Of a stretch of DNA of 64,000 nucleotides, positions 1-64,000 are shown in pieces (position 1 is the stretch's first letter; each line of letters starts with the position of its first letter). The translations under genes and the position numbers were made by a program. The DNA lies in contig CAVRET010000002.1 of assembly GCA_963720265.1 (NCBI GenBank), positions 750,069 to 814,068 of the forward strand, in the 5' to 3' direction. The notes beneath the pieces were generated by a model that was not told the DNA's origin, ran no database searches, and worked only from the letters and a program-made list of their open reading frames with translations. Source of the DNA: an uncultured bacterium. GTDB taxonomy: Bacteria; Patescibacteriota; Saccharimonadia; UBA4664.

Positions 1-138
1 CTTCAGCTGTGCCCGCACGAGTAGCACTGACCCCGCCAGCCCCACGAGTGCACCCAATATCGTGAGCCACGGCCGTGTGCCAAGCCGCAGGTCGGCCCAC
101 AATCCGGCCGATACCAATACCGCCGGGCACACAAACAT
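1..138 (-). CDS. partial membrane protein (N-terminal end; gene continues beyond window start)
   Basis: Minus-strand reading frame with ATG at 138 (plus-strand cat 136-138). It encodes MFVCPAVLVSAGLWADLRLGTRPWLTILGALVGLAGSVLLVRAQLK, a hydrophobic TM-like N-terminus, and runs off the window edge. Confidence 0.3.
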   Translation of the reverse strand, partial: MFVCPAVLVSAGLWADLRLGTRPWLTILGALVGLAGSVLLVRAQLK

Positions 139-280
139 GCGCCACGTCGTGTCAGCTATACTCACAATTAAACTCAGGGCGTTGTCCCGATCCTGCCGGG
201 GGCGCTCTGCCTGGGGTTCACTACTTCTCATTTACCGGCATCTTACCAGATTTAGCCTCACTTAGCAACGCCTAAGGGTC

Positions 281-1105
281 TTGATATTACGCGCTCAGCA
301 GGGCATCATACTCGCACCTATCGTCGTTCTCCACAATCAAAGAACAGGACCTGGCGACATGGATACTGGATCCTATGCATCAGTGGCACTAGGCACTTTC
401 TTTGATGAGCTCGTTCAGCTCATCAACGGCCCGGAACCCGAGGAACTCATCGACCTAACTGGCCGGCGAGTCGCCCCCCGGCTCATGGTTACCTTGCTAG
501 GGCCTGGGCCATACACGCCCGGCGGCGCAGACCCGCGGCTCAGGCCGGAGCTGGCCCGGCAGTTGCTCGATGACACGGCGTTTGCTCTCGAAGCGCTTTA
601 TGAGCATGCTTACCTCCGCCAAGGGCAGGTCGACCTGCACGCAAAGGATCGGCCCACAGCGGTGCATCTGGTGCTAGCGCACTGGGCCCGGGTCAAGTGT
701 ATGCATCTGGTCGCCAGTTATGGAGCCGCAATCCCGCTGGACGAGCGTATCGCAGCCGGAGCTCAGCTGCTCACGAGCCGTTTCGAGTACTGGCCCTTCA
801 AGATCACGGAAACAGGCATCAGCAAGCAGGCCATGATCTTGGCGCAAATCTTCTCACCACAGCAGGCGGGGGGCATGCAAAAGGTCTATCGCCTGCTCGG
901 CGCCGGACATCTCACCGATGCCTGTCTGACGCTCTGGAGATACGAGCACGGCTTCAGATTCCTAGACGACGAAGACCACCACGCGGCCGGGATGGCGTGG
1001 CTACAGTTCGCCCGGGCCCTGCAGGGCAAGCTACTGGAGGGAACCGGTCGCTCAGAGCCGCTACCGCAGTTGCTTGTGCCGCCCAGTTTGCACGCAGTCG
1101 GCTAG
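281..1105 (+). CDS. hypothetical protein (274 aa; start may be the internal Met near 359)
   Basis: Long ORF with protein-like composition and no family recognised. It is followed 20 nt after the stop by a REP-like hairpin. Confidence 0.5.
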   Translation: MILRAQQGIILAPIVVLHNQRTGPGDMDTGSYASVALGTFFDELVQLINGPEPEELIDLTGRRVAPRLMVTLLGPGPYTPGGADPRLRPELARQLLDDTAFALEALYEHAYLRQGQVDLHAKDRPTAVHLVLAHWARVKCMHLVASYGAAIPLDERIAAGAQLLTSRFEYWPFKITETGISKQAMILAQIFSPQQAGGMQKVYRLLGAGHLTDACLTLWRYEHGFRFLDDEDHHAAGMAWLQFARALQGKLLEGTGRSEPLPQLLVPPSLHAVG

Positions 1106-1127
1106 GCCTCACCAACGGTTCAAGCGA

Positions 1128-1172
1128 CCCATGAAGACGGCCCATGCCCCGCTTCATGGGTCGCTCTTCATA
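1128..1172. repeat. REP-like palindromic element, copy 1 (degenerate 3' arm)
   Basis: cccatgaagacggcccatgccccgcttcatgggtcgctcttc. The same element recurs at 12917-12960 with a perfect 14-bp stem (gaagacggcccatg / catgggccgtcttc). Both copies sit 10-25 nt downstream of a plus-strand stop codon. Confidence 0.5.
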
Positions 1173-1222
1173 TCCGGGGCCGGTCCGGCACAATTATCCC
1201 TGGATTTCCCAGATCAACAAGC

Positions 1223-1952
1223 TTGTGGTATAACTATCACATCAAGCCGGCCCCGACACCGGGAGGTGATCACATGGTTGGCCTTGAGCTCTCTCGTACT
1301 GCCAAATACTGCGCGGACGAAGTTGCCTGCTACCGGCGTCGACTGGAACTCTGGGCGCAGGACCTGTTTGATATGCTGCCCAGACGCATGCAGATAGCAA
1401 TAACGGTTGTCTTCTGCGTAGCCGTGCCTCTAATCCTGGTGCTGGTACTCGTGCTGCTCGAGGACATCTCGCCTTGGGTAGTGCGGTCATACGGTGCAGC
1501 GATGGGTGGCATGCAGCCTTGCCGCGATTTTTGGTGGCATGCCTAAGGAAATCATCGAGAATTTCCGCACCAAAACCGCTCCCAGGACGCTGCGAAAATT
1601 CCTATCCTGGGGATTCGCGGCCTACCTGATGCGCACGGTCTACGCCGGCTCTATCGGGGATTTTCTCACTGCCGTGGCCGCTCTACCCGGAGCCCTCGGC
1701 GCCGCCATTTTGCTCATACAGCAGTACATCTATCGGGCACCGCAAGTGGCGAACATTCCCGTGCGAGTGCAGCCTATGCCAGTTGAGGGAGATGGCGTCA
1801 CGTACATGTCCGTCGTAATAACCTGCGGGAGCTTGGCCGAAGCAGATGGGCAACCTGTTACCTGGGCGCGGCCGGGCGAACCGTTTTTTACCTTCGAGTG
1901 CTGGGAAGGGCGCACCACTGTGGGCACATACTGTCGCCAACTCGATCCGTAA
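1223..1952 (+). pseudogene. candidate frameshifted membrane-protein gene (ORFs 1223..1546 and 1494..1952 joinable)
   Basis: The two ORFs overlap in different frames at 1494-1546. An imperfect 28-bp tandem duplication (ggtggcatgc at 1505 and again at 1533) separates them. Removing 1505..1532 fuses them in frame (..AAMGG|MPKEII..). Confidence 0.3.
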
Positions 1953-2061
1953 AACGGCGAGGAGCGGTTGGCCCGTAAAAGAGGGTGGTGAATTCTGCCG
2001 AAGGAGACCACCCGCTTTTGCGGGCCTCCTTCATGCCCTGTGGTGGTAAACTACTAATGCT

Positions 2062-2643
2062 ATGACCGGACGCACACACGACGCCGCGGCTCTGACCGCG
2101 CTCATCATTGCCGCCATTCTGTACCCGCCGGGTAGTATTACGCTGGCAACGGCACTTATTGCTCTGTTGGCCAACCAAATCGGCGGCATCACGCCCGACA
2201 TCGACCAACCCACAGCCCCGTTCTGGCGCAACCTGCCGGCCGAGGGGTTCTTGGGTAGGCTATTCGATAAAGCAGCCGGCGGTCATCGTTTCCTCACGCA
2301 CTCAATCATTGGTGTGGCGGCGTTCTGTTGGCTGGCGCACTGGCTGCTGGTCTTTCTGCATCCCATTATGCCCCACGTGGACATCACGCTCGTGTGGTAC
2401 GCCTTTGTAATCGGCATTGTTAGTCACCTCATAATGGACACGTTCACCAAAGAGGGCGTGCCGTGGCTGCTGCCCATACCTATTAAATTTGGCCTGCCAC
2501 CCTTCAAAGACCTGCGCGTCACCACCGGTAAATCGGTCGAGATGTTCATTATTTTTCCCGGGCTGCTTGTGCTCGACGTTTGGCTGATTGCCCGGCACTA
2601 TCACGCGCTCGTGGCCTATCTGCACCTACATTTGCACTCATAA
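2062..2643 (+). CDS. membrane-bound metal-dependent hydrolase, YdjM/DUF457-like
   Basis: Multi-TM protein with HRFLTHS and HLIMDTF histidine motifs typical of the LexA-regulated YdjM family. Confidence 0.5.
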   Translation: MTGRTHDAAALTALIIAAILYPPGSITLATALIALLANQIGGITPDIDQPTAPFWRNLPAEGFLGRLFDKAAGGHRFLTHSIIGVAAFCWLAHWLLVFLHPIMPHVDITLVWYAFVIGIVSHLIMDTFTKEGVPWLLPIPIKFGLPPFKDLRVTTGKSVEMFIIFPGLLVLDVWLIARHYHALVAYLHLHLHS

Positions 2644-2725
2644 AATCTAAACAGTCAGCCGGTGGTTGGTGCGGGGCGCTTAAGGCCCCAGCACCAACCC
2701 ACCACAACACTTCGCACGACGAGCG

Positions 2726-3157
2726 CTACTCCTCGCACCTCCGCGCCTTGGCCTCGGCGGCCAGCACATAACGGTGCATCGGGAGTGAGCAGAGGTTCGG
2801 GTTGCTCATGGCGTAGACCATGAGCATGCGAGCGAGCGAGTTGAACGCGGCGTCCACGCTCCCGGCCGCGACCTCGTACGCGTAGGTGAACCAGTAATGG
2901 TCCGGCCACTGATGGTAGTTGAAGCGCCGGTGTCGAATCCTACTCATCGCACCGACCACCAGTCGACCGGTCACCAGGTCGATCTCCTCGACCCGGATCG
3001 CGAAGTTGGGATCGCCCAGCAAGGGGACCAGCTTCGCGCACGCTTCTCCTAGCGTCATCTGCGCCCAGCCGGCAAAACCGAAAGTCACGGAATTCTCGTA
3101 AGGGTGATGCGTGGCGGCGCAGGCAGTTACAGCGATCAAATCATCATTACCTTCCAT
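2726..3157 (-). CDS. hypothetical protein (143 aa)
   Basis: ORF with balanced composition. The antisense alternatives are Arg/Pro-rich, as expected for high-GC artefacts. Confidence 0.4.
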   Translation of the reverse strand: MEGNDDLIAVTACAATHHPYENSVTFGFAGWAQMTLGEACAKLVPLLGDPNFAIRVEEIDLVTGRLVVGAMSRIRHRRFNYHQWPDHYWFTYAYEVAAGSVDAAFNSLARMLMVYAMSNPNLCSLPMHRYVLAAEAKARRCEE

Positions 3158-3204
3158 GCCCGTCCTTTCCTCGTTGCTATTATGGTGGGCTGACTATTTG
3201 GATT

Positions 3205-4449
3205 TCAATTGGGTTCTGCCGGACCCGCGCCTCCTTTCCAGGAGAACGCGGGCCCGGCTTGTTCCATCACTTCGTGGCGAGCTTCCGGTCGGCGAACATC
3301 GCCGCGCAGGGCACGTCGGCCTTGTGGAGTTCCGTCGAGGAACACCGGCCGGCCGCCGAGCAGGAAGTCCGGCTGCTTGCCGTCGACCAGCGCTGGCGAC
3401 ACGATCACCGTGTCTCCGGGCGCCAGCTGCTCGCCGCGCGGCCCCTTGGGGTCGTGCCGCAGGATCACCGGACCTTTGGGGGTCTTGATGGTCACCTGCA
3501 GCGCGCGCCCACCGGGCATCGGCACCGGCTGCACCTTAAGGAATTCGATGTCCGCGTCCCGGAGCGCGAGCTCCAGATCGTGGTCGTATTCCATCATGTG
3601 CCGCCAGGTCAGGAGCACCGGCTCGCCGCCAATCGGCTCGGGCGGGCGGAAACCCCGCCGAAAGCCCTCGGCCAGCCAGCGCCAGCGAGCCGGAGTCTGC
3701 GCCGGACGATCCTTCCAGAACGTCTGGTGCATCTCGTGCCGCAGGTGCTGGAACAGCTCCACGCTCCGCCGCCCGCGCGCGTTGTAGCGCACGAGAACAT
3801 AGCCCTGCAGCACCAGGTTCCACGGGTGAAGCGAATTCACCCCCGCCGCGGCCTCGATCCGCATCGGGATCGGCAGGCCGAGGATCACCTGGAGCTGCTC
3901 TTCGCTGTCGATCATGTAGAGGTGCTTGACGACCTCGGCCATGACCTCGTTGAAGAGCTCCCGGTTGCTGAGCATGCTGGCCAGCGCCGCGTGGTGCTTC
4001 AGCACCTCGTGGGCGTTGTCCAGTGCCAGCTTGCGGGCGAAGTCGCGCAGCGCCTCGGGCGCACCACCGTAGAGCACCTGGGCCGACGCTTCGTCGTTCC
4101 AGAACGCCTGCCGGTGGTAGGAACGGAAGTGCCAGTTGTCGTGCGTCTGCGCGAGCCGTTCGAACAGGGCCCGCACCTCTTCACGGCTGTAGCCGGCCGC
4201 CAGCAGCTCCGGCACGTACTTGAGCCGGACGCCGTTGCCGTAGACCTCGTCGCCACCCCACTCCACGAGCGGAACCTCGACGAACTTCCGGCCCAGGCTG
4301 CCGAGCAGGTCGTCCGATGCGCCCAGTTCAAGCGCTTCGAACAGTACCCGCGCCGGCAGGTTGTCCTCGTCCGGATACCTCCGGCCGAGCTCTTCGCCGA
4401 CGGCCGCATCGCGCATGCGAACGATGGTCTCGTTGTCCATGTCGTTCAT
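3205..4449 (-). CDS. hypothetical protein (414 aa)
   Basis: Long ORF with acidic, diverse composition. The mirror plus-strand ORF 3259..4554 is Arg/Val-rich and looks like a GC artefact. A strong sigma70 promoter lies about 230 nt upstream at 4683-4711. Confidence 0.6.
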   Translation of the reverse strand: MNDMDNETIVRMRDAAVGEELGRRYPDEDNLPARVLFEALELGASDDLLGSLGRKFVEVPLVEWGGDEVYGNGVRLKYVPELLAAGYSREEVRALFERLAQTHDNWHFRSYHRQAFWNDEASAQVLYGGAPEALRDFARKLALDNAHEVLKHHAALASMLSNRELFNEVMAEVVKHLYMIDSEEQLQVILGLPIPMRIEAAAGVNSLHPWNLVLQGYVLVRYNARGRRSVELFQHLRHEMHQTFWKDRPAQTPARWRWLAEGFRRGFRPPEPIGGEPVLLTWRHMMEYDHDLELALRDADIEFLKVQPVPMPGGRALQVTIKTPKGPVILRHDPKGPRGEQLAPGDTVIVSPALVDGKQPDFLLGGRPVFLDGTPQGRRALRGDVRRPEARHEVMEQAGPAFSWKGGAGPAEPN

Positions 4450-4682
4450 GACGTCTCCTCCGATGTTTCGAACGAATGTTCTAAACTTGGCGCGGGACCA
4501 TCAGCCCCACACCTCGGATTCGCGCGCCGCGACGACAGACAGGTTGAAGTGTGAACTTGTCAGTCAGAAGGAGGTGAGGGGCGCCCTATGGCGCTCGTCC
4601 CAACGTCCTCTGAACCTACTCTTCATCGCGCCAGTCCCTCCCTTCAAGGTAGAATGTGGTTCTTGCGGATTTAGATCGCAAT

Positions 4683-4711
4683 ATTATAGCATGAAAATAA
4701 TAAATTATCAA
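4683..4711 (-). promoter_or_regulatory. sigma70-like promoter TTGATA-17-TATAAT (minus strand), long leader to CDS 3205..4449
   Basis: Minus-strand -35 TTGATA is plus 4706-4711 and -10 TATAAT is plus 4683-4688, with an exact 17-nt spacer. It lies in an AT-rich islet and IS982 IR-L starts 12 bp upstream. Confidence 0.4.
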
Positions 4712-4722
4712 TAGCCAACTTT

Positions 4723-5629
4723 CCCTGAATCTAAAAACCTAGCCAACTAGAAAACGAGCGGGCGCATACTGTTTCTTGTAAGAGAAAACAAACATGCAAC
4801 CACTCGCTCTCGAATCACATCATATCGTGGATTTATTTGTCGTCATAGACGACGCCGTAGCAGAACCGACCCGGCCGCAGGGTGGCCGGCCAAAACTTGT
4901 TCGTGACTCAGAAATCATTACCCTTTTAATCTGGAATTGTATATCGGATACGCGTCAGCGTACCCTTAAATCCATCTTTCATTGGGCCTTGTTGTACCAC
5001 CGTCGTGACGTGCCCAGGCTCGGTACATATGGGGCTTTTGTGGCCCATTGCCACCGTCTTTTGCCTCAACTTCTCGAGCTTTTGGGGCAGATGCTGGTTC
5101 CAGCCGAGATCCAGCTAGTAGATTCAACCAGGCTGCCGGTGTGCCGTAACCACCGGGCCGACAGTTACAAAGTGGCAGCCGGTCTGGCGGGCTGGGGTAA
5201 AAACTGGCAGGGCTTTTGGTTTGGATTTAAGTTGCACGCGGCGGTGGACGTGGAAGGGTGGCTTTCGGCCGTGACCTTTACTCCAGCTGACGTCTACGAC
5301 GGTCATGTGACGCCCGGGCTGGTACGGCCCGAAACTAAAATTGTAGTGGGCGACAGCCATTACGGCGACAAAATCGCCCGGGAAAAGCTTTGGCGCGAGC
5401 ATGGTGTAGTGGTTGTAGCACCGGTTCATTACCGGCAAGTTTCTCAAATTATGGCTTCGTGGCAACAAAAACTTCTTGCTGCACGAGTCAAAGTCGAATG
5501 CACATTTGACTACTTAAAAGAACATCTGAACTTAGTTAGTTCATTCCCGCGGAGCAAAAACGGCTATCTGCTCCATTACGTCAGGATTTTGCTGGGCTAC
5601 CAGATGGGACGGGGTTTTTAGATTCAGGG
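4723..5629 (+). mobile_element. IS982-family insertion sequence (about 907 bp)
   Basis: Perfect 17-bp terminal inverted repeats: ccctgaatctaaaaacc at 4723-4739 and ggtttttagattcaggg at 5613-5629. They enclose a single DDE transposase ORF, and IR-R overlaps the transposase stop codon. Confidence 0.7.
4794..5621 (+). CDS. IS982-family DDE transposase (275 aa)
   Basis: Length, single-ORF organisation and overall sequence are typical of IS982 transposases. It is bounded by the IS inverted repeats. Confidence 0.7.
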   Translation: MQPLALESHHIVDLFVVIDDAVAEPTRPQGGRPKLVRDSEIITLLIWNCISDTRQRTLKSIFHWALLYHRRDVPRLGTYGAFVAHCHRLLPQLLELLGQMLVPAEIQLVDSTRLPVCRNHRADSYKVAAGLAGWGKNWQGFWFGFKLHAAVDVEGWLSAVTFTPADVYDGHVTPGLVRPETKIVVGDSHYGDKIAREKLWREHGVVVVAPVHYRQVSQIMASWQQKLLAARVKVECTFDYLKEHLNLVSSFPRSKNGYLLHYVRILLGYQMGRGF

Positions 5630-5640
5630 TTAACACATCA

Positions 5641-5683
5641 CTTAACACAGCGAAGCCCCGGAATGGGGATCCGCTGTGTTAAG
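5641..5683. repeat. 12-bp perfect palindrome with nested GC hairpin abutting IS right end
   Basis: cttaacacagcg (5641-5652) and cgctgtgttaag (5672-5683) enclose ccccggaatgggg. It lies between IS982 IR-R and the stop of CDS 5727..6584. Confidence 0.4.
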
Positions 5684-5726
5684 CATGCGCATCACCCCTT
5701 CCAGGGCTGGTAAGTTGTGGCCGGTG

Positions 5727-6584
5727 TTACTCGTCGGCCGTCTCGCGTGGCACGCCGGCGACGTCAAGAACGGCGCCGATCAGTTGGTAGTCGGTCCCGA
5801 AAGGCCAAAACTGCGCACAGCCCCGCGCCCACGGCGGAGCCGGGACCTCGTGCGGCGAGTCGATTGGCTGCCAGGCGATGAACCGCACCCGGAGCCGGAC
5901 AGCGGCGATCAGGTGCCGAGTCGACGCATTGGTGGGTGCAATGTCCCCGTGCTCTCCCTGGATCTGCTCACGAACCAGCAGAACCGGTTCGACCCCGGCG
6001 CCCAGTAGCCTCTCGCATCGCTCGCTTGCATCGACTGCCGATTCGGCGAAGTAGGACTGGAGTTGGGTGCCGGGAACGGTCTGGGCCATGAGCTCGGACA
6101 GGTACTGGACATGATGGTCGTTTTCACTAGCTACCACCAGGCTCACCCGCGCGAGCGGCAGGCGCTGCCACCACAAATACTGGCGCTTCACCTCCGCGAA
6201 TACGAGTTCCAGGAGGCCGCTGGCGCTCTGGCCGAAATCGCCCCACCAGGCCTTGCCGAAGCCGGTCTGCTCATCCCACAGCACAACCGCCGGCTGAGAC
6301 CGAGCTCCCAGGCGCGATTCGTGCGGCTTGAACAGCCGCCAGTCGGGCGCCCCAGTACCAGGCGCGTGATCGTACGCGGCGTGGCCTACCGCTAGCCTAG
6401 CCTCCACGTCGCCGGGCCCCTCGTTTCCGATGTCAACGCGCTTAATCCGGCGCAAGCCGAGCTCGCGGTCAAGCTGCAGGTAGCCGAGCGGCAGTTCGCC
6501 ATGCGGGCCATTGATCGGTACAACGACACTACCAATCGGCCCCGCGGGGACCTCGCCCATTGCGACGTCGTGTCCATACAGCAT
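5727..6584 (-). CDS. hypothetical protein (285 aa)
   Basis: ATG at 6584 is preceded by GAGGAGA 7 nt upstream. The ORF-track start at 6644 is probably too long. No confident family assignment. Confidence 0.55.
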   Translation of the reverse strand: MLYGHDVAMGEVPAGPIGSVVVPINGPHGELPLGYLQLDRELGLRRIKRVDIGNEGPGDVEARLAVGHAAYDHAPGTGAPDWRLFKPHESRLGARSQPAVVLWDEQTGFGKAWWGDFGQSASGLLELVFAEVKRQYLWWQRLPLARVSLVVASENDHHVQYLSELMAQTVPGTQLQSYFAESAVDASERCERLLGAGVEPVLLVREQIQGEHGDIAPTNASTRHLIAAVRLRVRFIAWQPIDSPHEVPAPPWARGCAQFWPFGTDYQLIGAVLDVAGVPRETADE

Positions 6585-6677
6585 CGTCGTTCTCCTCTCA
6601 CGGTTCGGTGTCTGGTACGAACAAAAATGATAGCCTAGAAACAAGCAAAGTCAACCGCGGCTGTCAGCTGTCATACA

Positions 6678-7079
6678 TCAGCCCCGCTGCTCCAGCTCGC
6701 GGATCGCGCCGTGTCCCAGGCCAAAGTAATGCGCTACCTCGTGCCACACGGTTTGGTGCACCAGGCGCTCAAGCTCGGCTTCGTCTCGCGCCACCCACTC
6801 GTGCGGCCGCTGGAATATTGTAATCGTATCCGGCGCCACGCCGTTGTAACCATTACCACGAGCCGGCAAAGGAATGCCTTGATACAGGCCCAAAAGCGTA
6901 CCGCGCCCGTGCAATACTCCACCGGATGTCAGCTGCTGCCGGCTCGGCTCGTCCGCCACCAAAAACGCCACATTCTCGAGATGCGACTTAAACCGTTCCG
7001 GGATCTCGGCCACGGCCCGCTCCACCAGCGTCTGAAACTCATCTTCAGAAACATGAATCATGCACCCAGCATATATCAA
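6678..7079 (-). CDS. zincin-like metallopeptidase family protein (DUF1025/PF06262-like)
   Basis: About 130 aa with a C-terminal HEVAHYFG (HExxH) motif and an N-terminal VSEDEFQTLVERAV..LENV.FLV pattern characteristic of this small family. Confidence 0.65.
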   Translation of the reverse strand: MIYAGCMIHVSEDEFQTLVERAVAEIPERFKSHLENVAFLVADEPSRQQLTSGGVLHGRGTLLGLYQGIPLPARGNGYNGVAPDTITIFQRPHEWVARDEAELERLVHQTVWHEVAHYFGLGHGAIRELEQRG

Positions 7080-7139
7080 ATAAATAATTGCATTTCAGGT
7101 TGGTTCCGGGTGCCTTACTGGCCACCCGGAACCAACCGC

Positions 7140-7733
7140 TTACGGCTGGCACACAAACCGGTAGGTCCGGTCAACCAGCCGCTTCTTCCAGCCCTGCACA
7201 TGGCGGTTGAAGGTTGCCGTGAGCCGCCAGATTGCCGCCGGCGACAGGCTGTAATCTTCCACGATATCCGCTGATGCACCGGCGATCAGATGCATTTGCA
7301 GCTCGGCCTCAACGTTCACCGGGTTCACGACCATGACGATCGCCATGCCGGTGTCAGCTAGCCGGCTCAGGTGGTAGGCGCTGGGTGGTATGTCGGTATC
7401 CGCCGGCACCACAACGGCACGTCTGCCGGCTTTCGTCAGCGCGTCCGCAATCACCGAAGCCGTTTCCCAGTAGTCCCAGTGGTGGGCCGGCTGCCGCACC
7501 ACCAAAACCGGCCGGTCACCGGTCAGCTGCGCGATCTGCTCCGCCACTCTGCCGGCCTGAGCCCTGCCCTCCGTCGTAAGCTCCCACTCGCGGCGATCAG
7601 GACCGCCGGCCGCATCGCACGGCATCACCAGCAAGGCTTCGACGGTCCGCCGCTCTGGCATCGGCAGGGTACCACCGCTCACGGCAAACTGCAGCCGTTG
7701 AAACGCCGACCTCAGCCGGGCTTGACCCCACAT
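7140..7733 (-). CDS. hypothetical protein, paralog family A (member 1)
   Basis: Aligns with the downstream neighbour 7766..8302 (RTVEALLVMPCDAAGGPD vs KTLDVIMMVSPPGTGASGD; RPVLVV vs RPIVII; IPP vs YPP). The true start may be the internal Met near 7661. Confidence 0.5.
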   Translation of the reverse strand: MWGQARLRSAFQRLQFAVSGGTLPMPERRTVEALLVMPCDAAGGPDRREWELTTEGRAQAGRVAEQIAQLTGDRPVLVVRQPAHHWDYWETASVIADALTKAGRRAVVVPADTDIPPSAYHLSRLADTGMAIVMVVNPVNVEAELQMHLIAGASADIVEDYSLSPAAIWRLTATFNRHVQGWKKRLVDRTYRFVCQP

Positions 7734-7765
7734 CTCAGGCCTCCTCTCGATTGGCCTCAGAAAAA

Positions 7766-8302
7766 TCAGAACACGTACTGGCGTGACTCCTCGCGTGCGA
7801 CCGTGCCACCGGCCTCGCCCTGTGCGACCATCATGTAGGTCGCAGTGAGCATGACCACGGAGCCGGGCAGCAACTCGGCGTCCTGCAAGTCGATACCGCC
7901 GCGGGCCAGGTCACTGCCGATGTGCTCCGAACTTGCCACTAGCACGATCACTCCACCGAGCTGCTCGAGATACGGATACATGTTCTCTTGCAGCGGAGGA
8001 TAGATATGGTCGTGCGTCATCCTGACGTCGCAGCCGGCGACCTGCATGCGCTCCAGGACCTGCTGTGCCGCCTGTCCATGGAACGCCGGCGCCAGGCCGC
8101 CGTTTATGATCACGATCGGCCGCTGATTGGCCAACTCGACGATCCTCTGTACCGCCCGGTCGAAGATCGCGGCGCTGTCGCCGACGAGCTGCCAGTTGGG
8201 AACGTCGCCGGACGCACCGGTTCCCGGCGGCGATACCATCATGATGACATCGAGGGTCTTTGTGGTGCCGTGCGTCGTGGACTCTGCCGCTGCACTCGTC
8301 AT
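7766..8302 (-). CDS. hypothetical protein, paralog family A (member 2)
   Basis: 178-aa ORF with an alpha/beta-like pattern (RPIVIINGG..GGVIVLVASSEHIG). It is preceded by the conserved promoter module and AAGGGAG RBS. Confidence 0.6.
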   Translation of the reverse strand: MTSAAAESTTHGTTKTLDVIMMVSPPGTGASGDVPNWQLVGDSAAIFDRAVQRIVELANQRPIVIINGGLAPAFHGQAAQQVLERMQVAGCDVRMTHDHIYPPLQENMYPYLEQLGGVIVLVASSEHIGSDLARGGIDLQDAELLPGSVVMLTATYMMVAQGEAGGTVAREESRQYVF

Positions 8303-8363
8303 CGTACGCTCCCTTGTTCGCTGGATCGAGAATACCTGCTGTTGTTCGCTTGGCGTGAATAAT

Positions 8364-8392
8364 ATTAAATACTAATATAATAGATGAGTCAA
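8364..8392 (-). promoter_or_regulatory. sigma70-like promoter TTGACT-17-TTTAAT (conserved cassette module, copy 1)
   Basis: Minus-strand -35 is plus 8387-8392 and -10 is plus 8364-8369, with an exact 17-nt spacer. It is followed by the conserved ATTATTCACGCC motif and is homologous to the modules at 9026 and 9697. Confidence 0.5.
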
Positions 8393-8396
8393 TGAG

Positions 8397-8443
8397 ACAA
8401 AAAATCACCGGTGGCCGCGCATACGTTCACGCGCGGCCACCGG
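8397..8443 (-). terminator. intrinsic terminator (13-bp GC stem, 10-nt loop, U6 tract on minus strand)
   Basis: ccggtggccgcgc-atacgttcac-gcgcggccaccgg is followed on the minus strand by UGAUUUUUUG. It lies 30 nt downstream of the stop of CDS 8472..8990. Confidence 0.6.
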
Positions 8444-8471
8444 CTACTTCACGAACCCCCCACTTGGTGAT

Positions 8472-8990
8472 TCAACTGGCCCGCGGCGGCCCGGGCTCCG
8501 GATCCGGCTCCGCGAACATCGTCTCCACCACAATGAGAACGGCGCCTCCTCCAGGCAAGTAGATGTGCAGGAACGGCAGCCCCGCGTCGACACCGAGCTT
8601 CGCGCATAGGCCGCGGGCAGCTAGCTTGACCGCGGCCGGCTCCAGCGGACCGGCCACGACCACCATCCCGCGCTTACCAGGCTCGAGCGACTCGAATCCG
8701 GCAAGCGATGCGAAGGATTCGCCCGGATTCTCCTCGGGCACCGCGATGGTGTAGTCGACATAGGCTCGCCGGGCGGCCGCTTCTTCTACTTGACTCATGC
8801 CCTGCGGCAGTCGCAGTAGCCGCGACAACCGCAGGGTCACGAAGCGGGAGCCCGGGTCAATATCTACTACCTTGGGGTTACCCAGGCGGTGTATCTTGGC
8901 CAGCAGCGTCAGAGCCGCCTCTTTCGTTAGCTTCCCTTCTGCCAGCTGTTGCCGACCCGGGCCGTGCACTGTTACTAGCAATGCGTCCAT
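8472..8990 (-). CDS. hypothetical protein, paralog family B (member 1)
   Basis: 172 aa starting MDALLVTVHG and containing AYVDYTIAVPEEN. It is paralogous to 9156..9659 (MKLVVTVYG / EYDYTFAVAEGG). Confidence 0.6.
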   Translation of the reverse strand: MDALLVTVHGPGRQQLAEGKLTKEAALTLLAKIHRLGNPKVVDIDPGSRFVTLRLSRLLRLPQGMSQVEEAAARRAYVDYTIAVPEENPGESFASLAGFESLEPGKRGMVVVAGPLEPAAVKLAARGLCAKLGVDAGLPFLHIYLPGGGAVLIVVETMFAEPDPEPGPPRAS

Positions 8991-9025
8991 CGCCCCATCC
9001 TTCCACTCGTTTGGGCGTAAAGAAT

Positions 9026-9054
9026 ATTAAATACTAAATTAAAACCCTAATCAA
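9026..9054 (-). promoter_or_regulatory. sigma70-like promoter TTGATT-17-TTTAAT (cassette module, copy 2)
   Basis: Minus-strand -35 is plus 9049-9054 and -10 is plus 9026-9031, with a 17-nt spacer. The downstream leader GGAAGGATGGGGCGATG matches copy 3. Confidence 0.45.
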
Positions 9055-9055
9055 T

Positions 9056-9100
9056 AATACAACCATCACCGGGGCCGCGCATATCAGCACGCGGCCCCGG
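9056..9100 (-). terminator. terminator-like hairpin (11-bp stem; compensatory changes relative to copies 1 and 3)
   Basis: ccggggccgcg / cgcggccccgg with a 10-nt loop. The paired positions changed together relative to copy 1 (T to G in the 5' arm and A to C in the 3' arm). The downstream tract on the minus strand is U-rich but less clean. Confidence 0.5.
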
Positions 9101-9155
9101 TTGTCTCGCCGTCCAGCCTGGGACCACGAGTGATTCACTCCGCCGTTTCCGATCG

Positions 9156-9659
9156 CTACTCGGGCTGACGCCACACGATCACCAGAACGCTGGCATCGGC
9201 CAGGCGGATCACGCGATAGTCATAAGGGGTCAGGCTCATCTCGGCCGCCAGCCTGCGCGCAGGAACCCAGAGCTGCGATTCCGCCAGGCGGGTACCGTTG
9301 AGCACCGAGATGCCGCGCTCCTGCGGGATGAGCAGTTTGAATCCGACCAGCCCCGGTCCCAGCCCAACCGGCCGCCCGCCCTCCGCCACTGCGAAGGTGT
9401 AGTCGTACTCCGGGAACTCGGTCAGTGCGTCGACGAGCTGGACCATGCCCGTCCGCGTTGCCAGGAGCTCTGAGCTGTGCAGGGCTACAAATTGATCGGG
9501 GTAGGCCGCGCTCACGTCCTGGGACCCCGCGCTGCCTACGAGCGCAAGCGTCCCCATGGCCAGCTCGAACGGCATCACGCCGCAAAAGAGCGGAACGCTG
9601 GAGTCGGTGTCGGGAATGCCGTACACCGTCACCACGAGCTTCATCGCCGTGTCATTCAT
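9156..9659 (-). CDS. hypothetical protein, paralog family B (member 2)
   Basis: The start is assigned to ATG at 9659 (MNDTAMKLVV...) by homology of its leader CGAAGGGATGTGGCGATG to copy 2. The longer ORF-track start at 9695 lies inside the conserved promoter element. Confidence 0.6.
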   Translation of the reverse strand: MNDTAMKLVVTVYGIPDTDSSVPLFCGVMPFELAMGTLALVGSAGSQDVSAAYPDQFVALHSSELLATRTGMVQLVDALTEFPEYDYTFAVAEGGRPVGLGPGLVGFKLLIPQERGISVLNGTRLAESQLWVPARRLAAEMSLTPYDYRVIRLADASVLVIVWRQPE

Positions 9660-9696
9660 CGCCACATCCCTTCGTGTGTGCTGAGGCGTGAACAAT

Positions 9697-9725
9697 ATTA
9701 AATGCCCATATAGTCACTCGGTCAA
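9697..9725 (-). promoter_or_regulatory. sigma70-like promoter TTGACC-17-TTTAAT (cassette module, copy 3)
   Basis: Minus-strand -35 is plus 9720-9725 and -10 is plus 9697-9702, with a 17-nt spacer. The -35 box directly abuts the U-tract of the upstream terminator. Confidence 0.5.
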
Positions 9726-9771
9726 CAAAAAAACACCGGTGACCGCGAATACGTTCGCGCGCGGCCACCGG
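9721..9771 (-). terminator. intrinsic terminator (12-bp stem with one mismatch, U7 tract on minus strand)
   Basis: ccggtgaccgcg..cgcggccaccgg is followed on the minus strand by UGUUUUUUUG. It lies downstream of the truncated paralog 9965..10279. Confidence 0.6.
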
Positions 9772-9964
9772 TTCTTCATCTGCACCCCTCTGAGCCGTTC
9801 TGGTCCTGGGCTTACATCGGCGTCCACTTTCGTACGACAACTATGGCTGCGCCGCTGGGCAGGGGGATTACCTCTACATCCGGGTTCCCGAATCCGATGC
9901 TTGCCGCGTCGGCCAGCTCGCGGACGATCTGGGCGAGCGCCACAGGGTTGGGCGCGTTGGCCAC

Positions 9965-10279
9965 CTACTTGTAAGCCCACTCGCCGGTGAGCATGTGGAT
10001 CTGTCCGTCCCCGTCACTCACCTCATGCTCGAAGATGTACTCAAACAAACCGAACTGCCCCACGTCAGTGCGCGTCTCGCCAACCGGCAGCTCGATTAGC
10101 TCCGGCAAGCGCACCGAGTAGACACTGCCATCCCGCCGCTGCCCGTCGCAGAAGGGGTGATTGCTCACACGCGCGAAGTAGGGGAAGACGTCACCGGCGC
10201 CCATCCGGGCAGTCCCGACCAGCATGGATGCCACTTGGCCATCAGGGTCGATCCCCAGGATGGTCACGTTTACAGGCAT
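9965..10279 (-). CDS. truncated family-B paralog (104 aa; covers only the N-terminal part; possible gene remnant)
   Basis: VNVTILGIDPDGQ.. and FEYIFEHEV align to MKLVVTVYGIPDTD.. and EYDYTFAVAE of family B. There is a GAGAGGAG RBS 9 nt upstream and a TTGAAA-17-GATAAT promoter. Confidence 0.45.
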   Translation of the reverse strand: MPVNVTILGIDPDGQVASMLVGTARMGAGDVFPYFARVSNHPFCDGQRRDGSVYSVRLPELIELPVGETRTDVGQFGLFEYIFEHEVSDGDGQIHMLTGEWAYK

Positions 10280-10329
10280 GTCGAAAAACTCCTCTCGTCT
10301 CGGCAGTCAGGTACGATTCGCGGGACACA

Positions 10330-10358
10330 ATTATCCACCAAAATGAAGCATTTTTCAA
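10330..10358 (-). promoter_or_regulatory. sigma70-like promoter TTGAAA-17-GATAAT for 9965..10279
   Basis: Minus-strand -35 is plus 10353-10358 and -10 is plus 10330-10335, with an exact 17-nt spacer. It sits in an AT-rich divergent intergenic region. Confidence 0.35.
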
Positions 10359-10388
10359 CTTTTTGAGTAAAGCCTTACAATCTATACC

Positions 10389-10925
10389 ATGACCACTTCA
10401 GCTGTTACCCGTTCCACCCAATCCGATGCCCAATGGCGTGCCGAAATTAGCACCTTCATCCGCCAAGCTAGCCGCAGCTTGCGCCCGCTCCTCATCGACT
10501 ACCTCTTCGACCCCGACACCGGCGAACTCGTGCCCCAGCGCCTCTACCGCTACCACGTCTACGATGATTACTTAACCCGCGACCGCGACGACTTCGAATT
10601 CGGCTTCGACCTCATCACGCGCGCCGAGCACATCACGAAACCGCGCTCCTATGGCGTTTACATCATCGAGCTCGACAACAACAAAAACCACCTCTACGTC
10701 GGCCAAACCTGGTACGAGCCGCACGAGCGTCTAGCACAGCACAACACCGGCTTCGCGGCCTTCCACGCCGCCCGCCCGTTCAAGCGCGGCAGCCGGGGAG
10801 TCCTCCGCCCGGATCTCTACTCGCACCTCCCGCGCTTCCGCTCTCAATCCCAAGCCGAAGAACTCGAAGCCCGCGTCGCCCATGAACTCACACGCCAAGG
10901 CTTCCGCGTCGAGGGCGGGCACTAA
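10389..10925 (+). CDS. GIY-YIG nuclease family protein
   Basis: YGVYIIELDNNKNHLYVGQT followed by ERLAQHNTG matches the GIY-YIG core (GIY...YIG...R..H N.G) of YhbQ/Slx1-like small nucleases. It also has an N-terminal extension of about 80 aa. Confidence 0.6.
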   Translation: MTTSAVTRSTQSDAQWRAEISTFIRQASRSLRPLLIDYLFDPDTGELVPQRLYRYHVYDDYLTRDRDDFEFGFDLITRAEHITKPRSYGVYIIELDNNKNHLYVGQTWYEPHERLAQHNTGFAAFHAARPFKRGSRGVLRPDLYSHLPRFRSQSQAEELEARVAHELTRQGFRVEGGH

Positions 10926-10987
10926 GGTAACAAAGTCTAATACGAATAATTATAAAACGGCAGGTAAAGCTGTTGAAGCGGACACGC

Positions 10988-11016
10988 TTGAGGTGGTAGT
11001 GAAACAAGAAGATAAT
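10988..11016 (+). promoter_or_regulatory. sigma70-like promoter TTGAGG-17-GATAAT for the DUF2283-cupin genes
   Basis: -35 at 10988-10993 and -10 at 11011-11016, with an exact 17-nt spacer. The ATG at 11059 has GGAG 9 nt upstream. Confidence 0.4.
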
Positions 11017-11058
11017 AAAGCTCATCATTATTACGGAATATTTCTTGGAGTCGGAGTC

Positions 11059-11265
11059 ATGAAGATTACCTACGACAAACAGGCGGATGCGGCTTACATT
11101 AAGCTGACCAATAAGGCCAAATGCCAGGTTAGTCGCAAGGTGTCTGAAGACGTCATGGTTGACTATGCCGAAGGTGGTACGGTGGTGGGTATTGAGATTT
11201 TGGACGCTTCAAAGAACATGCCGCTATCGGTTAAACAGACCCAAGTGCCGATCGAAAGCGCTTAG
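11059..11265 (+). CDS. DUF2283 family protein (68 aa)
   Basis: MKITYDKQADAAYIKL...VVGIEILDASK is the hallmark DUF2283 pattern. The ORF-track upstream extension to 10882 is low-complexity and overlaps the promoter. Confidence 0.6.
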   Translation: MKITYDKQADAAYIKLTNKAKCQVSRKVSEDVMVDYAEGGTVVGIEILDASKNMPLSVKQTQVPIESA

Positions 11266-11284
11266 ATAACCATAAGGAGCACGC

Positions 11285-11623
11285 ATGGCAGCACCAACCA
11301 AATCGAATTTCGCAAAACCCGACCAAACAATGCACCCGACCGAAAACATGACAGTCGATACGGTGGAGCTCGGCGGCCACACGTTCTATCGCGTTACCAT
11401 CCAGCCAGGCTGGCGCTGGACCAAAGACCTGGCACCCGTCGTCGGCACCAAGACCTGCCAGATGGACCACCTACTTTATATCCTGAGCGGCCGGGTGGCC
11501 GCACGCGCCGATAGCGGCGAGGAAGTGGAATTTGCGGGCGGCGACTTAGCCAGCATCCCACCCGGCCACGACGGTTGGACCGTCGGCGACGAGCCGGCCG
11601 TCTGGATCGAAATCCCGCACTGA
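11285..11623 (+). CDS. cupin domain protein
   Basis: About 110 aa with beta-barrel-like motifs (GWRW...HLLYILSGRV...GD...IPPGH) consistent with a small cupin. Confidence 0.55.
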   Translation: MAAPTKSNFAKPDQTMHPTENMTVDTVELGGHTFYRVTIQPGWRWTKDLAPVVGTKTCQMDHLLYILSGRVAARADSGEEVEFAGGDLASIPPGHDGWTVGDEPAVWIEIPH

Positions 11624-11647
11624 GCCCGGTGCGACGGTAGCCTAACC

Positions 11648-12040
11648 CTAAAACTCCAGCCTAAACGTGGGGTGGTCGGTGAGATCGGGTAGCTGGTCAA
11701 AGTATTGGTTCACCTCACGGCCGACCCGCCGGCGGTAGTGGGCCACCACCCGCTCGCGCTCCGGACCCGATACCTCCACCACTGTAAACGGGTTTTTAAC
11801 CCAGCCGCGCCGTAGCTCGCCACGCCCGGCGGCGCGCAGATTGCGCACCCAATCGCTGTCGCCGCGCGTTGAAACCACGTATTTTTTACCCTCAACCGTC
11901 ACGGGTATCACGGCCGCCACCCTCACCACGCCGCTGCGACGGCCGGGAATTGCCACTGCCGGCGCACCAATTCGGGCCAGGAAATTATTCAGTTTGCGCG
12001 CTTTGCCATCCGGTTTGATATATTTGCGCGAATCCGCCAT
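11648..12040 (-). CDS. nitroreductase-family deazaflavin (F420H2)-dependent oxidoreductase (DUF385)
   Basis: About 130 aa with RIGAPAVAIPGRRSG..VIPVTVEGKKYVVSTRGDSDWVRNL, the characteristic F420H2-dependent reductase family signature. Confidence 0.7.
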   Translation of the reverse strand: MADSRKYIKPDGKARKLNNFLARIGAPAVAIPGRRSGVVRVAAVIPVTVEGKKYVVSTRGDSDWVRNLRAAGRGELRRGWVKNPFTVVEVSGPERERVVAHYRRRVGREVNQYFDQLPDLTDHPTFRLEF

Positions 12041-12134
12041 CCCAGATTTCCTTACTCAGTTACATTATGCACCAAAGAGGCGTCATTGCTTTTATATATT
12101 GTTTTTGTTCTAATATATCGACGCACATATAAAT

Positions 12135-12908
12135 GTGAATAAATCCTACGACGGGATCGGTGGTTGCATGACCGCGATCAACTACGAGTCCTACGATCGG
12201 GCCGTCTTGGCGTCAGTTGCCAAGTTTCTGGTGGACCTGACCCGTACCGCCGACGCACAGCTCACGCCCCGCGAAATCGTTGCGAAGTACAACGCTGTCG
12301 TGCCGCTGCTGAGATTGATTGCGACGGTTAAAACGTGCTCGCCCAGCACCATCCTCGACACTGTGCTTACGTTCCTGGCACAGCAGTGGCGCGCTGAACA
12401 GGGCCGCTGGCACAGCGAAAAGGGATCGGCGAACGACGACGCCTGCCATCTGTGGTTCTGGTACGGCGGGCTCGAAGGCGACATCCTGTGGGCACGGGTG
12501 AAGAAGGTGCCGGTCCAGGAGCGGCTGTACGTCATGGTGGAGCTGCTCGACGGGCTCGACCCAGACTGGCGGAAGTACGTCAAGCGCAGCTGGTGCCGGA
12601 GCGGAGTGCCAATCGTCTGCCAGGTGTTCCTGAATGGTGAAGCCACATCAATTCACCTGGTGCTGAAGCTCTGCCTCCGCCTCGGCATGTCCGAGCTGAG
12701 CTTGTCAGACCGAGACTGGTACAAAAGCGTCCAATGGCTCGCCCTCCGCGGACTCATCGCCCGCGACCTGCGAGCGGGAACCGGCGGGCGGGAGTTCGAC
12801 CGTAAACTGGCACTCGCCTGGTGGGAAGAGGCGCGCACGGGCCGCCCCAACCGCCGGGCGGTCCGCCGCACCTCGCCACTACCGATTCTCGCCAGGCGAA
12901 CCGCCTGA
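12135..12908 (+). CDS. hypothetical protein (257 aa)
   Basis: Long ORF with no recognised family. It is followed immediately by the REP-like hairpin. Confidence 0.5.
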   Translation: MNKSYDGIGGCMTAINYESYDRAVLASVAKFLVDLTRTADAQLTPREIVAKYNAVVPLLRLIATVKTCSPSTILDTVLTFLAQQWRAEQGRWHSEKGSANDDACHLWFWYGGLEGDILWARVKKVPVQERLYVMVELLDGLDPDWRKYVKRSWCRSGVPIVCQVFLNGEATSIHLVLKLCLRLGMSELSLSDRDWYKSVQWLALRGLIARDLRAGTGGREFDRKLALAWWEEARTGRPNRRAVRRTSPLPILARRTA

Positions 12909-12916
12909 CACCCGAC

Positions 12917-12960
12917 GGCCCATGAAGACGGCCCATGCCCGCTTCATGGGCCGTCTTCGT
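12917..12960. repeat. REP-like palindromic element, copy 2 (perfect 14-bp stem)
   Basis: cccgacggcccatgaagacggcccatg-cccgctt-catgggccgtcttcgt. The motif gacggcccatg occurs twice directly and once inverted. It is the same element as 1128-1172 and creates spurious MKTAHA.. ORFs on both strands. Confidence 0.55.
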
Positions 12961-13006
12961 ATATATGCACATGCCTGGTTCGTGTGCGCTTTGTTACGAT
13001 GGTCAC

Positions 13007-13765
13007 ATGTCAGAACCACTCACCATCCTCATCACCGGCGCCAGCTCCGGGTTTGGCGAAGCCACCGCCCGCCTACTGGCCGAATCCGGCCACAATCTCG
13101 TGCTCGTGGCCCGGCGCAAAGACCGGCTCGATAAGCTCGCGAAAGAGCTCAAAACCAACGTCCACACCGCGTCCTGCGACATCACCAAGCGCGCCGATGT
13201 GGAGCGCCTCTTCGAGAATCTCCCACCCGCCTTCGCCGACATCGACGTGCTCATAAATAACGCCGGCCTGGCACTCGGCGCCGACCCCATGCCCAAAGCC
13301 GGCCTCGACGATTGGGAGACCATGGTCGACACCAACATCAAAGGCCTCCTGTACCTCACCCACCGCGCCGTCCCGCGCCTGATCGAAAAGGGCAGCGGGC
13401 TCATTGTAAACCTCGGCTCGGTCTCGGCCTTTTTGCCGTACAAAGGCTCAAACGTCTACGGCGCCACCAAGGCCTTTGTTCGCCAATTTTCGCGCAACCT
13501 GCGCACCGATCTGGCCGGCACCGGTGTAAAAGTTACCAACATTGAACCCGGCATGGCCCTGACCGAATTCTCCACTGTGCGCTATGCTGGCGACCAGCAG
13601 AAATTCGACGATTACTACAAAGGCACGTACCCGCTTCAACCCGAAGACGTCGCCCGCACTATCGTCTGGGCCATCGACCAACCGGCCCACGTCAACATTG
13701 ACAACATCGAGGTATGGCCGCTCGATCAAACCTACGGCGGCGCGGCCGTGCACCGCCGGAAGTAA
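13007..13765 (+). CDS. SDR-family NAD(P)-dependent oxidoreductase
   Basis: N-terminal ILITGASSGFGEATAR (TGxxxGxG), NNAG, and a downstream catalytic Y-x3-K (YGATK). About 253 aa from ATG at 13007. Confidence 0.8.
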   Translation: MSEPLTILITGASSGFGEATARLLAESGHNLVLVARRKDRLDKLAKELKTNVHTASCDITKRADVERLFENLPPAFADIDVLINNAGLALGADPMPKAGLDDWETMVDTNIKGLLYLTHRAVPRLIEKGSGLIVNLGSVSAFLPYKGSNVYGATKAFVRQFSRNLRTDLAGTGVKVTNIEPGMALTEFSTVRYAGDQQKFDDYYKGTYPLQPEDVARTIVWAIDQPAHVNIDNIEVWPLDQTYGGAAVHRRK

Positions 13766-13774
13766 CGTCGCCAA

Positions 13775-13809
13775 TAAAAAACGCCGGCACAGGTCCGGCA
13801 TTTTTTATT
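13775..13809. terminator. bidirectional terminator between convergent genes
   Basis: aaaaaa-cGCCGGcacaggtCCGGCa-ttttttatt: a short GC stem flanked by an A-tract and a T-tract. Confidence 0.45.
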
Positions 13810-13819
13810 CCAGCGATCT

Positions 13820-14350
13820 CTAGTTTGAGAACGGGCTGGCGTTGTTGGCGATCTGGAACCATTGCTGGCTCGCGGTACTCGCGTTGCAGGCGTTTTCATC
13901 GAGCTGTACGCCCACTACTGATGAATCGAGGCACTTGCCGGTAGCGACATTGAAGAACTCATTGCCGTTTACGATCACGAAGCGCTGGGCTGCCACAATC
14001 CCGTTGCAGGCAGCCAAGTTAATTGGGTTTCCGGCCGCCGTGGTGCTGTTTAAGCACTGAAACGATCCCGCCTTAGTGTCTTCAAGCGTATACGCAATCT
14101 GGGTGCCGTCGTAGTAACCGGCCCGGTTAATGTAAAACTTTTGGTTAAGCAGACCATTACAGTTGTCCAAAAGCACCTTTGAGCCGCTCGTAAAGCCACT
14201 CACTTCCATGCAAATGCCCGAGGTTGGGCTGCCAACTGACCATGCGCCGCTCGGAGGAGTGGTGGCCTCGGCTGTCAGCGGAGCGAGCCCGGCGGCGACT
14301 CCCATTACTGCTGTAAATATCCCGGCCATTGCTATGCGGTCAAGCCTCAT
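13820..14350 (-). CDS. secreted ricin-type beta-trefoil lectin domain protein
   Basis: N-terminal signal peptide (MRLDRIAMAGIFTAVMGVAAGLAPLTAEA). It carries repeated C..L.. and QxW-like elements (QQWFQ, QRFVI, QKFYI). The start at 14350 has AGGAGG 7 nt upstream. Confidence 0.6.
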   Translation of the reverse strand: MRLDRIAMAGIFTAVMGVAAGLAPLTAEATTPPSGAWSVGSPTSGICMEVSGFTSGSKVLLDNCNGLLNQKFYINRAGYYDGTQIAYTLEDTKAGSFQCLNSTTAAGNPINLAACNGIVAAQRFVIVNGNEFFNVATGKCLDSSVVGVQLDENACNASTASQQWFQIANNASPFSN

Positions 14351-14490
14351 GAGCATTCCTCCTGTCTTAATTGGGTCCATCTTTGAGGTTAGCCCTTATA
14401 GAAGAGCAGTGTCAATTTAGAGCCATAATCAGTTTGGGCAAATGGCCAAAAATTTGTCAAAAGCACCACTTATGCATTGTGGATAAGCTA

Positions 14491-14519
14491 TTGACAAAAG
14501 CGTAATAATACCTGATAAT
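14491..14519 (+). promoter_or_regulatory. consensus sigma70 promoter TTGACA-17-GATAAT
   Basis: -35 at 14491-14496 and -10 at 14514-14519, with an exact 17-nt spacer. A near-duplicate of the -35 region (TTGTCAAAAGCAC) sits about 40 bp upstream. Confidence 0.5.
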
Positions 14520-14587
14520 TGTACGTTGCAGTAGTACAATCGCACGGTGAAATTCCATCACGGAAAATCCCAGAGGAGAGTATCTGC

Positions 14588-15082
14588 ATGACCGATATCT
14601 GCAGCGAAGTCGAGCCGATCCAGGTCTTCATGATCGACGGTAAGCTCGATGTCAGTGCGCTTGGCAGAAGGAGTAACAGGCGACTCGGTGAGCTAATCAG
14701 TCATACCGGGCGCTTCGTAGCAGCGAGACAAAAGGAACGCCGCCGACTTGGCTGGCAGCTCCGGGACGTCTGGCGCCGATGCCGGCACCTGCCGCAACGG
14801 CAAAGCCCGTTCCAGAGCGCCGCCATAATGGCGTTCTCGTACTTCACTGAGCTTCACCAGATCGTCACCGAGTCCGGCAAGGTCCTGACCGGCGAAGCCA
14901 ACCGGCGCGCCTGGGTTGCCTACCTCGTCACTCAGATCGAAGGATCGACCGAAGCGGAGCTATTGCAACTCCTTCTGCTGCCAACGAATGCGGCGGCGGA
15001 AGAGGCTGAGCTCGACATCGTCACACAAGACGACAGCTATCTCAATGGCCTGCTCGCGACCTCAGAGAGACTATCGGTCTGA
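14588..15082 (+). CDS. hypothetical protein (164 aa)
   Basis: ATG at 14588 with a GAGGAGAG RBS, downstream of the consensus promoter. No family recognised. Confidence 0.45.
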
Positions 15083-15227
15083 CCACAATTTGGCCCCGGG
15101 CAATCCGCCCGGAGCTTTAAGCCGCCGGCGCTGCAGCTCCCGTCCACTGCAGCGCCGGCCCGGACCCAAGTTCACTGGCCAAATCACCAGCGAGTTTAGG
15201 GCCGGGAAGTGCTATTATCAAGCCATA

Positions 15228-15455
15228 ATGAGTACAGCCAAACGACTTTACCGCTCCCGGTCCGACCGCTTTATCGCCGGCGTTTGCGGTGGCATTGCCG
15301 AATACCTCGACCTCGACTCCACGCTGATCCGCTTAGTCGCACTCGTGCTCGTGTTTGCCGGCGCTGGAATTCTTGCCTACTTGATCGCTTGGGTAATTAT
15401 GCCGGAAGAACCGGTAAGCAATGATACTAAGGAGGGCACTGTCGCCAAAAGTTAG
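15228..15455 (+). CDS. PspC domain-containing membrane protein
   Basis: [37 protein letters not shown] is the canonical PspC domain signature, followed by a TM helix. Confidence 0.65.
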
Positions 15456-15526
15456 CAAAAACCCCATTGCAACGCCCGCCCGGGCATGGCATGATTGCGG
15501 CCTAACTGAAGCAAAGGAACCGCAAT

Positions 15527-15943
15527 ATGAGCCAATTGTTTATCAATCCCTACATTAACTTTCAGGGCCACGCCAGAGAGGCCATGGAATTTTATCAGAA
15601 GGCACTCGGCGGCCAGCTCGACCTGCAAGCCGGCGTCGCCGGCCAGGCGCCCAAACCGGCCGGGCCAAACGACCCCGTCATGCACGCCCGGCTCGAGTCC
15701 GACGGCGCCATTATCATGGGCACTGACGGCATGCCCGAGTATCCGACCACCAAGGGCGACGACTTTGCCATAGCGCTCGGCGGCTCTGACGAAGAGCGCC
15801 TTACCAAGGCTTTCGAGATGCTAGGCGAGGGCGGCAAGATCAAGCAGCCGCTTACGAAAGCCGACTGGGGCGATATGTTCGGCTGGCTCGAGGACAAATT
15901 TGGCATCAACTGGATGGTCAATATCAGCAAAGGCAACAATTAA
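15527..15943 (+). CDS. VOC (glyoxalase-fold) family protein, PhnB-like
   Basis: 138 aa (PYINFQGHAREAMEFYQKALGG..) with a two-module glyoxalase-like pattern. The paralog lies immediately downstream. Confidence 0.65.
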   Translation: MSQLFINPYINFQGHAREAMEFYQKALGGQLDLQAGVAGQAPKPAGPNDPVMHARLESDGAIIMGTDGMPEYPTTKGDDFAIALGGSDEERLTKAFEMLGEGGKIKQPLTKADWGDMFGWLEDKFGINWMVNISKGNN

Positions 15944-16012
15944 TAGGAGGAAACAGCAATAGCGGACGCAAAACTGGACCCCTATATCGCGCGTGACGGC
16001 GACACCAAGCCA

Positions 16013-16393
16013 ATGCTCGAGTTTTACCACGGCATCTTGGGTGGCCAGCTCGACCTGCAGACCTACGGGCAATCGCCCATGCCGGCACCCGATAGTCATA
16101 AAGATAAGATCCTCCACGGCGTGCTCGAGGCCGGCGACCATATCACCATTATGGCCGCCGATTCACCGCCGGACATGCCGTTATCAAGCACCCATTCCAA
16201 CATCAGCCTCAGCCTCACGGGCCCGGACGAAGACACACTAAAAAAGGCCTTCGACGCCCTGGCGGACGGGGGCAAGATTACCATGCCCCTCGAAAAGCAA
16301 TTTTGGGGTGATCTGTTTGGCATGGTCGACGACAAATTCGGCACTCACTGGATGATTAACATCGGCGCAGGCGAACCGCAGCCCAAAGCCTAG
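16013..16393 (+). CDS. VOC family protein, PhnB-like paralog (start probably upstream of the first ATG)
   Basis: Paralogous to 15527..15943. Homology (KLDPYIARDGDTKPMLEFYH vs LFINPYINFQGHAREAMEFYQ) extends about 15 codons upstream of ATG 16013, in an open frame with AGGAGG at 15945-15950 but no ATG. Confidence 0.6.
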   Translation: MLEFYHGILGGQLDLQTYGQSPMPAPDSHKDKILHGVLEAGDHITIMAADSPPDMPLSSTHSNISLSLTGPDEDTLKKAFDALADGGKITMPLEKQFWGDLFGMVDDKFGTHWMINIGAGEPQPKA

Positions 16394-17262
16394 AGCGCGT
16401 GCAGCTTGGGCAGCACTGATTTGCCAAGCTCATCGTAGGCCGCGAGATCCGGATCAGGGCCGTTGCGCAAAATGATATGCGACACGCCCAGCTTGGCCAT
16501 TGCTGCGGCTTGGCCAAGCAGCTCGTCCGGCTGCTTCGCGGCTGTCACCACGTCCATGCCGCCCAATGAGGTCTTTTCAATTTCATCAAAGTTGCGGCCC
16601 ACCTCATCACAATGGCGCCGCAGTACGTCCATCTTGTGCGCGAGCTCGGTCCCGCCAAAGAAGTTGCAGGCGTCACCGTACTGCGCCACCAGGCGCAGCG
16701 TCTTTTGCTCGCCACCACCACCAACCAGGATCGGCGGATGCGGCTTTTGCACAGCCTGTGGGCTGTTGAGCGGCCGCTCCAGGTTGTAGTGCTTGCCATG
16801 AAACGGCGTCTCATCTCCGGCCCACATCTGCTTTGCGATCTTAAGCGTTTCTTCCAGCTTCTCAAACCGTCCACCGGCCAGTGGTCGTGGCAAGCCCAAT
16901 GCCACGGCCTCATCCTCGTTCCAACCGGCGCCGACACCAAAATACGCCCGCCCGCCGGAGAGCACATCGAGCGTGGTCACGGCCTTTATAAGTAGCGCCG
17001 GCTCGCGGTAAATTACGCCGGTCACCATGGTACCAAGCATCACCTTCTTGGTAACTCCGGCCATAAAGCCGAGCGTTGTGTAGGCCTCGAGCATTGGATC
17101 GGTCGCCGGGCCTAGGTGGCCGATTTGCAAGAAGTGGTCCATAACCCATTCGCTGTCGAATCCGACTTCATCGGCCTTACCCGCAATGCCGCGCAGTGTT
17201 GCACCAATTTTCTCCGTCCCGCCCGGCCAGTCAAACCGGTTAATTTGCAGTCCTACTTTCAT
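16390..17262 (-). CDS. LLM-class (luciferase-like) flavin/F420-dependent oxidoreductase
   Basis: 290 aa with TIM-barrel LLM motifs (FDSEWVMDHF...GVGAGW...PPILVGGGGE). The stop overlaps the start of the upstream fgd by ATGA. Confidence 0.7.
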   Translation of the reverse strand: MKVGLQINRFDWPGGTEKIGATLRGIAGKADEVGFDSEWVMDHFLQIGHLGPATDPMLEAYTTLGFMAGVTKKVMLGTMVTGVIYREPALLIKAVTTLDVLSGGRAYFGVGAGWNEDEAVALGLPRPLAGGRFEKLEETLKIAKQMWAGDETPFHGKHYNLERPLNSPQAVQKPHPPILVGGGGEQKTLRLVAQYGDACNFFGGTELAHKMDVLRRHCDEVGRNFDEIEKTSLGGMDVVTAAKQPDELLGQAAAMAKLGVSHIILRNGPDPDLAAYDELGKSVLPKLHAL

Positions 17263-18266
17263 CGTCCCTCCTTTGCTTGCTTAAATTCGGCCGCCTGCGC
17301 GCGCAGCTTGGGCAACACCTCGTGCCCTAACAGCCTGATCGTGTCCCCCTGTTCAACCGAGGTGGTTTGAATGCCCAAAATATCCGGTTGCAACCGCCTC
17401 GCCAGCTCGCCGTAAACCGCCACGTAATCATCCGCGGTTTGGACCCGGTGGTATTGGCCGAGTACTTGGTCGCGCGGCAACTCGTCGGCTGCCTGCCGCA
17501 ATTTAGCCGGGTCAATCTCCGAGTCGCGGTTGGGCGCCCTCAAGCCGCGCCATGGTTTGAGGGCTTCCCATGCCTCATCGTCGTTACTGCCACGTATCGT
17601 CCACTGAGACGCCACAATCGTAGGTGCCGGGCGCTTAGCCTCCACCGCCACAGCGCGAGCGGGCTCCACAACCTTCTGAATCACATCGTCGGTATCTTTG
17701 ACGCTCAGAATCAACCCGTCCGTGATCCGGGCTGCCAGTTTGGCCGACTTTGGGCCGGCCGCCGACATGTATATCGGCACTCGGTGCATTGGTGGGCTAT
17801 ACAACTTAGCTCCCACCGTTTTGTAATACCGGCCGCTAGAATCGACCCGCTCACCGTCAAGTAATCGGCGCATGATCGTAATGGCCTCTTCCATGCGCGC
17901 CGCCCGTTCTGCGTAACCAGGAAACGGATAGCCCAGCGCCCCCTCGCTCCGGCCCGTGCCCACTCCCAGGGCAAACCGCCCACCGCTTAAGCGATCCACC
18001 GTTGCCGCGGCCTGCGCCACCACGGCCGGGTGCATATGCCACAGCGGCGTCACCACGGCGGTTAGAAGTTCAAGTTTGTCAGTCGTCTGTGCGATTGCCG
18101 CCAGCGTTGACCATACAAATCCGGCCGCACCGACGTCGTCGACCCATGGGTGGAAATGGTCGCTCACCGCCACGCCGTCGAACCCATGCGCTTCCGCCAG
18201 CCGTGCGTGCTCCACGAGCTCTTCAGGCTGAAATTGTTCGTGTCCCAGGTACAAATATATCTTCAT
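17259..18266 (-). CDS. fgd: F420-dependent glucose-6-phosphate dehydrogenase (LLM family)
   Basis: Start at ATG 18266 (MKIYLYLGHEQFQPEELVEHARLAEAHGFDGVAVSDHFHPW). It aligns closely with mycobacterial Fgd1 (..[53 protein letters not shown] motifs). Confidence 0.65.
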   Translation of the reverse strand: MKIYLYLGHEQFQPEELVEHARLAEAHGFDGVAVSDHFHPWVDDVGAAGFVWSTLAAIAQTTDKLELLTAVVTPLWHMHPAVVAQAAATVDRLSGGRFALGVGTGRSEGALGYPFPGYAERAARMEEAITIMRRLLDGERVDSSGRYYKTVGAKLYSPPMHRVPIYMSAAGPKSAKLAARITDGLILSVKDTDDVIQKVVEPARAVAVEAKRPAPTIVASQWTIRGSNDDEAWEALKPWRGLRAPNRDSEIDPAKLRQAADELPRDQVLGQYHRVQTADDYVAVYGELARRLQPDILGIQTTSVEQGDTIRLLGHEVLPKLRAQAAEFKQAKEGR

Positions 18267-18315
18267 ACTTTCACTATACTCGGTAAAGCTGGGAGCATCC
18301 TGGTACAATCTTCCT

Positions 18316-18759
18316 ATGCGAACCACCGGTGAACGTAAACAACATTTGCTCGAACTCTTGGAGAGCGGCAAGCGTGATGTTTGGGTCGCTACCGCCGACA
18401 AAAACGGGCACCCGCATCTCGTGCCGTTCTCGTTCGGCTGGGACGGACGGCATGTAATTGTGGCAACGGAAGCTGCCTTTGTGACCGCCCGCAGCCTTGA
18501 AGTAACGCATCGCGCCCGGCTAGCCGTCGGTGACACCCGCGATGTAAACCTCATTGATGTGACGGCCAAAACCATCGCAATGTCTGACCTCGATCACGCG
18601 GTCGCCGACGACTTTGCGGCCCGCAACGGCTGGGATCCGCGTAAAGCCCGGGGAAGCTGGGTTTGGCTTGCCATGACCCCCGAGCGTATTCTGTGCTGGA
18701 ACAATGAGGCCGAGCTCGACGGCCGTACCGTTATGAAAAACGGCCGTTGGCTGACCTGA
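18316..18759 (+). CDS. pyridoxamine 5'-phosphate oxidase-like (PPOX/split-barrel) family protein
   Basis: 147 aa with a split-barrel-like pattern (WVATADKNGHPHLVPFSF...HVIVAT). Such proteins are often F420/FMN-binding. Confidence 0.55.
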   Translation: MRTTGERKQHLLELLESGKRDVWVATADKNGHPHLVPFSFGWDGRHVIVATEAAFVTARSLEVTHRARLAVGDTRDVNLIDVTAKTIAMSDLDHAVADDFAARNGWDPRKARGSWVWLAMTPERILCWNNEAELDGRTVMKNGRWLT

Positions 18760-18796
18760 CCTGGCTCCGGCCATCATAAAGGTATAGTCTGGTTGC

Positions 18797-19471
18797 ATGG
18801 CGATTCGATTTGTCAAAATTAGCTCACCCGACCCAGTGGTGGCCTATGTCGCCGATACGCTGAAGGCTCATCTAAATGCTGGTGAGCGGGTGCTTTGGCT
18901 GATCGCCGGCGGCTCGGTCATCAAGGTGGCGGTGCAGGTTGCAAAACAACTCGAAGGCACGCCACTAAGTGCGCTCACAGTTTCACTCACCGACGAGCGC
19001 CCCGGCTTTCCTGGGCACGCCGATTCCAACTGGGCTGGTCTGCTGGCTGCCGGTTTTGACGTAGCTGGTGCCCGTCGTCAGGCCATTCTCACCGGTGCTA
19101 GCACCAAATCCGATGTTGCCAGTTTTGCCCGTTTTCTCGACGTTGAGTTACGTGCCAATGAATTTCGCTTCGGCCTTTTTGGCGTTGGACCCGATGGCCA
19201 CACCGCCGGCCTTCCTGCCCGCACTGCAGCCATGACCACCACCGCAGCCGTAGCCGCGTATTACGAATCGGGCTCTTTCAAACGCCTATCAATGACGCCT
19301 GCGGCCATCGCCCGTCTCGACGAAGCCGTGGTCTACATGGTAGGAGCCGACAAGCATGAGCAGGTGGAGCGGTTTGCGAGGGACCTGCCATTTGTTGAAC
19401 AATCGGCTCAGGCGTTGAAATCGACGCCCAGCGTTACGGTATTTAATGACTACAAAGGAGATCCGGCATGA
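18797..19471 (+). CDS. pgl: 6-phosphogluconolactonase
   Basis: LIAGGSVIKV and LTDERPGFPGHADSNW motifs of the Pgl/NagB fold. Its stop overlaps the gnd start by ATGA. Confidence 0.65.
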   Translation: MAIRFVKISSPDPVVAYVADTLKAHLNAGERVLWLIAGGSVIKVAVQVAKQLEGTPLSALTVSLTDERPGFPGHADSNWAGLLAAGFDVAGARRQAILTGASTKSDVASFARFLDVELRANEFRFGLFGVGPDGHTAGLPARTAAMTTTAAVAAYYESGSFKRLSMTPAAIARLDEAVVYMVGADKHEQVERFARDLPFVEQSAQALKSTPSVTVFNDYKGDPA

Positions 19472-20376
19472 AACTTGGGTTTATTGGACTAGGACGCATG
19501 GGCGGCCACATGGTGACGCGGCTGGTAAAGGACGACCACGAGATCATCGTTGCCGGCCGCAATCCCGAGCACGTGGCGGCCGCGGCGACCGAGTCTGGCG
19601 CGATACCGGCGAAGGATTATGTCGACATGATAGCAAAGCTCGGTAAAGACCCCATTGTTTGGCTCATGGTGCCGCAAGCTGCGGTCGACGATCAGCTCGC
19701 CGAGCTAATACCGCACTTGCCAAAGGGCGCCGTTATCGTGGACGGCGGCAACTCCGACTTTCGCGAAACCCTGCGTCGCGCCAAATTCATCGAGAAACAA
19801 GGTTTCCACCTGGTTGATTGTGGTACGTCCGGCGGCATTTTAGGTGCCTCGGCCGGTTACTGCCTCATGGTTGGTGGCGACCCGCAAATTACTAGGCGCC
19901 TTGAGCCGGCGTTTACTTCCCTTGCCCAACGCGGGGGCTGGGGGCATTTCGGACCCACCGGCGCGGGACACTACATTAAAATGATTCACAACGCTGTCGA
20001 ATACGGCATGATGGAATCCTACGCCGAAGGTTATCGTTTGCTCCACGACGGGCAGAGCTTTCCCGGGCTCGACCTCGCAAAAATCGCTGAAGTCTGGCAA
20101 CACGGCAGCATTGTGGCCTCGGATCTCAACGGCTTGGCCGTCGGGATTTTCCGCGCCAACCCCGGGCTAGGCGGCATCGACGGCTACGTGGCCGAAACCG
20201 GCGAAGCCCGCTGGACGCTCGAGCAGGCCGCCTCAGAGAACATCAACTTGCCGGCCATTCAGTCGGCCATGGACGTACGCCGTGCCTCGCAAGCCGGGCA
20301 GGTGAACTTTGGCACCAAACTGCTGGCGGCGCTTCGCCAAGCCTTCGGCGGACACGCCATCGGGAAGCCACAGTAA
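19468..20376 (+). CDS. gnd: 6-phosphogluconate dehydrogenase (decarboxylating), short YqeC-like form
   Basis: N-terminal MKLGFIGLGRMGGHM Rossmann motif. The 6PGDH core (GTSGG, HNAVEYG, W..GSI) is present. About 300 aa. Confidence 0.7.
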   Translation: MKLGFIGLGRMGGHMVTRLVKDDHEIIVAGRNPEHVAAAATESGAIPAKDYVDMIAKLGKDPIVWLMVPQAAVDDQLAELIPHLPKGAVIVDGGNSDFRETLRRAKFIEKQGFHLVDCGTSGGILGASAGYCLMVGGDPQITRRLEPAFTSLAQRGGWGHFGPTGAGHYIKMIHNAVEYGMMESYAEGYRLLHDGQSFPGLDLAKIAEVWQHGSIVASDLNGLAVGIFRANPGLGGIDGYVAETGEARWTLEQAASENINLPAIQSAMDVRRASQAGQVNFGTKLLAALRQAFGGHAIGKPQ

Positions 20377-20378
20377 GC

Positions 20379-21788
20379 ATGGCGGGTCCAGAGTCCACAA
20401 CCGCCGAGCCGCTCATGTCTGGGTTGCTCGTAATTTTCGGTGTCACCGGCGACCTTGCTCACCGCTATCTCTTGCCGGCCCTCTACCAGCTCGAACGTAG
20501 GCAATTGCTGCCAGACGAGTTTGAAATTATTGGCGTCACCCGGCGCGGCGCCGAAGTCTCGGCTTTGCTAAAGGGCATTGAAGACGAACTCAAAACCACC
20601 GGCCACGAGACTGAGCCCGCCGTGCTCGCCCGCCTGGGCCGGCGCATGCGCATTGTCACCATGGACCCCACCAGCGCCCCCGACTACCTGCGGCTCAAGG
20701 CCACGCTCGACAAGCTCGAGGACGAGCGCGGCGTCTGCCTCAACCGGCTGTTTTATCTCTCAATTCCGCCCGGGATTTACGGTCCTGTGGTTGATCTGCT
20801 CGGCAGCTCCGGCCTAGGCGCGGGCTGCCAGCACGGCACGGCCGATTCGCGCCTCATGGTTGAAAAACCCTTCGGCTATGATCTCGCCTCCGCCACCGAG
20901 CTGGTTGAGCGCCTGCATAAGAGCTTCAAAGAGTCGCAAATTTTTCGCATCGATCACTATCTGGCCAAAGAGACTGCTCAAAACATTCTCACCTTTCGCT
21001 TTGCCAACCCCATCTTTCAATCCATCTGGAATCGTGAGCATATTACCAGCCTCACCATTGCGGCGGCCGAAGCTATCGGTATCGAAGGCCGGGCGGCATT
21101 TTACGATCCGGTCGGAGCATTGCGCGATTTTGTTCAGAACCACCTCATGCAATTGCTTGCCATAACCACCATGGATGTGCCACGCGTTGTTAATGCAGGC
21201 TCGGTACATATGGAAAGATTACGGCTTCTTGAAGCCGTTAAGCCTATCCCGCCAAACGAAGTTGTCGATCTTGCCACTCGCGGCCAGTATCGCGGCTACC
21301 GTGATGAGGTTGCCAACCCCGATTCCATTACCGAAACGTTCGCCCGTCTCAAGTTGCAAATTGACAACAACGCCTGGCGGGGTGTACCCATCGTGCTGCA
21401 AACCGGTAAAAGGCTCAATGAACGCTCCACCCATATCACACTCACATTTGGTGGCGACAGCCGCGAGCCAGCCAACACGCTGACATTCCGCATCCAACCA
21501 AACGAAGGCATCGCGCTCGAACTCCTGGCCAAAGAGCCCGGCTTTGACCAGCGCACGCGGCCGGTCGAAATGGCCTTTGATTACGCCGGCAGCTTTGGTC
21601 CCGATTCGCAGCCCAACGCCTACGAGCACGTTTTGCTCGATGGCATTCGCGGCGACCAGACCCTCTTTACCACTAGCGACGAAGTGTTGGCCTCTTGGCG
21701 GATTGTCGACGCAGTGGTAGGGGAGTGGTCCAAATCCGGTGACGGCCTCATTATCTACGAACCCGGCACGCCGGCTGATGCAATCTAA
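20379..21788 (+). CDS. zwf: glucose-6-phosphate 1-dehydrogenase
   Basis: IFGVTGDLAHRYLLPALY (GxxGDLA NADP site) and RIDHYLAKE (active-site RIDHYLGKE motif). 469 aa, 2 nt after the gnd stop. Confidence 0.85.
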   Translation: MAGPESTTAEPLMSGLLVIFGVTGDLAHRYLLPALYQLERRQLLPDEFEIIGVTRRGAEVSALLKGIEDELKTTGHETEPAVLARLGRRMRIVTMDPTSAPDYLRLKATLDKLEDERGVCLNRLFYLSIPPGIYGPVVDLLGSSGLGAGCQHGTADSRLMVEKPFGYDLASATELVERLHKSFKESQIFRIDHYLAKETAQNILTFRFANPIFQSIWNREHITSLTIAAAEAIGIEGRAAFYDPVGALRDFVQNHLMQLLAITTMDVPRVVNAGSVHMERLRLLEAVKPIPPNEVVDLATRGQYRGYRDEVANPDSITETFARLKLQIDNNAWRGVPIVLQTGKRLNERSTHITLTFGGDSREPANTLTFRIQPNEGIALELLAKEPGFDQRTRPVEMAFDYAGSFGPDSQPNAYEHVLLDGIRGDQTLFTTSDEVLASWRIVDAVVGEWSKSGDGLIIYEPGTPADAI

Positions 21789-21885
21789 TAAGTCCGTCAG
21801 CTTTACAATAGTCGCAGAGGATTGTAGAATCATCTTCGTCCAACGTATGTCCGCCTAGCGGACCCGATTTGGCCCGGGAGGGTCG

Positions 21886-22617
21886 ATGACGATAAGTCAA
21901 AGCGGTGAGCGAGTAGAATCCGACTCCCGACTCACATGGTCGGTGTTCGGCGCACTGCTCGTCTCAATCGATGCCGGCGTGGTGTTCTCGCTCATAAGTT
22001 TGCACTACGTCTATACCGGGTCGTTGCCCTGGTTCACGGTGATATTCACAACGGTCGGCGGCTTCGCCCTCGCTGGGCCCTGGAAGCGGATAATACCGCG
22101 TCTACACCTGCTCGTCCGCATACTGGGTGTGGCGGTCCTGGCCGTCATGGTCTGGCTCAACACTCTGAGCGGCGTGCAGCGCCACGACCAGCAGGCCCCG
22201 GCCCGGGCCATCGCAGCTCAGCAAGCCGCCGTACGCGCGAGCGCCGCGGCCTCAATCGCGTCGGTCAATGCGGTCTACCAGAGTCAGCTCAACCAGGCGA
22301 CCACCGCTGCCACAAACCAACTCGCGACCCAGGGCTTCGTCAGCGATTTCAGTGGCGACCCGCCAGATGTAACGCTCAGCAACCTGACCTCTGGCACTGT
22401 CACCATCTACATCGCCGTCGGATACGCTCGCTTCCAGCCGGTCGTGCCGATCGAGAAGATCAACGGCCGCTGGGTGGCCGGCTGTCCGACCACTGCGCCC
22501 GGCGTCATGTACCCGCTCGACGGCCCGAACAACCAGGTGGCGATTAGCCTGAACGATTCCGGCCACTGTCCGGCCGGTATCGCACCGCCGTCGTCTCGGG
22601 CCCCTCCGCAGGGCTAA
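21886..22617 (+). CDS. hypothetical membrane protein
   Basis: N-terminal TM helices followed by a Gln/Ala-rich region and a Cys-containing C-terminal domain. Confidence 0.45.
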   Translation: MTISQSGERVESDSRLTWSVFGALLVSIDAGVVFSLISLHYVYTGSLPWFTVIFTTVGGFALAGPWKRIIPRLHLLVRILGVAVLAVMVWLNTLSGVQRHDQQAPARAIAAQQAAVRASAAASIASVNAVYQSQLNQATTAATNQLATQGFVSDFSGDPPDVTLSNLTSGTVTIYIAVGYARFQPVVPIEKINGRWVAGCPTTAPGVMYPLDGPNNQVAISLNDSGHCPAGIAPPSSRAPPQG

Positions 22618-22900
22618 CGCTGCCAGCCGAAGAGACCCCGGCCGTGCCGCATAACGGGCGCGGCTGGGAGGCTTAAGTAATTATCAAAAAAATACGTATT
22701 GACGTACGCATTCCGGTTGTGCTAAGAACTAAGTAGATAGTCGAGGTGGAGCAAGATCAAAATGCAAAAGTTGAGTTTGCTCCTTTTGCTGGGTACTGCA
22801 GGTATCAAATAATCGAGCTTCAGGGACTATCGCTGAGACGGGCCGCATGCGGTCCGTTCTCTGTTTGGCCTAAATTTGCCAGCTTTTATAAAATAGAAGT

Positions 22901-23467
22901 ATGACAAACACCCACCCAACCCAATCACCGGCCAGGACCGAAACTATCGTGCTCGGCGGTGGCTGCTTCTGGTGCCTCGATGCTGTATACCGGCGAGTCG
23001 AGGGCGTAATTCGCGTCGTATCAGGCTACGCCGGCGGCCACACTCCCGACCCGAGCTATTGGCGCGTTGCTTCCAAGACCACCGGCCATGCCGAAGTCGT
23101 GCAGGTCACGTTCGACCCATCCGTCATCAGCCTCCGCGACATCCTCGACATTTTTTGGACACTTCACGATCCGACCACCAAAGACCGCCAGGGCTATGAC
23201 ACTGGCCCGGAATATCGTTCCACCATCTTGTATCAAGGTGAAGAGCAGTGGCGGGTAGTGGAGGCCTCGCTGGAAGCTGCCGGCAAGCTCTGGGCGGCCC
23301 CAATTGTGACCGAGATAAAACCGCTGGAAGCCTTTTATGAAGCCGAAGCCGAAAACCAAGACTTTTATAACAGTGGTCAGCGTCCTGATTATTGCGAGAT
23401 TGTCATTAACCCAAAACTGGCCAAGCTCCGGGCTGCCTTCGCCGCCCGCCTCAAACCCGGCGCGTGA
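22901..23467 (+). CDS. msrA: peptide-methionine (S)-S-oxide reductase
   Basis: GGGCFWCLDAVY active-site motif near the N-terminus, followed by GYAGG and HDPTT conserved blocks. Confidence 0.85.
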   Translation: MTNTHPTQSPARTETIVLGGGCFWCLDAVYRRVEGVIRVVSGYAGGHTPDPSYWRVASKTTGHAEVVQVTFDPSVISLRDILDIFWTLHDPTTKDRQGYDTGPEYRSTILYQGEEQWRVVEASLEAAGKLWAAPIVTEIKPLEAFYEAEAENQDFYNSGQRPDYCEIVINPKLAKLRAAFAARLKPGA

Positions 23468-23507
23468 CAGCGTGATATAGTAGTGGCACTTGTAGCTGGA
23501 AACGCTC

Positions 23508-24062
23508 GTGAAACGCTCACCCTCCAAATTACACATCTGGCTTGCTAGCTGCTTCATGAGTATTGTGCTGGTCGGGTTGGTGTATGGCGTCGTGCAGCAA
23601 AATTACCGTGAGGCAGCCAATGATCCGCAGATTCAACTGGCCGAAGATGCGGCGGCCGCCCTCAATGCTGGGCACTCGCCGGCAAGCCTCGTGTTTGCCA
23701 CTCAGGTGAATATGAGCGCGAGCCTGGCCCCGTCCATCATTATTACCGACCAAAACCGCCACGTGTTGGCGAGCTCCGGTGAGCTGAACGGCAGTGTGCC
23801 GCTGCCGCCGGCCGGAACATTCGAAGCGGCAGCCGCGGGCCACGGAAAATACACCGATATCCCACACGAGGATCGAGTGACGTGGCAGCCGGCCGCCGGC
23901 ATCCGTGAAGCGGCCGTAATCGTACCGTGGAACGGCGGCTACGTGGTAGCGGCTCGCAACCTGCGCGAAGTCGAAAACCGTACCTCCCGACTCGGCGAGG
24001 ACTGCGCTGCAGCGTTAATCGTCCTGTTGGCAGGCCTAAGTGTTATATTTTGGTTCGCCTAA
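23508..24062 (+). CDS. hypothetical membrane-anchored protein
   Basis: TM helices at both N- and C-termini. No family recognised. Confidence 0.45.
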   Translation: MKRSPSKLHIWLASCFMSIVLVGLVYGVVQQNYREAANDPQIQLAEDAAAALNAGHSPASLVFATQVNMSASLAPSIIITDQNRHVLASSGELNGSVPLPPAGTFEAAAAGHGKYTDIPHEDRVTWQPAAGIREAAVIVPWNGGYVVAARNLREVENRTSRLGEDCAAALIVLLAGLSVIFWFA

Positions 24063-24067
24063 CGACG

Positions 24068-24868
24068 ATGACCGTATCGCCGCCGCTCATAGATTTGACC
24101 GAATCCGCGAACCTCCCCCTCGTGCACGTCGGCGGCAAGGCAGCCGCGCTCGGCCGTCTCGTAACCTTGGGAGCGCCGGTGCCGCCGGGATTTGTCGTGC
24201 CGCCCGAGGTTGACCTCGTTACCCACTCCAAGGCCATTCAAGATGCGCTAGCGGAGCTTAACGCAGGGCACGTGGCTGTTCGCTCATCAGCTGCGGGCGA
24301 GGATTCCGAGACCCAATCCTGGGCCGGCCAGTTTGAAAGCTACCTGTACGTGTCGCCGGCCGCAGTGTCGTCCCGCATTGCGGATTGCCGCGCCTCCGGC
24401 AGCACCGCCCGGGCTCGGACCTACGCTAACGGCGCCAATATGCCGGTAGCCGTCGTCGTACAAGCTATGGTCGCATCGGACGCCGCGGGGGTGCTTTTCA
24501 CCGTCAATCCAGTCACCAAAAATCCCAATGAGCTCATGATCGAGGCCGTTTGGGGCCTGGGCGAGCTCCTCGTCCAAGGTCTCGCCACGCCCGATAATTA
24601 CCTTGTGGCCAAGCTCACTGGTGAGCTCATGGATCAAACCATTGCGCCCAAGACCGTTATGATGACAGGTACTGACACCGGTCCAGCTGAGCGACCGGTG
24701 CCGGCAGCCCGCCGCACTCAGGCCGCACTCACGCCGCCTCAGCTCACCCAGCTTACCGCCCTGGCGGTGAACCTCGAGCGTAGTTTCGGCCACCCGCTCG
24801 ACATCGAATTTGCCTATGCTAGGGGAAAGCTTTACATTTTACAGGCTCGCCCTATTACTACGCTATAA
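24068..24868 (+). CDS. PEP/pyruvate-binding (PPDK_N-type) domain protein, N-terminal part of a split PEP-utilising enzyme
   Basis: VAVRSSAAGEDSETQSWAGQFESYL signature of the PEP-synthase / rifampicin-phosphotransferase N domain. It ends with LQARPITT as these domains do, with a TAA stop 12 nt before the next ATG. Confidence 0.6.
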   Translation: MTVSPPLIDLTESANLPLVHVGGKAAALGRLVTLGAPVPPGFVVPPEVDLVTHSKAIQDALAELNAGHVAVRSSAAGEDSETQSWAGQFESYLYVSPAAVSSRIADCRASGSTARARTYANGANMPVAVVVQAMVASDAAGVLFTVNPVTKNPNELMIEAVWGLGELLVQGLATPDNYLVAKLTGELMDQTIAPKTVMMTGTDTGPAERPVPAARRTQAALTPPQLTQLTALAVNLERSFGHPLDIEFAYARGKLYILQARPITTL

Positions 24869-24880
24869 CCGAGTATCATC

Positions 24881-25987
24881 ATGCCTCAATCCGACCAGGC
24901 TGAATTCTACCGCAAACAAATCTCACTCACTGAGTGGCTTGGCAATATGGACCATCCCGACACCGCGGTACTCCGCCGGGAAGATTTTGAAAAATATGAC
25001 CGCCTTGAGGTTCTGTGCCAAACCATTGGGCTGCCCTATGGCCGCCCCCGGCAGTTTCCGGCGGGTGCTGTGGCGGCGCGCGATCCCGAGTTTGAGACCT
25101 ACGTTCACGACCATGCCTCAGACCTCTGCATGATCCGTATTGTGCCGCATGATCCCGGCAATCCCAAGTTCCGCATGCGTGGCAAGACCATTGCTGAGGC
25201 TATTGAATGGTTTAAGCAACAAGCCGTTGACCCGGCCCGCTACGACATCTATCTGGTCCCGCACGCCGAGGATCACAGCTGGGGTACCATTTTTGTCGTC
25301 AACCAGCACGGCGTGTTTGGAGAAACCATCAACGGCGAGCACAACAAACTCACGCAGGGTTTATACGAAGCCGACGAGCACCCGGCCACTTTCAGCTCCA
25401 ACTTCGTCGATTGGCACTTCGATCCAAGCAACGCCGAGGCTGCAGCCTATATTCGCGGACTCATCGCCAAACTCAAGGTCGATGATCCCGAAAGTCGCGA
25501 CAAATTAACCGCCAAGCTAGGTGCTAGCTTTGCCCACGACTATCTTTGCGGCTACTTCGAAACCACTTGCTCGCGCACGCTTGGAACCTCGTTTCTCGAC
25601 TACAGTCCGGCGCTTGGGCGGCTATACGAGGATTTTGTCGAGCACGTTAGTCCGGCGCACGGTCGGGCGCTCGTGCGTGGCCAAGCCGGGAGCCCGGGTA
25701 CTGCTACCGGCCGTGTCCACATTGTCATGCCTGATCAAGTCGCCACCGCCCACCTTGAGCCGGACGAAATCCTAGTCTGCCGCATGACGACACCCGATTA
25801 TCTCCCGGTTATGCAACAAGCTGCGGCCATTGTTACGGATCTGGGCGGTACCCTCTCGCATGCCGCTATTGTAGCCCGCGAGCTCCACAAACCGTGTCTC
25901 ACCGCCACCGGCACTGCCACCACCGCGCTCAAGCCCGGCCAAACCGTCACAGTCGATGCCGACGCCGGCCTCGTCCGCAAAGCCTGA
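24881..25987 (+). CDS. PEP-utilising enzyme mobile (phosphohistidine swivel) domain protein, C-terminal part
   Basis: C-terminal GRVHIV...DEILVCRMTTPDYLPVMQQAAAIVTDLGGTLSHAAIVARELHKPCLTATG, including the catalytic His in the GG.LSHAAIVARE motif. Confidence 0.6.
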   Translation: MPQSDQAEFYRKQISLTEWLGNMDHPDTAVLRREDFEKYDRLEVLCQTIGLPYGRPRQFPAGAVAARDPEFETYVHDHASDLCMIRIVPHDPGNPKFRMRGKTIAEAIEWFKQQAVDPARYDIYLVPHAEDHSWGTIFVVNQHGVFGETINGEHNKLTQGLYEADEHPATFSSNFVDWHFDPSNAEAAAYIRGLIAKLKVDDPESRDKLTAKLGASFAHDYLCGYFETTCSRTLGTSFLDYSPALGRLYEDFVEHVSPAHGRALVRGQAGSPGTATGRVHIVMPDQVATAHLEPDEILVCRMTTPDYLPVMQQAAAIVTDLGGTLSHAAIVARELHKPCLTATGTATTALKPGQTVTVDADAGLVRKA

Positions 25988-26058
25988 AGGCCGTTTCACT
26001 ATCCATCTCACAGACAACCAACCTACAATGGGCTTACGGGTAATCAAGAAGACTGTTC

Positions 26059-26319
26059 ATGCGAACCATCGGCTCCAAGTATCAAATCCAGGGCGACGTC
26101 ATGTGCACCTCAAACGGCCAACCCATACCGGCTGATGAGCCACTTATGTTATTCCGCGGCCGCGACCGTTTACTCCCGGCTCTGCTCGATTATTACCTGC
26201 AACTGCGCCAGCAAAGCGGCATGACGCCTGAGCAGCTTGCCGACCTACAAGCCCAGGTAGATGCCATCAAACAATGGCAGGCCAGTTACCCCGACCGACT
26301 CAAAATGCCGACCAAATAG
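26059..26319 (+). CDS. hypothetical small protein (86 aa)
   Basis: ORF convergent with the regulator gene. An operator-like half-site GTTTCACTAT lies at 25993-26002 upstream. Confidence 0.35.
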   Translation: MRTIGSKYQIQGDVMCTSNGQPIPADEPLMLFRGRDRLLPALLDYYLQLRQQSGMTPEQLADLQAQVDAIKQWQASYPDRLKMPTK

Positions 26320-26321
26320 GC

Positions 26322-27026
26322 CTAATAGCTGTCCATCTCCATCGTCACCTCACTCATCTGAAGACTCTCAGACATCGAAGTCTCAATCATTTCAACTGAG
26401 CCCCGCATGGTTTTTGGTGACTTTCGAAGCTCATCAAGGGTTAGCCAAATGTTTTTGTTACCCTTAATACCAATCTCTTTAAACGTACCGCTGACGTACT
26501 GCGCGCTGAAAATAAAGAAGAATTTATCCTGTACGATTCGGCCGATGTACTTGTCTTTGTAGTGGGCGAGTCCACACAGTTTAACGGTGCACTCAAATCC
26601 CGCCTGCTCACGCATGGCCCGCTTAGCGGCGTCAGCCACGTCTTCGCCAAAGAACACCTTGTCACCCGGACTGCCATATGTCCCCCTATAAGGCACGATC
26701 ATCCGCTCTTGCATTAAGAAGTAGCGCTGCCCGTTTTCCATTTTCGAAAGATGTACTCGCACAGCCAAAAAACCCTGAACAATAAAGCTGTTCTTGTTCG
26801 GATACAGCATGATAGCTCGGCTCCGGCCCAATACAGACAGTGTGTACATTCCGTCAGCTTGCTTTTCGATCAACCCATACTTCTTTAGCTGTCGTAAATG
26901 GTACGAAAACTGGTCGCTCGGAACGTTGTCCACATTGATCTCGGCAAAGCGCAAGCTGTCACGCAAAAACAGCTGGCGCATAATGCCCATCTGAATATCG
27001 TTATTAATATCACGGTCTTGCTGCAT
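26322..27026 (-). CDS. winged-HTH plus NUDIX fusion protein (putative Nudix-type transcriptional regulator)
   Basis: N-terminal wHTH (FSYHLRQLKKYGLIEKQADGMYTLSVLG) and a C-terminal Nudix fold with box GDKVFFGEDVADAAKRAMREQAG. GC is lower than surrounding DNA. A palindromic site abuts TATAAT just upstream. Confidence 0.6.
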   Translation of the reverse strand: MQQDRDINNDIQMGIMRQLFLRDSLRFAEINVDNVPSDQFSYHLRQLKKYGLIEKQADGMYTLSVLGRSRAIMLYPNKNSFIVQGFLAVRVHLSKMENGQRYFLMQERMIVPYRGTYGSPGDKVFFGEDVADAAKRAMREQAGFECTVKLCGLAHYKDKYIGRIVQDKFFFIFSAQYVSGTFKEIGIKGNKNIWLTLDELRKSPKTMRGSVEMIETSMSESLQMSEVTMEMDSY

Positions 27027-27060
27027 AAGGACATTATTGTATACCGGGCGTCAAATTATA

Positions 27061-27076
27061 GTGAAACGCCCTTCAC
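27061..27076. promoter_or_regulatory. palindromic operator-like site GTGAA-N6-TTCAC, immediately followed (minus strand) by TATAAT, upstream of regulator gene
   Basis: gtgaaacgcccttcac. On the minus strand it reads GTGAAGGGCGTTTCAC-TATAAT (plus attata at 27055-27060), 28 nt before ATG 27026. It overlaps the stop codon of the NUDIX gene. Confidence 0.45.
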
Positions 27077-27522
27077 TACCTGGGACGCAGTCGCAGCCAA
27101 GCCCGAATCGCATCCGGCTCTGGACCCATTACATCGTACACATCGATTTCATCTGGATTCACCCATCGGAAATCATCGTGTTCATCACTGAGAGTGACCG
27201 TTTTCGAAACGCATCTGCAAGATAGAAACATTGCCACAATATGGTGCGCCTGTCCGGAAATCACCGGAAACCATTCACCCACAAACACTGGATGCCCAAT
27301 CTCGATTTCCAGCCCGGTTTCTTCCCGCACCTCTCGCCTTAAGCCGTCAAAAAAAGGTTCGCCGGGGGTAATGCGCCCACCGGGGACATGGTATCGGCCG
27401 TGGTTGGTACCTTCCTTGTATGTTGTTGCCTCACGCAATATCAACAGCTTACCTTCAGTATTCATGATCAGCGCTTTGGCAGCGACTCTTTGGCGGATGC
27501 TTTCTGAAGTTGGCATGGCCAA
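27076..27522 (-). CDS. NUDIX hydrolase
   Basis: Perfect Nudix box GGRITPGEPFFDGLRREVREETGL. The start is either ATG 27516 or TTG 27522. A TAATATTATTT element lies immediately upstream, giving a near-leaderless arrangement. Confidence 0.7.
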   Translation of the reverse strand: MAMPTSESIRQRVAAKALIMNTEGKLLILREATTYKEGTNHGRYHVPGGRITPGEPFFDGLRREVREETGLEIEIGHPVFVGEWFPVISGQAHHIVAMFLSCRCVSKTVTLSDEHDDFRWVNPDEIDVYDVMGPEPDAIRAWLRLRPR

Positions 27523-27566
27523 ATAATATTACGACACAATTCTCCGATATAGTGAAGGTCTGTTAA

Positions 27567-27582
27567 GTGAAGGGCGTTTCAC
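27567..27582. promoter_or_regulatory. second copy of GTGAA-N6-TTCAC operator-like palindrome, upstream of NUDIX gene
   Basis: gtgaagggcgtttcac is the exact reverse complement of the site at 27061-27076. It lies 45-60 nt upstream of the NUDIX start. A partial repeat CTTCACTATATC sits between it and the -10-like TAATAT. Confidence 0.45.
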
Positions 27583-27676
27583 CAAAGTCGGTTATAATGG
27601 CGCCATGATGCGAACCGTGCTCTTTGTCCCAATCGCATAAGCATAACCAGTAATGCTCTGGTAGAATAAGCCTACC

Positions 27677-28870
27677 ATGAACACCACTGCGGAGCCGCCT
27701 ACGGCAACTGTCATACCAGGTGCCACCAGCGATCGCGACCGCTACATCAAGCTGGTTGAAGACGCCACGGGCACACCTTTTCGGCCCGGCAACCAATTTA
27801 CCATCCTACAAAACGGCGACGAAATCTTCCCAGCTATGCTTGCGGGCATCCGCTCAGCCAAGTCGAGCATCGAGTTTGTAACCTATGTGTATTGGCATAG
27901 CCGCATTGCCAACGATTTTGCCGAAGCCCTGGCCGAGCGCGCCCGTGCCGGAGTGCGGGTACGGTTGCTCGTCGACGCCATCGGCGGCGCCATCATGAAT
28001 TCGCGTACCGTTTGGCAGCTTGAGCGCTCAGGCGTTAAACTGGCCTGGTTCCGTCCCGCCCGCTTCCAATATTTGTCCAAGCTCAACAATCGCACCCACC
28101 GCAAGCTGCTCGTAATCGACGGCGCCCTTGGCTTTACCGGCGGCGTGGGCATTGCCGACCAATGGGCCGGCCACGCTGACACCTCCGGTCATTTCCGCGA
28201 AACCCACTGCCAAATTATCGGGCCGGCCTGCGCCGATCTCCATGCCTCGTTTGCCGAAAGCTGGCTTGACGCCACCCACGAACGGCTGAAACCCCCGACC
28301 GCACTCGAGCCCGTAGGCAACATTGCTGTTCACACCACCAACTCCACCGCCGGCCGCCGCCCCACCGCGATTGGGCGGCTGTTTTTAAACATTATCGCCT
28401 CGGCTCGCCACAGGCTATGGATTACCACCGCCTATTTTGTACCCAACGAATACTTCATCGCCGCTCTGTCGGCCGCTGCTGCCCGCGGTGTAGAGGTGCG
28501 TGTGCTGACCAACGGTCCGCAGTCAAACCACAAAGTTACGCAACTCGCCGGCCGCGCCACCTATGCCCCTCTGCTCGCCGCCGGCGTCCGCTTATACGAA
28601 TACCAAGGCACCGTGCTCCACTCCAAAGTGCTCACGGCCGATAGCGCCTGGGCCACCATTGGCACCACCAACCTCGACGATCGCTCACTCATCCTCAACG
28701 ACGAGGTTAATGTCTCAACTGTTGATCCCGGCATCGTAAGCGCCCTTGACCGCCAATTTGAGGCCGACGTGAGCCGGGCCCGGGAAGTGCATGCGCCTCA
28801 TTGGGCCGCCCGCAGTTGGCCGGGCCGCGTGGCCGAAACCACTGCCGGCCTTTTCCGCCACCAACTGTAA
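27677..28870 (+). CDS. cls: cardiolipin synthase / phospholipase D family protein
   Basis: Two HKD motifs: HRKLLVIDGALGFTGGVGIADQW and HSKVLTADSAWATIGTTNLDDRS. About 397 aa. Confidence 0.75.
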   Translation: MNTTAEPPTATVIPGATSDRDRYIKLVEDATGTPFRPGNQFTILQNGDEIFPAMLAGIRSAKSSIEFVTYVYWHSRIANDFAEALAERARAGVRVRLLVDAIGGAIMNSRTVWQLERSGVKLAWFRPARFQYLSKLNNRTHRKLLVIDGALGFTGGVGIADQWAGHADTSGHFRETHCQIIGPACADLHASFAESWLDATHERLKPPTALEPVGNIAVHTTNSTAGRRPTAIGRLFLNIIASARHRLWITTAYFVPNEYFIAALSAAAARGVEVRVLTNGPQSNHKVTQLAGRATYAPLLAAGVRLYEYQGTVLHSKVLTADSAWATIGTTNLDDRSLILNDEVNVSTVDPGIVSALDRQFEADVSRAREVHAPHWAARSWPGRVAETTAGLFRHQL

Positions 28871-28931
28871 AGCCGCATTTCAGGCAAAAAGTACCGAGTA
28901 ATGCTACACTCGTTTCGTTAGAGGAAAACGA

Positions 28932-29826
28932 CATGTCAAAGAAAATTACCAAAGCTGTAATCGCTGCCGCCGGCCTCGGTACCCGCTTTTTACCCATGAC
29001 TAAGGCTTTGCCCAAAGAAATGCTGCCCATCATCGACAAGCCCATCATCCAATACGTGGTTGAAGAAGCCGTGGCGGCCGGCATCACCGACGTCATTATC
29101 GTGGGCTCGGCCCACAAGCGCGCCATTGAAGATCATTTCGACCATTCACACGAGCTCGAGGCCAAGTTGACTCGCGACGGCAAGACCGAGGTTGTGGAAG
29201 AACTTACTCGCATCGCCGAGCTGGCAAATTTTGTCTACCTCCGCCAAAAACCAGTTTACAGCGGCAACGCTATCCCGATCTTAAATGCTGCCCACTTGCT
29301 CAACGACGACCCGTTTCTTTACCTGTATGCCGACGACTTTTTCCTGTCCGAAACCCCGCGCGCGGTCAGTCTCGTGCGAGCGTACGAAGAACACGGCAAG
29401 TCCGTCATTGCGTTAGCCCCCATGCCGCGCGAACGGGCCGCTAGCTATGGTATTGCCGATGTGCGAGAGGAGATATCACCGGGGCTGTTTCATGTCGCCG
29501 CCCTGGTCGAAAAACCCATGCCGGAAGACGCCCCGCACAAGGACGGCAATATTTACGTTTCCACTTCGGGCATGGCCTTAACGCCCGACATTATTCCAAT
29601 CCTGCACGAGCAACAGCCCGACCCGCGCAACGGCGAATTATGGGTCAGCCAAGCCGTCAACACATTGGCTAGCCGCGACACGGTCTATGGCCAGGTCATC
29701 GAAGGCCGCTGGCACGACGCCGGTAATAAAGAGAAATACCTTGAGGCCATTGTGGACGTCGCACTCGCCGATCCAGCCATTGCTCCGGTTTTCCGTGAAT
29801 ATCTAAAGGGTAAACTCGGAGCATAA
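28932..29826 (+). CDS. galU: UTP--glucose-1-phosphate uridylyltransferase
   Basis: KAVIAAAGLGTRFLPMTKALPKEMLPIIDKPIIQYVVEEA is the canonical GalU N-terminus. ATG at 28932; the ORF-track upstream extension is unlikely. Confidence 0.85.
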
Positions 29827-29861
29827 GCGTGTTCCCAGCAACAGGGAGTATAATCCCAACC

Positions 29862-30029
29862 ATGAGCAATAAGCGCCTCATCTGGCTGGGCGCCGGCGTC
29901 GGCGGCACCATTGGCAGTTTTGTACCCGCGATCTGGGGCGGCAGTCTGCTCGGCGGCTGGAGCATTCTCCTTTCCACCATCGGCGGCCTGGTCGGTATCT
30001 GGGCAGCCTATAAATATATCCACCGCTAA
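29862..30029 (+). CDS. small Gly-rich membrane protein (55 aa)
   Basis: MSNKRLIWLGAGVGGTIGSFVPAIWGGSLLGGWSILLSTIGGLVGIWAAYKYIHR is a two-TM small protein. The start is uncertain. Confidence 0.3.
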   Translation: MSNKRLIWLGAGVGGTIGSFVPAIWGGSLLGGWSILLSTIGGLVGIWAAYKYIHR

Positions 30030-30032
30030 GTC

Positions 30033-30302
30033 ATGGCTACCGCATCGGGCCCAACCGTCAAAATTTATACCACCAGCTGGTGCTCATTCTGTCGCGCCGA
30101 GAAGAAATTTCTTAACCAGCATGGCGTGGCCTATGATGCCCTCGACGTCGAAGCCGATCCCAAAGCAAGCGCCGAGCTGGCGAATCTTTCGCATCAGCTC
30201 GGCGTACCGTTTACGGTCATAATCAAACCCGACAGCTCCGTTGCCACAGTGCTCGGCTTCGACCGGGTGCGCATCTCGACTGTACTTGGCATTAGTAATT
30301 AG
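30033..30302 (+). CDS. glutaredoxin-family protein (NrdH/Grx-like)
   Basis: KIYTTSWCSFCRAEKKFLNQHGVAY shows the CxxC thioredoxin-fold active site in glutaredoxin context. Confidence 0.65.
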   Translation: MATASGPTVKIYTTSWCSFCRAEKKFLNQHGVAYDALDVEADPKASAELANLSHQLGVPFTVIIKPDSSVATVLGFDRVRISTVLGISN

Positions 30303-30325
30303 GGTCTAAACTGAGAGCCCGCCCA

Positions 30326-30589
30326 TTACATCGGCTGGTGCCGAAACGCCCGCACCAGTCCCAAAAGAATCACCGCACCCAAAATAGCCGTCAGTAGCGT
30401 CGGAACATTAAAGCCGGTCGTCGTTGGGGTCCCCAGCAACTCAAGCACAAAGCCCCCGATAATCGCACCGAGAATCCCCACGACCACATTCATCCAGTTA
30501 TTCACGCGCGCGTCCATGCCGGTGATGAGCGACGCAACCCAGCCGGCTATCGCGCCTAAAATAATCCACGTCACAATTGTCCAGAACAT
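30326..30589 (-). CDS. GlsB/YeaQ/YmgE family stress-response membrane protein
   Basis: MFWTIVTWIILGAIAGWVASLITG...VVGILGAIIGGFV is the family hallmark (transglycosylase-associated protein). Confidence 0.7.
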   Translation of the reverse strand: MFWTIVTWIILGAIAGWVASLITGMDARVNNWMNVVVGILGAIIGGFVLELLGTPTTTGFNVPTLLTAILGAVILLGLVRAFRHQPM

Positions 30590-30718
30590 GCTTATCCTCC
30601 TGTCTCACAATTAGTTGATAATGCTTTCCATAGGGTACCGTAGCAAATGGGCCGGTCGAAATGGGCATTTTGCCAATTCCATAAGCCCAGCCTCATTCTC
30701 CCGTGATATAATGCGCCA

Positions 30719-31252
30719 ATGAGCTATCCATTCAACCACATCCCATTTGGCAAACAAGGCGAGTTCGTCACCACCGTTATTGAGATTCCAAGAGATTCTA
30801 TGCTCAAAGTCGAGTGGCGCCGTCACGAAGAATACTTTGTGCTCGACCGCGTTGAGCCCGGTATTTTTGCCAAACCAGTCAGCTACGGCTTTATCCCGCA
30901 AACCCTGGACGCCGACGGCGACGAGCTCGACACCCTCGTAGTTACTGAAGAGCCGCTGCCGATGGGGCTGGTGATCCAGGAGGCGCGCGTCATCGGCATG
31001 GTAGACTTTCAAGACAACGGCGACGATGACTACAAAATTATTTGCGTGCCCGTCGACGATCGCAATCGCGGCCCCATCAAGCACGTCGACGAGCTCGGCG
31101 AGCAATGGAAGCGCCAAATTACTTACCACTTTGATCACTACAAAGACTTAAAAAAAGGCGGCACCAAAGTGCGCGGCATCTTGGGCCCAGACGAGGCCTG
31201 GAAAATCATTGCCGAATGCGTGCAACGCGCCCAGGCCGAAAAATGGTGGTAA
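30719..31252 (+). CDS. ppa: inorganic pyrophosphatase
   Basis: DADGDELDTLVV and the surrounding family-I PPase motifs (YGFIPQTL, KIICV). 177 aa. Confidence 0.8.
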   Translation: MSYPFNHIPFGKQGEFVTTVIEIPRDSMLKVEWRRHEEYFVLDRVEPGIFAKPVSYGFIPQTLDADGDELDTLVVTEEPLPMGLVIQEARVIGMVDFQDNGDDDYKIICVPVDDRNRGPIKHVDELGEQWKRQITYHFDHYKDLKKGGTKVRGILGPDEAWKIIAECVQRAQAEKWW

Positions 31253-31259
31253 GTAAGGT

Positions 31260-31685
31260 TTGTCCCCGATCGATTTAGCGCACATTCTCAACCGCACCAG
31301 CCGCGCCGTTGGTGCGCTCGTAACCAGACCAGACGGCCGCCTGCTCATGGTGCGCGATCGCCTGCGGCGCGAATGGTCGTACCCGGCCGGCTACGTTGAC
31401 CGCGGCGAGCAGCCGCTCGAAGCCGCCCTTCGCGAGCTGCGCGAGGAGGTCAACATCCGCCTCACGTCCGACCGTCTTGAATTCGCCGGCACCCGGGTTA
31501 TCAAACGTCCCTTAGGAAAGCTTGAATTCACTACCTACCGGGCGGGCGTCACCACAGAAGAAATCGCGAATCTCAAACTCCAAGCCATCGAGCTTACCGC
31601 CTACAAATGGGTCACGCCGGATGAAGCCCTTGAGCTCACCTCTGCCCGCCTCCGGCCGCGCCTGCGCGAACTACTGTCAGCCTAA
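31260..31685 (+). CDS. NUDIX hydrolase
   Basis: Nudix box GYVDRGEQPLEAALRELREEVNI. Confidence 0.65.
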   Translation: MSPIDLAHILNRTSRAVGALVTRPDGRLLMVRDRLRREWSYPAGYVDRGEQPLEAALRELREEVNIRLTSDRLEFAGTRVIKRPLGKLEFTTYRAGVTTEEIANLKLQAIELTAYKWVTPDEALELTSARLRPRLRELLSA

Positions 31686-32185
31686 GACGCTCGTTCTAAC
31701 TGTTCCCGAGCAGCAGCCACAGCGCTAAGCACGTGGCCCCGATTTTTACTTTCCGGCAGAGTTTCTTCAGTAAACCAGCCAATTTCCGCAATCTCGCTCG
31801 TGGGCTGAATTTGATCCCTCGCCACGCGGCCAGCAAAAATATAACGCGCTGAAACACCGTCGTCATTTACAAGTTCATCAACGGCGACCAAGCCAACATC
31901 GGTAGCCGCCAAGCCGATCTCTTCCTCAAGCTCCCGCGCCGCCGCCCCGTCCGGCGCTTCGGCCTGACCTTGCGCATGATCGAACTTACCGCCAGGCAAC
32001 TTCCAATTTTCTGTATCGTCGGCCTCAGTTAAAGCCAAAAATGATTCCGGATCCTCAAGATCAAAAAGCACGATCCTGACACTATCAGTCGGGCGGCGAA
32101 CTTCGGGCGATGTATCTCCATTTGCTGGCCGTTCCTGTTCGACCGGGTGCTCAGCCTCAAAATGCTCATTCATGGGCTCAAGCAT
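31682..32185 (-). CDS. NUDIX hydrolase
   Basis: Nudix box GGKFDHAQGQAEAPDGAAARELEEEIGL. The start is assigned to the internal ATG at 32185 (MLEPMNEHF) to avoid overlap with the divergent gene. Confidence 0.55.
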   Translation of the reverse strand: MLEPMNEHFEAEHPVEQERPANGDTSPEVRRPTDSVRIVLFDLEDPESFLALTEADDTENWKLPGGKFDHAQGQAEAPDGAAARELEEEIGLAATDVGLVAVDELVNDDGVSARYIFAGRVARDQIQPTSEIAEIGWFTEETLPESKNRGHVLSAVAAAREQLERAS

Positions 32186-32307
32186 ATCATGCCACCCGCA
32201 GCCGTTGACCGCACGGCCGGCCGCTGATCTTGTTGACGTTATCTCATCGCATGGGATTGATCCTATACCGTGTCGCATCTCGTACCCTCGGAAGGGAGGT
32301 TAACGAC

Positions 32308-32760
32308 ATGGTCATATCGCTCCTCACCTTGGCAGCCGGAATACTGCTGATAGTAATCGGAGAACCTGGCAGGTGGCGATCCTGCGCTGGCGGGGCCCTT
32401 ACCCTCCTCGGGGTCGTTTTTCTCTTCGACAGCTTTCCTGTGGCCGCAAGGGGATTCTTTGCCAGCGCCGGTAACTCCCTGGCCCACTGGTGGGACGCCG
32501 CTTTCAGAGGAGGGCCAGGTTTCAGCCCGACCGGCTTCGTCGTATTTGTCGTCGGGATCGGCCTCCTCATCCTTGGTTTGCGCAAGGTCAAGGGTAAAAA
32601 CTTGGTGGCAGTGTGCATCGGCGCCGGGCTCCTGCTCGCCATCGGTGCATTGGCGGCATCTTTCCCCGAGTTCGGAACCGCTACGTTGAACCTGGCGGTA
32701 GGGCTCTGGAAAGAGCTTGTGACTGCCTGGAAAGTCACATTTTCCGGCAAAACCTTCTAG
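32308..32760 (+). CDS. hypothetical membrane protein
   Basis: Four predicted TM helices. The start is likely MVISLLTLAAGILLIV. Confidence 0.4.
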   Translation: MVISLLTLAAGILLIVIGEPGRWRSCAGGALTLLGVVFLFDSFPVAARGFFASAGNSLAHWWDAAFRGGPGFSPTGFVVFVVGIGLLILGLRKVKGKNLVAVCIGAGLLLAIGALAASFPEFGTATLNLAVGLWKELVTAWKVTFSGKTF

Positions 32761-32921
32761 TTGCGACCGTCACGCCATCGACACCGGACCGATACCTATT
32801 CGCCCCAGCCCCGCGCCGCCGAGCCTTACCGCTTGGCGGCCGGGGCGCGACTTTTGAGCGTAACTTGCTTTAAACTACTTTTGCTTATATGGTTGAACCA
32901 ACAAAGGATCAACACAAAGAC

Positions 32922-33932
32922 ATGAGCTACAAAATTGCCATTAACGGCTTCGGCCGCATCGGCCGCAACGCCTTCAAGATTGCCCGCCAGCATCCCGAGC
33001 TGGAGGTGGTCGCCATCAACGACCTCACGGTGCCGTCCACGCTGGCGCACTTACTAAAGCACGATTCCAATTACGGCGCCTACCACGAAGACGTGTCGGC
33101 CGATGAGAAAAACCTCATTGTTGGTGGAGATAAAATCCAGGTAATCGCCGAAAAAGACCCTTCGGCGCTGCCATGGGGCGACCTTGGCGTCGACGTCGTT
33201 ATTGAGTCCACCGGCCGCTTCACTCACCACGACGATCTGCAAAAACACATCGACGCCGGCGCCAAAAAGGTCGTACTGTCAGCTCCGGAAAAAGACGATC
33301 ACACTCACGATACCATTGTGATCGGCGCCAACGAGGATACGCTTGAGCCGCACCACACCATCGTTGATAACGCTTCTTGTACTACTAACTGCATTGCTCC
33401 AATTATGGCTGTGTTAACGTCTAAACTCGGCGTTGAAAAATCCCTCATGACCACCGTCCACAGCTATACCGCCAGCCAAGCCCTTCAGGACGCGCCCAAC
33501 AAGGACCTGCGCGAAGGCCGCAACGCCGCGGAAAACATCGTTCCCACCACCACCGGCGCCGCCATTGCCGCCGCTCTCACCGTGCCCGCACTCAAAGAAA
33601 AATTCGACGGCCTCTCAATTCGCGTCCCCACGCCGGTCGTCTCCATTTCCGACATCACGCTCGTCGCCAAGCGCGATACTACGGTGGAAGAGGTCAACGA
33701 AATTCTGAAAAAAGCCGCCGCCGAGCCCCGCTACCAGGGCATTCTGGACTACACCGACGAAGAACTCGTTAGTTCCGATTTCATCGGCAACCCGCATTCG
33801 GCCATCGTGGATTCAAAACTTACCAAGGTCGTGGGCGGCAACCTCGTGAAAGTGGTGGCCTGGTACGACAACGAATGGGGCTACTCCAATCGCCTGGTTG
33901 AACAAGTCTTAAACGTTGCGAAAGCGAACTAG
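32922..33932 (+). CDS. gap: type I glyceraldehyde-3-phosphate dehydrogenase
   Basis: INGFGRIGRN N-terminal motif and ASCTTNCIAP active-site block with the catalytic Cys, plus the WYDNEWGYS C-terminal motif. Confidence 0.9.
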   Translation: MSYKIAINGFGRIGRNAFKIARQHPELEVVAINDLTVPSTLAHLLKHDSNYGAYHEDVSADEKNLIVGGDKIQVIAEKDPSALPWGDLGVDVVIESTGRFTHHDDLQKHIDAGAKKVVLSAPEKDDHTHDTIVIGANEDTLEPHHTIVDNASCTTNCIAPIMAVLTSKLGVEKSLMTTVHSYTASQALQDAPNKDLREGRNAAENIVPTTTGAAIAAALTVPALKEKFDGLSIRVPTPVVSISDITLVAKRDTTVEEVNEILKKAAAEPRYQGILDYTDEELVSSDFIGNPHSAIVDSKLTKVVGGNLVKVVAWYDNEWGYSNRLVEQVLNVAKAN

Positions 33933-34017
33933 ATAATTCAATCAACACTGCCGGTGGACGGGAGCGTCTAGCGCCCCCGTCCACCGGCTTGAGAAAGGTC
34001 GTCGTGCTCCACCTTCC

Positions 34018-34368
34018 TCAGGGCGATGAGGGTAGAGTCTCGCCCGCGGGTTCATGGCTAACCAGCGACAGCAGCGTCGCGAGCGCGTCCGCCCGCTCAT
34101 CGGGCCTCGTGTAATAGAGGCAGGGTTTATGGACCGTCCAGGTGCTATCGCCCGCGCGAACAATAGCAAAAAGCCAGTTTCCGTGACCGACACTGAATAC
34201 GCAGTGAACAACACGAACCTCAGCATTGCCCACTTCACCGGACGACACCGGATTGGCCATAGCCGGCGTGCCACCAATCGTGACAGCTACGCCTCCGGTT
34301 GTTGGTAGCTCAGCTAGTTCGAGAGGCAGCAGGCCTTCAAGCCTGACGTACATCTGCAGAATTGACAT
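34018..34368 (-). CDS. hypothetical protein (116 aa)
   Basis: ATG 34368 with GAAGGAGTGG 6 nt upstream. There is an alternative antisense ORF on plus. Low confidence. Confidence 0.3.
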   Translation of the reverse strand: MSILQMYVRLEGLLPLELAELPTTGGVAVTIGGTPAMANPVSSGEVGNAEVRVVHCVFSVGHGNWLFAIVRAGDSTWTVHKPCLYYTRPDERADALATLLSLVSHEPAGETLPSSP

Positions 34369-34484
34369 GTAAATTCCACTCCTTCGGCAAATCTGTGCAC
34401 CGGCCAGCCTATTATAAGCGATAGGTGTGAAGTGCAGCTGTAAACAACTTGCCCTAAACCTTCAAGTTACGCATACTGCTTATC

Positions 34485-34934
34485 ATGAAAGTTTTTATTG
34501 GCGCCGATCACGCCGGCTACGAGCTCAAAAACGTTATGCGTGAGCACTTGCATCACGCGGGGCACAAAGTGGTTGACGTTGGCGCCAAGACCCTTGACGA
34601 GGACGACGATTATCCTCGCTATGCCTATGCTATGGCGGCCAAAATACTTGGTGAGGAAGACGATGACGCCCACGGCATCCTCCTGTGCGGCTCGGGGCAA
34701 GGCATGAGCATGGCCGCCAACCGCGTCAACGGCGTGCGCGCCGCCCTGGCCTGGAACGTCCAATCTGCCGCGTCTGCCAAAGAAGACGACAACGCCAACG
34801 TGCTGGTGCTGCCGGCCCGCTTCATCACCGACTACGCCGCCATTGAAATGGTCGACGCTTGGCTCGAAGCCAAATTTAAAAAAGATCCCAAATACCTCCG
34901 CCGCCTCGACGAGCTGGAGGAACTTTATGGCTAG
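34485..34934 (+). CDS. rpiB: ribose-5-phosphate isomerase B
   Basis: MKVFIGADHAGYELK start and a catalytic-Cys context LLCGSGQGMSMAANR. 149 aa. Confidence 0.85.
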   Translation: MKVFIGADHAGYELKNVMREHLHHAGHKVVDVGAKTLDEDDDYPRYAYAMAAKILGEEDDDAHGILLCGSGQGMSMAANRVNGVRAALAWNVQSAASAKEDDNANVLVLPARFITDYAAIEMVDAWLEAKFKKDPKYLRRLDELEELYG

Positions 34935-35565
34935 CGTCGCGCCCACGATTCTCGCCGCCACGCCCGAGGATTACGCCCGCCGCATCAACAACGTCAAACC
35001 TTTCGCTACCCGCCTCCACATCGACATTGCTGACGGCGTGTTCGAAGATCAGAAGTCTGTGGGATTATCCCAAATCTACGACATTGACGGCGTACCGTTC
35101 GATTTGCACCTCATGATGAATCACCCCGAAGGTCAATTTGAAGCCATCTGTGAGCTAGGCCCGCAGCTCGTCATTACGCACTTTGAAGCGCCGTTCGACC
35201 ACGAGGCCTTTTTCAAGCAACTCCGCGAGGTCGACATCAAAGTCGGCTTGGCGCTTAAGACCGAAACTACCGTTGAGCAAGCTAAGGATATGCTGGCGAA
35301 TATCGACCATCTCGTTGTCTTCACCGGCAAACTCGGCCACAACGGCGGTGAGTTCCGCGCCGACTGCCTGGATAAAATCGCTCAGGCCAGGGCCATTAAT
35401 GCAAATCTCGAAATCGGCGTCGATGGTGGCATTAACCAGGAAACCGCCCGCACCGCCATCGCAGCCGGCGCCGACCTGCTCGACGTTGGCAGCTTTATTC
35501 ACGACTCCGACGACCCCGAAATCGCCTACATCGCGATCCAGGCCATTGCCGAAGGCACGAGCTAA
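34926..35565 (+). CDS. rpe: ribulose-phosphate 3-epimerase family protein
   Basis: PTILAA (ILSAD-like) start, HIDIADGVF (HxDxMDGxF) metal-binding motif, and DGGIN near the C-terminus. The start overlaps the rpiB stop by 9 nt. Confidence 0.65.
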
Positions 35566-35633
35566 CTCAGCCGGGCCAAACCAACAAAAAAAGGGGTTCT
35601 AGGCCATAAACCAAGCCTAGAACCCCTCTTGTG

Positions 35634-36668
35634 TCATGCCGCAGCCGGCGCCAGAATCGTCGCCGCCAAATACGGCAGTACCATCTCAGGCTCCCCCAGC
35701 TGCCTCACGTAGTACGCAGGCGTTTTGCCGCGCAGCTCCGCCGCCGCCCGCTCGTACCAGCCTTCAAGGCGCGAGTCCGCCTCGCACCACTCTTGGATTA
35801 GCAGCATGGCCCGGTGCTCGGTCACATAGAGCGACCAATCGGCGGCTCCGGAGTACACCAAGAGTAGCAGGTCGATGAGCCACCGCCGTGGTTGGTCGTC
35901 GTCGGGCGGCACATAATCGCCATCCTCGTCACGCCTGCGTAGCAACGCATCGAACTTGACCGCTGGCGGCGCGTACTCCGCCGCCAGCTCATACGGCGGC
36001 TCGCTGCCGTCAAGGAAGTCCAGCAACTGCCGGATGAATGCGCGTTCAGTGAGAACGTCGCCTATCGTCTGTACCAACGCGTCGTCGGCTCGCAGCTTGA
36101 GCGGGTCGTTAGGCCCGGTATCGAGATCGCTGTGCTCAAGCGTAAACCAGAAACCGCCCGCCGACCGTCCGATGCCGATGTTGTGGATCACCAGGCCGCC
36201 GCTGCCGCCGCCCTCCACCGTCGCCGTGCACCAGATCACAAGCATGCGGATATTCGGCTGAGCCGGCATGGGGCTTATAGCCCTTTCGAAGCCGCTCAGA
36301 ACGACAGTGAAATGCTCAGCTTGTTCAGACCTTGGAACCTGCTGCTCAGGTGCATCGAGTCCAGCTCGCAGATCCGTGATTACACGCTCTGCAGTACCTG
36401 GTCCGCCGTTTACCATGTCATATCCGCGCGGGTCAAACCTGGTTGAGCCGGCGATGCCCAGGTTCAGCTGTCTGCCACCGAGGAATCTGATGGCTCGGGC
36501 AGGGCGACGACGGTGCAGGTACTGGTAAGCCTCACCCTTTGTGAGATTCGCAGCCAGCTCGCCCCAGCCGGTGCGCTCCAGCGCCGCCGCTGCCGCAGGA
36601 AGCAACACGGCATTCGCATGCAGGGCTATCAACACGTCAACGCTTACCAAGCCCTCGATCGAAATCAT
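35634..36668 (-). CDS. hypothetical protein (344 aa)
   Basis: ATG 36668 with a GGGAGGTGG RBS. No family recognised. Confidence 0.5.
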   Translation of the reverse strand: MISIEGLVSVDVLIALHANAVLLPAAAAALERTGWGELAANLTKGEAYQYLHRRRPARAIRFLGGRQLNLGIAGSTRFDPRGYDMVNGGPGTAERVITDLRAGLDAPEQQVPRSEQAEHFTVVLSGFERAISPMPAQPNIRMLVIWCTATVEGGGSGGLVIHNIGIGRSAGGFWFTLEHSDLDTGPNDPLKLRADDALVQTIGDVLTERAFIRQLLDFLDGSEPPYELAAEYAPPAVKFDALLRRRDEDGDYVPPDDDQPRRWLIDLLLLVYSGAADWSLYVTEHRAMLLIQEWCEADSRLEGWYERAAAELRGKTPAYYVRQLGEPEMVLPYLAATILAPAAA

Positions 36669-36777
36669 CTTCCACCTCCCAGAGACTGCCGTAACGGTTG
36701 GGCTAAGGCAAAAATTATGACACATATACGCAAGGAGTTCCATACATCTCGCCAAAAGTCGACATTGCGGCTATGCT

Positions 36778-37647
36778 TTGGTTATGACCCACAAACAGCT
36801 CGAACTCCAGGCCGACCAAATCCGCGAAGATATCATCAAGATGCTGGTTGAGGCGGGGAGTGGGCATGCCGCCGGACCTTTGGGCCTCGCCGATATCTTT
36901 ACCGCCCTCTATTTCGAAATTCTTAACCACCGCCCCAAAGAACCGGATTGGCCGGACCGCGACCGCCTTATTCTCTCAAACGGCCACACCGTACCGGTGC
37001 GCTACGCCACTATGGCTCGGGCCGGCTACTTCCCGGTCTCGGAGTTGAAAACCCTGCGCAAATTCGGTTCCCGCCTCCAGGGTCACCCCGAACGGGTGCG
37101 CCTGCCTGGCCTCGAAACTACCTCCGGCCCGCTCGGATCCGGTCTCTCGCAAGCCGCTGGCATGGCGCTTGCCCTGCGCATGGACGGCCGCACCAACCGC
37201 GTCTACTGCATCACCGGCGACGGCGAGCTCGACGAGGGGAATGTCTGGGAAGCAGCCCTGTTTGCACCCAACAAAAAGCTCAACAACCTCACCGTTATCG
37301 TCGACCGCAACAACATTCAGATCGACGGCCCCACCGAGCGCGTCATGCCGCTTGGTGACCTAGCCGAGAAGTGGGCCGCCTTTGGCTGGCACGTTATCGA
37401 GATCGACGGCCACAACTTCGAGGCCATCATTGCCGCGTGCAACCTGGCCAAAGCTGTGGTGGAACGCCCCACCGTCATCATTGCCCACACTATCCCGGGC
37501 AAGGGCGTCGACTTCATGCAATATGATTACCACTGGCACGGCTACTTCGCCGACGTGCCGGGTGCGCCCAAGGCCAGCGACCAGGCCCGGGTAGCGCTAC
37601 ACGAACTCCGCACTCTGGCCGGCCGGATCAGGAGCGAACATGAGTAA
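36778..37647 (+). CDS. transketolase, N-terminal (TPP-binding) subunit
   Basis: GSGHAAGPLGLADIF..., SNGH, and GDGELDEGNVWEAA (GDG...E...N ThDP-binding motif). 289 aa, the split form. Confidence 0.85.
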   Translation: MVMTHKQLELQADQIREDIIKMLVEAGSGHAAGPLGLADIFTALYFEILNHRPKEPDWPDRDRLILSNGHTVPVRYATMARAGYFPVSELKTLRKFGSRLQGHPERVRLPGLETTSGPLGSGLSQAAGMALALRMDGRTNRVYCITGDGELDEGNVWEAALFAPNKKLNNLTVIVDRNNIQIDGPTERVMPLGDLAEKWAAFGWHVIEIDGHNFEAIIAACNLAKAVVERPTVIIAHTIPGKGVDFMQYDYHWHGYFADVPGAPKASDQARVALHELRTLAGRIRSEHE

Positions 37648-37927
37648 GGCCAAGACCCACAAGCAGGCCGCGTCCGTCGCAGCGCCGATGTGGCAGTTCT
37701 ATGCGGCTTGGCCGGCTACCTTGGCCTTGGTGGTGACGGTCTGGTATGCGGCGCCCTTTCTATGGCTCATGCTGCTGCCGATCTTATTTAATATCATCGT
37801 TACGCTAACCATTGTTACGGTCAGGTCCAGCCGCACCAAGCTCTTGCTCCTAGCAGCTTGCTATCTTAATCTGGCTGTTATGATTGAGTTCATGCTGCAC
37901 TATTGCCTGTTAAACATGTGTACATGA
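37640..37927 (+). CDS. small hydrophobic membrane protein (95 aa)
   Basis: An ORF overlapping the tkt-N stop by 8 nt, with three TM-like segments. Support is weak beyond its position. Confidence 0.3.
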   Translation: MSKAKTHKQAASVAAPMWQFYAAWPATLALVVTVWYAAPFLWLMLLPILFNIIVTLTIVTVRSSRTKLLLLAACYLNLAVMIEFMLHYCLLNMCT

Positions 37928-38385
37928 GATCCGGCGGAACGCTTAAGTTTGCACTTGCCGCCATCGTAGTCGTCATTGTAGTGGGCGGTCTGGCCGTGGG
38001 CATATTCACCTGGATGTCGCACAAACAGGCCGACACTCGTACCGCCCTGGAAAGCGGCTATGCCACGCAGCCGCTTGGCGCGCCGTTTGTACTCGAATCC
38101 AAAGCCTGGAACGCCGGCCCGGAACAGTGGCAATACAACTACACTGCCAATGTAAATCCGGCCGCGGCTATCATCGCGGCCAAAGCCCAGCTCGGCCGCG
38201 GCGCCTACCAAGTCGACGCCAATCAACCGGATGTCATTAATAATGCTGCCGGCACCGCGACGTTGTATCGTGACCTCATCACTGAAGATGTTGCCTTGAC
38301 TATGCATATCCAGCCTCCCGCAGCCCAAGGCTCAGCCCCGATCACGATTGCAACCGTCACCCTCAGCTCACTCGCGGGCCAGTAG
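37924..38385 (+). CDS. membrane-anchored hypothetical protein
   Basis: N-terminal TM (LKFALAAIVVVIVVGGLAVGIF) followed by a soluble domain. The start is probably MRSGGT. Confidence 0.4.
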   Translation: MRSGGTLKFALAAIVVVIVVGGLAVGIFTWMSHKQADTRTALESGYATQPLGAPFVLESKAWNAGPEQWQYNYTANVNPAAAIIAAKAQLGRGAYQVDANQPDVINNAAGTATLYRDLITEDVALTMHIQPPAAQGSAPITIATVTLSSLAGQ

Positions 38386-38423
38386 CATTAGCATTTTGCC
38401 AGGCCAGGCCGTATCATAATGCC

Positions 38424-39413
38424 ATGATCGACCCCCAGCAACATCTCACGCCGGACCTCGCAAGTCCGGAAATCAAGCAAGAACCGATCCGGGCTGGATT
38501 TGGCCGCGGCCTGCTCGAAGCCGCCCACCACGACAAAAACATTGTGGCGCTCTGCGCCGACCTTACCGAATCAACCAAAATGAACGAATTTGCGAAGAGC
38601 TACCCTGAACGCTTTGTGGAAATCGGCATCGCCGAACAAAATCTCGTTACGGTCGCCGCCGGCATGGCGCTGGCTGGCAAAACGCCGTTCGTGTCCAGCT
38701 ACGCCGCGTTTTCGCCCGGCCGCAACTGGGAGCAAATCCGCACTACAATCTGCCTCAACCAGACAAACGTTAAAATCGTGGGCAGCCACGCGGGTGTATC
38801 AGTTGGGCCGGACGGTGCCACACACCAGATGCTCGAGGATATTGCCCTCATGCGCGTTCTACCCGGCATGACCGTGGTCGTCCCGACGGACTCGGTTGAG
38901 GCGTTTAAGGCTACCCAGGTGCTCGCTGCCTATCGTGGTGCCGCCTATGTGCGCTTGGCGCGGGAAAAATCGCCCGTGATCACTACGGAACAATCGCCGT
39001 TTTCGCTTTCCAAGGCCCAAATTCTCCGCCACGGTTGCGATCTCACCATTGTTGCCTGTGGCACTCTCGTGTATCAGGCCCTCATGGCCGCCGAAAGCCT
39101 GGCCGCACATCACCAGCTCGAGGTTGAGGTAATTAATGCCGCCGTTATCAAGCCGCTCGATGTTGTCACGATTGTAGCCAGTGCCAAACGCACTGGGGCT
39201 GTGCTTACGGCCGAGGAACATCAAATTACCGGAGGCCTAGGCGGCGCCGTGGCCGAGGCTCTGGCCGATCACTATCCAGTACCCATGGCTCGCGTTGGTT
39301 TGAATGACCGCTTCGGCGAGTCCGGCCGCCCAGACGAGCTCCTCGAACACTTTGGCCTCACCGCGCCTCACATTGCGGACCGCGCCCGCGAACTCCTAAA
39401 ACGCAAAGCCTAA
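38424..39413 (+). CDS. transketolase, C-terminal (pyrimidine-binding) subunit
   Basis: FVEIGIAEQNLVTVAAGMAL..., SHAGVSVGPDGATHQ, and EDIALMR motifs of the transketolase central/C domains. 329 aa. Confidence 0.85.
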   Translation: MIDPQQHLTPDLASPEIKQEPIRAGFGRGLLEAAHHDKNIVALCADLTESTKMNEFAKSYPERFVEIGIAEQNLVTVAAGMALAGKTPFVSSYAAFSPGRNWEQIRTTICLNQTNVKIVGSHAGVSVGPDGATHQMLEDIALMRVLPGMTVVVPTDSVEAFKATQVLAAYRGAAYVRLAREKSPVITTEQSPFSLSKAQILRHGCDLTIVACGTLVYQALMAAESLAAHHQLEVEVINAAVIKPLDVVTIVASAKRTGAVLTAEEHQITGGLGGAVAEALADHYPVPMARVGLNDRFGESGRPDELLEHFGLTAPHIADRARELLKRKA

Positions 39414-39462
39414 GTTAAAAATTCCTCTTGGCCAGATCAGGAAGATAGCGTAAGCTAATCCC

Positions 39463-39855
39463 ATGTCCAAAGGGGAAATCCAGTATCTCGTGACCTTTGC
39501 TGCCGGCATCGCCGCTTTTTGGCTGAGCGGACAGGCGGTGGCACAGCTTGCGGATCCGCACCTCGGCCATTTTATTGCCGAGGCCTGGCATCTCAGCGTT
39601 ACGCTCGGTGTATATGGTCTGTGCATGGCCGCGCTAGCAGTATTGATATATGGTCGGTCCAGAAATGCTAAGGCCATCATTGTAGCCGCCGTCTGTGCCG
39701 TCATTCTGGCGGCAGTCGGAGCTCAACTTCTATTGCATTTAATCGGGCTCGTGCACACCAAACAAGACCTCGGCTTCTTCACGTTCGCAGCCTACCTTCT
39801 CTACGGCCTGTTCTACGTCGTGTCAGCTGCCGTTGGCCGCCGCTTCGCGCGGTAG
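39463..39855 (+). CDS. hypothetical membrane protein (four TM)
   Basis: Hydrophobic 130-aa ORF. Confidence 0.4.
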   Translation: MSKGEIQYLVTFAAGIAAFWLSGQAVAQLADPHLGHFIAEAWHLSVTLGVYGLCMAALAVLIYGRSRNAKAIIVAAVCAVILAAVGAQLLLHLIGLVHTKQDLGFFTFAAYLLYGLFYVVSAAVGRRFAR

Positions 39856-39926
39856 TCGTACCTAGTCATTATTTACACTCATTGGTAAAGCGGTTATGGT
39901 AAGGCCATACTAACTGGTACGTATTC

Positions 39927-40496
39927 ATGTCGTCTGCAGGGCTCATCAACCTCGTTAAAACCCGCATCGCTCATATCGGCCTGATTATAGCCGCGAGCGT
40001 TTGGATCGCCGGCGGAATCTTCATGGCCGGGGCCGCTCAGGCCGCCGGCTCTGGCACGCTTACCCTCACTCCGGCCTCCGGCACCTATACGGTCGGCCAG
40101 GCCATCGTCGTTTCGGTCTATGCCAACACCGGCGGCGCGCCCATTAATGCCGTTGAGGCCGATGTCGCATACCCGCAGCAAAAACTGCAGTTTGAGAGCC
40201 TAGATACGAGTGCCTCAGCCTTCAGCATTGCCGCCGCCGGCTCAGGGTCAGGCGGGACTGTTCAGGTTGCACGAGGGAATATTCAACCGGTCACGGGCCG
40301 TGTGCTCGTGGCAGTCATCAACTTTAAAGTTATAGCAGCCGGCTCAGCCGCTTTGCATTTTCTGGCTTCGTCAGCACTCGTTACCAGCACAGACAATACT
40401 AACGCGCTCGGCAGCACTTCCGGTGCTGCATACACGTTGACGCAAACTCAGCCTGCCCGTCATTTTCAAGGCTTTCGTTTTCGCCTCTATTTTTAG
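39927..40496 (+). CDS. cohesin-domain protein with signal anchor
   Basis: TLTLTPASGTYTVGQAIVVSVYANTGGAPINAVEADVAYPQQKLQFESLD...GTVQVARGN...VAVINFKVIAAGSAALHF fits the cohesin beta-sandwich pattern. It is paralogous to the domains in 41461..42567 and 45690..47174. Confidence 0.55.
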   Translation: MSSAGLINLVKTRIAHIGLIIAASVWIAGGIFMAGAAQAAGSGTLTLTPASGTYTVGQAIVVSVYANTGGAPINAVEADVAYPQQKLQFESLDTSASAFSIAAAGSGSGGTVQVARGNIQPVTGRVLVAVINFKVIAAGSAALHFLASSALVTSTDNTNALGSTSGAAYTLTQTQPARHFQGFRFRLYF

Positions 40497-40517
40497 CAAG
40501 GTGCTACACTAAAACAC

Positions 40518-41402
40518 ATGAAGCCTACCATTGTTGCCGCCCGCGCCATGTATGAACGCACGCGCAAAGAACACTTTGCGCTCGGTGCGTTCAATATCGA
40601 CAACCAAGAGACGCTCGTCGCAGTAGCCAGGGCTGCAGCTGCTAAAAAAGCTCCGGTGCTGGTCGAGGTTTCGAATGATGAGGCCGGCATGATCGGCCTG
40701 TCCAACATCCGCTGCTTAGTTGACAACTACCGGGCCGAGTATGGCTTACAAATGTTCGTCAATCTTGACCACTCGCCCAGTGTCGAGGCCGCCAAAGCCG
40801 GTATTGATGCCGGCTTTGAGTTCATTCACATCGACATTTCGCAAGCCAACCACGACGCCACCCTCGATGACATCATTGCTGCCACCAAGGAAGTGGTGGC
40901 GTACGCCAGAACCACCGGCGCGCTGGTGGAGAGCGAGCCGCACTATTTCGGCGGCGGCTCCAACGACTTCGACGGCCCGATCGATTACGAAACCATTAAA
41001 AAATTCTTCACAAAACCGGATGAAGCAGCCAAGTTTGTGGCCGCCACCGGGATTGACACGTATGCCGCCGCCGTCGGCAACCTGCACGGTCACTATCCGG
41101 TACCCAAAGAACTGCACCTCGACCTGCTCCAGCAAGTCCGCGATGCCTTGACGTGCGCAATCTCGCTCCACGGCGGCTCCGACACGCCGCTTGAGCAATT
41201 CGTGCAGGCTGTGAACATTGGCGTGTCCAAAGTCAACATCAACTCTGATATGCGCCACGCCTACCGCACAACACTTGAGGCCCAGCTCGCTGCCAATCCG
41301 CATCAGTCGGCCGTTATCAAACTCGTGGGGCCGGTCATCGACGCTGTCCAGGCGGTTGTCGAAACCAAAATTGATGCCTTTGGCTCAGCCGGTCGTTCCT
41401 AA
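40518..41402 (+). CDS. fba: class II fructose-bisphosphate aldolase
   Basis: FNIDNQETL, VNLDHS, SLHGGSD and HGHYP motifs (zinc-binding His residues) of class II FBA. 294 aa. Confidence 0.85.
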   Translation: MKPTIVAARAMYERTRKEHFALGAFNIDNQETLVAVARAAAAKKAPVLVEVSNDEAGMIGLSNIRCLVDNYRAEYGLQMFVNLDHSPSVEAAKAGIDAGFEFIHIDISQANHDATLDDIIAATKEVVAYARTTGALVESEPHYFGGGSNDFDGPIDYETIKKFFTKPDEAAKFVAATGIDTYAAAVGNLHGHYPVPKELHLDLLQQVRDALTCAISLHGGSDTPLEQFVQAVNIGVSKVNINSDMRHAYRTTLEAQLAANPHQSAVIKLVGPVIDAVQAVVETKIDAFGSAGRS

Positions 41403-41460
41403 GAAAAAGCTTTACGGCCGGTCCTATACTGGTTATGCTATAACAAAAGAACTACCATCT

Positions 41461-42567
41461 ATGAGACGTTATCACTTGCTTCCCTCGATTACTCGTCCCA
41501 AAACCTTTCTCAGCCTTATTCTCAGCACCATTGCCGCAGTGGCAATGGTGGGCGCCGGCGGACTTACCAACTATGCGCAAGCTAGCGGCTCAGCCACGCT
41601 CTATTTCACACCATCATCAGGCACGTATACCGTTGGCCAGACGCTGACCGTCACAATCTATACCAACACTGGCGGCGATCCGGTCAATGCAGTTGAGGCC
41701 GACTTTTCGTATCCCACCTCAACACTGACATTCCAAAGCATTGACGGTAGCAGCTCGGCCTTCGGCATCTCGGCCTCTCAAACCGGTGGTGGTGGTACGG
41801 TTAAAATCGCCCGTGGCAACACGAGCGGACTTACCGGCACAGAGCTCGTGGCGGTTGTGCATTTCACGGTCAGCGCTGCCGGCTCAGGATCACTGAGCTA
41901 TCTCGGCTCGTCCGCGGTGGTACGCAGCACCGATAACCAAAACGTCCTCAGCTCCACTTCCGGCGCCAGCTTTACCCTTGCGGCCGCGTCAACGCCGACT
42001 TCCACGCCCAAGCCTTCAGGCTCCACTCACACTCCCACACCGGCTCCAAGCAGCGGCAGCAAGACCAGTCCCACCCCGAAGCCGTCATCATCCGCCTCGC
42101 CAACGCCCTCAGCCGCCGCCGGCACAACAAGTAACACGCCCAGCCCAACGCCCATCAGTATTAATACCTCGCCCACCCCGGCGCCATCACACAGCTCGAC
42201 CAAAATCTTGGGCATTGCCGCCCTTGGCATTCCGATTCTAGCCCTCCTCGTCCTTGGTGCATTTATTCTCAGCCGCTCGCACATCCCGAGTGTGGCGTCA
42301 CACGGCGCTGACAGCGACGCATTGCCTCTCACCCCGCCCGTTACGCCGTCTGCTCCGACCATGCCGGTAAACGGCACAGCATTGCCGCCCACGCCACCAC
42401 CACCGTCGCCACAGGCACCAGTGCCACCAAGCCAGCCAGTCCCGCCAAGCCAGCCGGCGCCACCGAGCCAAACCACCCCGCCAAGTGGGCCCACCCCGCC
42501 GGCCGCCCAGCCGCCAAACCAGACATTTTACCCGGACGCCAACTCCAAGCACGACGGCCCCGCATGA
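41461..42567 (+). CDS. membrane-anchored cohesin-domain protein with Pro/Thr/Ser-rich linker (scaffoldin-like)
   Basis: Signal peptide, a cohesin-like domain (ATLYFTPSSGTYTVGQTLTVTIYTNTGGDPVNAVEADFSY...), and a long PT/S linker. It also has a TM helix (ILGIAALGIPILALLVLGAFIL) and a Pro-rich tail. Its stop overlaps the next start by ATGA. Confidence 0.6.
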   Translation: MRRYHLLPSITRPKTFLSLILSTIAAVAMVGAGGLTNYAQASGSATLYFTPSSGTYTVGQTLTVTIYTNTGGDPVNAVEADFSYPTSTLTFQSIDGSSSAFGISASQTGGGGTVKIARGNTSGLTGTELVAVVHFTVSAAGSGSLSYLGSSAVVRSTDNQNVLSSTSGASFTLAAASTPTSTPKPSGSTHTPTPAPSSGSKTSPTPKPSSSASPTPSAAAGTTSNTPSPTPISINTSPTPAPSHSSTKILGIAALGIPILALLVLGAFILSRSHIPSVASHGADSDALPLTPPVTPSAPTMPVNGTALPPTPPPPSPQAPVPPSQPVPPSQPAPPSQTTPPSGPTPPAAQPPNQTFYPDANSKHDGPA

Positions 42568-45500
42568 CGCCTAGACTCATCTCTCCCCGTCACGGACAGG
42601 GATTGAAGAGCATGCTTGCCCAACAAAAAGCGCTCTCCTGGGCAACTTTGGTCCCGCTCGTGGCGTTGTGTGTAGTGGTTGGCCTCGTCCTCAGGCCCCA
42701 TTCGCGTGCTGATCAAGTGGATGGGGTAAATTACGAAATCTGCAACGAAGGGTCGCAATATCTTACCAGTCCCTGGACGTACGATGCGCTGGCCAGTGGC
42801 AGCCAAAGTTATACAGTGGCACAGTACGAGGCGCTGTCCGGGTATGGCACGACCTTACCGCCACTGCCTTCATACATTTCGTCCCAGGACTCAACGACTG
42901 AAGCGGCCGTCATCTATGCGCCTGGCAGCACAGTCAATGAGCCGGCCTACAATTTCCCAAACACGCCCATCGTGTCCTTTTTTGAAGGCGGCGCCTATAA
43001 CGACATTGGCTTTGATAGTGTAAGCGGCGATCAGTTCATCGGTGGATCGGCGGCCGGCTATCCGGAGCCCGCGTTTGACGACGGCGGTAATGCCGAGGGC
43101 ATTGATGGGCAAAATGCCACTTTTGATTTTTCAGGCGGAGCCAGCACACTTACCGCTACCGCAAACTCCGGAGCGACGACCATTACGACCGCCGACGCCA
43201 TTCCCGGCTACATTGCCGATCTTACCTTTACCGACGGTTCCACCTACCCGATTGGCAACGTTTCGGGGACAACAATCACGCTGGACTCGCCTCTAACGAG
43301 CAGCGAGTCAGCCGGTAGCGCTGTCTGGGCCAACCGCCAGGCGCCGATTGGCAAGGTGGCATCAGGTGCCAGCCAGGGCGCCACGAGTGTTACGCTCGAC
43401 AGCTCAGCGCTGCCGCTCGTGCAATACGGCAACATTCGAATTGGCGCCGATAATTACACACTCAGTTCGGTCTCGGGTAACCAGTCCGGCTACACGGTCG
43501 GTGTGCCAGGCTTGGATACGGCCTTGGCAGCGGGCACGCCGATCTACTACGACGGCATGGCCGGAGATGTGACTGTCTCGTATCTGAATATTAACAACGA
43601 CCAGCACACCACCACCGGTACCATTTACACCGGTTCCGGCTGGACCATAACCCACGACAACATTCACGACGGCTACTCGAAAGGACCCGGGTACGGCGTT
43701 GCCCTTTACGGTGGCGACGAAGGCACGATTGAGTACAACTGCTTATCCAAAATGGGGGACTATGGCGAGAACATTTTTGGCACCGGCAGCAAATTTGACT
43801 ACAACGAGGTCTACGAATCAAATTACCAGCCCGACCCCGGTTGCGGCTGCTCCGGCGGCGGTAAATGGTGGGGCACGCTCAACTCCGACATCGTAGACAA
43901 CGCCTTCGTTAACGATGGAATCGGCGACAGTGGTTTTGCCATCTGGCTCGACAACGGGAACACCGGCACACTCATATCCGGCAACTTCTTCAACCAAACG
44001 GCCGGCCCGGCCATTTCGAGCGAAACAGGATTCAACCTCGATATTACCGACAACCTGTTCGAGAATGACAACTGGGGGACCGGTGACGGCTGCGGTAACT
44101 CTAATTGTACTGGCGACGTTGGCTTAAATAGCTCCGGCGGCTTCAATATACCCGGCAGCCGCTACAATAACCAGATTAGTATTTCCGATAACCAGTTCAT
44201 TGACGACTGGGGCGGTGTCGGCATCTGGCAATCCGGTGCTCGTTCCTGTGAGAACTCAGGTGAAGGCTGGCCTCAGGATGCCCCGTACTGCTCCGGCGGC
44301 TTCCCGAATTCCTCCAACACGTCAAACGGCGGCCAGTACTATTTCTCTCATATTGCTGACACTCAATATGGCGGCGCTTCCAACGCGGTCGTACAAGCCG
44401 CCTCGTCCGGCAGTACAACGCTTCTGGTCAACGGCTCCATGGCTACGGATGATCAAATCGGCATCGGCGACCCGGCTTCCACCACCACAGCGAGCACCAC
44501 GGATGTCACCTCACTCGCCGGCTCGCAAACGATCAACGCCGCCTCCACCACCGGTTTCCCGAGTTCAGGCCAGTTGCGCGTCGGGACATCAGCGGCCTGG
44601 AGCGACGCCGGCGGCAGCTATACCGGCGCCATCCTAAGCTACACTGGCACAACCGGCACGAGTTTCACCGGTGTGTCGCTCGTGCGCGGCTCCGGCACCC
44701 TAGCCGGCCCCATCCTACAAGTGCAGCCATACAAAATCACGGGTGAAACTTGCTACGCCAACGATTGCGCGCTTACTATCACACCGGGCCTCAGCGCCTC
44801 TGCGGCCGCCGGCGCCGAGGTGAGTAACGCCGGCACCTGCCAGCTCTATGCCACCAGCGCCGCCACGCCGACGAGCCCTCTAGCCCCCAATGGCACCTCG
44901 TACTTTGACGGCTGCCAGTGGGGGACCAAGAACATTAGCATCACCAGCAACAACTTCATCTTCGATCCGACCACCATGGCGGCCAGCGCCCCACTGAGCG
45001 GTGGCAAAACCACCACCTCCTGTACCGCCGACCACAACAACGACTGCGGCACCAACTTCATGGCCTACCAGGAGGCCGGCGAACCACCGTTCAGTACCTT
45101 CATCGGCGGCAACGCCATGTACTCAAACTCTGCCCTCACCTCCTGTCCGTCGTGGGATTCCGGCTGTTCATCCAGCCCTCTCAAAAACATTAACGCCCTA
45201 TCCAACCCGCCCGACGCGCCGGCAAATAACGGTGAGGCAGCGAATAACGACGTGTGGTCAGATAACACCTATTCCGGACCGTGGGCCTGGAATGCCTACT
45301 CATATGGCGGCTGTGACGAGCCGAGCGACCCCACCACCAACAAGAGCATGCCGGCCGGCGCCTGCAGTGTTGACTTCTCCGACTGGCAAACCGACTGGCA
45401 ACAGGATGCCGGCAGCACCTACTCTGCCAGTCCTCAGCCGACACCCACCACCACGGCTACCCCGACCGTCTCGGCCACTCCAACCCCGAGCGCTACCCCC

Positions 45501-45677
45501 TCGTCTTCGCCCTCGGGCACAACAGGCGACCTCAACAACGATGGCCAAGTCAATATCTTCGACCTTTCTATTCTCCTCAGCGACTGGGGTACCAATAATG
45601 CCACTGCCGACCTTAACCACGACGGCACGGTGAATGTTTTCGACCTTTCCATTCTTCTCAGCCATTGGGGGACCTAG
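42564..45677 (+). CDS. dockerin-bearing right-handed parallel beta-helix protein (putative polysaccharide-active enzyme)
   Basis: C-terminal tandem dockerin repeats DLNNDGQVNIFDLSILLSDWG and DLNHDGTVNVFDLSILLSHWG (DxNxDGxVNxxD calcium loops). The centre holds PbH1-like beta-helix repeats (NAFVNDGIGDSGFAIWLDNGNTGTLISGNFF...). N-terminal signal/TM. Confidence 0.7.
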   Translation: MTPRLISPRHGQGLKSMLAQQKALSWATLVPLVALCVVVGLVLRPHSRADQVDGVNYEICNEGSQYLTSPWTYDALASGSQSYTVAQYEALSGYGTTLPPLPSYISSQDSTTEAAVIYAPGSTVNEPAYNFPNTPIVSFFEGGAYNDIGFDSVSGDQFIGGSAAGYPEPAFDDGGNAEGIDGQNATFDFSGGASTLTATANSGATTITTADAIPGYIADLTFTDGSTYPIGNVSGTTITLDSPLTSSESAGSAVWANRQAPIGKVASGASQGATSVTLDSSALPLVQYGNIRIGADNYTLSSVSGNQSGYTVGVPGLDTALAAGTPIYYDGMAGDVTVSYLNINNDQHTTTGTIYTGSGWTITHDNIHDGYSKGPGYGVALYGGDEGTIEYNCLSKMGDYGENIFGTGSKFDYNEVYESNYQPDPGCGCSGGGKWWGTLNSDIVDNAFVNDGIGDSGFAIWLDNGNTGTLISGNFFNQTAGPAISSETGFNLDITDNLFENDNWGTGDGCGNSNCTGDVGLNSSGGFNIPGSRYNNQISISDNQFIDDWGGVGIWQSGARSCENSGEGWPQDAPYCSGGFPNSSNTSNGGQYYFSHIADTQYGGASNAVVQAASSGSTTLLVNGSMATDDQIGIGDPASTTTASTTDVTSLAGSQTINAASTTGFPSSGQLRVGTSAAWSDAGGSYTGAILSYTGTTGTSFTGVSLVRGSGTLAGPILQVQPYKITGETCYANDCALTITPGLSASAAAGAEVSNAGTCQLYATSAATPTSPLAPNGTSYFDGCQWGTKNISITSNNFIFDPTTMAASAPLSGGKTTTSCTADHNNDCGTNFMAYQEAGEPPFSTFIGGNAMYSNSALTSCPSWDSGCSSSPLKNINALSNPPDAPANNGEAANNDVWSDNTYSGPWAWNAYSYGGCDEPSDPTTNKSMPAGACSVDFSDWQTDWQQDAGSTYSASPQPTPTTTATPTVSATPTPSATPSSSPSGTTGDLNNDGQVNIFDLSILLSDWGTNNATADLNHDGTVNVFDLSILLSHWGT

Positions 45678-45689
45678 CGGGAAACACTA

Positions 45690-47174
45690 ATGAAAATCAC
45701 ACGTTTACATCCAGACACCCTTCTAAAGCACGGCAGTCGGATACAGACCGGGGTCTTAAGCCTGGTTGTGGCAGCCGTAGTGGTGGCCGGCGCCTACGTT
45801 GTGAGCCACAGTTTTGCCGACACCAACCAGCTGTACCTTAGTCCGTCCAGCGGCACCGTGCTGCAGGGCAATACGGTCAGCGTGGCAATCCATGAAGATT
45901 CCGGCACGACGGGCGTCAACGCCGTCCAGGCCAACCTAAGTTATGATCCGGCTGAATTTGAATTCGAAAGCATCGATGCCAGTAACAGTGCGTTTGGTGT
46001 AGAGGCCGAGTCCACCGGCGGCAACGGCACTGTAACCATTGCCCGCGGCGTCACCGGCGGCAGCGCCCCACTCACTGGCGATCAGCTGGTGGCCACGGTT
46101 ACGTTCACGGCTTTAGGCAGTGGCGTGAGCGGAGATATTAACTTCGCCAGTGGTTCGGCCGTCGTATCGGCATCCGACAACACCAACATTGTCCAGTCAA
46201 CCGCCGGCGCCAGCTTCGATCTCACCGCACCGGCCACGCCGACGCCCACACCTACGCAAACTCCAGCGCCCACCGCCACCCCAACGCCGGCTCCCGCGCC
46301 CACACCCACAGCCACTCCCACGCCTGCGCCCGCGAGCGCCGGCACCATCTACCTCAATCCTGCCAGCGGTACGATCACAAATGGCTCCGACCTGATCTTT
46401 GATATCCACGAAGACTCCGGTTCCACGCCGGTCAACGCCGTCCAGGCCAACTATGATTATTCCACCAGTGATTTCCAATATGTTTCAATTTCAGCCGCAA
46501 ATAGCGACTTTGCGGTCGAAGCCCAAACCTCGGGCGATAACGGCCAAATCCGCATTGCCCGCGGCGTCACCGGCGGCAGCGCCCCACTCACCGGCGACCA
46601 CATTGTGGCAACAGTCACGCTCAAAGCCGTTACTAGTGGTACCGCCGCCCTCACGGCCGCTTCCGGCTCGGCAATCGTCAGCTCCGACACTAATTCCAAT
46701 ATTCTCAGCAGTCAAACCGGCGGTAGCTACACGCTCACCGGCGGAACCGGTAGTAGTACAAGCACAACACCCGCGCCAACACCAAAACCTTCGTCACCCA
46801 CCCCGGTTTCAATTACCGGCGGCAGCGAACCCATTCCGGTGAGCGACACCATCCAACTCTCGAGCCCATCCCTTAGCTCTAGCGCCGCCACTACTTACAC
46901 GCTCGACGGGCAAAGCGTTAGCGGCGACACCGTCGACACCTCTGATCTGAGCGACGGCGACCACACCATTACCGCTACCCAAACCGTGAATGGCAAGACT
47001 ACTGAGGTCAAACAAACCATCTCGGTCCACAACAAGTCGGCCGGGTCCAATCCCTTCACGGTCGTTTTGGGTGCTGCCAAGCCGGCCTTGCCCTATATCG
47101 TGGTCGTAGTGATCGTAATACTGCTGGCAACCGCCGGCTTCGTGTTCATCCGCCGCGGACCAACCGGGATCTAG
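45690..47174 (+). CDS. membrane-anchored protein with two cohesin domains (scaffoldin-like)
   Basis: Two repeats of the cohesin-like module (GTVLQGNTVSVAIHEDSGTTGVNAVQANLSYDPAEFEFESID..; GTITNGSDLIFDIHEDSGSTPVNAVQANYDYSTSDFQYVSI..) separated by a TP-rich linker. C-terminal TM anchor. Confidence 0.6.
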   Translation: MKITRLHPDTLLKHGSRIQTGVLSLVVAAVVVAGAYVVSHSFADTNQLYLSPSSGTVLQGNTVSVAIHEDSGTTGVNAVQANLSYDPAEFEFESIDASNSAFGVEAESTGGNGTVTIARGVTGGSAPLTGDQLVATVTFTALGSGVSGDINFASGSAVVSASDNTNIVQSTAGASFDLTAPATPTPTPTQTPAPTATPTPAPAPTPTATPTPAPASAGTIYLNPASGTITNGSDLIFDIHEDSGSTPVNAVQANYDYSTSDFQYVSISAANSDFAVEAQTSGDNGQIRIARGVTGGSAPLTGDHIVATVTLKAVTSGTAALTAASGSAIVSSDTNSNILSSQTGGSYTLTGGTGSSTSTTPAPTPKPSSPTPVSITGGSEPIPVSDTIQLSSPSLSSSAATTYTLDGQSVSGDTVDTSDLSDGDHTITATQTVNGKTTEVKQTISVHNKSAGSNPFTVVLGAAKPALPYIVVVVIVILLATAGFVFIRRGPTGI

Positions 47175-47423
47175 CTGTGGCAAGAATTAATAATGTAAAA
47201 GTAATGACCTACAAAAAGCAAAGATCACAATTCATGTCTCCGTCCAGGCACTTGCCGCAGCCGCGGTAATTCTAGGGTCGGTCCTTATATCAAAGGACAA
47301 ACTTACTGTTGCGGCATCCGAAATCCTGCTGCTGGTCGTGCTGTACGGTAGTTCCCGGGGCAGGCAAAGAAAAACCAAGTAGCCATTGCCGGATTCAAAA
47401 AGGGATCAATTACAGGGTTTTCA

Positions 47424-50400
47424 CTACTGCGTCACAAAGTAGCTGTATTTGTAGGTAGTAGCACCAGACAAGTTGTTGCTGTTGGTTTCAAGGCTAAAGC
47501 CCGTGGTTGACGGCGACGTGTAATACTGCAGCGCCGAACCATTGGCTGCGGCCGGCGTCAGTACCACGTTGGGTGTAGCACCAAACACATTGGAAAACGT
47601 AATATCAGCCAAATCACCGGCCGCCGAGCATGGCCCCGCACCGGTCGTAATAGTAATCGTGCCGCTGGTATCATCGCCGGTCACACTCACACTGGCAGTC
47701 CCGCTGCAATTCGCCGCCGCTCCGGCCGCAATGCCGGGCGTGCTGCCGCCGGTAATAATATGGCCGTCAACCGTTAGGTTGGCCGTCACCACGAGCGAGC
47801 TGACCGTAACCGTCATGGTCGTGGTATCGGCTGTCAGCACTGCTGCGCCCATTTGATTTTGAACCTGGAAAGCCGAGGTCGAATCAGTCGGAGTTTTAAT
47901 GAGCGTTTGCCCCAGCCCACTCACCTCAAACACGGATTGATCCGCGGCGTTGCGAATCATTACTCCCTCATCCGCGGTGTTCTGCACCGTCAGCACCGTA
48001 GCCGATTTTGTCACAATGTTGGCCCCAGTCACGTTCGACCCTTCGCGGCCGATTGTCCAAGCTGTATCCGACGGCCCGTTAAGGTAAATCGCCTGGTTGT
48101 TATCCAGCGAAACGTTGCCGTTTGCGATCTGCAAAGCTTGCTGCGGCGCCGACGTGCCGATACCAACATTGCCGCTGCGGTCAATTACCAGGCTGTCGCT
48201 TAGGCTATCGGTCGTAGAATCTGCCACCGGATTAATCGGCACACCAATGTCGGCCCAATCGGCGGTATCAACAAACCAGCTCATATCAACATTACCGCCG
48301 GTGCCGGGCGCATCAGCGCCGCCCTCGCCGTACACCGACGATGTATTTGGCAGGTACCACATTTGGCTCTGAGTGTCGGCGCTGTAGAGGCTGCTATTGT
48401 TGTTCGTCACACCAATCGCATCGACTACCAATTGCGATGTGCTGGTCGTGGGCACCAAAAGATTCGTTGCCTGGTAACCGGTTGTGGTACCGCTAGCCGT
48501 GGCAAACGTGCCCAGCGGCGTGGTTTGATCAACGTTGTAGAACGTGGCCGCACCAATCGAGCCGGTGCCGGCTGAACTCATGGTGGCAACGATATCATAG
48601 CTACCACTCGGCGGATTCAAAAGGTACCACAGCTCAACATGCGCGCCCACCGGATCAACCACCTGCGGCGAGTTTTTGGCTGCAATCTGCGTCAGCGCCA
48701 AGCCGTTATAGGTGACCGCGGTGAATGTGCGCTGCTGATTCGTCTCAACTTGCACTAGCATCAACCGGTTACTTTCGGAGCCGGTTGTAAAGCCGCTTAG
48801 GGTAACCGTGCTGCTGCCAAAGCTTGCAATCTCCCCCGTGTTATCAACGGTTACCGCGCTAGCGCCGGGCTTAGCGGTCCGGAAGATAAACGAGCCCGAG
48901 CCGGCAGCACCAGTGCCGTTAGAAGCGTCGAATGTAATATTGCCGCCACTGGCGTTGGTGCCCGTCGCCTCCCCACCGCGCACGGTCAAATCTTGCGGCG
49001 TTCCATCTTGCCCCAAAATAATCGCCATATCGGTCGTATCTGCGGAAATAAGCGACGCTCCGGCGGCATTCTGGATCGCAAAGGCGTCCGTTGAATCGGC
49101 CGGATCCTTAAACACTGCCGAACCCTCAACGTCTAAGTTGGCACTTGGCGTGGTGGTACCGATGCCAACCGATGCGGTGCTACCGGTAAAGAAGCCGGAG
49201 TCGGCAGCCAGCGTCTGAGACTGGATGGAATTGAGCGCAGTTGGTATGACTGCTACTTCGGCGATTTCGCCGGTAAACGGACCGTTAAAGGGGTCGTCGC
49301 CAATATACCACGAGCCCGTGTAGCTCTGAGGTGTATTGTACGAAGGGTTCGAGGCTACCAATTGGCCGTCTACGTAGAGATACATGCCGGCGCTGGACAC
49401 GCTGGCAACCGCGATATGCCAACTGCCGTCATTGACGGCCGCCGAACTTGTAATTACTTCGTTGCCAAGAATGTTGTTATAAATGCGGAAATTCAACTTG
49501 CCGCTGCCGTCAATAAAGAGTTCCCTATCATGTGCAGCGCCGCCAACGCCGCCGATCAGCTCGCCCTCGTTAGTGGTATTAAACATTACGACCTGGCTAA
49601 ACGTTGTCGGCAGGGTTGCGGAATTCGCCGTCGTAATTTCACTCGGGCTGGCTGAATTAAATGCCATCGCTGGTTGTGTATTGTCGCACGAGAATGGGCC
49701 CGGGGTCTGGTTCGTGGTGACATTCGAGAGCGTGCCGGTGTTGTTATTGCCCGAGCTGTCGGCTCCCGTAGCACCGGTATCATCAAGCTTCCAATACGCG
49801 TCAGGCGCAAAACTGTCCACATAGTTCTCATAAGTGGAGACTCCACAGTTGGTGGGTGCGTTAACAGTTAGGGTGCCGTTACCCGAATCAAAGTTTAGCG
49901 ACGGATTACCGCTGGCATTTTGAACCTGGAAAGCCGAAGACGAATCAGTGCCGGGCTGAACGATCACGCTTCCACCCGCGCCGGTCCCGGCAGCGGCCCC
50001 GCTTTGCAATACCAAGTTGCCGCCGTTGCCATTGCCGCCGGCGTTCCCGGCCGCAATCGTCAAATCACCGCCAGTCCCACCGGAGCCGGCAATCTTCCAA
50101 GTCGAACTGGTAGCGGCTGTAATGTCGAGCGCGCCGGTGGTAGTGGTGTAACTAGCGCCGCCGGACGTAGCGGCAATATTTGCACCGCTAATGTTAATAA
50201 AACCACTGCCGCCACTGATGTTCACGCCGCCGCCATAAATCGAGGTCGGCGCGAGCATTGCGGAGTTGCCAATAGTTATTTCTTGCGCGTTCGTGGCGCC
50301 CAGGTCGAGCGCTGCCGTCGCCGAAGACGAACTAAGATCAGTAATCGTAACGTCATCAATGTAGTGCACCTCCCCAATAGTCTGGGCGTCGTTGGCTGAG

Positions 50401-51752
50401 AAGTAATAGCCCATCTCCGTTGCACCCACCGGCGCCGTTAATACGCCTACGACTTTGCGCCAACCGGTTGAAATATCCGTAACCGTCCCGAAGTCCTGCG
50501 TCGAAATTGCGCCGCCGCCGTAATATCCGTTACTTGACCATGTCACTCCGGCGGTGATGTTGTCCGAGTTTGTGGCCGCCCGCACCCAAGCCTCAACGGC
50601 GTAGGTATGGCCCTGGGTAACCGGAATAATCATTGGTGGATTTGTTATACCGTCTGCGGTTTCCCATCTCGGAAAGTAGTTGCTGCCAACGGCGATTGAC
50701 AAGCTGTGGGTACCGCTGTGGGCCTGGGCATTCGTTTGGGTTATAACCGAATTGTCGCCAAAGATGCCGTCGCCCATGTTGTCAATGCCGTCCTCGAATG
50801 TCTTATCGTCGATCAAGGTGCCTGATAGCACGCTATTTCCGGTATCAATTGAGACATTGCCGGCCGCTGTCGTGGACGAATCTCCGGACTGGAGGGTAAT
50901 ATTACCGCTCGAGCCGGTGCTGCTGCCGGTGATAATGGCGACATCTCCGGTACCACCTTGCAACAATGCGGCACTGGCACCCTCGGCTGAACCCAAACTC
51001 ACATTTTCCACGCCGTTGCCGGTACTCAGGTTGTTGCCGCTTTGAGTCACCATTGAGCTGCCAAGCGTCGTGGCATCGGTGAAGTAGGCGAGTGATCCCG
51101 CGGTTCCGCCCACGGCCGCCACTCCGCCGCCCGCGCTGTTAGTTACGTTCGTAACATCGGTAAGATTGGTGACGTTTGTGGTATTGCCGGCCTGGTTCGT
51201 TACATTTGTGACATTGTTGGTCACATTACCGCCGCCCAGCAGATTTAAGAACTGCTTACCGTTGTAATACTCCAGTACGTTACCGGTCTGATCATAATAC
51301 AGCTCACCGGCGACCGCCGAGGTCGGCTGCGAGCTCGGTACAAGCACGATCGGGCCGGTGACGTTAAGCTGGCCGTTGACAGTCAACTGCCGGCCGCCAG
51401 CTGTCTGCCCGGCTGCCAGCGACTGGCTAACGTCTGCCAGTGGCACTGATTGCGAGGTCGGCAATTGGGCAAGCAGCGCCGAGCTGGCCGCCGGCGGATT
51501 GTTCGCCGCTGAGGCCACAAAATACACGCCGGCCCCAAACGCCGCAATGATGAGCGCAAACCCGGCCATGCGCTGAAGTGACATGAACGGCTTTTTGTCG
51601 CTCGGCCGGGGTGGTTGCGGGCTTGGGTGCGTCTCATCGGCTGACTGCACCGGTGTCGCCTCTGGCACGGCCTGTAGATTCTCCGGCTTCTCATACGTTG
51701 CGTCATGGTTGAGATCAATTGGCTGGTTTGAGCCTGGGGTAATATCGTTCAT
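47424..51752 (-). CDS. giant surface protein (1442 aa), paralog 2
   Basis: Start ATG 51752 overlaps the upstream stop by ATGA. N-terminal cytoplasmic stretch plus TM (FMSLQRMAGFALIIAAFGAGVYF), then an NVTNNVTNVTN repeat stalk and LamG-like lectin regions. The conserved C-terminal domain is shared with 51749..59131. Confidence 0.7.
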   Translation of the reverse strand: MNDITPGSNQPIDLNHDATYEKPENLQAVPEATPVQSADETHPSPQPPRPSDKKPFMSLQRMAGFALIIAAFGAGVYFVASAANNPPAASSALLAQLPTSQSVPLADVSQSLAAGQTAGGRQLTVNGQLNVTGPIVLVPSSQPTSAVAGELYYDQTGNVLEYYNGKQFLNLLGGGNVTNNVTNVTNQAGNTTNVTNLTDVTNVTNSAGGGVAAVGGTAGSLAYFTDATTLGSSMVTQSGNNLSTGNGVENVSLGSAEGASAALLQGGTGDVAIITGSSTGSSGNITLQSGDSSTTAAGNVSIDTGNSVLSGTLIDDKTFEDGIDNMGDGIFGDNSVITQTNAQAHSGTHSLSIAVGSNYFPRWETADGITNPPMIIPVTQGHTYAVEAWVRAATNSDNITAGVTWSSNGYYGGGAISTQDFGTVTDISTGWRKVVGVLTAPVGATEMGYYFSANDAQTIGEVHYIDDVTITDLSSSSATAALDLGATNAQEITIGNSAMLAPTSIYGGGVNISGGSGFINISGANIAATSGGASYTTTTGALDITAATSSTWKIAGSGGTGGDLTIAAGNAGGNGNGGNLVLQSGAAAGTGAGGSVIVQPGTDSSSAFQVQNASGNPSLNFDSGNGTLTVNAPTNCGVSTYENYVDSFAPDAYWKLDDTGATGADSSGNNNTGTLSNVTTNQTPGPFSCDNTQPAMAFNSASPSEITTANSATLPTTFSQVVMFNTTNEGELIGGVGGAAHDRELFIDGSGKLNFRIYNNILGNEVITSSAAVNDGSWHIAVASVSSAGMYLYVDGQLVASNPSYNTPQSYTGSWYIGDDPFNGPFTGEIAEVAVIPTALNSIQSQTLAADSGFFTGSTASVGIGTTTPSANLDVEGSAVFKDPADSTDAFAIQNAAGASLISADTTDMAIILGQDGTPQDLTVRGGEATGTNASGGNITFDASNGTGAAGSGSFIFRTAKPGASAVTVDNTGEIASFGSSTVTLSGFTTGSESNRLMLVQVETNQQRTFTAVTYNGLALTQIAAKNSPQVVDPVGAHVELWYLLNPPSGSYDIVATMSSAGTGSIGAATFYNVDQTTPLGTFATASGTTTGYQATNLLVPTTSTSQLVVDAIGVTNNNSSLYSADTQSQMWYLPNTSSVYGEGGADAPGTGGNVDMSWFVDTADWADIGVPINPVADSTTDSLSDSLVIDRSGNVGIGTSAPQQALQIANGNVSLDNNQAIYLNGPSDTAWTIGREGSNVTGANIVTKSATVLTVQNTADEGVMIRNAADQSVFEVSGLGQTLIKTPTDSTSAFQVQNQMGAAVLTADTTTMTVTVSSLVVTANLTVDGHIITGGSTPGIAAGAAANCSGTASVSVTGDDTSGTITITTGAGPCSAAGDLADITFSNVFGATPNVVLTPAAANGSALQYYTSPSTTGFSLETNSNNLSGATTYKYSYFVTQ

Positions 51753-54700
51753 TGTGCCACCCAATAGTTCCATTCATAGGTCGACGTATTCGACGGAGTT
51801 GTGCCGGTGCCAAGGTCAAAACTGGTGGGGGAAACAGTACTGTCGTCAACGTATGCGTTAAGTGCTGCGGCATTAGATCCGCCGGCCGTCAGCGTTACGT
51901 GCGGCGCAGCGCCAAACGCTGTCGCAAACGTGATGGTGGCAAGCTTCCCGCTGGCGGAGCAGCCCGACCCGGTCGTAATCGTAATGGTACCGCTCGTGTC
52001 ATCGCCGGCTACACTCACGGTTGGGCTGGTGCAAGCAGCGGTCCCGGCCGCAATCCCGGGCGTGCTCCCGCCGGTAATCACGTGACCGTCCACCGTTAGG
52101 TCGGCCGAAACGGTGAGCGCCGTCACGGTCACGATCATGTGAGTCGTGTCGGCGGTCAGCAACGGGGTATTGCCGGTATTCTGTACCACAAAGGCCGTCG
52201 CTGAATCGCTAGAGTTTTGGAACGTAGTCGCGCCGTTGCCGTCGATTGACACCACCGGAGTACCACCGTTGTTTTCGATCTGAAGCGTCTCAAACGGAGA
52301 GCTCGTCGATGCCACGTTTTGCAGCGTGAAGCTGTCGTACGCTGTCGCTGAGCCGTTCCAGTAATTACTCAAAAGCTGCAGGCCGTCAGAGTTTGCTGTC
52401 GGCACGAAAGAAGTGGCATTGGTGGGTGCTTGTAATTGCACGTCATGATCAACAGTGTCGACGTCAAATTCGGGTGCACCACCGCTGTCCATAACCCCGA
52501 ACGCGCCGAGTGAATTAACATACCCGACGCTCGTAGTGCCTGATACTTGTAGTGCGGAAACGGTCGGCGCGGTGTCGATACCCACCCGGCCATTAACCGT
52601 GTCCACGTCAATGACATCTGAGCCGGTGGCATCTTGCACCTGGAACGCAGATGTGGAATCAGTGCTATTTTGTAGGGTCGCTGCGCCGCTGGTCGTCAGG
52701 TTGAAGAGCGAACCGTGGAAGATGTCGCTCGTGCCACTGTACGAGCCGTAGATCGCCAAGTGGTAGTTGCCGTTGCCGTCATCGGTGCCGTTGCCAAACC
52801 AACTCGCATTCCAGGTACCAGGGGTTACACTGCCCTGGAAAAAGTCGGAGCCGCTGCCATCACACGTCGCGTAAAATACATCGCCTGAGCTCGACGTTCC
52901 GATGACCAGCCAGTAATTGGTACCGACCGTAACATTGAGCGGAGTATCGAGCGTAATATTGTTCCAGTTTGGACTGCCAGGCGACGGCGCAGTGATTGTC
53001 TGTGTGCCGGTGTGTTGGTCGAGGAGGGTTCCTGGCGTGCCCGCATTATCGCTGTAGATAGCCACGGAAAACGGGTCCCCGCCGCCGCTGTCAAACGCCA
53101 CGTTAAGCGACGTCAGCGTGCCGTTGGCCTGGGCCGTATACTGTGTTGTCTGGTCCTCGTTAGAGTTACTGTCATTGCACGAATTCGTCATACTGGCGAG
53201 ATTGTTGCCAATCACAACCGCTTGCTGAGCCGTTGCTGCTGAGTTGATGTTAAATGAATCGCCGGCATTTGGATTCACGCCCTCGTAGAAACTCGTGTTG
53301 GCATCAGCCAGTTGAATCGACGAATCGCCCGACCCCGCCTGCTGCACCGTTAGCTGCGAGGCGGTCGTAGTGTCGTTGTTGGACTGGACAACGACGCCGG
53401 TATTGCCCGAGGCCGCGCCGAGCGTGACCGTCTGGTTTGTTCCGTCCACCGAGATTAGGTTCACCCCGGCGGCAGTCTGCACCTGGAATGCGGTGCTGGT
53501 ATTGTTGGGGTCACGGAATAGCGCCGTACCTTCGTCGTCAATGTTGGCCTGCGGAGAAGTCGTGCCAACACCGATTGACGCCAGCTCAGCGTTATACACG
53601 CCCGCATCTGTCGCCAGCGTCTGAATCTGCGGTGCTGTAACAACCGAAAGCGAAACGGCAGCCTGCGAGATCTCGCCGTCAAAAGCGGTATTGCTCATAT
53701 TGGGCCAACTGGCGCCAAAGGAATTGCCGATCCACCAAGTGCCGTTGGTGTAGTCGGCCGGGTTATTGTAGCCGGGATTTGCCCCCACCAGCCGGCCGTC
53801 TAGGTATAAGAACAAGCCGCTGCTTGATTCAGTCACGACCGCCATGTGCCAATTGCCGTCTGCCACCGAGCCCGCACTTGATATTACCTGTACGCCCTGG
53901 CCGTTGTTGAAAATCCCTGCATACAGCCGGCCGTCTGTGCCGACGTACATCTCACGGTCCCAAGACGTTACGTTATCGCTAAACGATTCCAACACGCCGC
54001 TTCCGCCGTTGGTCTTAAACAATGCGATCTCGCTGTAGACATTCGGCGAATTGATTGCGTTTGGTGTGGTAATTTGGCTGTTGCTGGCGCTACTAAACAA
54101 CATCGCTGGATGGCTTGGGGCGCACGTGAATGCACCCGGTGTCTGGTCGGGCGTCACATTGGAAAGCGTGCCGTCGTTGCCGTTGCCGGAACTATCGACC
54201 GCGGTCGAGCCGGTGTCCTCCAGCTTCCAGTACGATGCCGGGCTCAAGCCGTTCATAGCGCTTACATAATCCGAATAATCACACCCGGCAGTATTATTAA
54301 CGATTAAATTACCGGTGTCATTTATGTCGTCGTTTGCCGTATCGGCCGTAAACAACGCATTGCCGGCAGCGTCCTGAATCTGGAAAGCTTGGGTTGAATC
54401 AGATGCATCTTGGAAATTGGCATCCCCACCAACATCTAGCGTATGGGTCGGATTCGAAGTGCCGACGCCGACGCCGTTGCTTCCGATAACCAGGCTATCA
54501 CTCAACGTGTCGGTTATAGAGTTAGAAGTCGGGTTAATTGGTACGCCAATGTCCGCCCAGTCGGCGTTGTTAACCGACCAGTTCATGTTGACCGTGCCAC
54601 CAGTACCAGGAGCATACGACCCGGCCGCCGGCCAATTGCCGCCGGACGGCGGTTGGTTCCAGATCTGAGTCTGGCCCGGGTTGACCGTCGGGTCATCGCC

Positions 54701-57700
54701 GTCTGTCCCAATGCCATCAACTACCAGCTGGGCCGCGCTGGTTGTCACAACATTAAGGCTCGTCGACTGCAATCCCGTGGTCGTGCCGCTGGCAGTCGCA
54801 ACCGTACCAAACGGCGTGGTTTGGTCCACATTGTAGTACGACGATGCACCGATCAGCATACCGGTACAGTTCGGAATGTTGGCCAATACGTCATGAGTGC
54901 CCGAGGGCGGGTTGAGCAGGTACCACATCTCAACATCAACCGAGTTATCCTTAACAGCCAATTGCGTCAGCGGGAAGCCATCGTAGCTGACCGAGGTATA
55001 GTTCACATCCGAGATGACCGTGACGACAAGCACACGGTTGGACTGGCTGCCCGTGGTAAAGCTCAATTTGGCCTCACCACAGTTGCCGTCGTCGCCAATC
55101 TCGTTGCCCGTGTTATCCAATGTCACTGCACTCCCGCTGGGCTTGGCCGTCCGGAATATAAATGAGCCCGACCCGCCGGCACCGGTGCCGTTCGAAGCAT
55201 CGAATGTAATGTTGGCACCGCTGGCGTTGGTGCCGGTGGCCGCCCCGCCCCTCACCGTGAGGTCGGTCGGCGTGTCGTCTTGACCAAACACAATAGCATT
55301 GTTTGTGGTGTCGGCGGTGAGCAATGAATTACCGGCAGAGTCTTGGATCTGGAAAGCAGTGGGTGAGTCAGTGGTGGACTGGACAAGATCAACGCTACCC
55401 AAATACTGAGTCACGCCGGATCCCTGAAAGGTGAGCAGGCCGCCACCGGTATTGCCGACGGTGACATCGTTGGCGTTCGCGGTACCGATGTCGACATTGG
55501 CGTTAGTATCCGCAAGAACGTCGATCCCGGCGCCGCCCCCCAGCAGGGATGTCAGGCCGGCTTGCTGATAGTTACCGATATTGATTGCCTGGGCGTTAGT
55601 AGCGCCGATATTTATGCTGGGCGAAGCAACAGTGGAAAGATCGGTGACGGTGGCGTCGTCAATGTACTGAATTTGGCCGTTTGTGCCATTGGACGCTGCA
55701 AACTGGAGGTCCATTTGCTCGTTTGGATGGCCGGGATTGACGGCCGGCGCCACGACATTACCGAAAAGATGGGTCCAGCCGGTAGTGGTGTCGGTGGCCG
55801 ACGCCCACGTTGTGGTGCCTGCCTGGCCATTCCACCATTGCACCTGGCCACTAATGGTCTCGGCAACGGTGTCGGCTCGAATCCAAGCAGACAGGGCGTA
55901 GATGTGACCTGGGGTCACCGTAGGTCCGAGTCCGCCCCCTTGTGTGGTGGCCCAGAGTCCTGAGCCTTGCTCAGTTACAGCGAGGCTGTGAGTACCGCCG
56001 TGGGCCTGGGCGGTGGATTGAGCGACCGACACATTAATGTAGTTGCCGAAGTTCTCGGTACTGCTCTCAAAGGTAAAGTCGCTGATTTGGGTGCCACTGG
56101 GAGTGTTGGCTCCGTTGTCGATGGTGACATTGCCGGAGTTGCCGGTGGATGAATCTCCGGTCTGGATGCCGATCCCGGCAGTGGTGCCGGTACCCGAGCC
56201 GGTGTTAATGGCAACGCCACCGGTACCGCCTTGAATCGTCACGCCGCCGGAACCGGCGTAAATTGAAGTGGTCGCAGCCCCATTAGTCGTACCAAGGGTA
56301 ACCGCTGAGTTGGTGGAGTCGACGCTGAGGAGTGTGTTACTGCCGGAGGCATTTTTAACCTGGAAAGCGCTTGTTGAATCAGAGGTCGGCTGGACAGTGA
56401 TGCTCGAGCCGGTATCAGTGATAGACGAATCGCCAACCGTCGTGCCCGAGCCGGTAAATTTGGCTAGCTTGTCGGCCGTGCCCGAGCCGCCGACCCCTCC
56501 ACCACCTCCGCCGATACTACAATTGCCGAGAGTAAACAAACATACCGTATCAGTCGTGCCACCTGGAATCGACGGGAACTGAATGGTAGCATTGCCGGTG
56601 CTGCTCGGGCTCAAACCCTGCAAAGCCACGGTTTGCGTCGTGCCTGCGTTGGCCAATGTAAGTTGTCCGGCCAAGCTCCCGGGAGTGCCAAGCACAACCT
56701 GGTCGGCGTTCGTATCCACGGTAAAAACACTATTCCCGGACGCATCCTGCACCTGAAATGCCTGGCTCGTATCAGTTGGATCCTGAAAAACCGCTGCTCC
56801 ATCCTGTGTCAGCGTGCCCGACGGTCCGATAATCGTCGCCGGGCCGTTGGTGGTGTAGCTGGCATACATCGAGTACAACGAGCCGGTAGACACTGAGCCG
56901 GACGGATACGTGGCCGGTAAGCCGTTGTCTGGGCCGCTTTGCCACGTGTTCGCGACCCCATCGACTGTGGCCGACGGGAAGCCGTTTGAGTAGGTGATGG
57001 TGTCGTTCCCATTGGCCCAAAACACTAACCAATAACTCGTGTTCGCGAGCACATTCACCGGGCTGGTCAGGCTCAACGTGTTCCAGCCCGACGGTGAAGT
57101 CAGCGTACCGATGCCGGTTGAACCGACGTAATTGCCGGGTACGCCGCCGTTATCGTCATAAATCGCGAGCTGATATTGATTGTTGGGTGACACCGTTTGG
57201 CCGACGCCAATGTAAACTGACATCGAGCCCAGCGTACCGGCCACGCCGGTGGTAAACTTAAATGCCGCTAGCGTTCCCGGAGTAATGGCCGACCCGACGT
57301 TGGATCCTTCGCTGGTGCTGCCCAGTGCCCCGCCCGCGCCCACGCCTAAGCTTACCTCGCGGTCGGTTGAATCAGCTGTTAGCAAATTAATCCCGCCCGC
57401 CGACTGCACTTGGAAATCGGTCGTCGTATCCGACTGTGGCTTCACAATCACACCCCCGGCGGTCCCGCCCCCGGCGCCGAGCGTAAGCGAACCGCTCGTG
57501 GTACTAAAGCTTGACGCTCCTGAACCGTCCACGGTAATCGCGCCGCCGTTCACGTCAATGTTCGCAGTCCCCGCGTTAAGGTTAATACCGCTGCCGCCGT
57601 CAATCGTTGTTGGCGCAACCTCGTTCATGTTCCCGATCGACACCACCTGAGCATTGTTCGCACCCAAATCAAGCTCAGACGAAGATGACCCCGAGCTAAG

Positions 57701-59131
57701 GTCGGTCACGGTGAGGTCATCAATGTACTGCGTGCCGTTGCTAGTACCACCCGTACCACCGATCCTGAATTGGCCTGTGATAGCACCAGCCGGAGCGACT
57801 CCGCTAGCGGTTAGCTGGGTCCAACCGGCAGTCGTTGTTGTAACAACCGGAAACGCTAGAAAGCTCGTATCAAACCCAAGGCCGCCGCCGCCCCAAATCA
57901 GCGCCCCGGTGATCGGCGTACCGGTCGTTGCGGCCTTCACCCACATGCTAATGAAGTAATGATGGCCCGCGGTTACGCTGACGTCATCCGGATTGTTCTG
58001 GAGAATACCCCAGAAGGCATTCCCAGTAACGGCCAAACTACAGTTACCGCTATGCGACACCGTGCAGTCTTGCGCCGTGGTCGAGGGCAGGATCCACGGC
58101 TCAATGCCGTCAATCCCAGTTTCAAAGTCGTTGTCCTGCACCACGGTGCCGCTCACAAATCCAGCTCCGGTATCGACCGTCACATTACCCGCCGCTGTGG
58201 TAGCGGAGGTGCCGCTTTCAAGCGTAATGTTACCGCTGGCCCCGGCCGCCGTTCCGGTGGTAAGGGCAAGCCCGCCGGTTCCGCCCTGCACCGACGTTGC
58301 CGCCGCTCCGTTACCCGAACCCACGGCCACACTCTGCACGCCGTTACCAGTGCCGACGTTCAGGATTGTGCCACCTACGTCAAGGGTTGTGCCGCTCTCG
58401 TTAATAAGCGAATCACTGAGGCTGTCGGCGGTTGCAAAGTAGGCCAAATCACCCGGCGTTCCGGTACCGGCCACGCCGCCGCCACCCCCGTTGGTAACAT
58501 TTGTCACATCTGTCAGATTGGTGACGTTGGTCGTATTGCCGGCTACATTGGTAACGTTGTTCGTTACATTGCCGCCACCCTGCAAGTTCACAAATTGCTT
58601 GCCGTTATAGTAGGACAGCAAGTTACTCGTCGAATCGTAATACAATTCGCCGGCTGTGGCACCTGTAGGCTGGGAACTTGGCACAAGCACCAACGGCCCA
58701 GCAACACTCAGCTGGCCGTTGACCGTGAGCTGCCGCGCGGTCGCTGATTGCGATGCCGACAAACTCTGGCTCAAAGCGGCCAGCGGGATCGATTGCGATG
58801 ATAATTCAGCAAGCGCGGTCGTGGTTGAGGCCACCGGCTTGCCCTGGGCCGAAGCATAAATGAGAGTGCCGATACCAAACGCGGCCACAATCAAAGCAAA
58901 TCCGCTCATGCGCTTAAGCGACATGAACGGCTTGTTACCCCCCGGCCGCTGTGGCGTAGGCGTCTGTTCCGACGCTTCCGGTGCCGCTCCTTCTCCTAGG
59001 CCAACCGGTAACGACTCTGCCTGCGGAATCGACGACAACCCAGCCGGTTCCGCTGCCGGATCCGACTGCGTAATCTCACGGTTACTTAGATCAACCGCGT
59101 GATTCGCACCCTTGGTAACGTCATTGTTCAT
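51749..59131 (-). CDS. giant surface protein (2460 aa), paralog 1
   Basis: Same N-terminal architecture (MNNDVT..., FMSLKRMSGFALIVAAFGIGTLIY), an NVT-repeat stalk, multiple Gly/Thr/Ser-rich beta-rich modules and LamG-like regions. The conserved C-terminal about 110 aa (TVDGHVITGGSTPGIAAG...) ends YEWNYWVAQ. Confidence 0.7.
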   Translation of the reverse strand: MNNDVTKGANHAVDLSNREITQSDPAAEPAGLSSIPQAESLPVGLGEGAAPEASEQTPTPQRPGGNKPFMSLKRMSGFALIVAAFGIGTLIYASAQGKPVASTTTALAELSSQSIPLAALSQSLSASQSATARQLTVNGQLSVAGPLVLVPSSQPTGATAGELYYDSTSNLLSYYNGKQFVNLQGGGNVTNNVTNVAGNTTNVTNLTDVTNVTNGGGGGVAGTGTPGDLAYFATADSLSDSLINESGTTLDVGGTILNVGTGNGVQSVAVGSGNGAAATSVQGGTGGLALTTGTAAGASGNITLESGTSATTAAGNVTVDTGAGFVSGTVVQDNDFETGIDGIEPWILPSTTAQDCTVSHSGNCSLAVTGNAFWGILQNNPDDVSVTAGHHYFISMWVKAATTGTPITGALIWGGGGLGFDTSFLAFPVVTTTTAGWTQLTASGVAPAGAITGQFRIGGTGGTSNGTQYIDDLTVTDLSSGSSSSELDLGANNAQVVSIGNMNEVAPTTIDGGSGINLNAGTANIDVNGGAITVDGSGASSFSTTSGSLTLGAGGGTAGGVIVKPQSDTTTDFQVQSAGGINLLTADSTDREVSLGVGAGGALGSTSEGSNVGSAITPGTLAAFKFTTGVAGTLGSMSVYIGVGQTVSPNNQYQLAIYDDNGGVPGNYVGSTGIGTLTSPSGWNTLSLTSPVNVLANTSYWLVFWANGNDTITYSNGFPSATVDGVANTWQSGPDNGLPATYPSGSVSTGSLYSMYASYTTNGPATIIGPSGTLTQDGAAVFQDPTDTSQAFQVQDASGNSVFTVDTNADQVVLGTPGSLAGQLTLANAGTTQTVALQGLSPSSTGNATIQFPSIPGGTTDTVCLFTLGNCSIGGGGGGVGGSGTADKLAKFTGSGTTVGDSSITDTGSSITVQPTSDSTSAFQVKNASGSNTLLSVDSTNSAVTLGTTNGAATTSIYAGSGGVTIQGGTGGVAINTGSGTGTTAGIGIQTGDSSTGNSGNVTIDNGANTPSGTQISDFTFESSTENFGNYINVSVAQSTAQAHGGTHSLAVTEQGSGLWATTQGGGLGPTVTPGHIYALSAWIRADTVAETISGQVQWWNGQAGTTTWASATDTTTGWTHLFGNVVAPAVNPGHPNEQMDLQFAASNGTNGQIQYIDDATVTDLSTVASPSINIGATNAQAINIGNYQQAGLTSLLGGGAGIDVLADTNANVDIGTANANDVTVGNTGGGLLTFQGSGVTQYLGSVDLVQSTTDSPTAFQIQDSAGNSLLTADTTNNAIVFGQDDTPTDLTVRGGAATGTNASGANITFDASNGTGAGGSGSFIFRTAKPSGSAVTLDNTGNEIGDDGNCGEAKLSFTTGSQSNRVLVVTVISDVNYTSVSYDGFPLTQLAVKDNSVDVEMWYLLNPPSGTHDVLANIPNCTGMLIGASSYYNVDQTTPFGTVATASGTTTGLQSTSLNVVTTSAAQLVVDGIGTDGDDPTVNPGQTQIWNQPPSGGNWPAAGSYAPGTGGTVNMNWSVNNADWADIGVPINPTSNSITDTLSDSLVIGSNGVGVGTSNPTHTLDVGGDANFQDASDSTQAFQIQDAAGNALFTADTANDDINDTGNLIVNNTAGCDYSDYVSAMNGLSPASYWKLEDTGSTAVDSSGNGNDGTLSNVTPDQTPGAFTCAPSHPAMLFSSASNSQITTPNAINSPNVYSEIALFKTNGGSGVLESFSDNVTSWDREMYVGTDGRLYAGIFNNGQGVQVISSAGSVADGNWHMAVVTESSSGLFLYLDGRLVGANPGYNNPADYTNGTWWIGNSFGASWPNMSNTAFDGEISQAAVSLSVVTAPQIQTLATDAGVYNAELASIGVGTTSPQANIDDEGTALFRDPNNTSTAFQVQTAAGVNLISVDGTNQTVTLGAASGNTGVVVQSNNDTTTASQLTVQQAGSGDSSIQLADANTSFYEGVNPNAGDSFNINSAATAQQAVVIGNNLASMTNSCNDSNSNEDQTTQYTAQANGTLTSLNVAFDSGGGDPFSVAIYSDNAGTPGTLLDQHTGTQTITAPSPGSPNWNNITLDTPLNVTVGTNYWLVIGTSSSGDVFYATCDGSGSDFFQGSVTPGTWNASWFGNGTDDGNGNYHLAIYGSYSGTSDIFHGSLFNLTTSGAATLQNSTDSTSAFQVQDATGSDVIDVDTVNGRVGIDTAPTVSALQVSGTTSVGYVNSLGAFGVMDSGGAPEFDVDTVDHDVQLQAPTNATSFVPTANSDGLQLLSNYWNGSATAYDSFTLQNVASTSSPFETLQIENNGGTPVVSIDGNGATTFQNSSDSATAFVVQNTGNTPLLTADTTHMIVTVTALTVSADLTVDGHVITGGSTPGIAAGTAACTSPTVSVAGDDTSGTITITTGSGCSASGKLATITFATAFGAAPHVTLTAGGSNAAALNAYVDDSTVSPTSFDLGTGTTPSNTSTYEWNYWVAQ

Positions 59132-59174
59132 CCGCTTCGGATATCCACCTCAAACGTAACTTTGATACCCCCTA

Positions 59175-59203
59175 ATTATCGCTTATGCTCAAGATAAGCA
59201 CAA
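59175..59203 (-). promoter_or_regulatory. sigma70-like promoter TTGTGC-17-GATAAT upstream of giant genes
   Basis: Minus-strand -35 is plus 59198-59203 and -10 is plus 59175-59180, with a 17-nt spacer. GAGGTGG lies upstream of ATG 59131. Confidence 0.35.
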
Positions 59204-59242
59204 GCGTATTTGAAGGCATTTTTGCGGGGTTTTAATGGATTT

Positions 59243-60094
59243 CTAATTAGTCCAAACCACGGCAACGGCCGCAGCCAAACTCACGAGCAATACGCCGCAA
59301 GCTGCGATCAGCACGTCGATGAGCGCCCGCAGCAGTGTTCTCCTGGCTAGTGGATTGCGCCCCAGCGACACAATTTCACTCCGAATCGAGGTTGTCAGCA
59401 TGACCACGGTAATAATAAAGCCGAGTACGAGCGCCAACGCCGCCAACAAGACCCGCACAGGCGCCACCTGGCGGCCCGCCAAAGAGTTGGCCGCCGACTG
59501 CAATACCGGCGGCACAATGGTCGATAAACTGCCGCTCTGGGCTGCCGGATAGTAAGTAACATTAACTGCCACCGGCACGAGACCGACTTTAATGCTCACC
59601 TGGTGGCCGTCTTTGCCCGACACCGTTCTGGTCGCAGTCGTCACCGAACTCAAGCTGGTCTGGGCCACACCGATTGTGGCGCCCGACTGCGTGGCTTTCA
59701 TGCCAATACCATCGAGTGGCGAGATGGTAATTTTGTCGCCCACGACCACGGGACCATTAATGTCACTCACGAGTGCTAGCGTCGAGCCGCTTACAACCAC
59801 CTGCACGCTATTTTTGCCCGCGTCTGATAACTCCACGAGCGGACTTTGGGCGGCCACACCCACAAGGTTCGTGGCAGTGGTGCCGGCCTGGGCCGGTTCC
59901 ACTGTGCCCGAGCCACTGGACGTTAAACTGAGCAGCGTACCCTGTGCGATATTGCTACTCGCAGCCGTGTAGCTTTGCGAAATTGCCCCAGTGCTAGCCG
60001 CACTCACCGGCATTGCCGGCCAATACAGAGACACAAATGTCACCTGCAGCATTCCCAAAGCCGCCCATTTCCACCACACTTTGACCTTTACCAT
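59243..60094 (-). CDS. exported protein with C-terminal membrane anchors (284 aa)
   Basis: Start ATG 60094 (MVKVKVWWKWAALGMLQVTFVSLYWPAMPVSAAS signal peptide), a beta-rich Ser/Thr/Gly body and two C-terminal TM segments. The ORF-track N-terminal extension is Gly/Val low-complexity. Confidence 0.5.
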   Translation of the reverse strand: MVKVKVWWKWAALGMLQVTFVSLYWPAMPVSAASTGAISQSYTAASSNIAQGTLLSLTSSGSGTVEPAQAGTTATNLVGVAAQSPLVELSDAGKNSVQVVVSGSTLALVSDINGPVVVGDKITISPLDGIGMKATQSGATIGVAQTSLSSVTTATRTVSGKDGHQVSIKVGLVPVAVNVTYYPAAQSGSLSTIVPPVLQSAANSLAGRQVAPVRVLLAALALVLGFIITVVMLTTSIRSEIVSLGRNPLARRTLLRALIDVLIAACGVLLVSLAAAVAVVWTN

Positions 60095-60203
60095 AAGCCC
60101 AAACTCACAATGCTTGTGGTTAACATTGTAGCGGTTATCGGAGAACAGCGAAACAAGTTTGCGTAAATTTGACGACCCCCACAGGTATTTGTAGCATGTC
60201 TGT

Positions 60204-60701
60204 ATGCGTGAGACAGGATTTGCCACCACAGCCGTAATGATAATTGTGGCCATACTACTTCTCGGAGCCATTGCATTTGTGGCCGTCCGCCGGCTGGATG
60301 TGAATCCGCTCGGCAGCCCTACGCCGCTCCCCACCCCCACTCCCACGCCGCAGGTTACGCCCACTCCAAACCAAACGCCGGCTGCCAACTCCTACGACGC
60401 CGGCCAGGCGTTCTCCCAGGTTCAAAGTTTCTATCAGGCCTACCAGCAAAACGCGCAGACACTATCCAAATACGTTTCGCCCCAGCTCGCCAGCCAACTA
60501 GGCGCCGGTGGTAACTCTGCTACCGGAGTATACTGCAGCTTCAACGTGCCCAGCTCCATGAGCTATGGTACGCCCACGTCGTCAGATAATGCCGCCACCA
60601 TCGTGACCGACGAGTCGTTTGTGAACAGCCCCGACGTCGACGTCACCCTGACAGTCAGCCTCTCCACGCTCCAAATTACCAACATTGCCTGCCCGCAATA
60701 A
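60204..60701 (+). CDS. membrane-anchored protein with TP-rich linker
   Basis: N-terminal TM (TTAVMIIVAILLLGAIAFVAV), then a PTPLPTPTPTPQVTPTP linker and a small globular domain. Confidence 0.5.
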   Translation: MRETGFATTAVMIIVAILLLGAIAFVAVRRLDVNPLGSPTPLPTPTPTPQVTPTPNQTPAANSYDAGQAFSQVQSFYQAYQQNAQTLSKYVSPQLASQLGAGGNSATGVYCSFNVPSSMSYGTPTSSDNAATIVTDESFVNSPDVDVTLTVSLSTLQITNIACPQ

Positions 60702-60714
60702 TCCCGCATGACCA

Positions 60715-60747
60715 TAACAAAACCGCTCACATTGTGAGCGGTTTTCG
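60715..60747. terminator. bidirectional intrinsic terminator
   Basis: aacaaaa-ACCGCTCAC-att-GTGAGCGGT-tttc: a 9-bp stem with an A-tract upstream and a T-tract downstream. Confidence 0.6.
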
Positions 60748-61396
60748 GATAATTGCTAGTTGAGGCCGCCGGCCTCCTCTGGGCTTGAACGGAAGCCCGC
60801 AGGGGAGGAGGCCGGCGACCGGCGAGAGGGGAGGTGGTCTGGACCCGGAGGTTAGATCCGGGTCGAGGGCGCAGGCGCCCCCAGGAGGGTCGGGTAGCGG
60901 CCGCGCAGTTCGTCGACCGACACGTTGTCCAGCGGACTCTCGTCCGCGGGCACCTGAACCGCGGGGTCACTCGAAGCGGTTGTGGTCATCATGTCTCCTT
61001 CGTGTTCTGGCCGAGGTTTACTTGATGCCGGGCGAAAGCTGATGCCGCCCTTGGGGCCTTGTCGCCGCCGCTTGATGGCGGAAGAGCGCGATCGTCGTGT
61101 GGATGATGGTGTAGATGATCGCCAGGGCCACTGCGTAAAAGGCAGCGGCGGAAGGCGTCAAACTAACAGCAAACACCACGATGATCACGACCAGGCAAGC
61201 TACAGACACTCGGTTCACCGGACGTCCCGTCCGGAGGTGATTGGCCGCGAACGCGACCACATCACGCTGTGAACCGAATGGAACGGGAGTGGGTGAAAGC
61301 ACGAGCGTGCTCCTTCTCTCGGGTTGTTGGCAAGCCGCCAGATAGGGGCTCGCTGCTCGCAAGCCGACCACTGTGGGCTCACTTACGATGCAAATA

Positions 61397-61425
61397 ATAT
61401 TAGCATAAGTACAATAAAAAGTCAA
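61397..61425 (-). promoter_or_regulatory. sigma70-like promoter TTGACT-17-TAATAT followed by ATTATTT (same family as cassette promoters)
   Basis: Minus-strand -35 is plus 61420-61425 and -10 is plus 61397-61402, with an exact 17-nt spacer. The downstream TAATATTATTTGCATCG resembles TTTAATATTATTCACGCC of the 8.3/9.0/9.7 kb modules. Confidence 0.4.
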
Positions 61426-61438
61426 TAGGTATATGGAG

Positions 61439-61466
61439 ACCGGGAGCCTAGGCGTTGGCTCCCGGT
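61439..61466 (-). terminator. 10-bp perfect hairpin immediately upstream of the -35 box (terminator-like, no clean U-tract)
   Basis: accgggagcc-taggcgtt-ggctcccggt lies downstream of membrane-protein gene 61542..62003. It has the same terminator-abutting-promoter layout as the paralog cassettes. Confidence 0.35.
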
Positions 61467-61541
61467 TGGTCCGAACGAATGCGAGGCGCGATCCGGCGCC
61501 GGATGCAGGTAAGCGCAAGGGCGCCGGGTGAAGTCGTGGTA

Positions 61542-62003
61542 TTACGCGGGAACCGGCTCTCGGAACCAGCCGGCAAGCGTCGCGCGCTTGTTCCAGATAA
61601 CCCAGAACGCCGTGGCCAGTACGATCAGCGCGAGAAGCAGCCACGGAGCCGGCGAAGACGCCGTGATCCAGCCGCCGGCGATGGCGGCGAACGCCACCGG
61701 GGCGCCGATCAGAAACATGATGCCAAGCGCGAGTGCGCCGAGGAGTTTGAGGGTGTCGCGCAGGTTGCGCGCGAGGGCGATGAGCTGGCGCCGGGCAATC
61801 AAAATGCCGGCAACCAACACGGCCAGGATCGGCGGAACCGGAGAATAACCATGCGTCCAGGCGTAGCCGATACCGGCTAGTGATGCTAGGCCAAGCACAG
61901 CGAGCACTGGGCACAGTGCGTCGAACAGCGCGGTGTAAAGCCGGCAGTAGCAGCGCACGTGCGGAACGGCGAAGGTATTGGCAGGTGCGGTCATGGCGGT
62001 CAT
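61542..62003 (-). CDS. hypothetical membrane protein
   Basis: Four to five TM helices. The start is likely MTAMTAPANTF. Confidence 0.4.
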   Translation of the reverse strand: MTAMTAPANTFAVPHVRCYCRLYTALFDALCPVLAVLGLASLAGIGYAWTHGYSPVPPILAVLVAGILIARRQLIALARNLRDTLKLLGALALGIMFLIGAPVAFAAIAGGWITASSPAPWLLLALIVLATAFWVIWNKRATLAGWFREPVPA

Positions 62004-62167
62004 GGCAGCCTCTTTCGCTCGGATGTCAGGCCGGACCACGGACGGGCCCGGGGACGTGCGTGAGTGAGTCTCACTTCTGCATACAATACAATCAAATCAT
62101 ATGTTTAACAATGGTACTAATATAATAACTTGGCCGGTGTGAGGCCCCGGTTGGGGCCTCACACCAT

Positions 62168-62791
62168 TCAGATGATCGAGCTAAGAAACTTGACGATTGG
62201 CTCTAGAACAAGGTCGCAGCGATTTGCGCCCGCCTGCACTATCAGACCAAGCAGCAATGCGACCAGCCCATACAGGCCGTTTAGGACCCATGGTGCACCA
62301 CTTGTCCAGCAGCCGACGAGCATCGCGGTAGCCAGACCGCCGAGAGCCAGCGAAAACCACGCCGCGGCTATGCCCGACACCAGCAGGCCTGCGGCTTCCA
62401 GCCATGATCGTCTCGGCGCTGCCGTGGACTTGTCCAGCTGCTCAGACTGAGTGACAAATTGTGTATGCAGTGCGGTCAGCGGGCCGTGAGCGGCCGTTTC
62501 AGCATCGGCGTCTTGCCCCCATTGCCAAGGTGCGGCCGGAGCATCATCCATCAGCGCTGTCGCTACCATGGTCAGGACGCCGCATACCGGAGGCACACCG
62601 GCCCATACCCACTTATCGGCTGGAAGCCACTGGCCCGTAATCGCTGAGTAGAGGTAGGTACAGGTCCCGATGACTATCAGAACCACACAAGCGGTGCCGG
62701 CGAGAATTGCAACTGCCAGCATTCCGAGGTCTGTAAGAACGTCCTGGTTTCGGCGTATCGGTGCAGGCAGTATACCGGCCATGCTATCCAC
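62168..62791 (-). CDS. hypothetical membrane protein (207 aa)
   Basis: Multiple TM helices. No family recognised. Confidence 0.45.
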   Translation of the reverse strand: MDSMAGILPAPIRRNQDVLTDLGMLAVAILAGTACVVLIVIGTCTYLYSAITGQWLPADKWVWAGVPPVCGVLTMVATALMDDAPAAPWQWGQDADAETAAHGPLTALHTQFVTQSEQLDKSTAAPRRSWLEAAGLLVSGIAAAWFSLALGGLATAMLVGCWTSGAPWVLNGLYGLVALLLGLIVQAGANRCDLVLEPIVKFLSSII

Positions 62792-62908
62792 CTTCTAAGG
62801 CTCGGGCGTTTTTAAGTTTCTGTACCGCAATTTATAGCACATTTCGGGCCTTCCATGTCGGTCCGCAAAATCTCTATCATTTCGTAACCACAACTGTTAT
62901 CATCAGAT

Positions 62909-63889
62909 ATGATGCCAGAGGTGAATGTCAAAATTATTACATTTGGCGCTGCCACTCAGGATGTTTTCCTGACCGGTAAGGCACTGCACGCCAGAAGAGA
63001 TGTGCGCAGCCGCGATTACGTTGAACAATTCCCGCTCGGCGCCAAAGTCGATGTCGAGCACGTCTACTTCGATACCGGCGGGGGCGCCACCAATGCGGCC
63101 GTAACATTTGCAAGGCAAGGGCTCGATGTATCGTACATTGGTAAAATTGGCCACGATCCCGCCGGCGCTGAGGTTATCCGCATCCTGCGCCGCGAGGGTG
63201 TTGACACCGGCCGGGTCGTCTACGATCCCAAACTCGGCACCGGCTATTCCGCCATTATGCTGGCATCCAATGGTGAGCGCACGGTACTGAACTATCGCGG
63301 CGCCAGCCACGAGCTCAAGGCCAAAGATATCCCTATCCGTATGCTCGAGGCCGATTGGTTCTACATTACGTCACTGGCCGGCAATATGGACTTGCTCTCG
63401 AAATTGCTCAAACACGCCAATCAGCGCGGTATCCAGGTCGCACTCGACCCGGGCAACGCTGAGCTAGCCCTCACCAAAAAAATGCGCGGGCTTCTGCCGC
63501 TCCTCACCGTACTCAAGGCCAATGCCGAGGAGCTACGCACACTGTTTGGTGGCGAGGATTTGCGCGACACCGTGCTGCGCGCCGCCGGCACTTGCCCCTA
63601 CGTGGTCGGCACCAATGGCCCGTCCGGCAGTTACGCCGCGGCCAGCGGCCGGCTCTACCAGGCGGGTCAGTATCAAAAAGTTAAGGTGGTAGACCGTCTC
63701 GGCGCCGGCGATGCCTTTGGTTCCGGCTTTGTGGCTGCCCTGGCCAGAGGCTTGTCCGTTGAAGACGCCCTGTCTCTCGGCAGTGCTAACGCTTCCGGCG
63801 TGGTTGCCCAAATCGGCGCCAAAACCGGCATTTTAAAAACCGGCCGCGTCAAACGCATGAAGCTAAAGATAACGGAGCCGCACCAATGA
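62909..63889 (+). CDS. PfkB-family carbohydrate kinase (ribokinase-like)
   Basis: N-terminal GG motif region (FDTGGGATNAAV) and C-terminal DRLGAGDAFGSGFVAAL (DTxGAGD PfkB signature 2). Confidence 0.75.
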   Translation: MMPEVNVKIITFGAATQDVFLTGKALHARRDVRSRDYVEQFPLGAKVDVEHVYFDTGGGATNAAVTFARQGLDVSYIGKIGHDPAGAEVIRILRREGVDTGRVVYDPKLGTGYSAIMLASNGERTVLNYRGASHELKAKDIPIRMLEADWFYITSLAGNMDLLSKLLKHANQRGIQVALDPGNAELALTKKMRGLLPLLTVLKANAEELRTLFGGEDLRDTVLRAAGTCPYVVGTNGPSGSYAAASGRLYQAGQYQKVKVVDRLGAGDAFGSGFVAALARGLSVEDALSLGSANASGVVAQIGAKTGILKTGRVKRMKLKITEPHQ

Positions 63890-64000
63890 CCAATCTCGGC
63901 CGCTTTCTTCAGGCCAAAGAACCGCTTTTTGATCACGCCCTGCACCAACTGGAGCTGGCCTCGCACCAAAAAGGGGTGGATGTGAAGCTGGCTGCGGAAA
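63886..64000 (+). CDS. partial CDS (N-terminus only), unknown function
   Basis: ATG 63886 overlaps the kinase stop by ATGA. It encodes MTNLGRFLQAKEPLFDHALHQLELASHQKGVDVKLAAE... and runs off the window. Confidence 0.35.
   Translation, partial: MTNLGRFLQAKEPLFDHALHQLELASHQKGVDVKLAAE

Follow-up and report, generated by a model that had tools for sequence, protein, structure and literature searches.

It is an open question by what means Saccharibacteria and other Patescibacteria recognise their bacterial hosts and keep hold of them; type IV pili, along with a small number of lectin-like or dockerin proteins, are the structures implicated in host attachment so far (PMC10633639, PMC12206443). In Southlakia epibionticum, a role as host adhesins has been proposed for essential proteins of the envelope that carry lectin-like (VCBS), fibronectin III and dockerin domains (PMC10633639). 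The two giant genes described here, found in a 64-kb stretch of DNA (the whole of which is referred to as the window), come from the same phylum, have the same proposed role and lie next to a gene for a dockerin protein, but the domain families of the S. epibionticum proteins differ from those of the family to which these genes belong. Judging from their sequences, the products are good candidates for host recognition, since their anatomy would be that of a receptor-binding fibre, with a conserved membrane-proximal end, interchangeable glycan-binding cassettes, a phage-related tip and a dedicated partner gene. We propose that the pair probably encodes type II membrane-anchored modular surface fibres of Candidatus Saccharimonadales, for which multivalent binding to glycans on another cell is inferred.

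Several described systems share part of this architecture. Like phage tail fibres, the predicted fibres are elongated, beta-rich and modular, with a conserved proximal end, swapped distal cassettes and a tip at the free C-terminus, and they share with them a mosaic mode of evolution as well as a tip whose model matches Caudovirales proteins (E about 1e-8, 28-40% identity). Unlike tail fibres, they are chromosomal and cellular, occupy a conserved position without nearby phage genes and would be held in place by a transmembrane helix at the N-terminus, where tail fibres have a baseplate-attachment domain; a trimeric state would be presumed only by analogy with H-type lectins and tail fibres. Giant fibrillar adhesins (LPXTG, trimeric autotransporter and RTX types) are also very long, repetitive and beta-rich, with distal ligand-binding domains and paralogs carrying different modules. 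However, the window fibres appear to be anchored at the opposite end, by an N-terminal signal-anchor that leaves the C-terminus free, and are accompanied by a dedicated partner membrane protein. They lack RTX repeats, their C-termini (...TYEWNYWVAQ and ...TYKYSYFVTQ) show neither an LPXTG motif nor a hydrophobic tail, and no Pfam domain of the YadA-type beta-barrel anchor was found in either protein. One homolog of the fibres, P0053, is labelled 'trimeric autotransporter adhesin' by its source.

Organization of the gene pair

The larger gene (51749..59131, minus strand) encodes 2460 amino acids and the smaller one (47424..51752, minus strand) 1442, and both translated ORFs are identical to public proteins (P0002 and P0001, respectively). 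The ORF listing gives the smaller gene as 47424..51773 (minus strand; 1449 amino acids counted from the first ATG); the start at 51752 (MNDITPG...) is backed by the homologous N-termini of the larger fibre (MNNDVTKG), P0006 (MNNDLRGP) and P0007 (MNNDIRGP) and agrees with the public gene call P0001. Because of their length and their more than 50 homologs, the two ORFs are not chance occurrences, and tRNA and Rfam scans of the 64-kb window returned no matches.

The initial annotation had described tandem paralogs joined by an ATGA overlap, and a direct reading of the junction (...TGGGTGGCACAATGAACGAT) together with a BLASTP comparison bore this out. The TGA of the larger gene (51751-51749) overlaps the ATG of the smaller one (51752-51750) at 51749..51752 (minus strand), with a Shine-Dalgarno-like GGGTGG motif 5 nt upstream of that ATG. 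The overlap behind the suggested coupling exists in the window but is not conserved: in the related locus L001, 38 bp separate the genes of the tandem pair. At the protein level, the similarity covers an N-terminal block of about 620 amino acids (larger fibre 3-588 versus smaller fibre 2-623; 46% identity, E 8e-114), which contains KPFMSL(K/Q)RM(S/A)GFALI(V/I)AAFG and the NVT run, a central block (1255-1585 versus 886-1224; 56% identity), the segments 1574-1905 and 599-914 (44%) and the C-terminal segments 2268-2460 and 1254-1442 (52%).

The DNA homology of the N- and C-terminal regions noticed earlier is present but weak, with 64-77% identity over 190-500 bp in blastn and a longest exact match of 14 nt, and the idea of a recombination-prone pair did not hold up against these values. 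Recombination or phase variation was rejected on the 14-nt longest match and on the NVT region, where Tandem Repeats Finder detected no significant repeat. An assembly artefact in the form of a collapsed repeat was likewise ruled out, because the DNA of the two genes is too divergent and the NVT region has no tandem repeat.

Predicted membrane-proximal region

A predicted N-terminal cytoplasmic tail, a signal-anchor of 19-24 amino acids and a conserved neck (GELYYD...YYNG) are common to members of the fibre family. In the larger fibre, a tail of 74 amino acids ending in KR precedes the putative signal-anchor (residues 75-95, MSGFALIVAAFGIGTLIYASA; 58847..58909, minus strand), located by hydropathy scan and family statistics, and in the smaller one a hydropathy scan placed the segment at residues 62-83 (51504..51569, minus strand). 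In 110 of 130 full-length relatives, a hydrophobic 19-mer begins around residue 60 (median); the uncharged stretch has a median length of 22 amino acids, and lysine plus arginine in the 15 residues flanking the segment amount to 3.5 before versus 1.75 after it. The stretch is usually followed by R, K, H or N, and an A-x-A motif is absent from most relatives. Considering position, charge bias and the scarcity of A-x-A, a membrane anchor, as originally suggested, is the best reading of the hydrophobic segment. The topology would then be N-in and C-out, the cytoplasmic tail being short and variable and one signal-anchor helix spanning the membrane.

The neck leads into a run of [V/I]-T-N units rich in N-x-T sequons, which directly follows GELYYD...YYNGKQF in the larger fibre (residues 188-214; 58490..58570, minus strand) and spans residues 176-205 in the smaller one (NVTNNVTNVTNQAGNTTNVTNLTDVTNVTN; 51138..51227, minus strand), where 7 sequons were counted versus 2.3 expected from shuffles (p = 0.001). 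The runs were thus correctly quoted when an NVT stalk was first proposed, but the stalk measures only 30-45 amino acids (35-55 for the run in the family) and its unit is [V/I]-T-N. Across 29 family members, the stalk holds 134 N-x-T sequons against 75.6 expected, and no excess was found outside the run in either fibre (25 versus 20.8 and 42 versus 41.3 expected). The sequons arise because each conserved unit abuts the next one. HMW1-type adhesins are N-glycosylated at N-x-S/T by the cytoplasmic HMW1C glycosyltransferase, and they resemble the window fibres as bacterial surface adhesins with many such sequons, although here the sequons are concentrated in a single run. From its sequence, glycosylation of the run is possible; no glycosyltransferase or oligosaccharyltransferase was identified among the ORFs scanned in the 64 kb of genome. 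The neck and the N/T/V-rich spacer would be located in the cell-wall zone.

Carbohydrate-binding cassettes of the shaft

The shaft is made of shuffled cassettes (CBM_4_9, Laminin_G_3, DUF4082-like and an unassigned beta-sandwich) separated by a recurring "DSTSAFQVQN" junction, and the full junction motif ('DSTSAFQVQN..G..LLTADT') occurs 8 times in the larger fibre and 3 times in the smaller one. Full-length scans of the fibres against Pfam, NCBIfam and PHROG yielded little, because the composition of the proteins masks their domains, and segments were therefore scanned instead. A CBM_4_9 domain (PF02018) was found in the smaller fibre at residues 313-451 (50400..50816, minus strand; 27.7 bits versus a cut-off of 25.9, E 3.9e-6), while residues ~336-478 and ~1010-1130 of the larger fibre are below threshold alone and were assigned by homology to the smaller fibre and relatives. 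Relatives carry up to five CBM_4_9 domains (P0004 has five copies at 112 bits), in addition to DUF4082, LVIVD, H_lectin or SO2946-like_C domains of Pfam.

The LamG/concanavalin-like segments of the initial annotation proved to be real, since both proteins exceeded the curated cut-off of Laminin_G_3 (PF13385; 27.6 bits), with 65.3 bits (E 9e-18) for residues 730-842 of the smaller fibre (49227..49565, minus strand) and 52.4 bits (E 8.5e-14) for residues 1696-1837 of the larger one (53621..54046, minus strand) when segment 1600-1880 was scanned alone. Segment 575-800 of the larger fibre scored 22.2 bits (E 1.5e-4) with DUF4082 (PF13313), below the cut-off of 28.4, and the relative P0045 fell just under it with 28.0 bits; at the sequence level, this resemblance of the larger fibre is real, though sub-threshold. 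Besides, a local jackhmmer search delimited an all-beta domain, termed 'SNR', at residues 1295-1549 of the larger fibre (54485..55249, minus strand), which is 56% identical to its copy in the smaller one (residues 926-1190; 48183..48977, minus strand; AF2 model with pLDDT 87) and has stand-alone homologs of 200-450 amino acids. Among PDB sequences its profile met nothing significant (cytokine receptor-like factor 3 came first, with E 0.013), Foldseek returned no assignable fold (best match PR772/PRD1 P3, E 2e-3 but TM 0.2), and neither search gave any sign of an enzyme in this beta-sandwich. No catalytic domain was detected in either fibre by Pfam, NCBIfam or segment scans. Unlike cellulosome scaffoldins and dockerin-borne subunits, the fibres contain no cohesin or dockerin modules according to Pfam, which found them only in neighbouring genes.

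A C-terminal tip with phage relatives

The conserved C-terminal domain recognised earlier is real and can now be described more precisely as a tip of about 115 amino acids common to the family, distantly H-type-lectin-like and with relatives among phage proteins. Alignment placed it at residues 2345-2460 of the larger fibre (51752..52099, minus strand), where it ends in NYWVAQ and belongs to the subtype AAC.SPT...GCS...LNAYVDDS, and at residues 1326-1442 of the smaller one (47427..47777, minus strand), where it ends in SYFVTQ and belongs to the subtype ANCSGT...GPCS...LQYY (AF2 pLDDT 90). The tip of the larger fibre is 71-73% identical to those of P0033, P0016 and P0007 versus 60% to that of its neighbour. 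A Y-x-V-x-Q/E ending is shared by 46 of 55 homologs, and among the best 150 of 7380 representative clusters, almost all carry the tip as the final C-terminal domain.

H-type lectins (Helix pomatia agglutinin, discoidin II; PF09458) are six-stranded beta-sandwiches that assemble as homotrimers and bind GalNAc/GlcNAc between subunits; the tip may share their small beta-sandwich form. The Pfam H_lectin model matches 10 of 25 family tips (best E 5.5e-9), and P0028 scores 34.1 bits against the curated cut-off of 24. The window tips are under this cut-off (smaller fibre, 14.5 bits, E 0.041), although hhalign connected window-type tips to the H_lectin-positive subgroup with a probability of 98.4% (E 7.5e-15). 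Structural scores against the PDB were weak (Foldseek, best E 0.037), with discoidin II and Helix agglutinins among the matches (the latter at E 0.17-0.5, TM 0.28-0.41), and the tip profile met only chance antibody matches among PDB sequences. The family tips also differ from these lectins by an extra N-terminal beta-strand segment and a lineage-specific cysteine pair.

In BFVD, the model of the smaller-fibre tip matched two proteins of uncultured Caudovirales, A0A6J5N1S0 (E 4.5e-9) and A0A6J5T5J5 (E 1.9e-8, TM 0.67, rmsd 1.7 A, 40% identity), ahead of entries named 'Tail fiber', 'H-type lectin' and 'gp53-like C-terminal'. Moreover, an IMG/VR scan retrieved one locus, a 59-kb contig (L068) encoding a 246-amino-acid protein that carries the tip (43% identity over 110 amino acids). 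Identity to proteins of uncultured tailed phages ranges from 28 to 43%, the matching phage proteins being themselves uncharacterised, and a tblastn search with the tip found no match in 50,697 deposited phage genomes, nor was any cultured phage genome matched. Based on the predicted model, the tip distantly resembles H-type lectins, and tailed-phage proteins, several of them annotated as tail fibres, are the structures that come closest to it. The presence of this tip in both suggests a common pool of receptor-binding domains for epibionts and phages.

Partner gene and genomic context

Upstream of the fibre genes, and separated from the larger one by a 111-nt spacer (59132..59242, minus strand) with a Shine-Dalgarno-like GAGGTGG motif 13 nt before the ATG, lies a gene (59243..60094, minus strand) for a protein of 283 amino acids. 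It has a signal peptide and an exported domain of ~190 amino acids, in which the motifs LVSDINGP and SP.SG.GMKA are invariant; at its C-terminus, two helices form a membrane hairpin whose R-N-P loop is also invariant. The initial annotation had associated this exported protein with the fibres, and synteny refines it to a conserved partner gene, which in 16 related loci precedes a fibre gene of the same strand at a distance of 39-270 bp. The genes immediately preceding the fibre genes of L001 and L002 are 51% identical to the partner, L018 and L025 represent partner-plus-giant cassettes on one contig, and many of the 209 partner homologs share contigs with fibre-family members. No precomputed Pfam domain was present among the 120 homologs listed of these 209. 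Both fibres may be co-expressed with the partner from one operon, and the partner probably aids their anchoring or assembly.

Sixty-four of the partner loci are in Saccharibacteria species genomes. In most other Saccharibacteria, the partner heads a b-delta-alpha-gamma-beta ATPase cluster whose opposite end carries a fibre or mini-fibre gene, and ~37 of the 64 species loci show this order of partner, b-like, delta, alpha, gamma and beta genes, followed by a fibre gene in 8 loci and by a convergent 350-amino-acid mini-fibre with the same tip in ~29. Coupling between partner and fibre is accordingly not the sole reading of the synteny, as the partner mostly stands beside ATPase genes in Saccharibacteria. 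A canonical c subunit was found in none of the loci, the search covering 10 kb to each side of the partner gene, and inspection of the flanks in L052 revealed no a or epsilon gene adjoining the cluster. The partner itself was rejected as an F-type ATPase c subunit, for although the R-N-P loop is invariant, the GxGxGxG motif is absent; the hairpin Asp lies 12 residues after the Pro, versus ~18 in the c subunit, and is a Gln in L052. An HMM built from five c-subunit sequences reached a best E of 2.7 with the partner, and the partner profile found no c subunit among all PDB sequences. MscL was also dropped as a conserved neighbour, having been seen only in L002/L003 and L052 and being absent from the window.

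On the convergent side, the fibre genes are bordered by plus-strand genes for a cohesin protein (45690-47174; Pfam Cohesin E 1.8e-11) and for the dockerin-bearing protein of 1037 amino acids (42564-45677; Pfam Dockerin_1 E 1.1e-7). The suggestion of a 20-kb cell-surface island spanning these genes is weak, since among related loci a dockerin-protein ortholog adjoins partner and fibre genes only in the closest relative, L001, and the participation of the cohesin and dockerin neighbours in the fibre system is uncertain. Further neighbours in the window are enzymes of glycolysis and the pentose-phosphate pathway.

Proposed function and alternative readings

On sequence grounds, host or glycan adhesion is the most likely function of the fibres, and the cell-surface role first suggested for the pair is plausible. 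A long beta-rich shaft, with carbohydrate-binding cassettes strung between junction motifs and the tip at the free C-terminus, would allow multivalent binding to the glycans of another cell, with the epibiont's actinobacterial host as the likeliest target, and the two paralogs would present different cassette sets and two tip subtypes. CBM and LamG domains are, nevertheless, also typical of polysaccharide-processing proteins, and the ligand need not be a host cell. The fibres might instead capture environmental or host-derived polysaccharides in a non-catalytic way, possibly with the cohesin and dockerin proteins in a cellulosome-like arrangement, rather than act as cell-cell adhesins. The CBM_4_9 and Laminin_G_3 domains, the immediate downstream neighbours and the dockerin ortholog close to the L001 pair would fit such a role, but we consider it unlikely, as the fibres have no catalytic domain, cohesin or dockerin of their own, the dockerin neighbour recurs in just one related locus and the phage-related tip points to binding of a cell-surface receptor. 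Another alternative, which we regard as quite improbable, concerns the anchor: the hydrophobic segment could be a signal peptide that is cleaved off together with a long N-terminal extension, leaving the fibres secreted or bound non-covalently to the wall or to an S-layer-like coat. An A-S-A that directly follows the segment in both window proteins is a plausible signal-peptidase site whose cleavage would release the fibre, and the contexts IYASA|QGKP (larger fibre), FVASA|ANNPP (smaller fibre) and FVFASA|QD (P0033) satisfy the -3/-1 rule, so that cleavage is conceivable in this lineage. However, most family members lack A-x-A and often have R or K directly after the stretch, its 19-24 amino acids exceed the core of a typical signal peptide, and the preceding tail of 50-150 amino acids is kept as a feature across the family, all of which favours the signal-anchor.

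The ATPase genes raise a different question, since Mycoplasma mobile glides by means of an F1-like ATPase and giant leg proteins. By loose analogy, fibre, partner and adjacent F1-type ATPase genes could form one module in which the ATPase powers or regulates a surface appendage, and the recurrent partner-ATPase-fibre order, the lack of a canonical c subunit within 10 kb of the partner gene and the L052 cluster without adjoining a or epsilon genes are consistent with it, as is the dispensability of ATP synthase in S. epibionticum (PMC10633639). We find this very improbable, because the window and 15 other loci have no ATPase between partner and fibre nor in the flanks checked, gene order can be passed on in the absence of any functional link, an ordinary F1Fo enzyme is indicated by the OSCP and b-like subunits and complete ATP synthase clusters with c subunits were reported in some Saccharibacteria (bioRxiv 10.1101/2022.02.13.480300). 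It would be similarly speculative, with little probability, to see fibre and partner as a Saccharibacteria-specific host-recognition organelle, a cellular, membrane-rooted counterpart of the phage tail fibre that would swap tip and cassette modules with phages; with its genes ancestrally embedded among those of the b-delta-alpha-gamma-beta ATPase, it might be linked to this enzyme mechanically or energetically, in the manner of the M. mobile leg proteins and their F1-like motor. Finally, the notion that these are prophage or tailocin tail-fibre genes and not cellular ones is largely refuted and hardly credible. The tip does match phage proteins, and weak PHROG matches were obtained for the neck (phrog_8309, E 4.7e-4) and for the L052 mini-fibre (a tail-fibre family, E 6.9e-4), but full-length fibres matched no PHROG, no other phage genes occur near them in the window, where the neighbours are metabolic enzymes, cohesin and dockerin, the fibres carry an N-terminal membrane anchor, and 64 species genomes keep the same chromosomal position beside the partner gene.

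Diversity and evolution of the fibre family

The fibre family is large, has no name or curated model, and its source-named members are all from Candidatus Saccharimonadales; our literature searches found no description of it. Comparison of same-genome paralogs revealed 54-64% identity in the transmembrane segment plus linker versus at most 41% to other genomes, and 70-75% identity in the neck versus at most 63%, whereas tips group across genomes. These patterns suggest a mosaic evolution, as in phage fibres, with genome-specific N-termini and tips shared across genomes, and host range could rest on the repertoires of tips and cassettes. Short mini-fibre versions, as well as partner orthologs, are widespread in the genomes of Saccharibacteria.

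Organization of the fibre gene pair

The two large minus-strand open reading frames of the window span 51749..59131 (2460 aa, the big fibre) and 47424..51773 (1449 aa, containing the small fibre). Direct reading of their junction, GGGTGGCACAATGAACGAT, confirmed the ATGA overlap described in the initial annotation, in which the TGA that closes the first gene shares bases with an ATG at 51752. Translation from this ATG gives a 1442-aa product with the N-terminus MNDITPG, and this model, as originally proposed, was preferred over the 1449-aa frame because MNDITPG resembles the MNNDVTKG of the paralog and the N-termini of relatives, in agreement with the public gene call P0001. Both fibre proteins are 100% matches to public proteins (P0001 for the small and P0002 for the big fibre) encoded on a contig of 1,108,292 bp. 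The overlap itself is not conserved, since the tandem pair of the related locus L001 has a 38-bp spacer.

The paralogy of the two genes was likewise upheld by four BLASTP blocks, covering the N-terminal ~620 residues (46% identity), a central block of 340 aa (56%), a LamG block (44%) and the last 195 residues (52%), and the peptide motifs and NVT runs previously quoted were found in both translations. At the DNA level the genes are 64-77% identical over 190-500 bp, and their longest identical word is 14 nt. Because of this low identity and short word, the pair is old and offers little substrate for homologous recombination, against the suggestion that it is recombination-prone; for the same reason, an assembly artefact in the form of a collapsed repeat was ruled out.

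Domain architecture of the fibre family

The plan of the family was drawn from approximately 47 close homologs and 130 full-length tip-bearing proteins of a wider search, and all named homologs belong to Candidatus Saccharimonadales. A variable tail of 50-150 aa, with R or K at its end, leads into a stretch without charged residues, 19-24 aa in length (median 22), that starts at about residue 60 (median). The K+R count in 15 residues is 3.5 before this stretch versus 1.75 after it, and the residue right after it is usually R, K, H or N, with no consistent A-x-A. Judged from the sequences, this combination of charge and length reads as the signature of an N-in signal-anchor. About 85 residues beyond the anchor lies the conserved neck motif LTVNGQL...AG(Q/E)LYYD...YYNG. 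The family also has an N/T/V-rich run of 35-55 aa (median 41) with the unit [V/I]-T-N, in which N-x-T sequons arise because the units abut. Sequons in the runs of 29 members numbered 134 versus 75.6 expected from composition-preserving shuffles, while no excess was found elsewhere in the two window proteins (25 vs 20.8 and 42 vs 41.3 expected) and no DNA-level tandem repeat was found in the region of the run.

The body is G/S/T-rich and carries CBM_4_9 and Laminin_G_3 cassettes scoring above the Pfam cut-offs, which substantiates the LamG/concanavalin-like segments noticed earlier, as well as a DUF4082-like domain scoring below its cut-off. The cassettes are separated by the junction motif DSTSAFQVQN..G..LLTADT, present in eight copies in the big fibre and three in the small one. 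Relatives carry other cassettes (LVIVD, SO2946-like_C and CBM_4_9 in up to five copies), and the middle part of the family is therefore combinatorial. Each window fibre additionally holds one copy of a beta-sandwich domain named SNR (48183-48977 and 54485-55249, minus strand), an all-beta unit of 260 aa with the signature ...SNRLL.V....V.SVTYNG..LT....WYLLNPP.G... and an AF2 model pLDDT of 87. SNR is repeated two to three times in the homologs P0028 and P0029 and also exists as stand-alone proteins of 200-450 aa (P0056-P0081); neither a profile search of PDB sequences nor a fold search with the AF2 model gave a significant PDB match. The neck, the junction, SNR and the product of the partner gene upstream of the big fibre are all without a Pfam or NCBIfam model, and literature searches did not find the fibre family described.

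The C-terminal tip and mosaic evolution

The extreme C-terminus is formed by a tip domain of 115 aa, ending in Y-x-V-x-Q/E in 46 of 55 homologs. Pfam H_lectin was matched by 10 of 25 aligned tips (best E 5.5e-9), with 34 bits for P0028 and 14.5 bits for the small window fibre against a cut-off of 24, and a profile of window-type tips matched the H_lectin-positive subgroup with 98.4% probability (E 7.5e-15). The AF2 model of the tip (pLDDT 90) consists of a beta-hairpin segment followed by a beta-sandwich. Its matches to solved structures were weak and included phage tailspike C-termini, Helix agglutinins, discoidin II and pyocin fibres; those to predicted viral structures were strong, led by two uncultured Caudovirales proteins (E 4.5e-9 and 1.9e-8, the second with TM 0.67, rmsd 1.7 A and 40% identity), below which came entries labelled as tail fibre, H-type lectin domain and gp53-like C-terminal. 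Moreover, the 59-kb viral contig UViG_3300044654_000030 of IMG/VR (L068) encodes at 9617-10357 a protein of 246 aa, without the Cys pair, that shares 43% identity with the tip over its C-terminal 110 residues; for two genes located upstream of it in this locus, PHROG gave weak matches to families of tail-fibre and virion-structural proteins. A tblastn search of deposited phage genomes with the tip gave no match. A junction-plus-tip profile matched 7380 representative clusters (3459 at E <= 1e-10); among the best 150 of these, the module lies, with few exceptions, at the very C-terminus of proteins of 130 to 3612 aa. Based on these results, the tip can be described as a putative, distantly H-type-lectin-like domain, unnamed and widespread, with relatives in tailed-phage proteins.

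Within-genome paralogs are closest to each other in their N-terminal parts. The transmembrane segment plus linker and the neck are 54% and 75% identical between P0001 and P0002, and 64% and 70% between P0015 and P0019, another pair from one genome, versus maxima of 41% and 63% against other genomes. The tip of the big fibre, in contrast, is 71-73% identical to tips of other genomes and only 60% to that of the small fibre, which represents a second subtype (ANCSGT...GPCS...LQYY). Such a combination of a genome-specific proximal end with distal modules shared laterally would correspond to the mosaicism known from phage fibres.

A conserved partner gene

The product of the partner gene (59243-60094, minus strand) comprises a signal peptide, an exported domain of ~190 aa and, at its C-terminus, a hairpin of two helices whose R-N-P loop is invariant. 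At least 209 proteins belong to its family, none of the 120 listed carrying a Pfam domain, and many homologs lie on contigs that also carry fibre-family members; at L001 and the related locus L002, genes 51% identical to the partner are directly upstream of fibre genes. Scanning one genome per species found homologs at 64 loci, nearly all of which carry a Saccharibacteria or Saccharimonadia label. The contigs of L012, L013, L018/L025 and L021 are assigned in their MAG records to Woesebacteria, Magnetospirillaceae, Bacillota or Nanoarchaeia, which probably reflects mistakes in binning or labelling, the partner gene being otherwise restricted to Saccharibacteria.

Scoring of these loci by HMM distinguished three arrangements. 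At 16 loci (architecture A) the partner is followed by a fibre gene within 39-270 bp; these include two partner-plus-giant-fibre cassettes (L018 and L025, fibres of 3288 and 2627 aa) lying in tandem ~12 kb apart on contig DATIJU010000014.1, from which it follows that the duplication took in partner and fibre together. In most of the species genomes (~37 loci among L012-L065) the partner homolog is immediately upstream of ATPase genes for b-like, OSCP (delta), alpha, gamma and beta subunits, and the cluster ends either in a large same-strand fibre gene (architecture B, eight loci) or in a convergent mini-fibre gene of ~350 aa (architecture C, ~29 loci). The architecture A locus L047 has ATPase genes after its fibre gene; no ATPase alpha or beta genes were in view in the window or in the other architecture A loci checked. 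Since the adjacency to the fibre is kept without ATPase genes and the two were duplicated together, the partner is read as functionally tied to the fibre.

The mini-fibres of architecture C have 340-410 aa, with tail, anchor and tip as in the large fibres and a shaft that is short and repetitive, and may represent a minimal form of the family. On the complete chromosome OY970322.1 (L052), the array of partner, ATPase genes and mini-fibre occupies 9851-17162, and the mini-fibre at the far end (15990-17162, minus strand) combines a fibre-type tail and anchor with a short repetitive shaft and a tip ending in NYIVEQ; it has a weak PHROG tail-fibre match (E 6.9e-4). The hairpin of the partner was also considered as an ATPase c subunit, which proved to be a resemblance only, every test applied coming out against it.

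Proposed function of the fibres

The direct observations comprise two co-oriented, overlapping genes downstream of the partner, N-terminal signal-anchor features, glycan-binding cassettes and a phage-related C-terminal tip. In the proposed model, the Sec pathway would insert the fibres N-in, with their neck and N/T-rich run crossing the wall zone, and a beta-rich shaft, probably trimeric like H-type lectins and tail fibres, would carry the cassettes and tip outward, where multivalent lectin-type binding would fasten the cell to the glycans of another cell. Actinobacteria are the hosts of cultured Saccharibacteria epibionts, and epibiotic growth of S. epibionticum requires envelope proteins that bear lectin-like and dockerin domains (PMC10633639). 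Considering these relatives, host adhesion is the most likely role of the fibres, and one we favour with some reserve.

The glycan-binding cassettes could also serve polysaccharide capture, which we regard as unlikely. That the fibres are cleaved and become secreted or wall-associated proteins is slightly less likely still. The anchors across the family show the charge pattern of an N-in signal-anchor, but the window pair and P0033, and only these, have an A-S-A after the hydrophobic stretch, so that cleavage may occur in this lineage. A fibre acting as a module coupled to the ATPase is very improbable. It would agree with the clusters of architectures B and C and with the lack of a canonical c subunit, none being detected within 10 kb on either side of the partner in any locus, and of an a or epsilon gene next to the L052 cluster. 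Least probable of all is a prophage origin of the genes, to which the viral relatives of the tip might point. The locus belongs to the chromosome of a Saccharibacterium (TM7, Patescibacteria) and not to a phage or plasmid; its neighbours include transketolase, class II aldolase, PfkB kinase, G6PD, 6PGD, GAPDH and PEP-utilising enzymes.

The host-adhesion fibres proposed here resemble phage receptor-binding proteins and bacterial fibrillar adhesins, which are likewise giant, modular and lectin-bearing. The family differs from both in its reversed polarity, with an N-terminal membrane anchor and a free C-terminal tip, in having its own junction motif and tip family, and in its dedicated partner and phylum-wide linkage to an ATPase cluster. 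It is unsurprising in principle, yet it offers a concrete candidate for how Patescibacteria recognise their hosts, and one open to testing.

Other features of the genomic region

The window has a GC content of ~58%, and tRNA and Rfam scans of it returned no matches. Convergent with the fibre genes are those for a protein of 1037 aa that carries a type I dockerin at its C-terminus (42564-45677, plus strand) and, adjoining it, a 494-aa cohesin protein (45690-47174, plus strand); a strong ortholog of the dockerin protein (score 1112) lies upstream of the partner gene in L001. The 14 kb upstream, with their large open reading frames on the plus strand, show a GC skew of about -0.10 to -0.15, which is near zero (-0.02 to +0.04) over the 11.7 kb of minus-strand fibre genes (48000-58000). 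This change fits a strand switch and not foreign composition, since GC content stays at 0.56-0.59. Two adjacent luciferase-like monooxygenase genes at 16390-18575 (minus strand; Bac_luciferase, E 5e-38 and 7e-56) are unexpected for a reduced Patescibacteria genome. Additionally, PPDK_N (ATP-binding) and PEP-utiliser mobile domains lie on two consecutive open reading frames of 313 and 368 aa at 23927-25987 (plus strand), which may represent either a frameshift or a PEP synthase or PPDK-like enzyme split in two.
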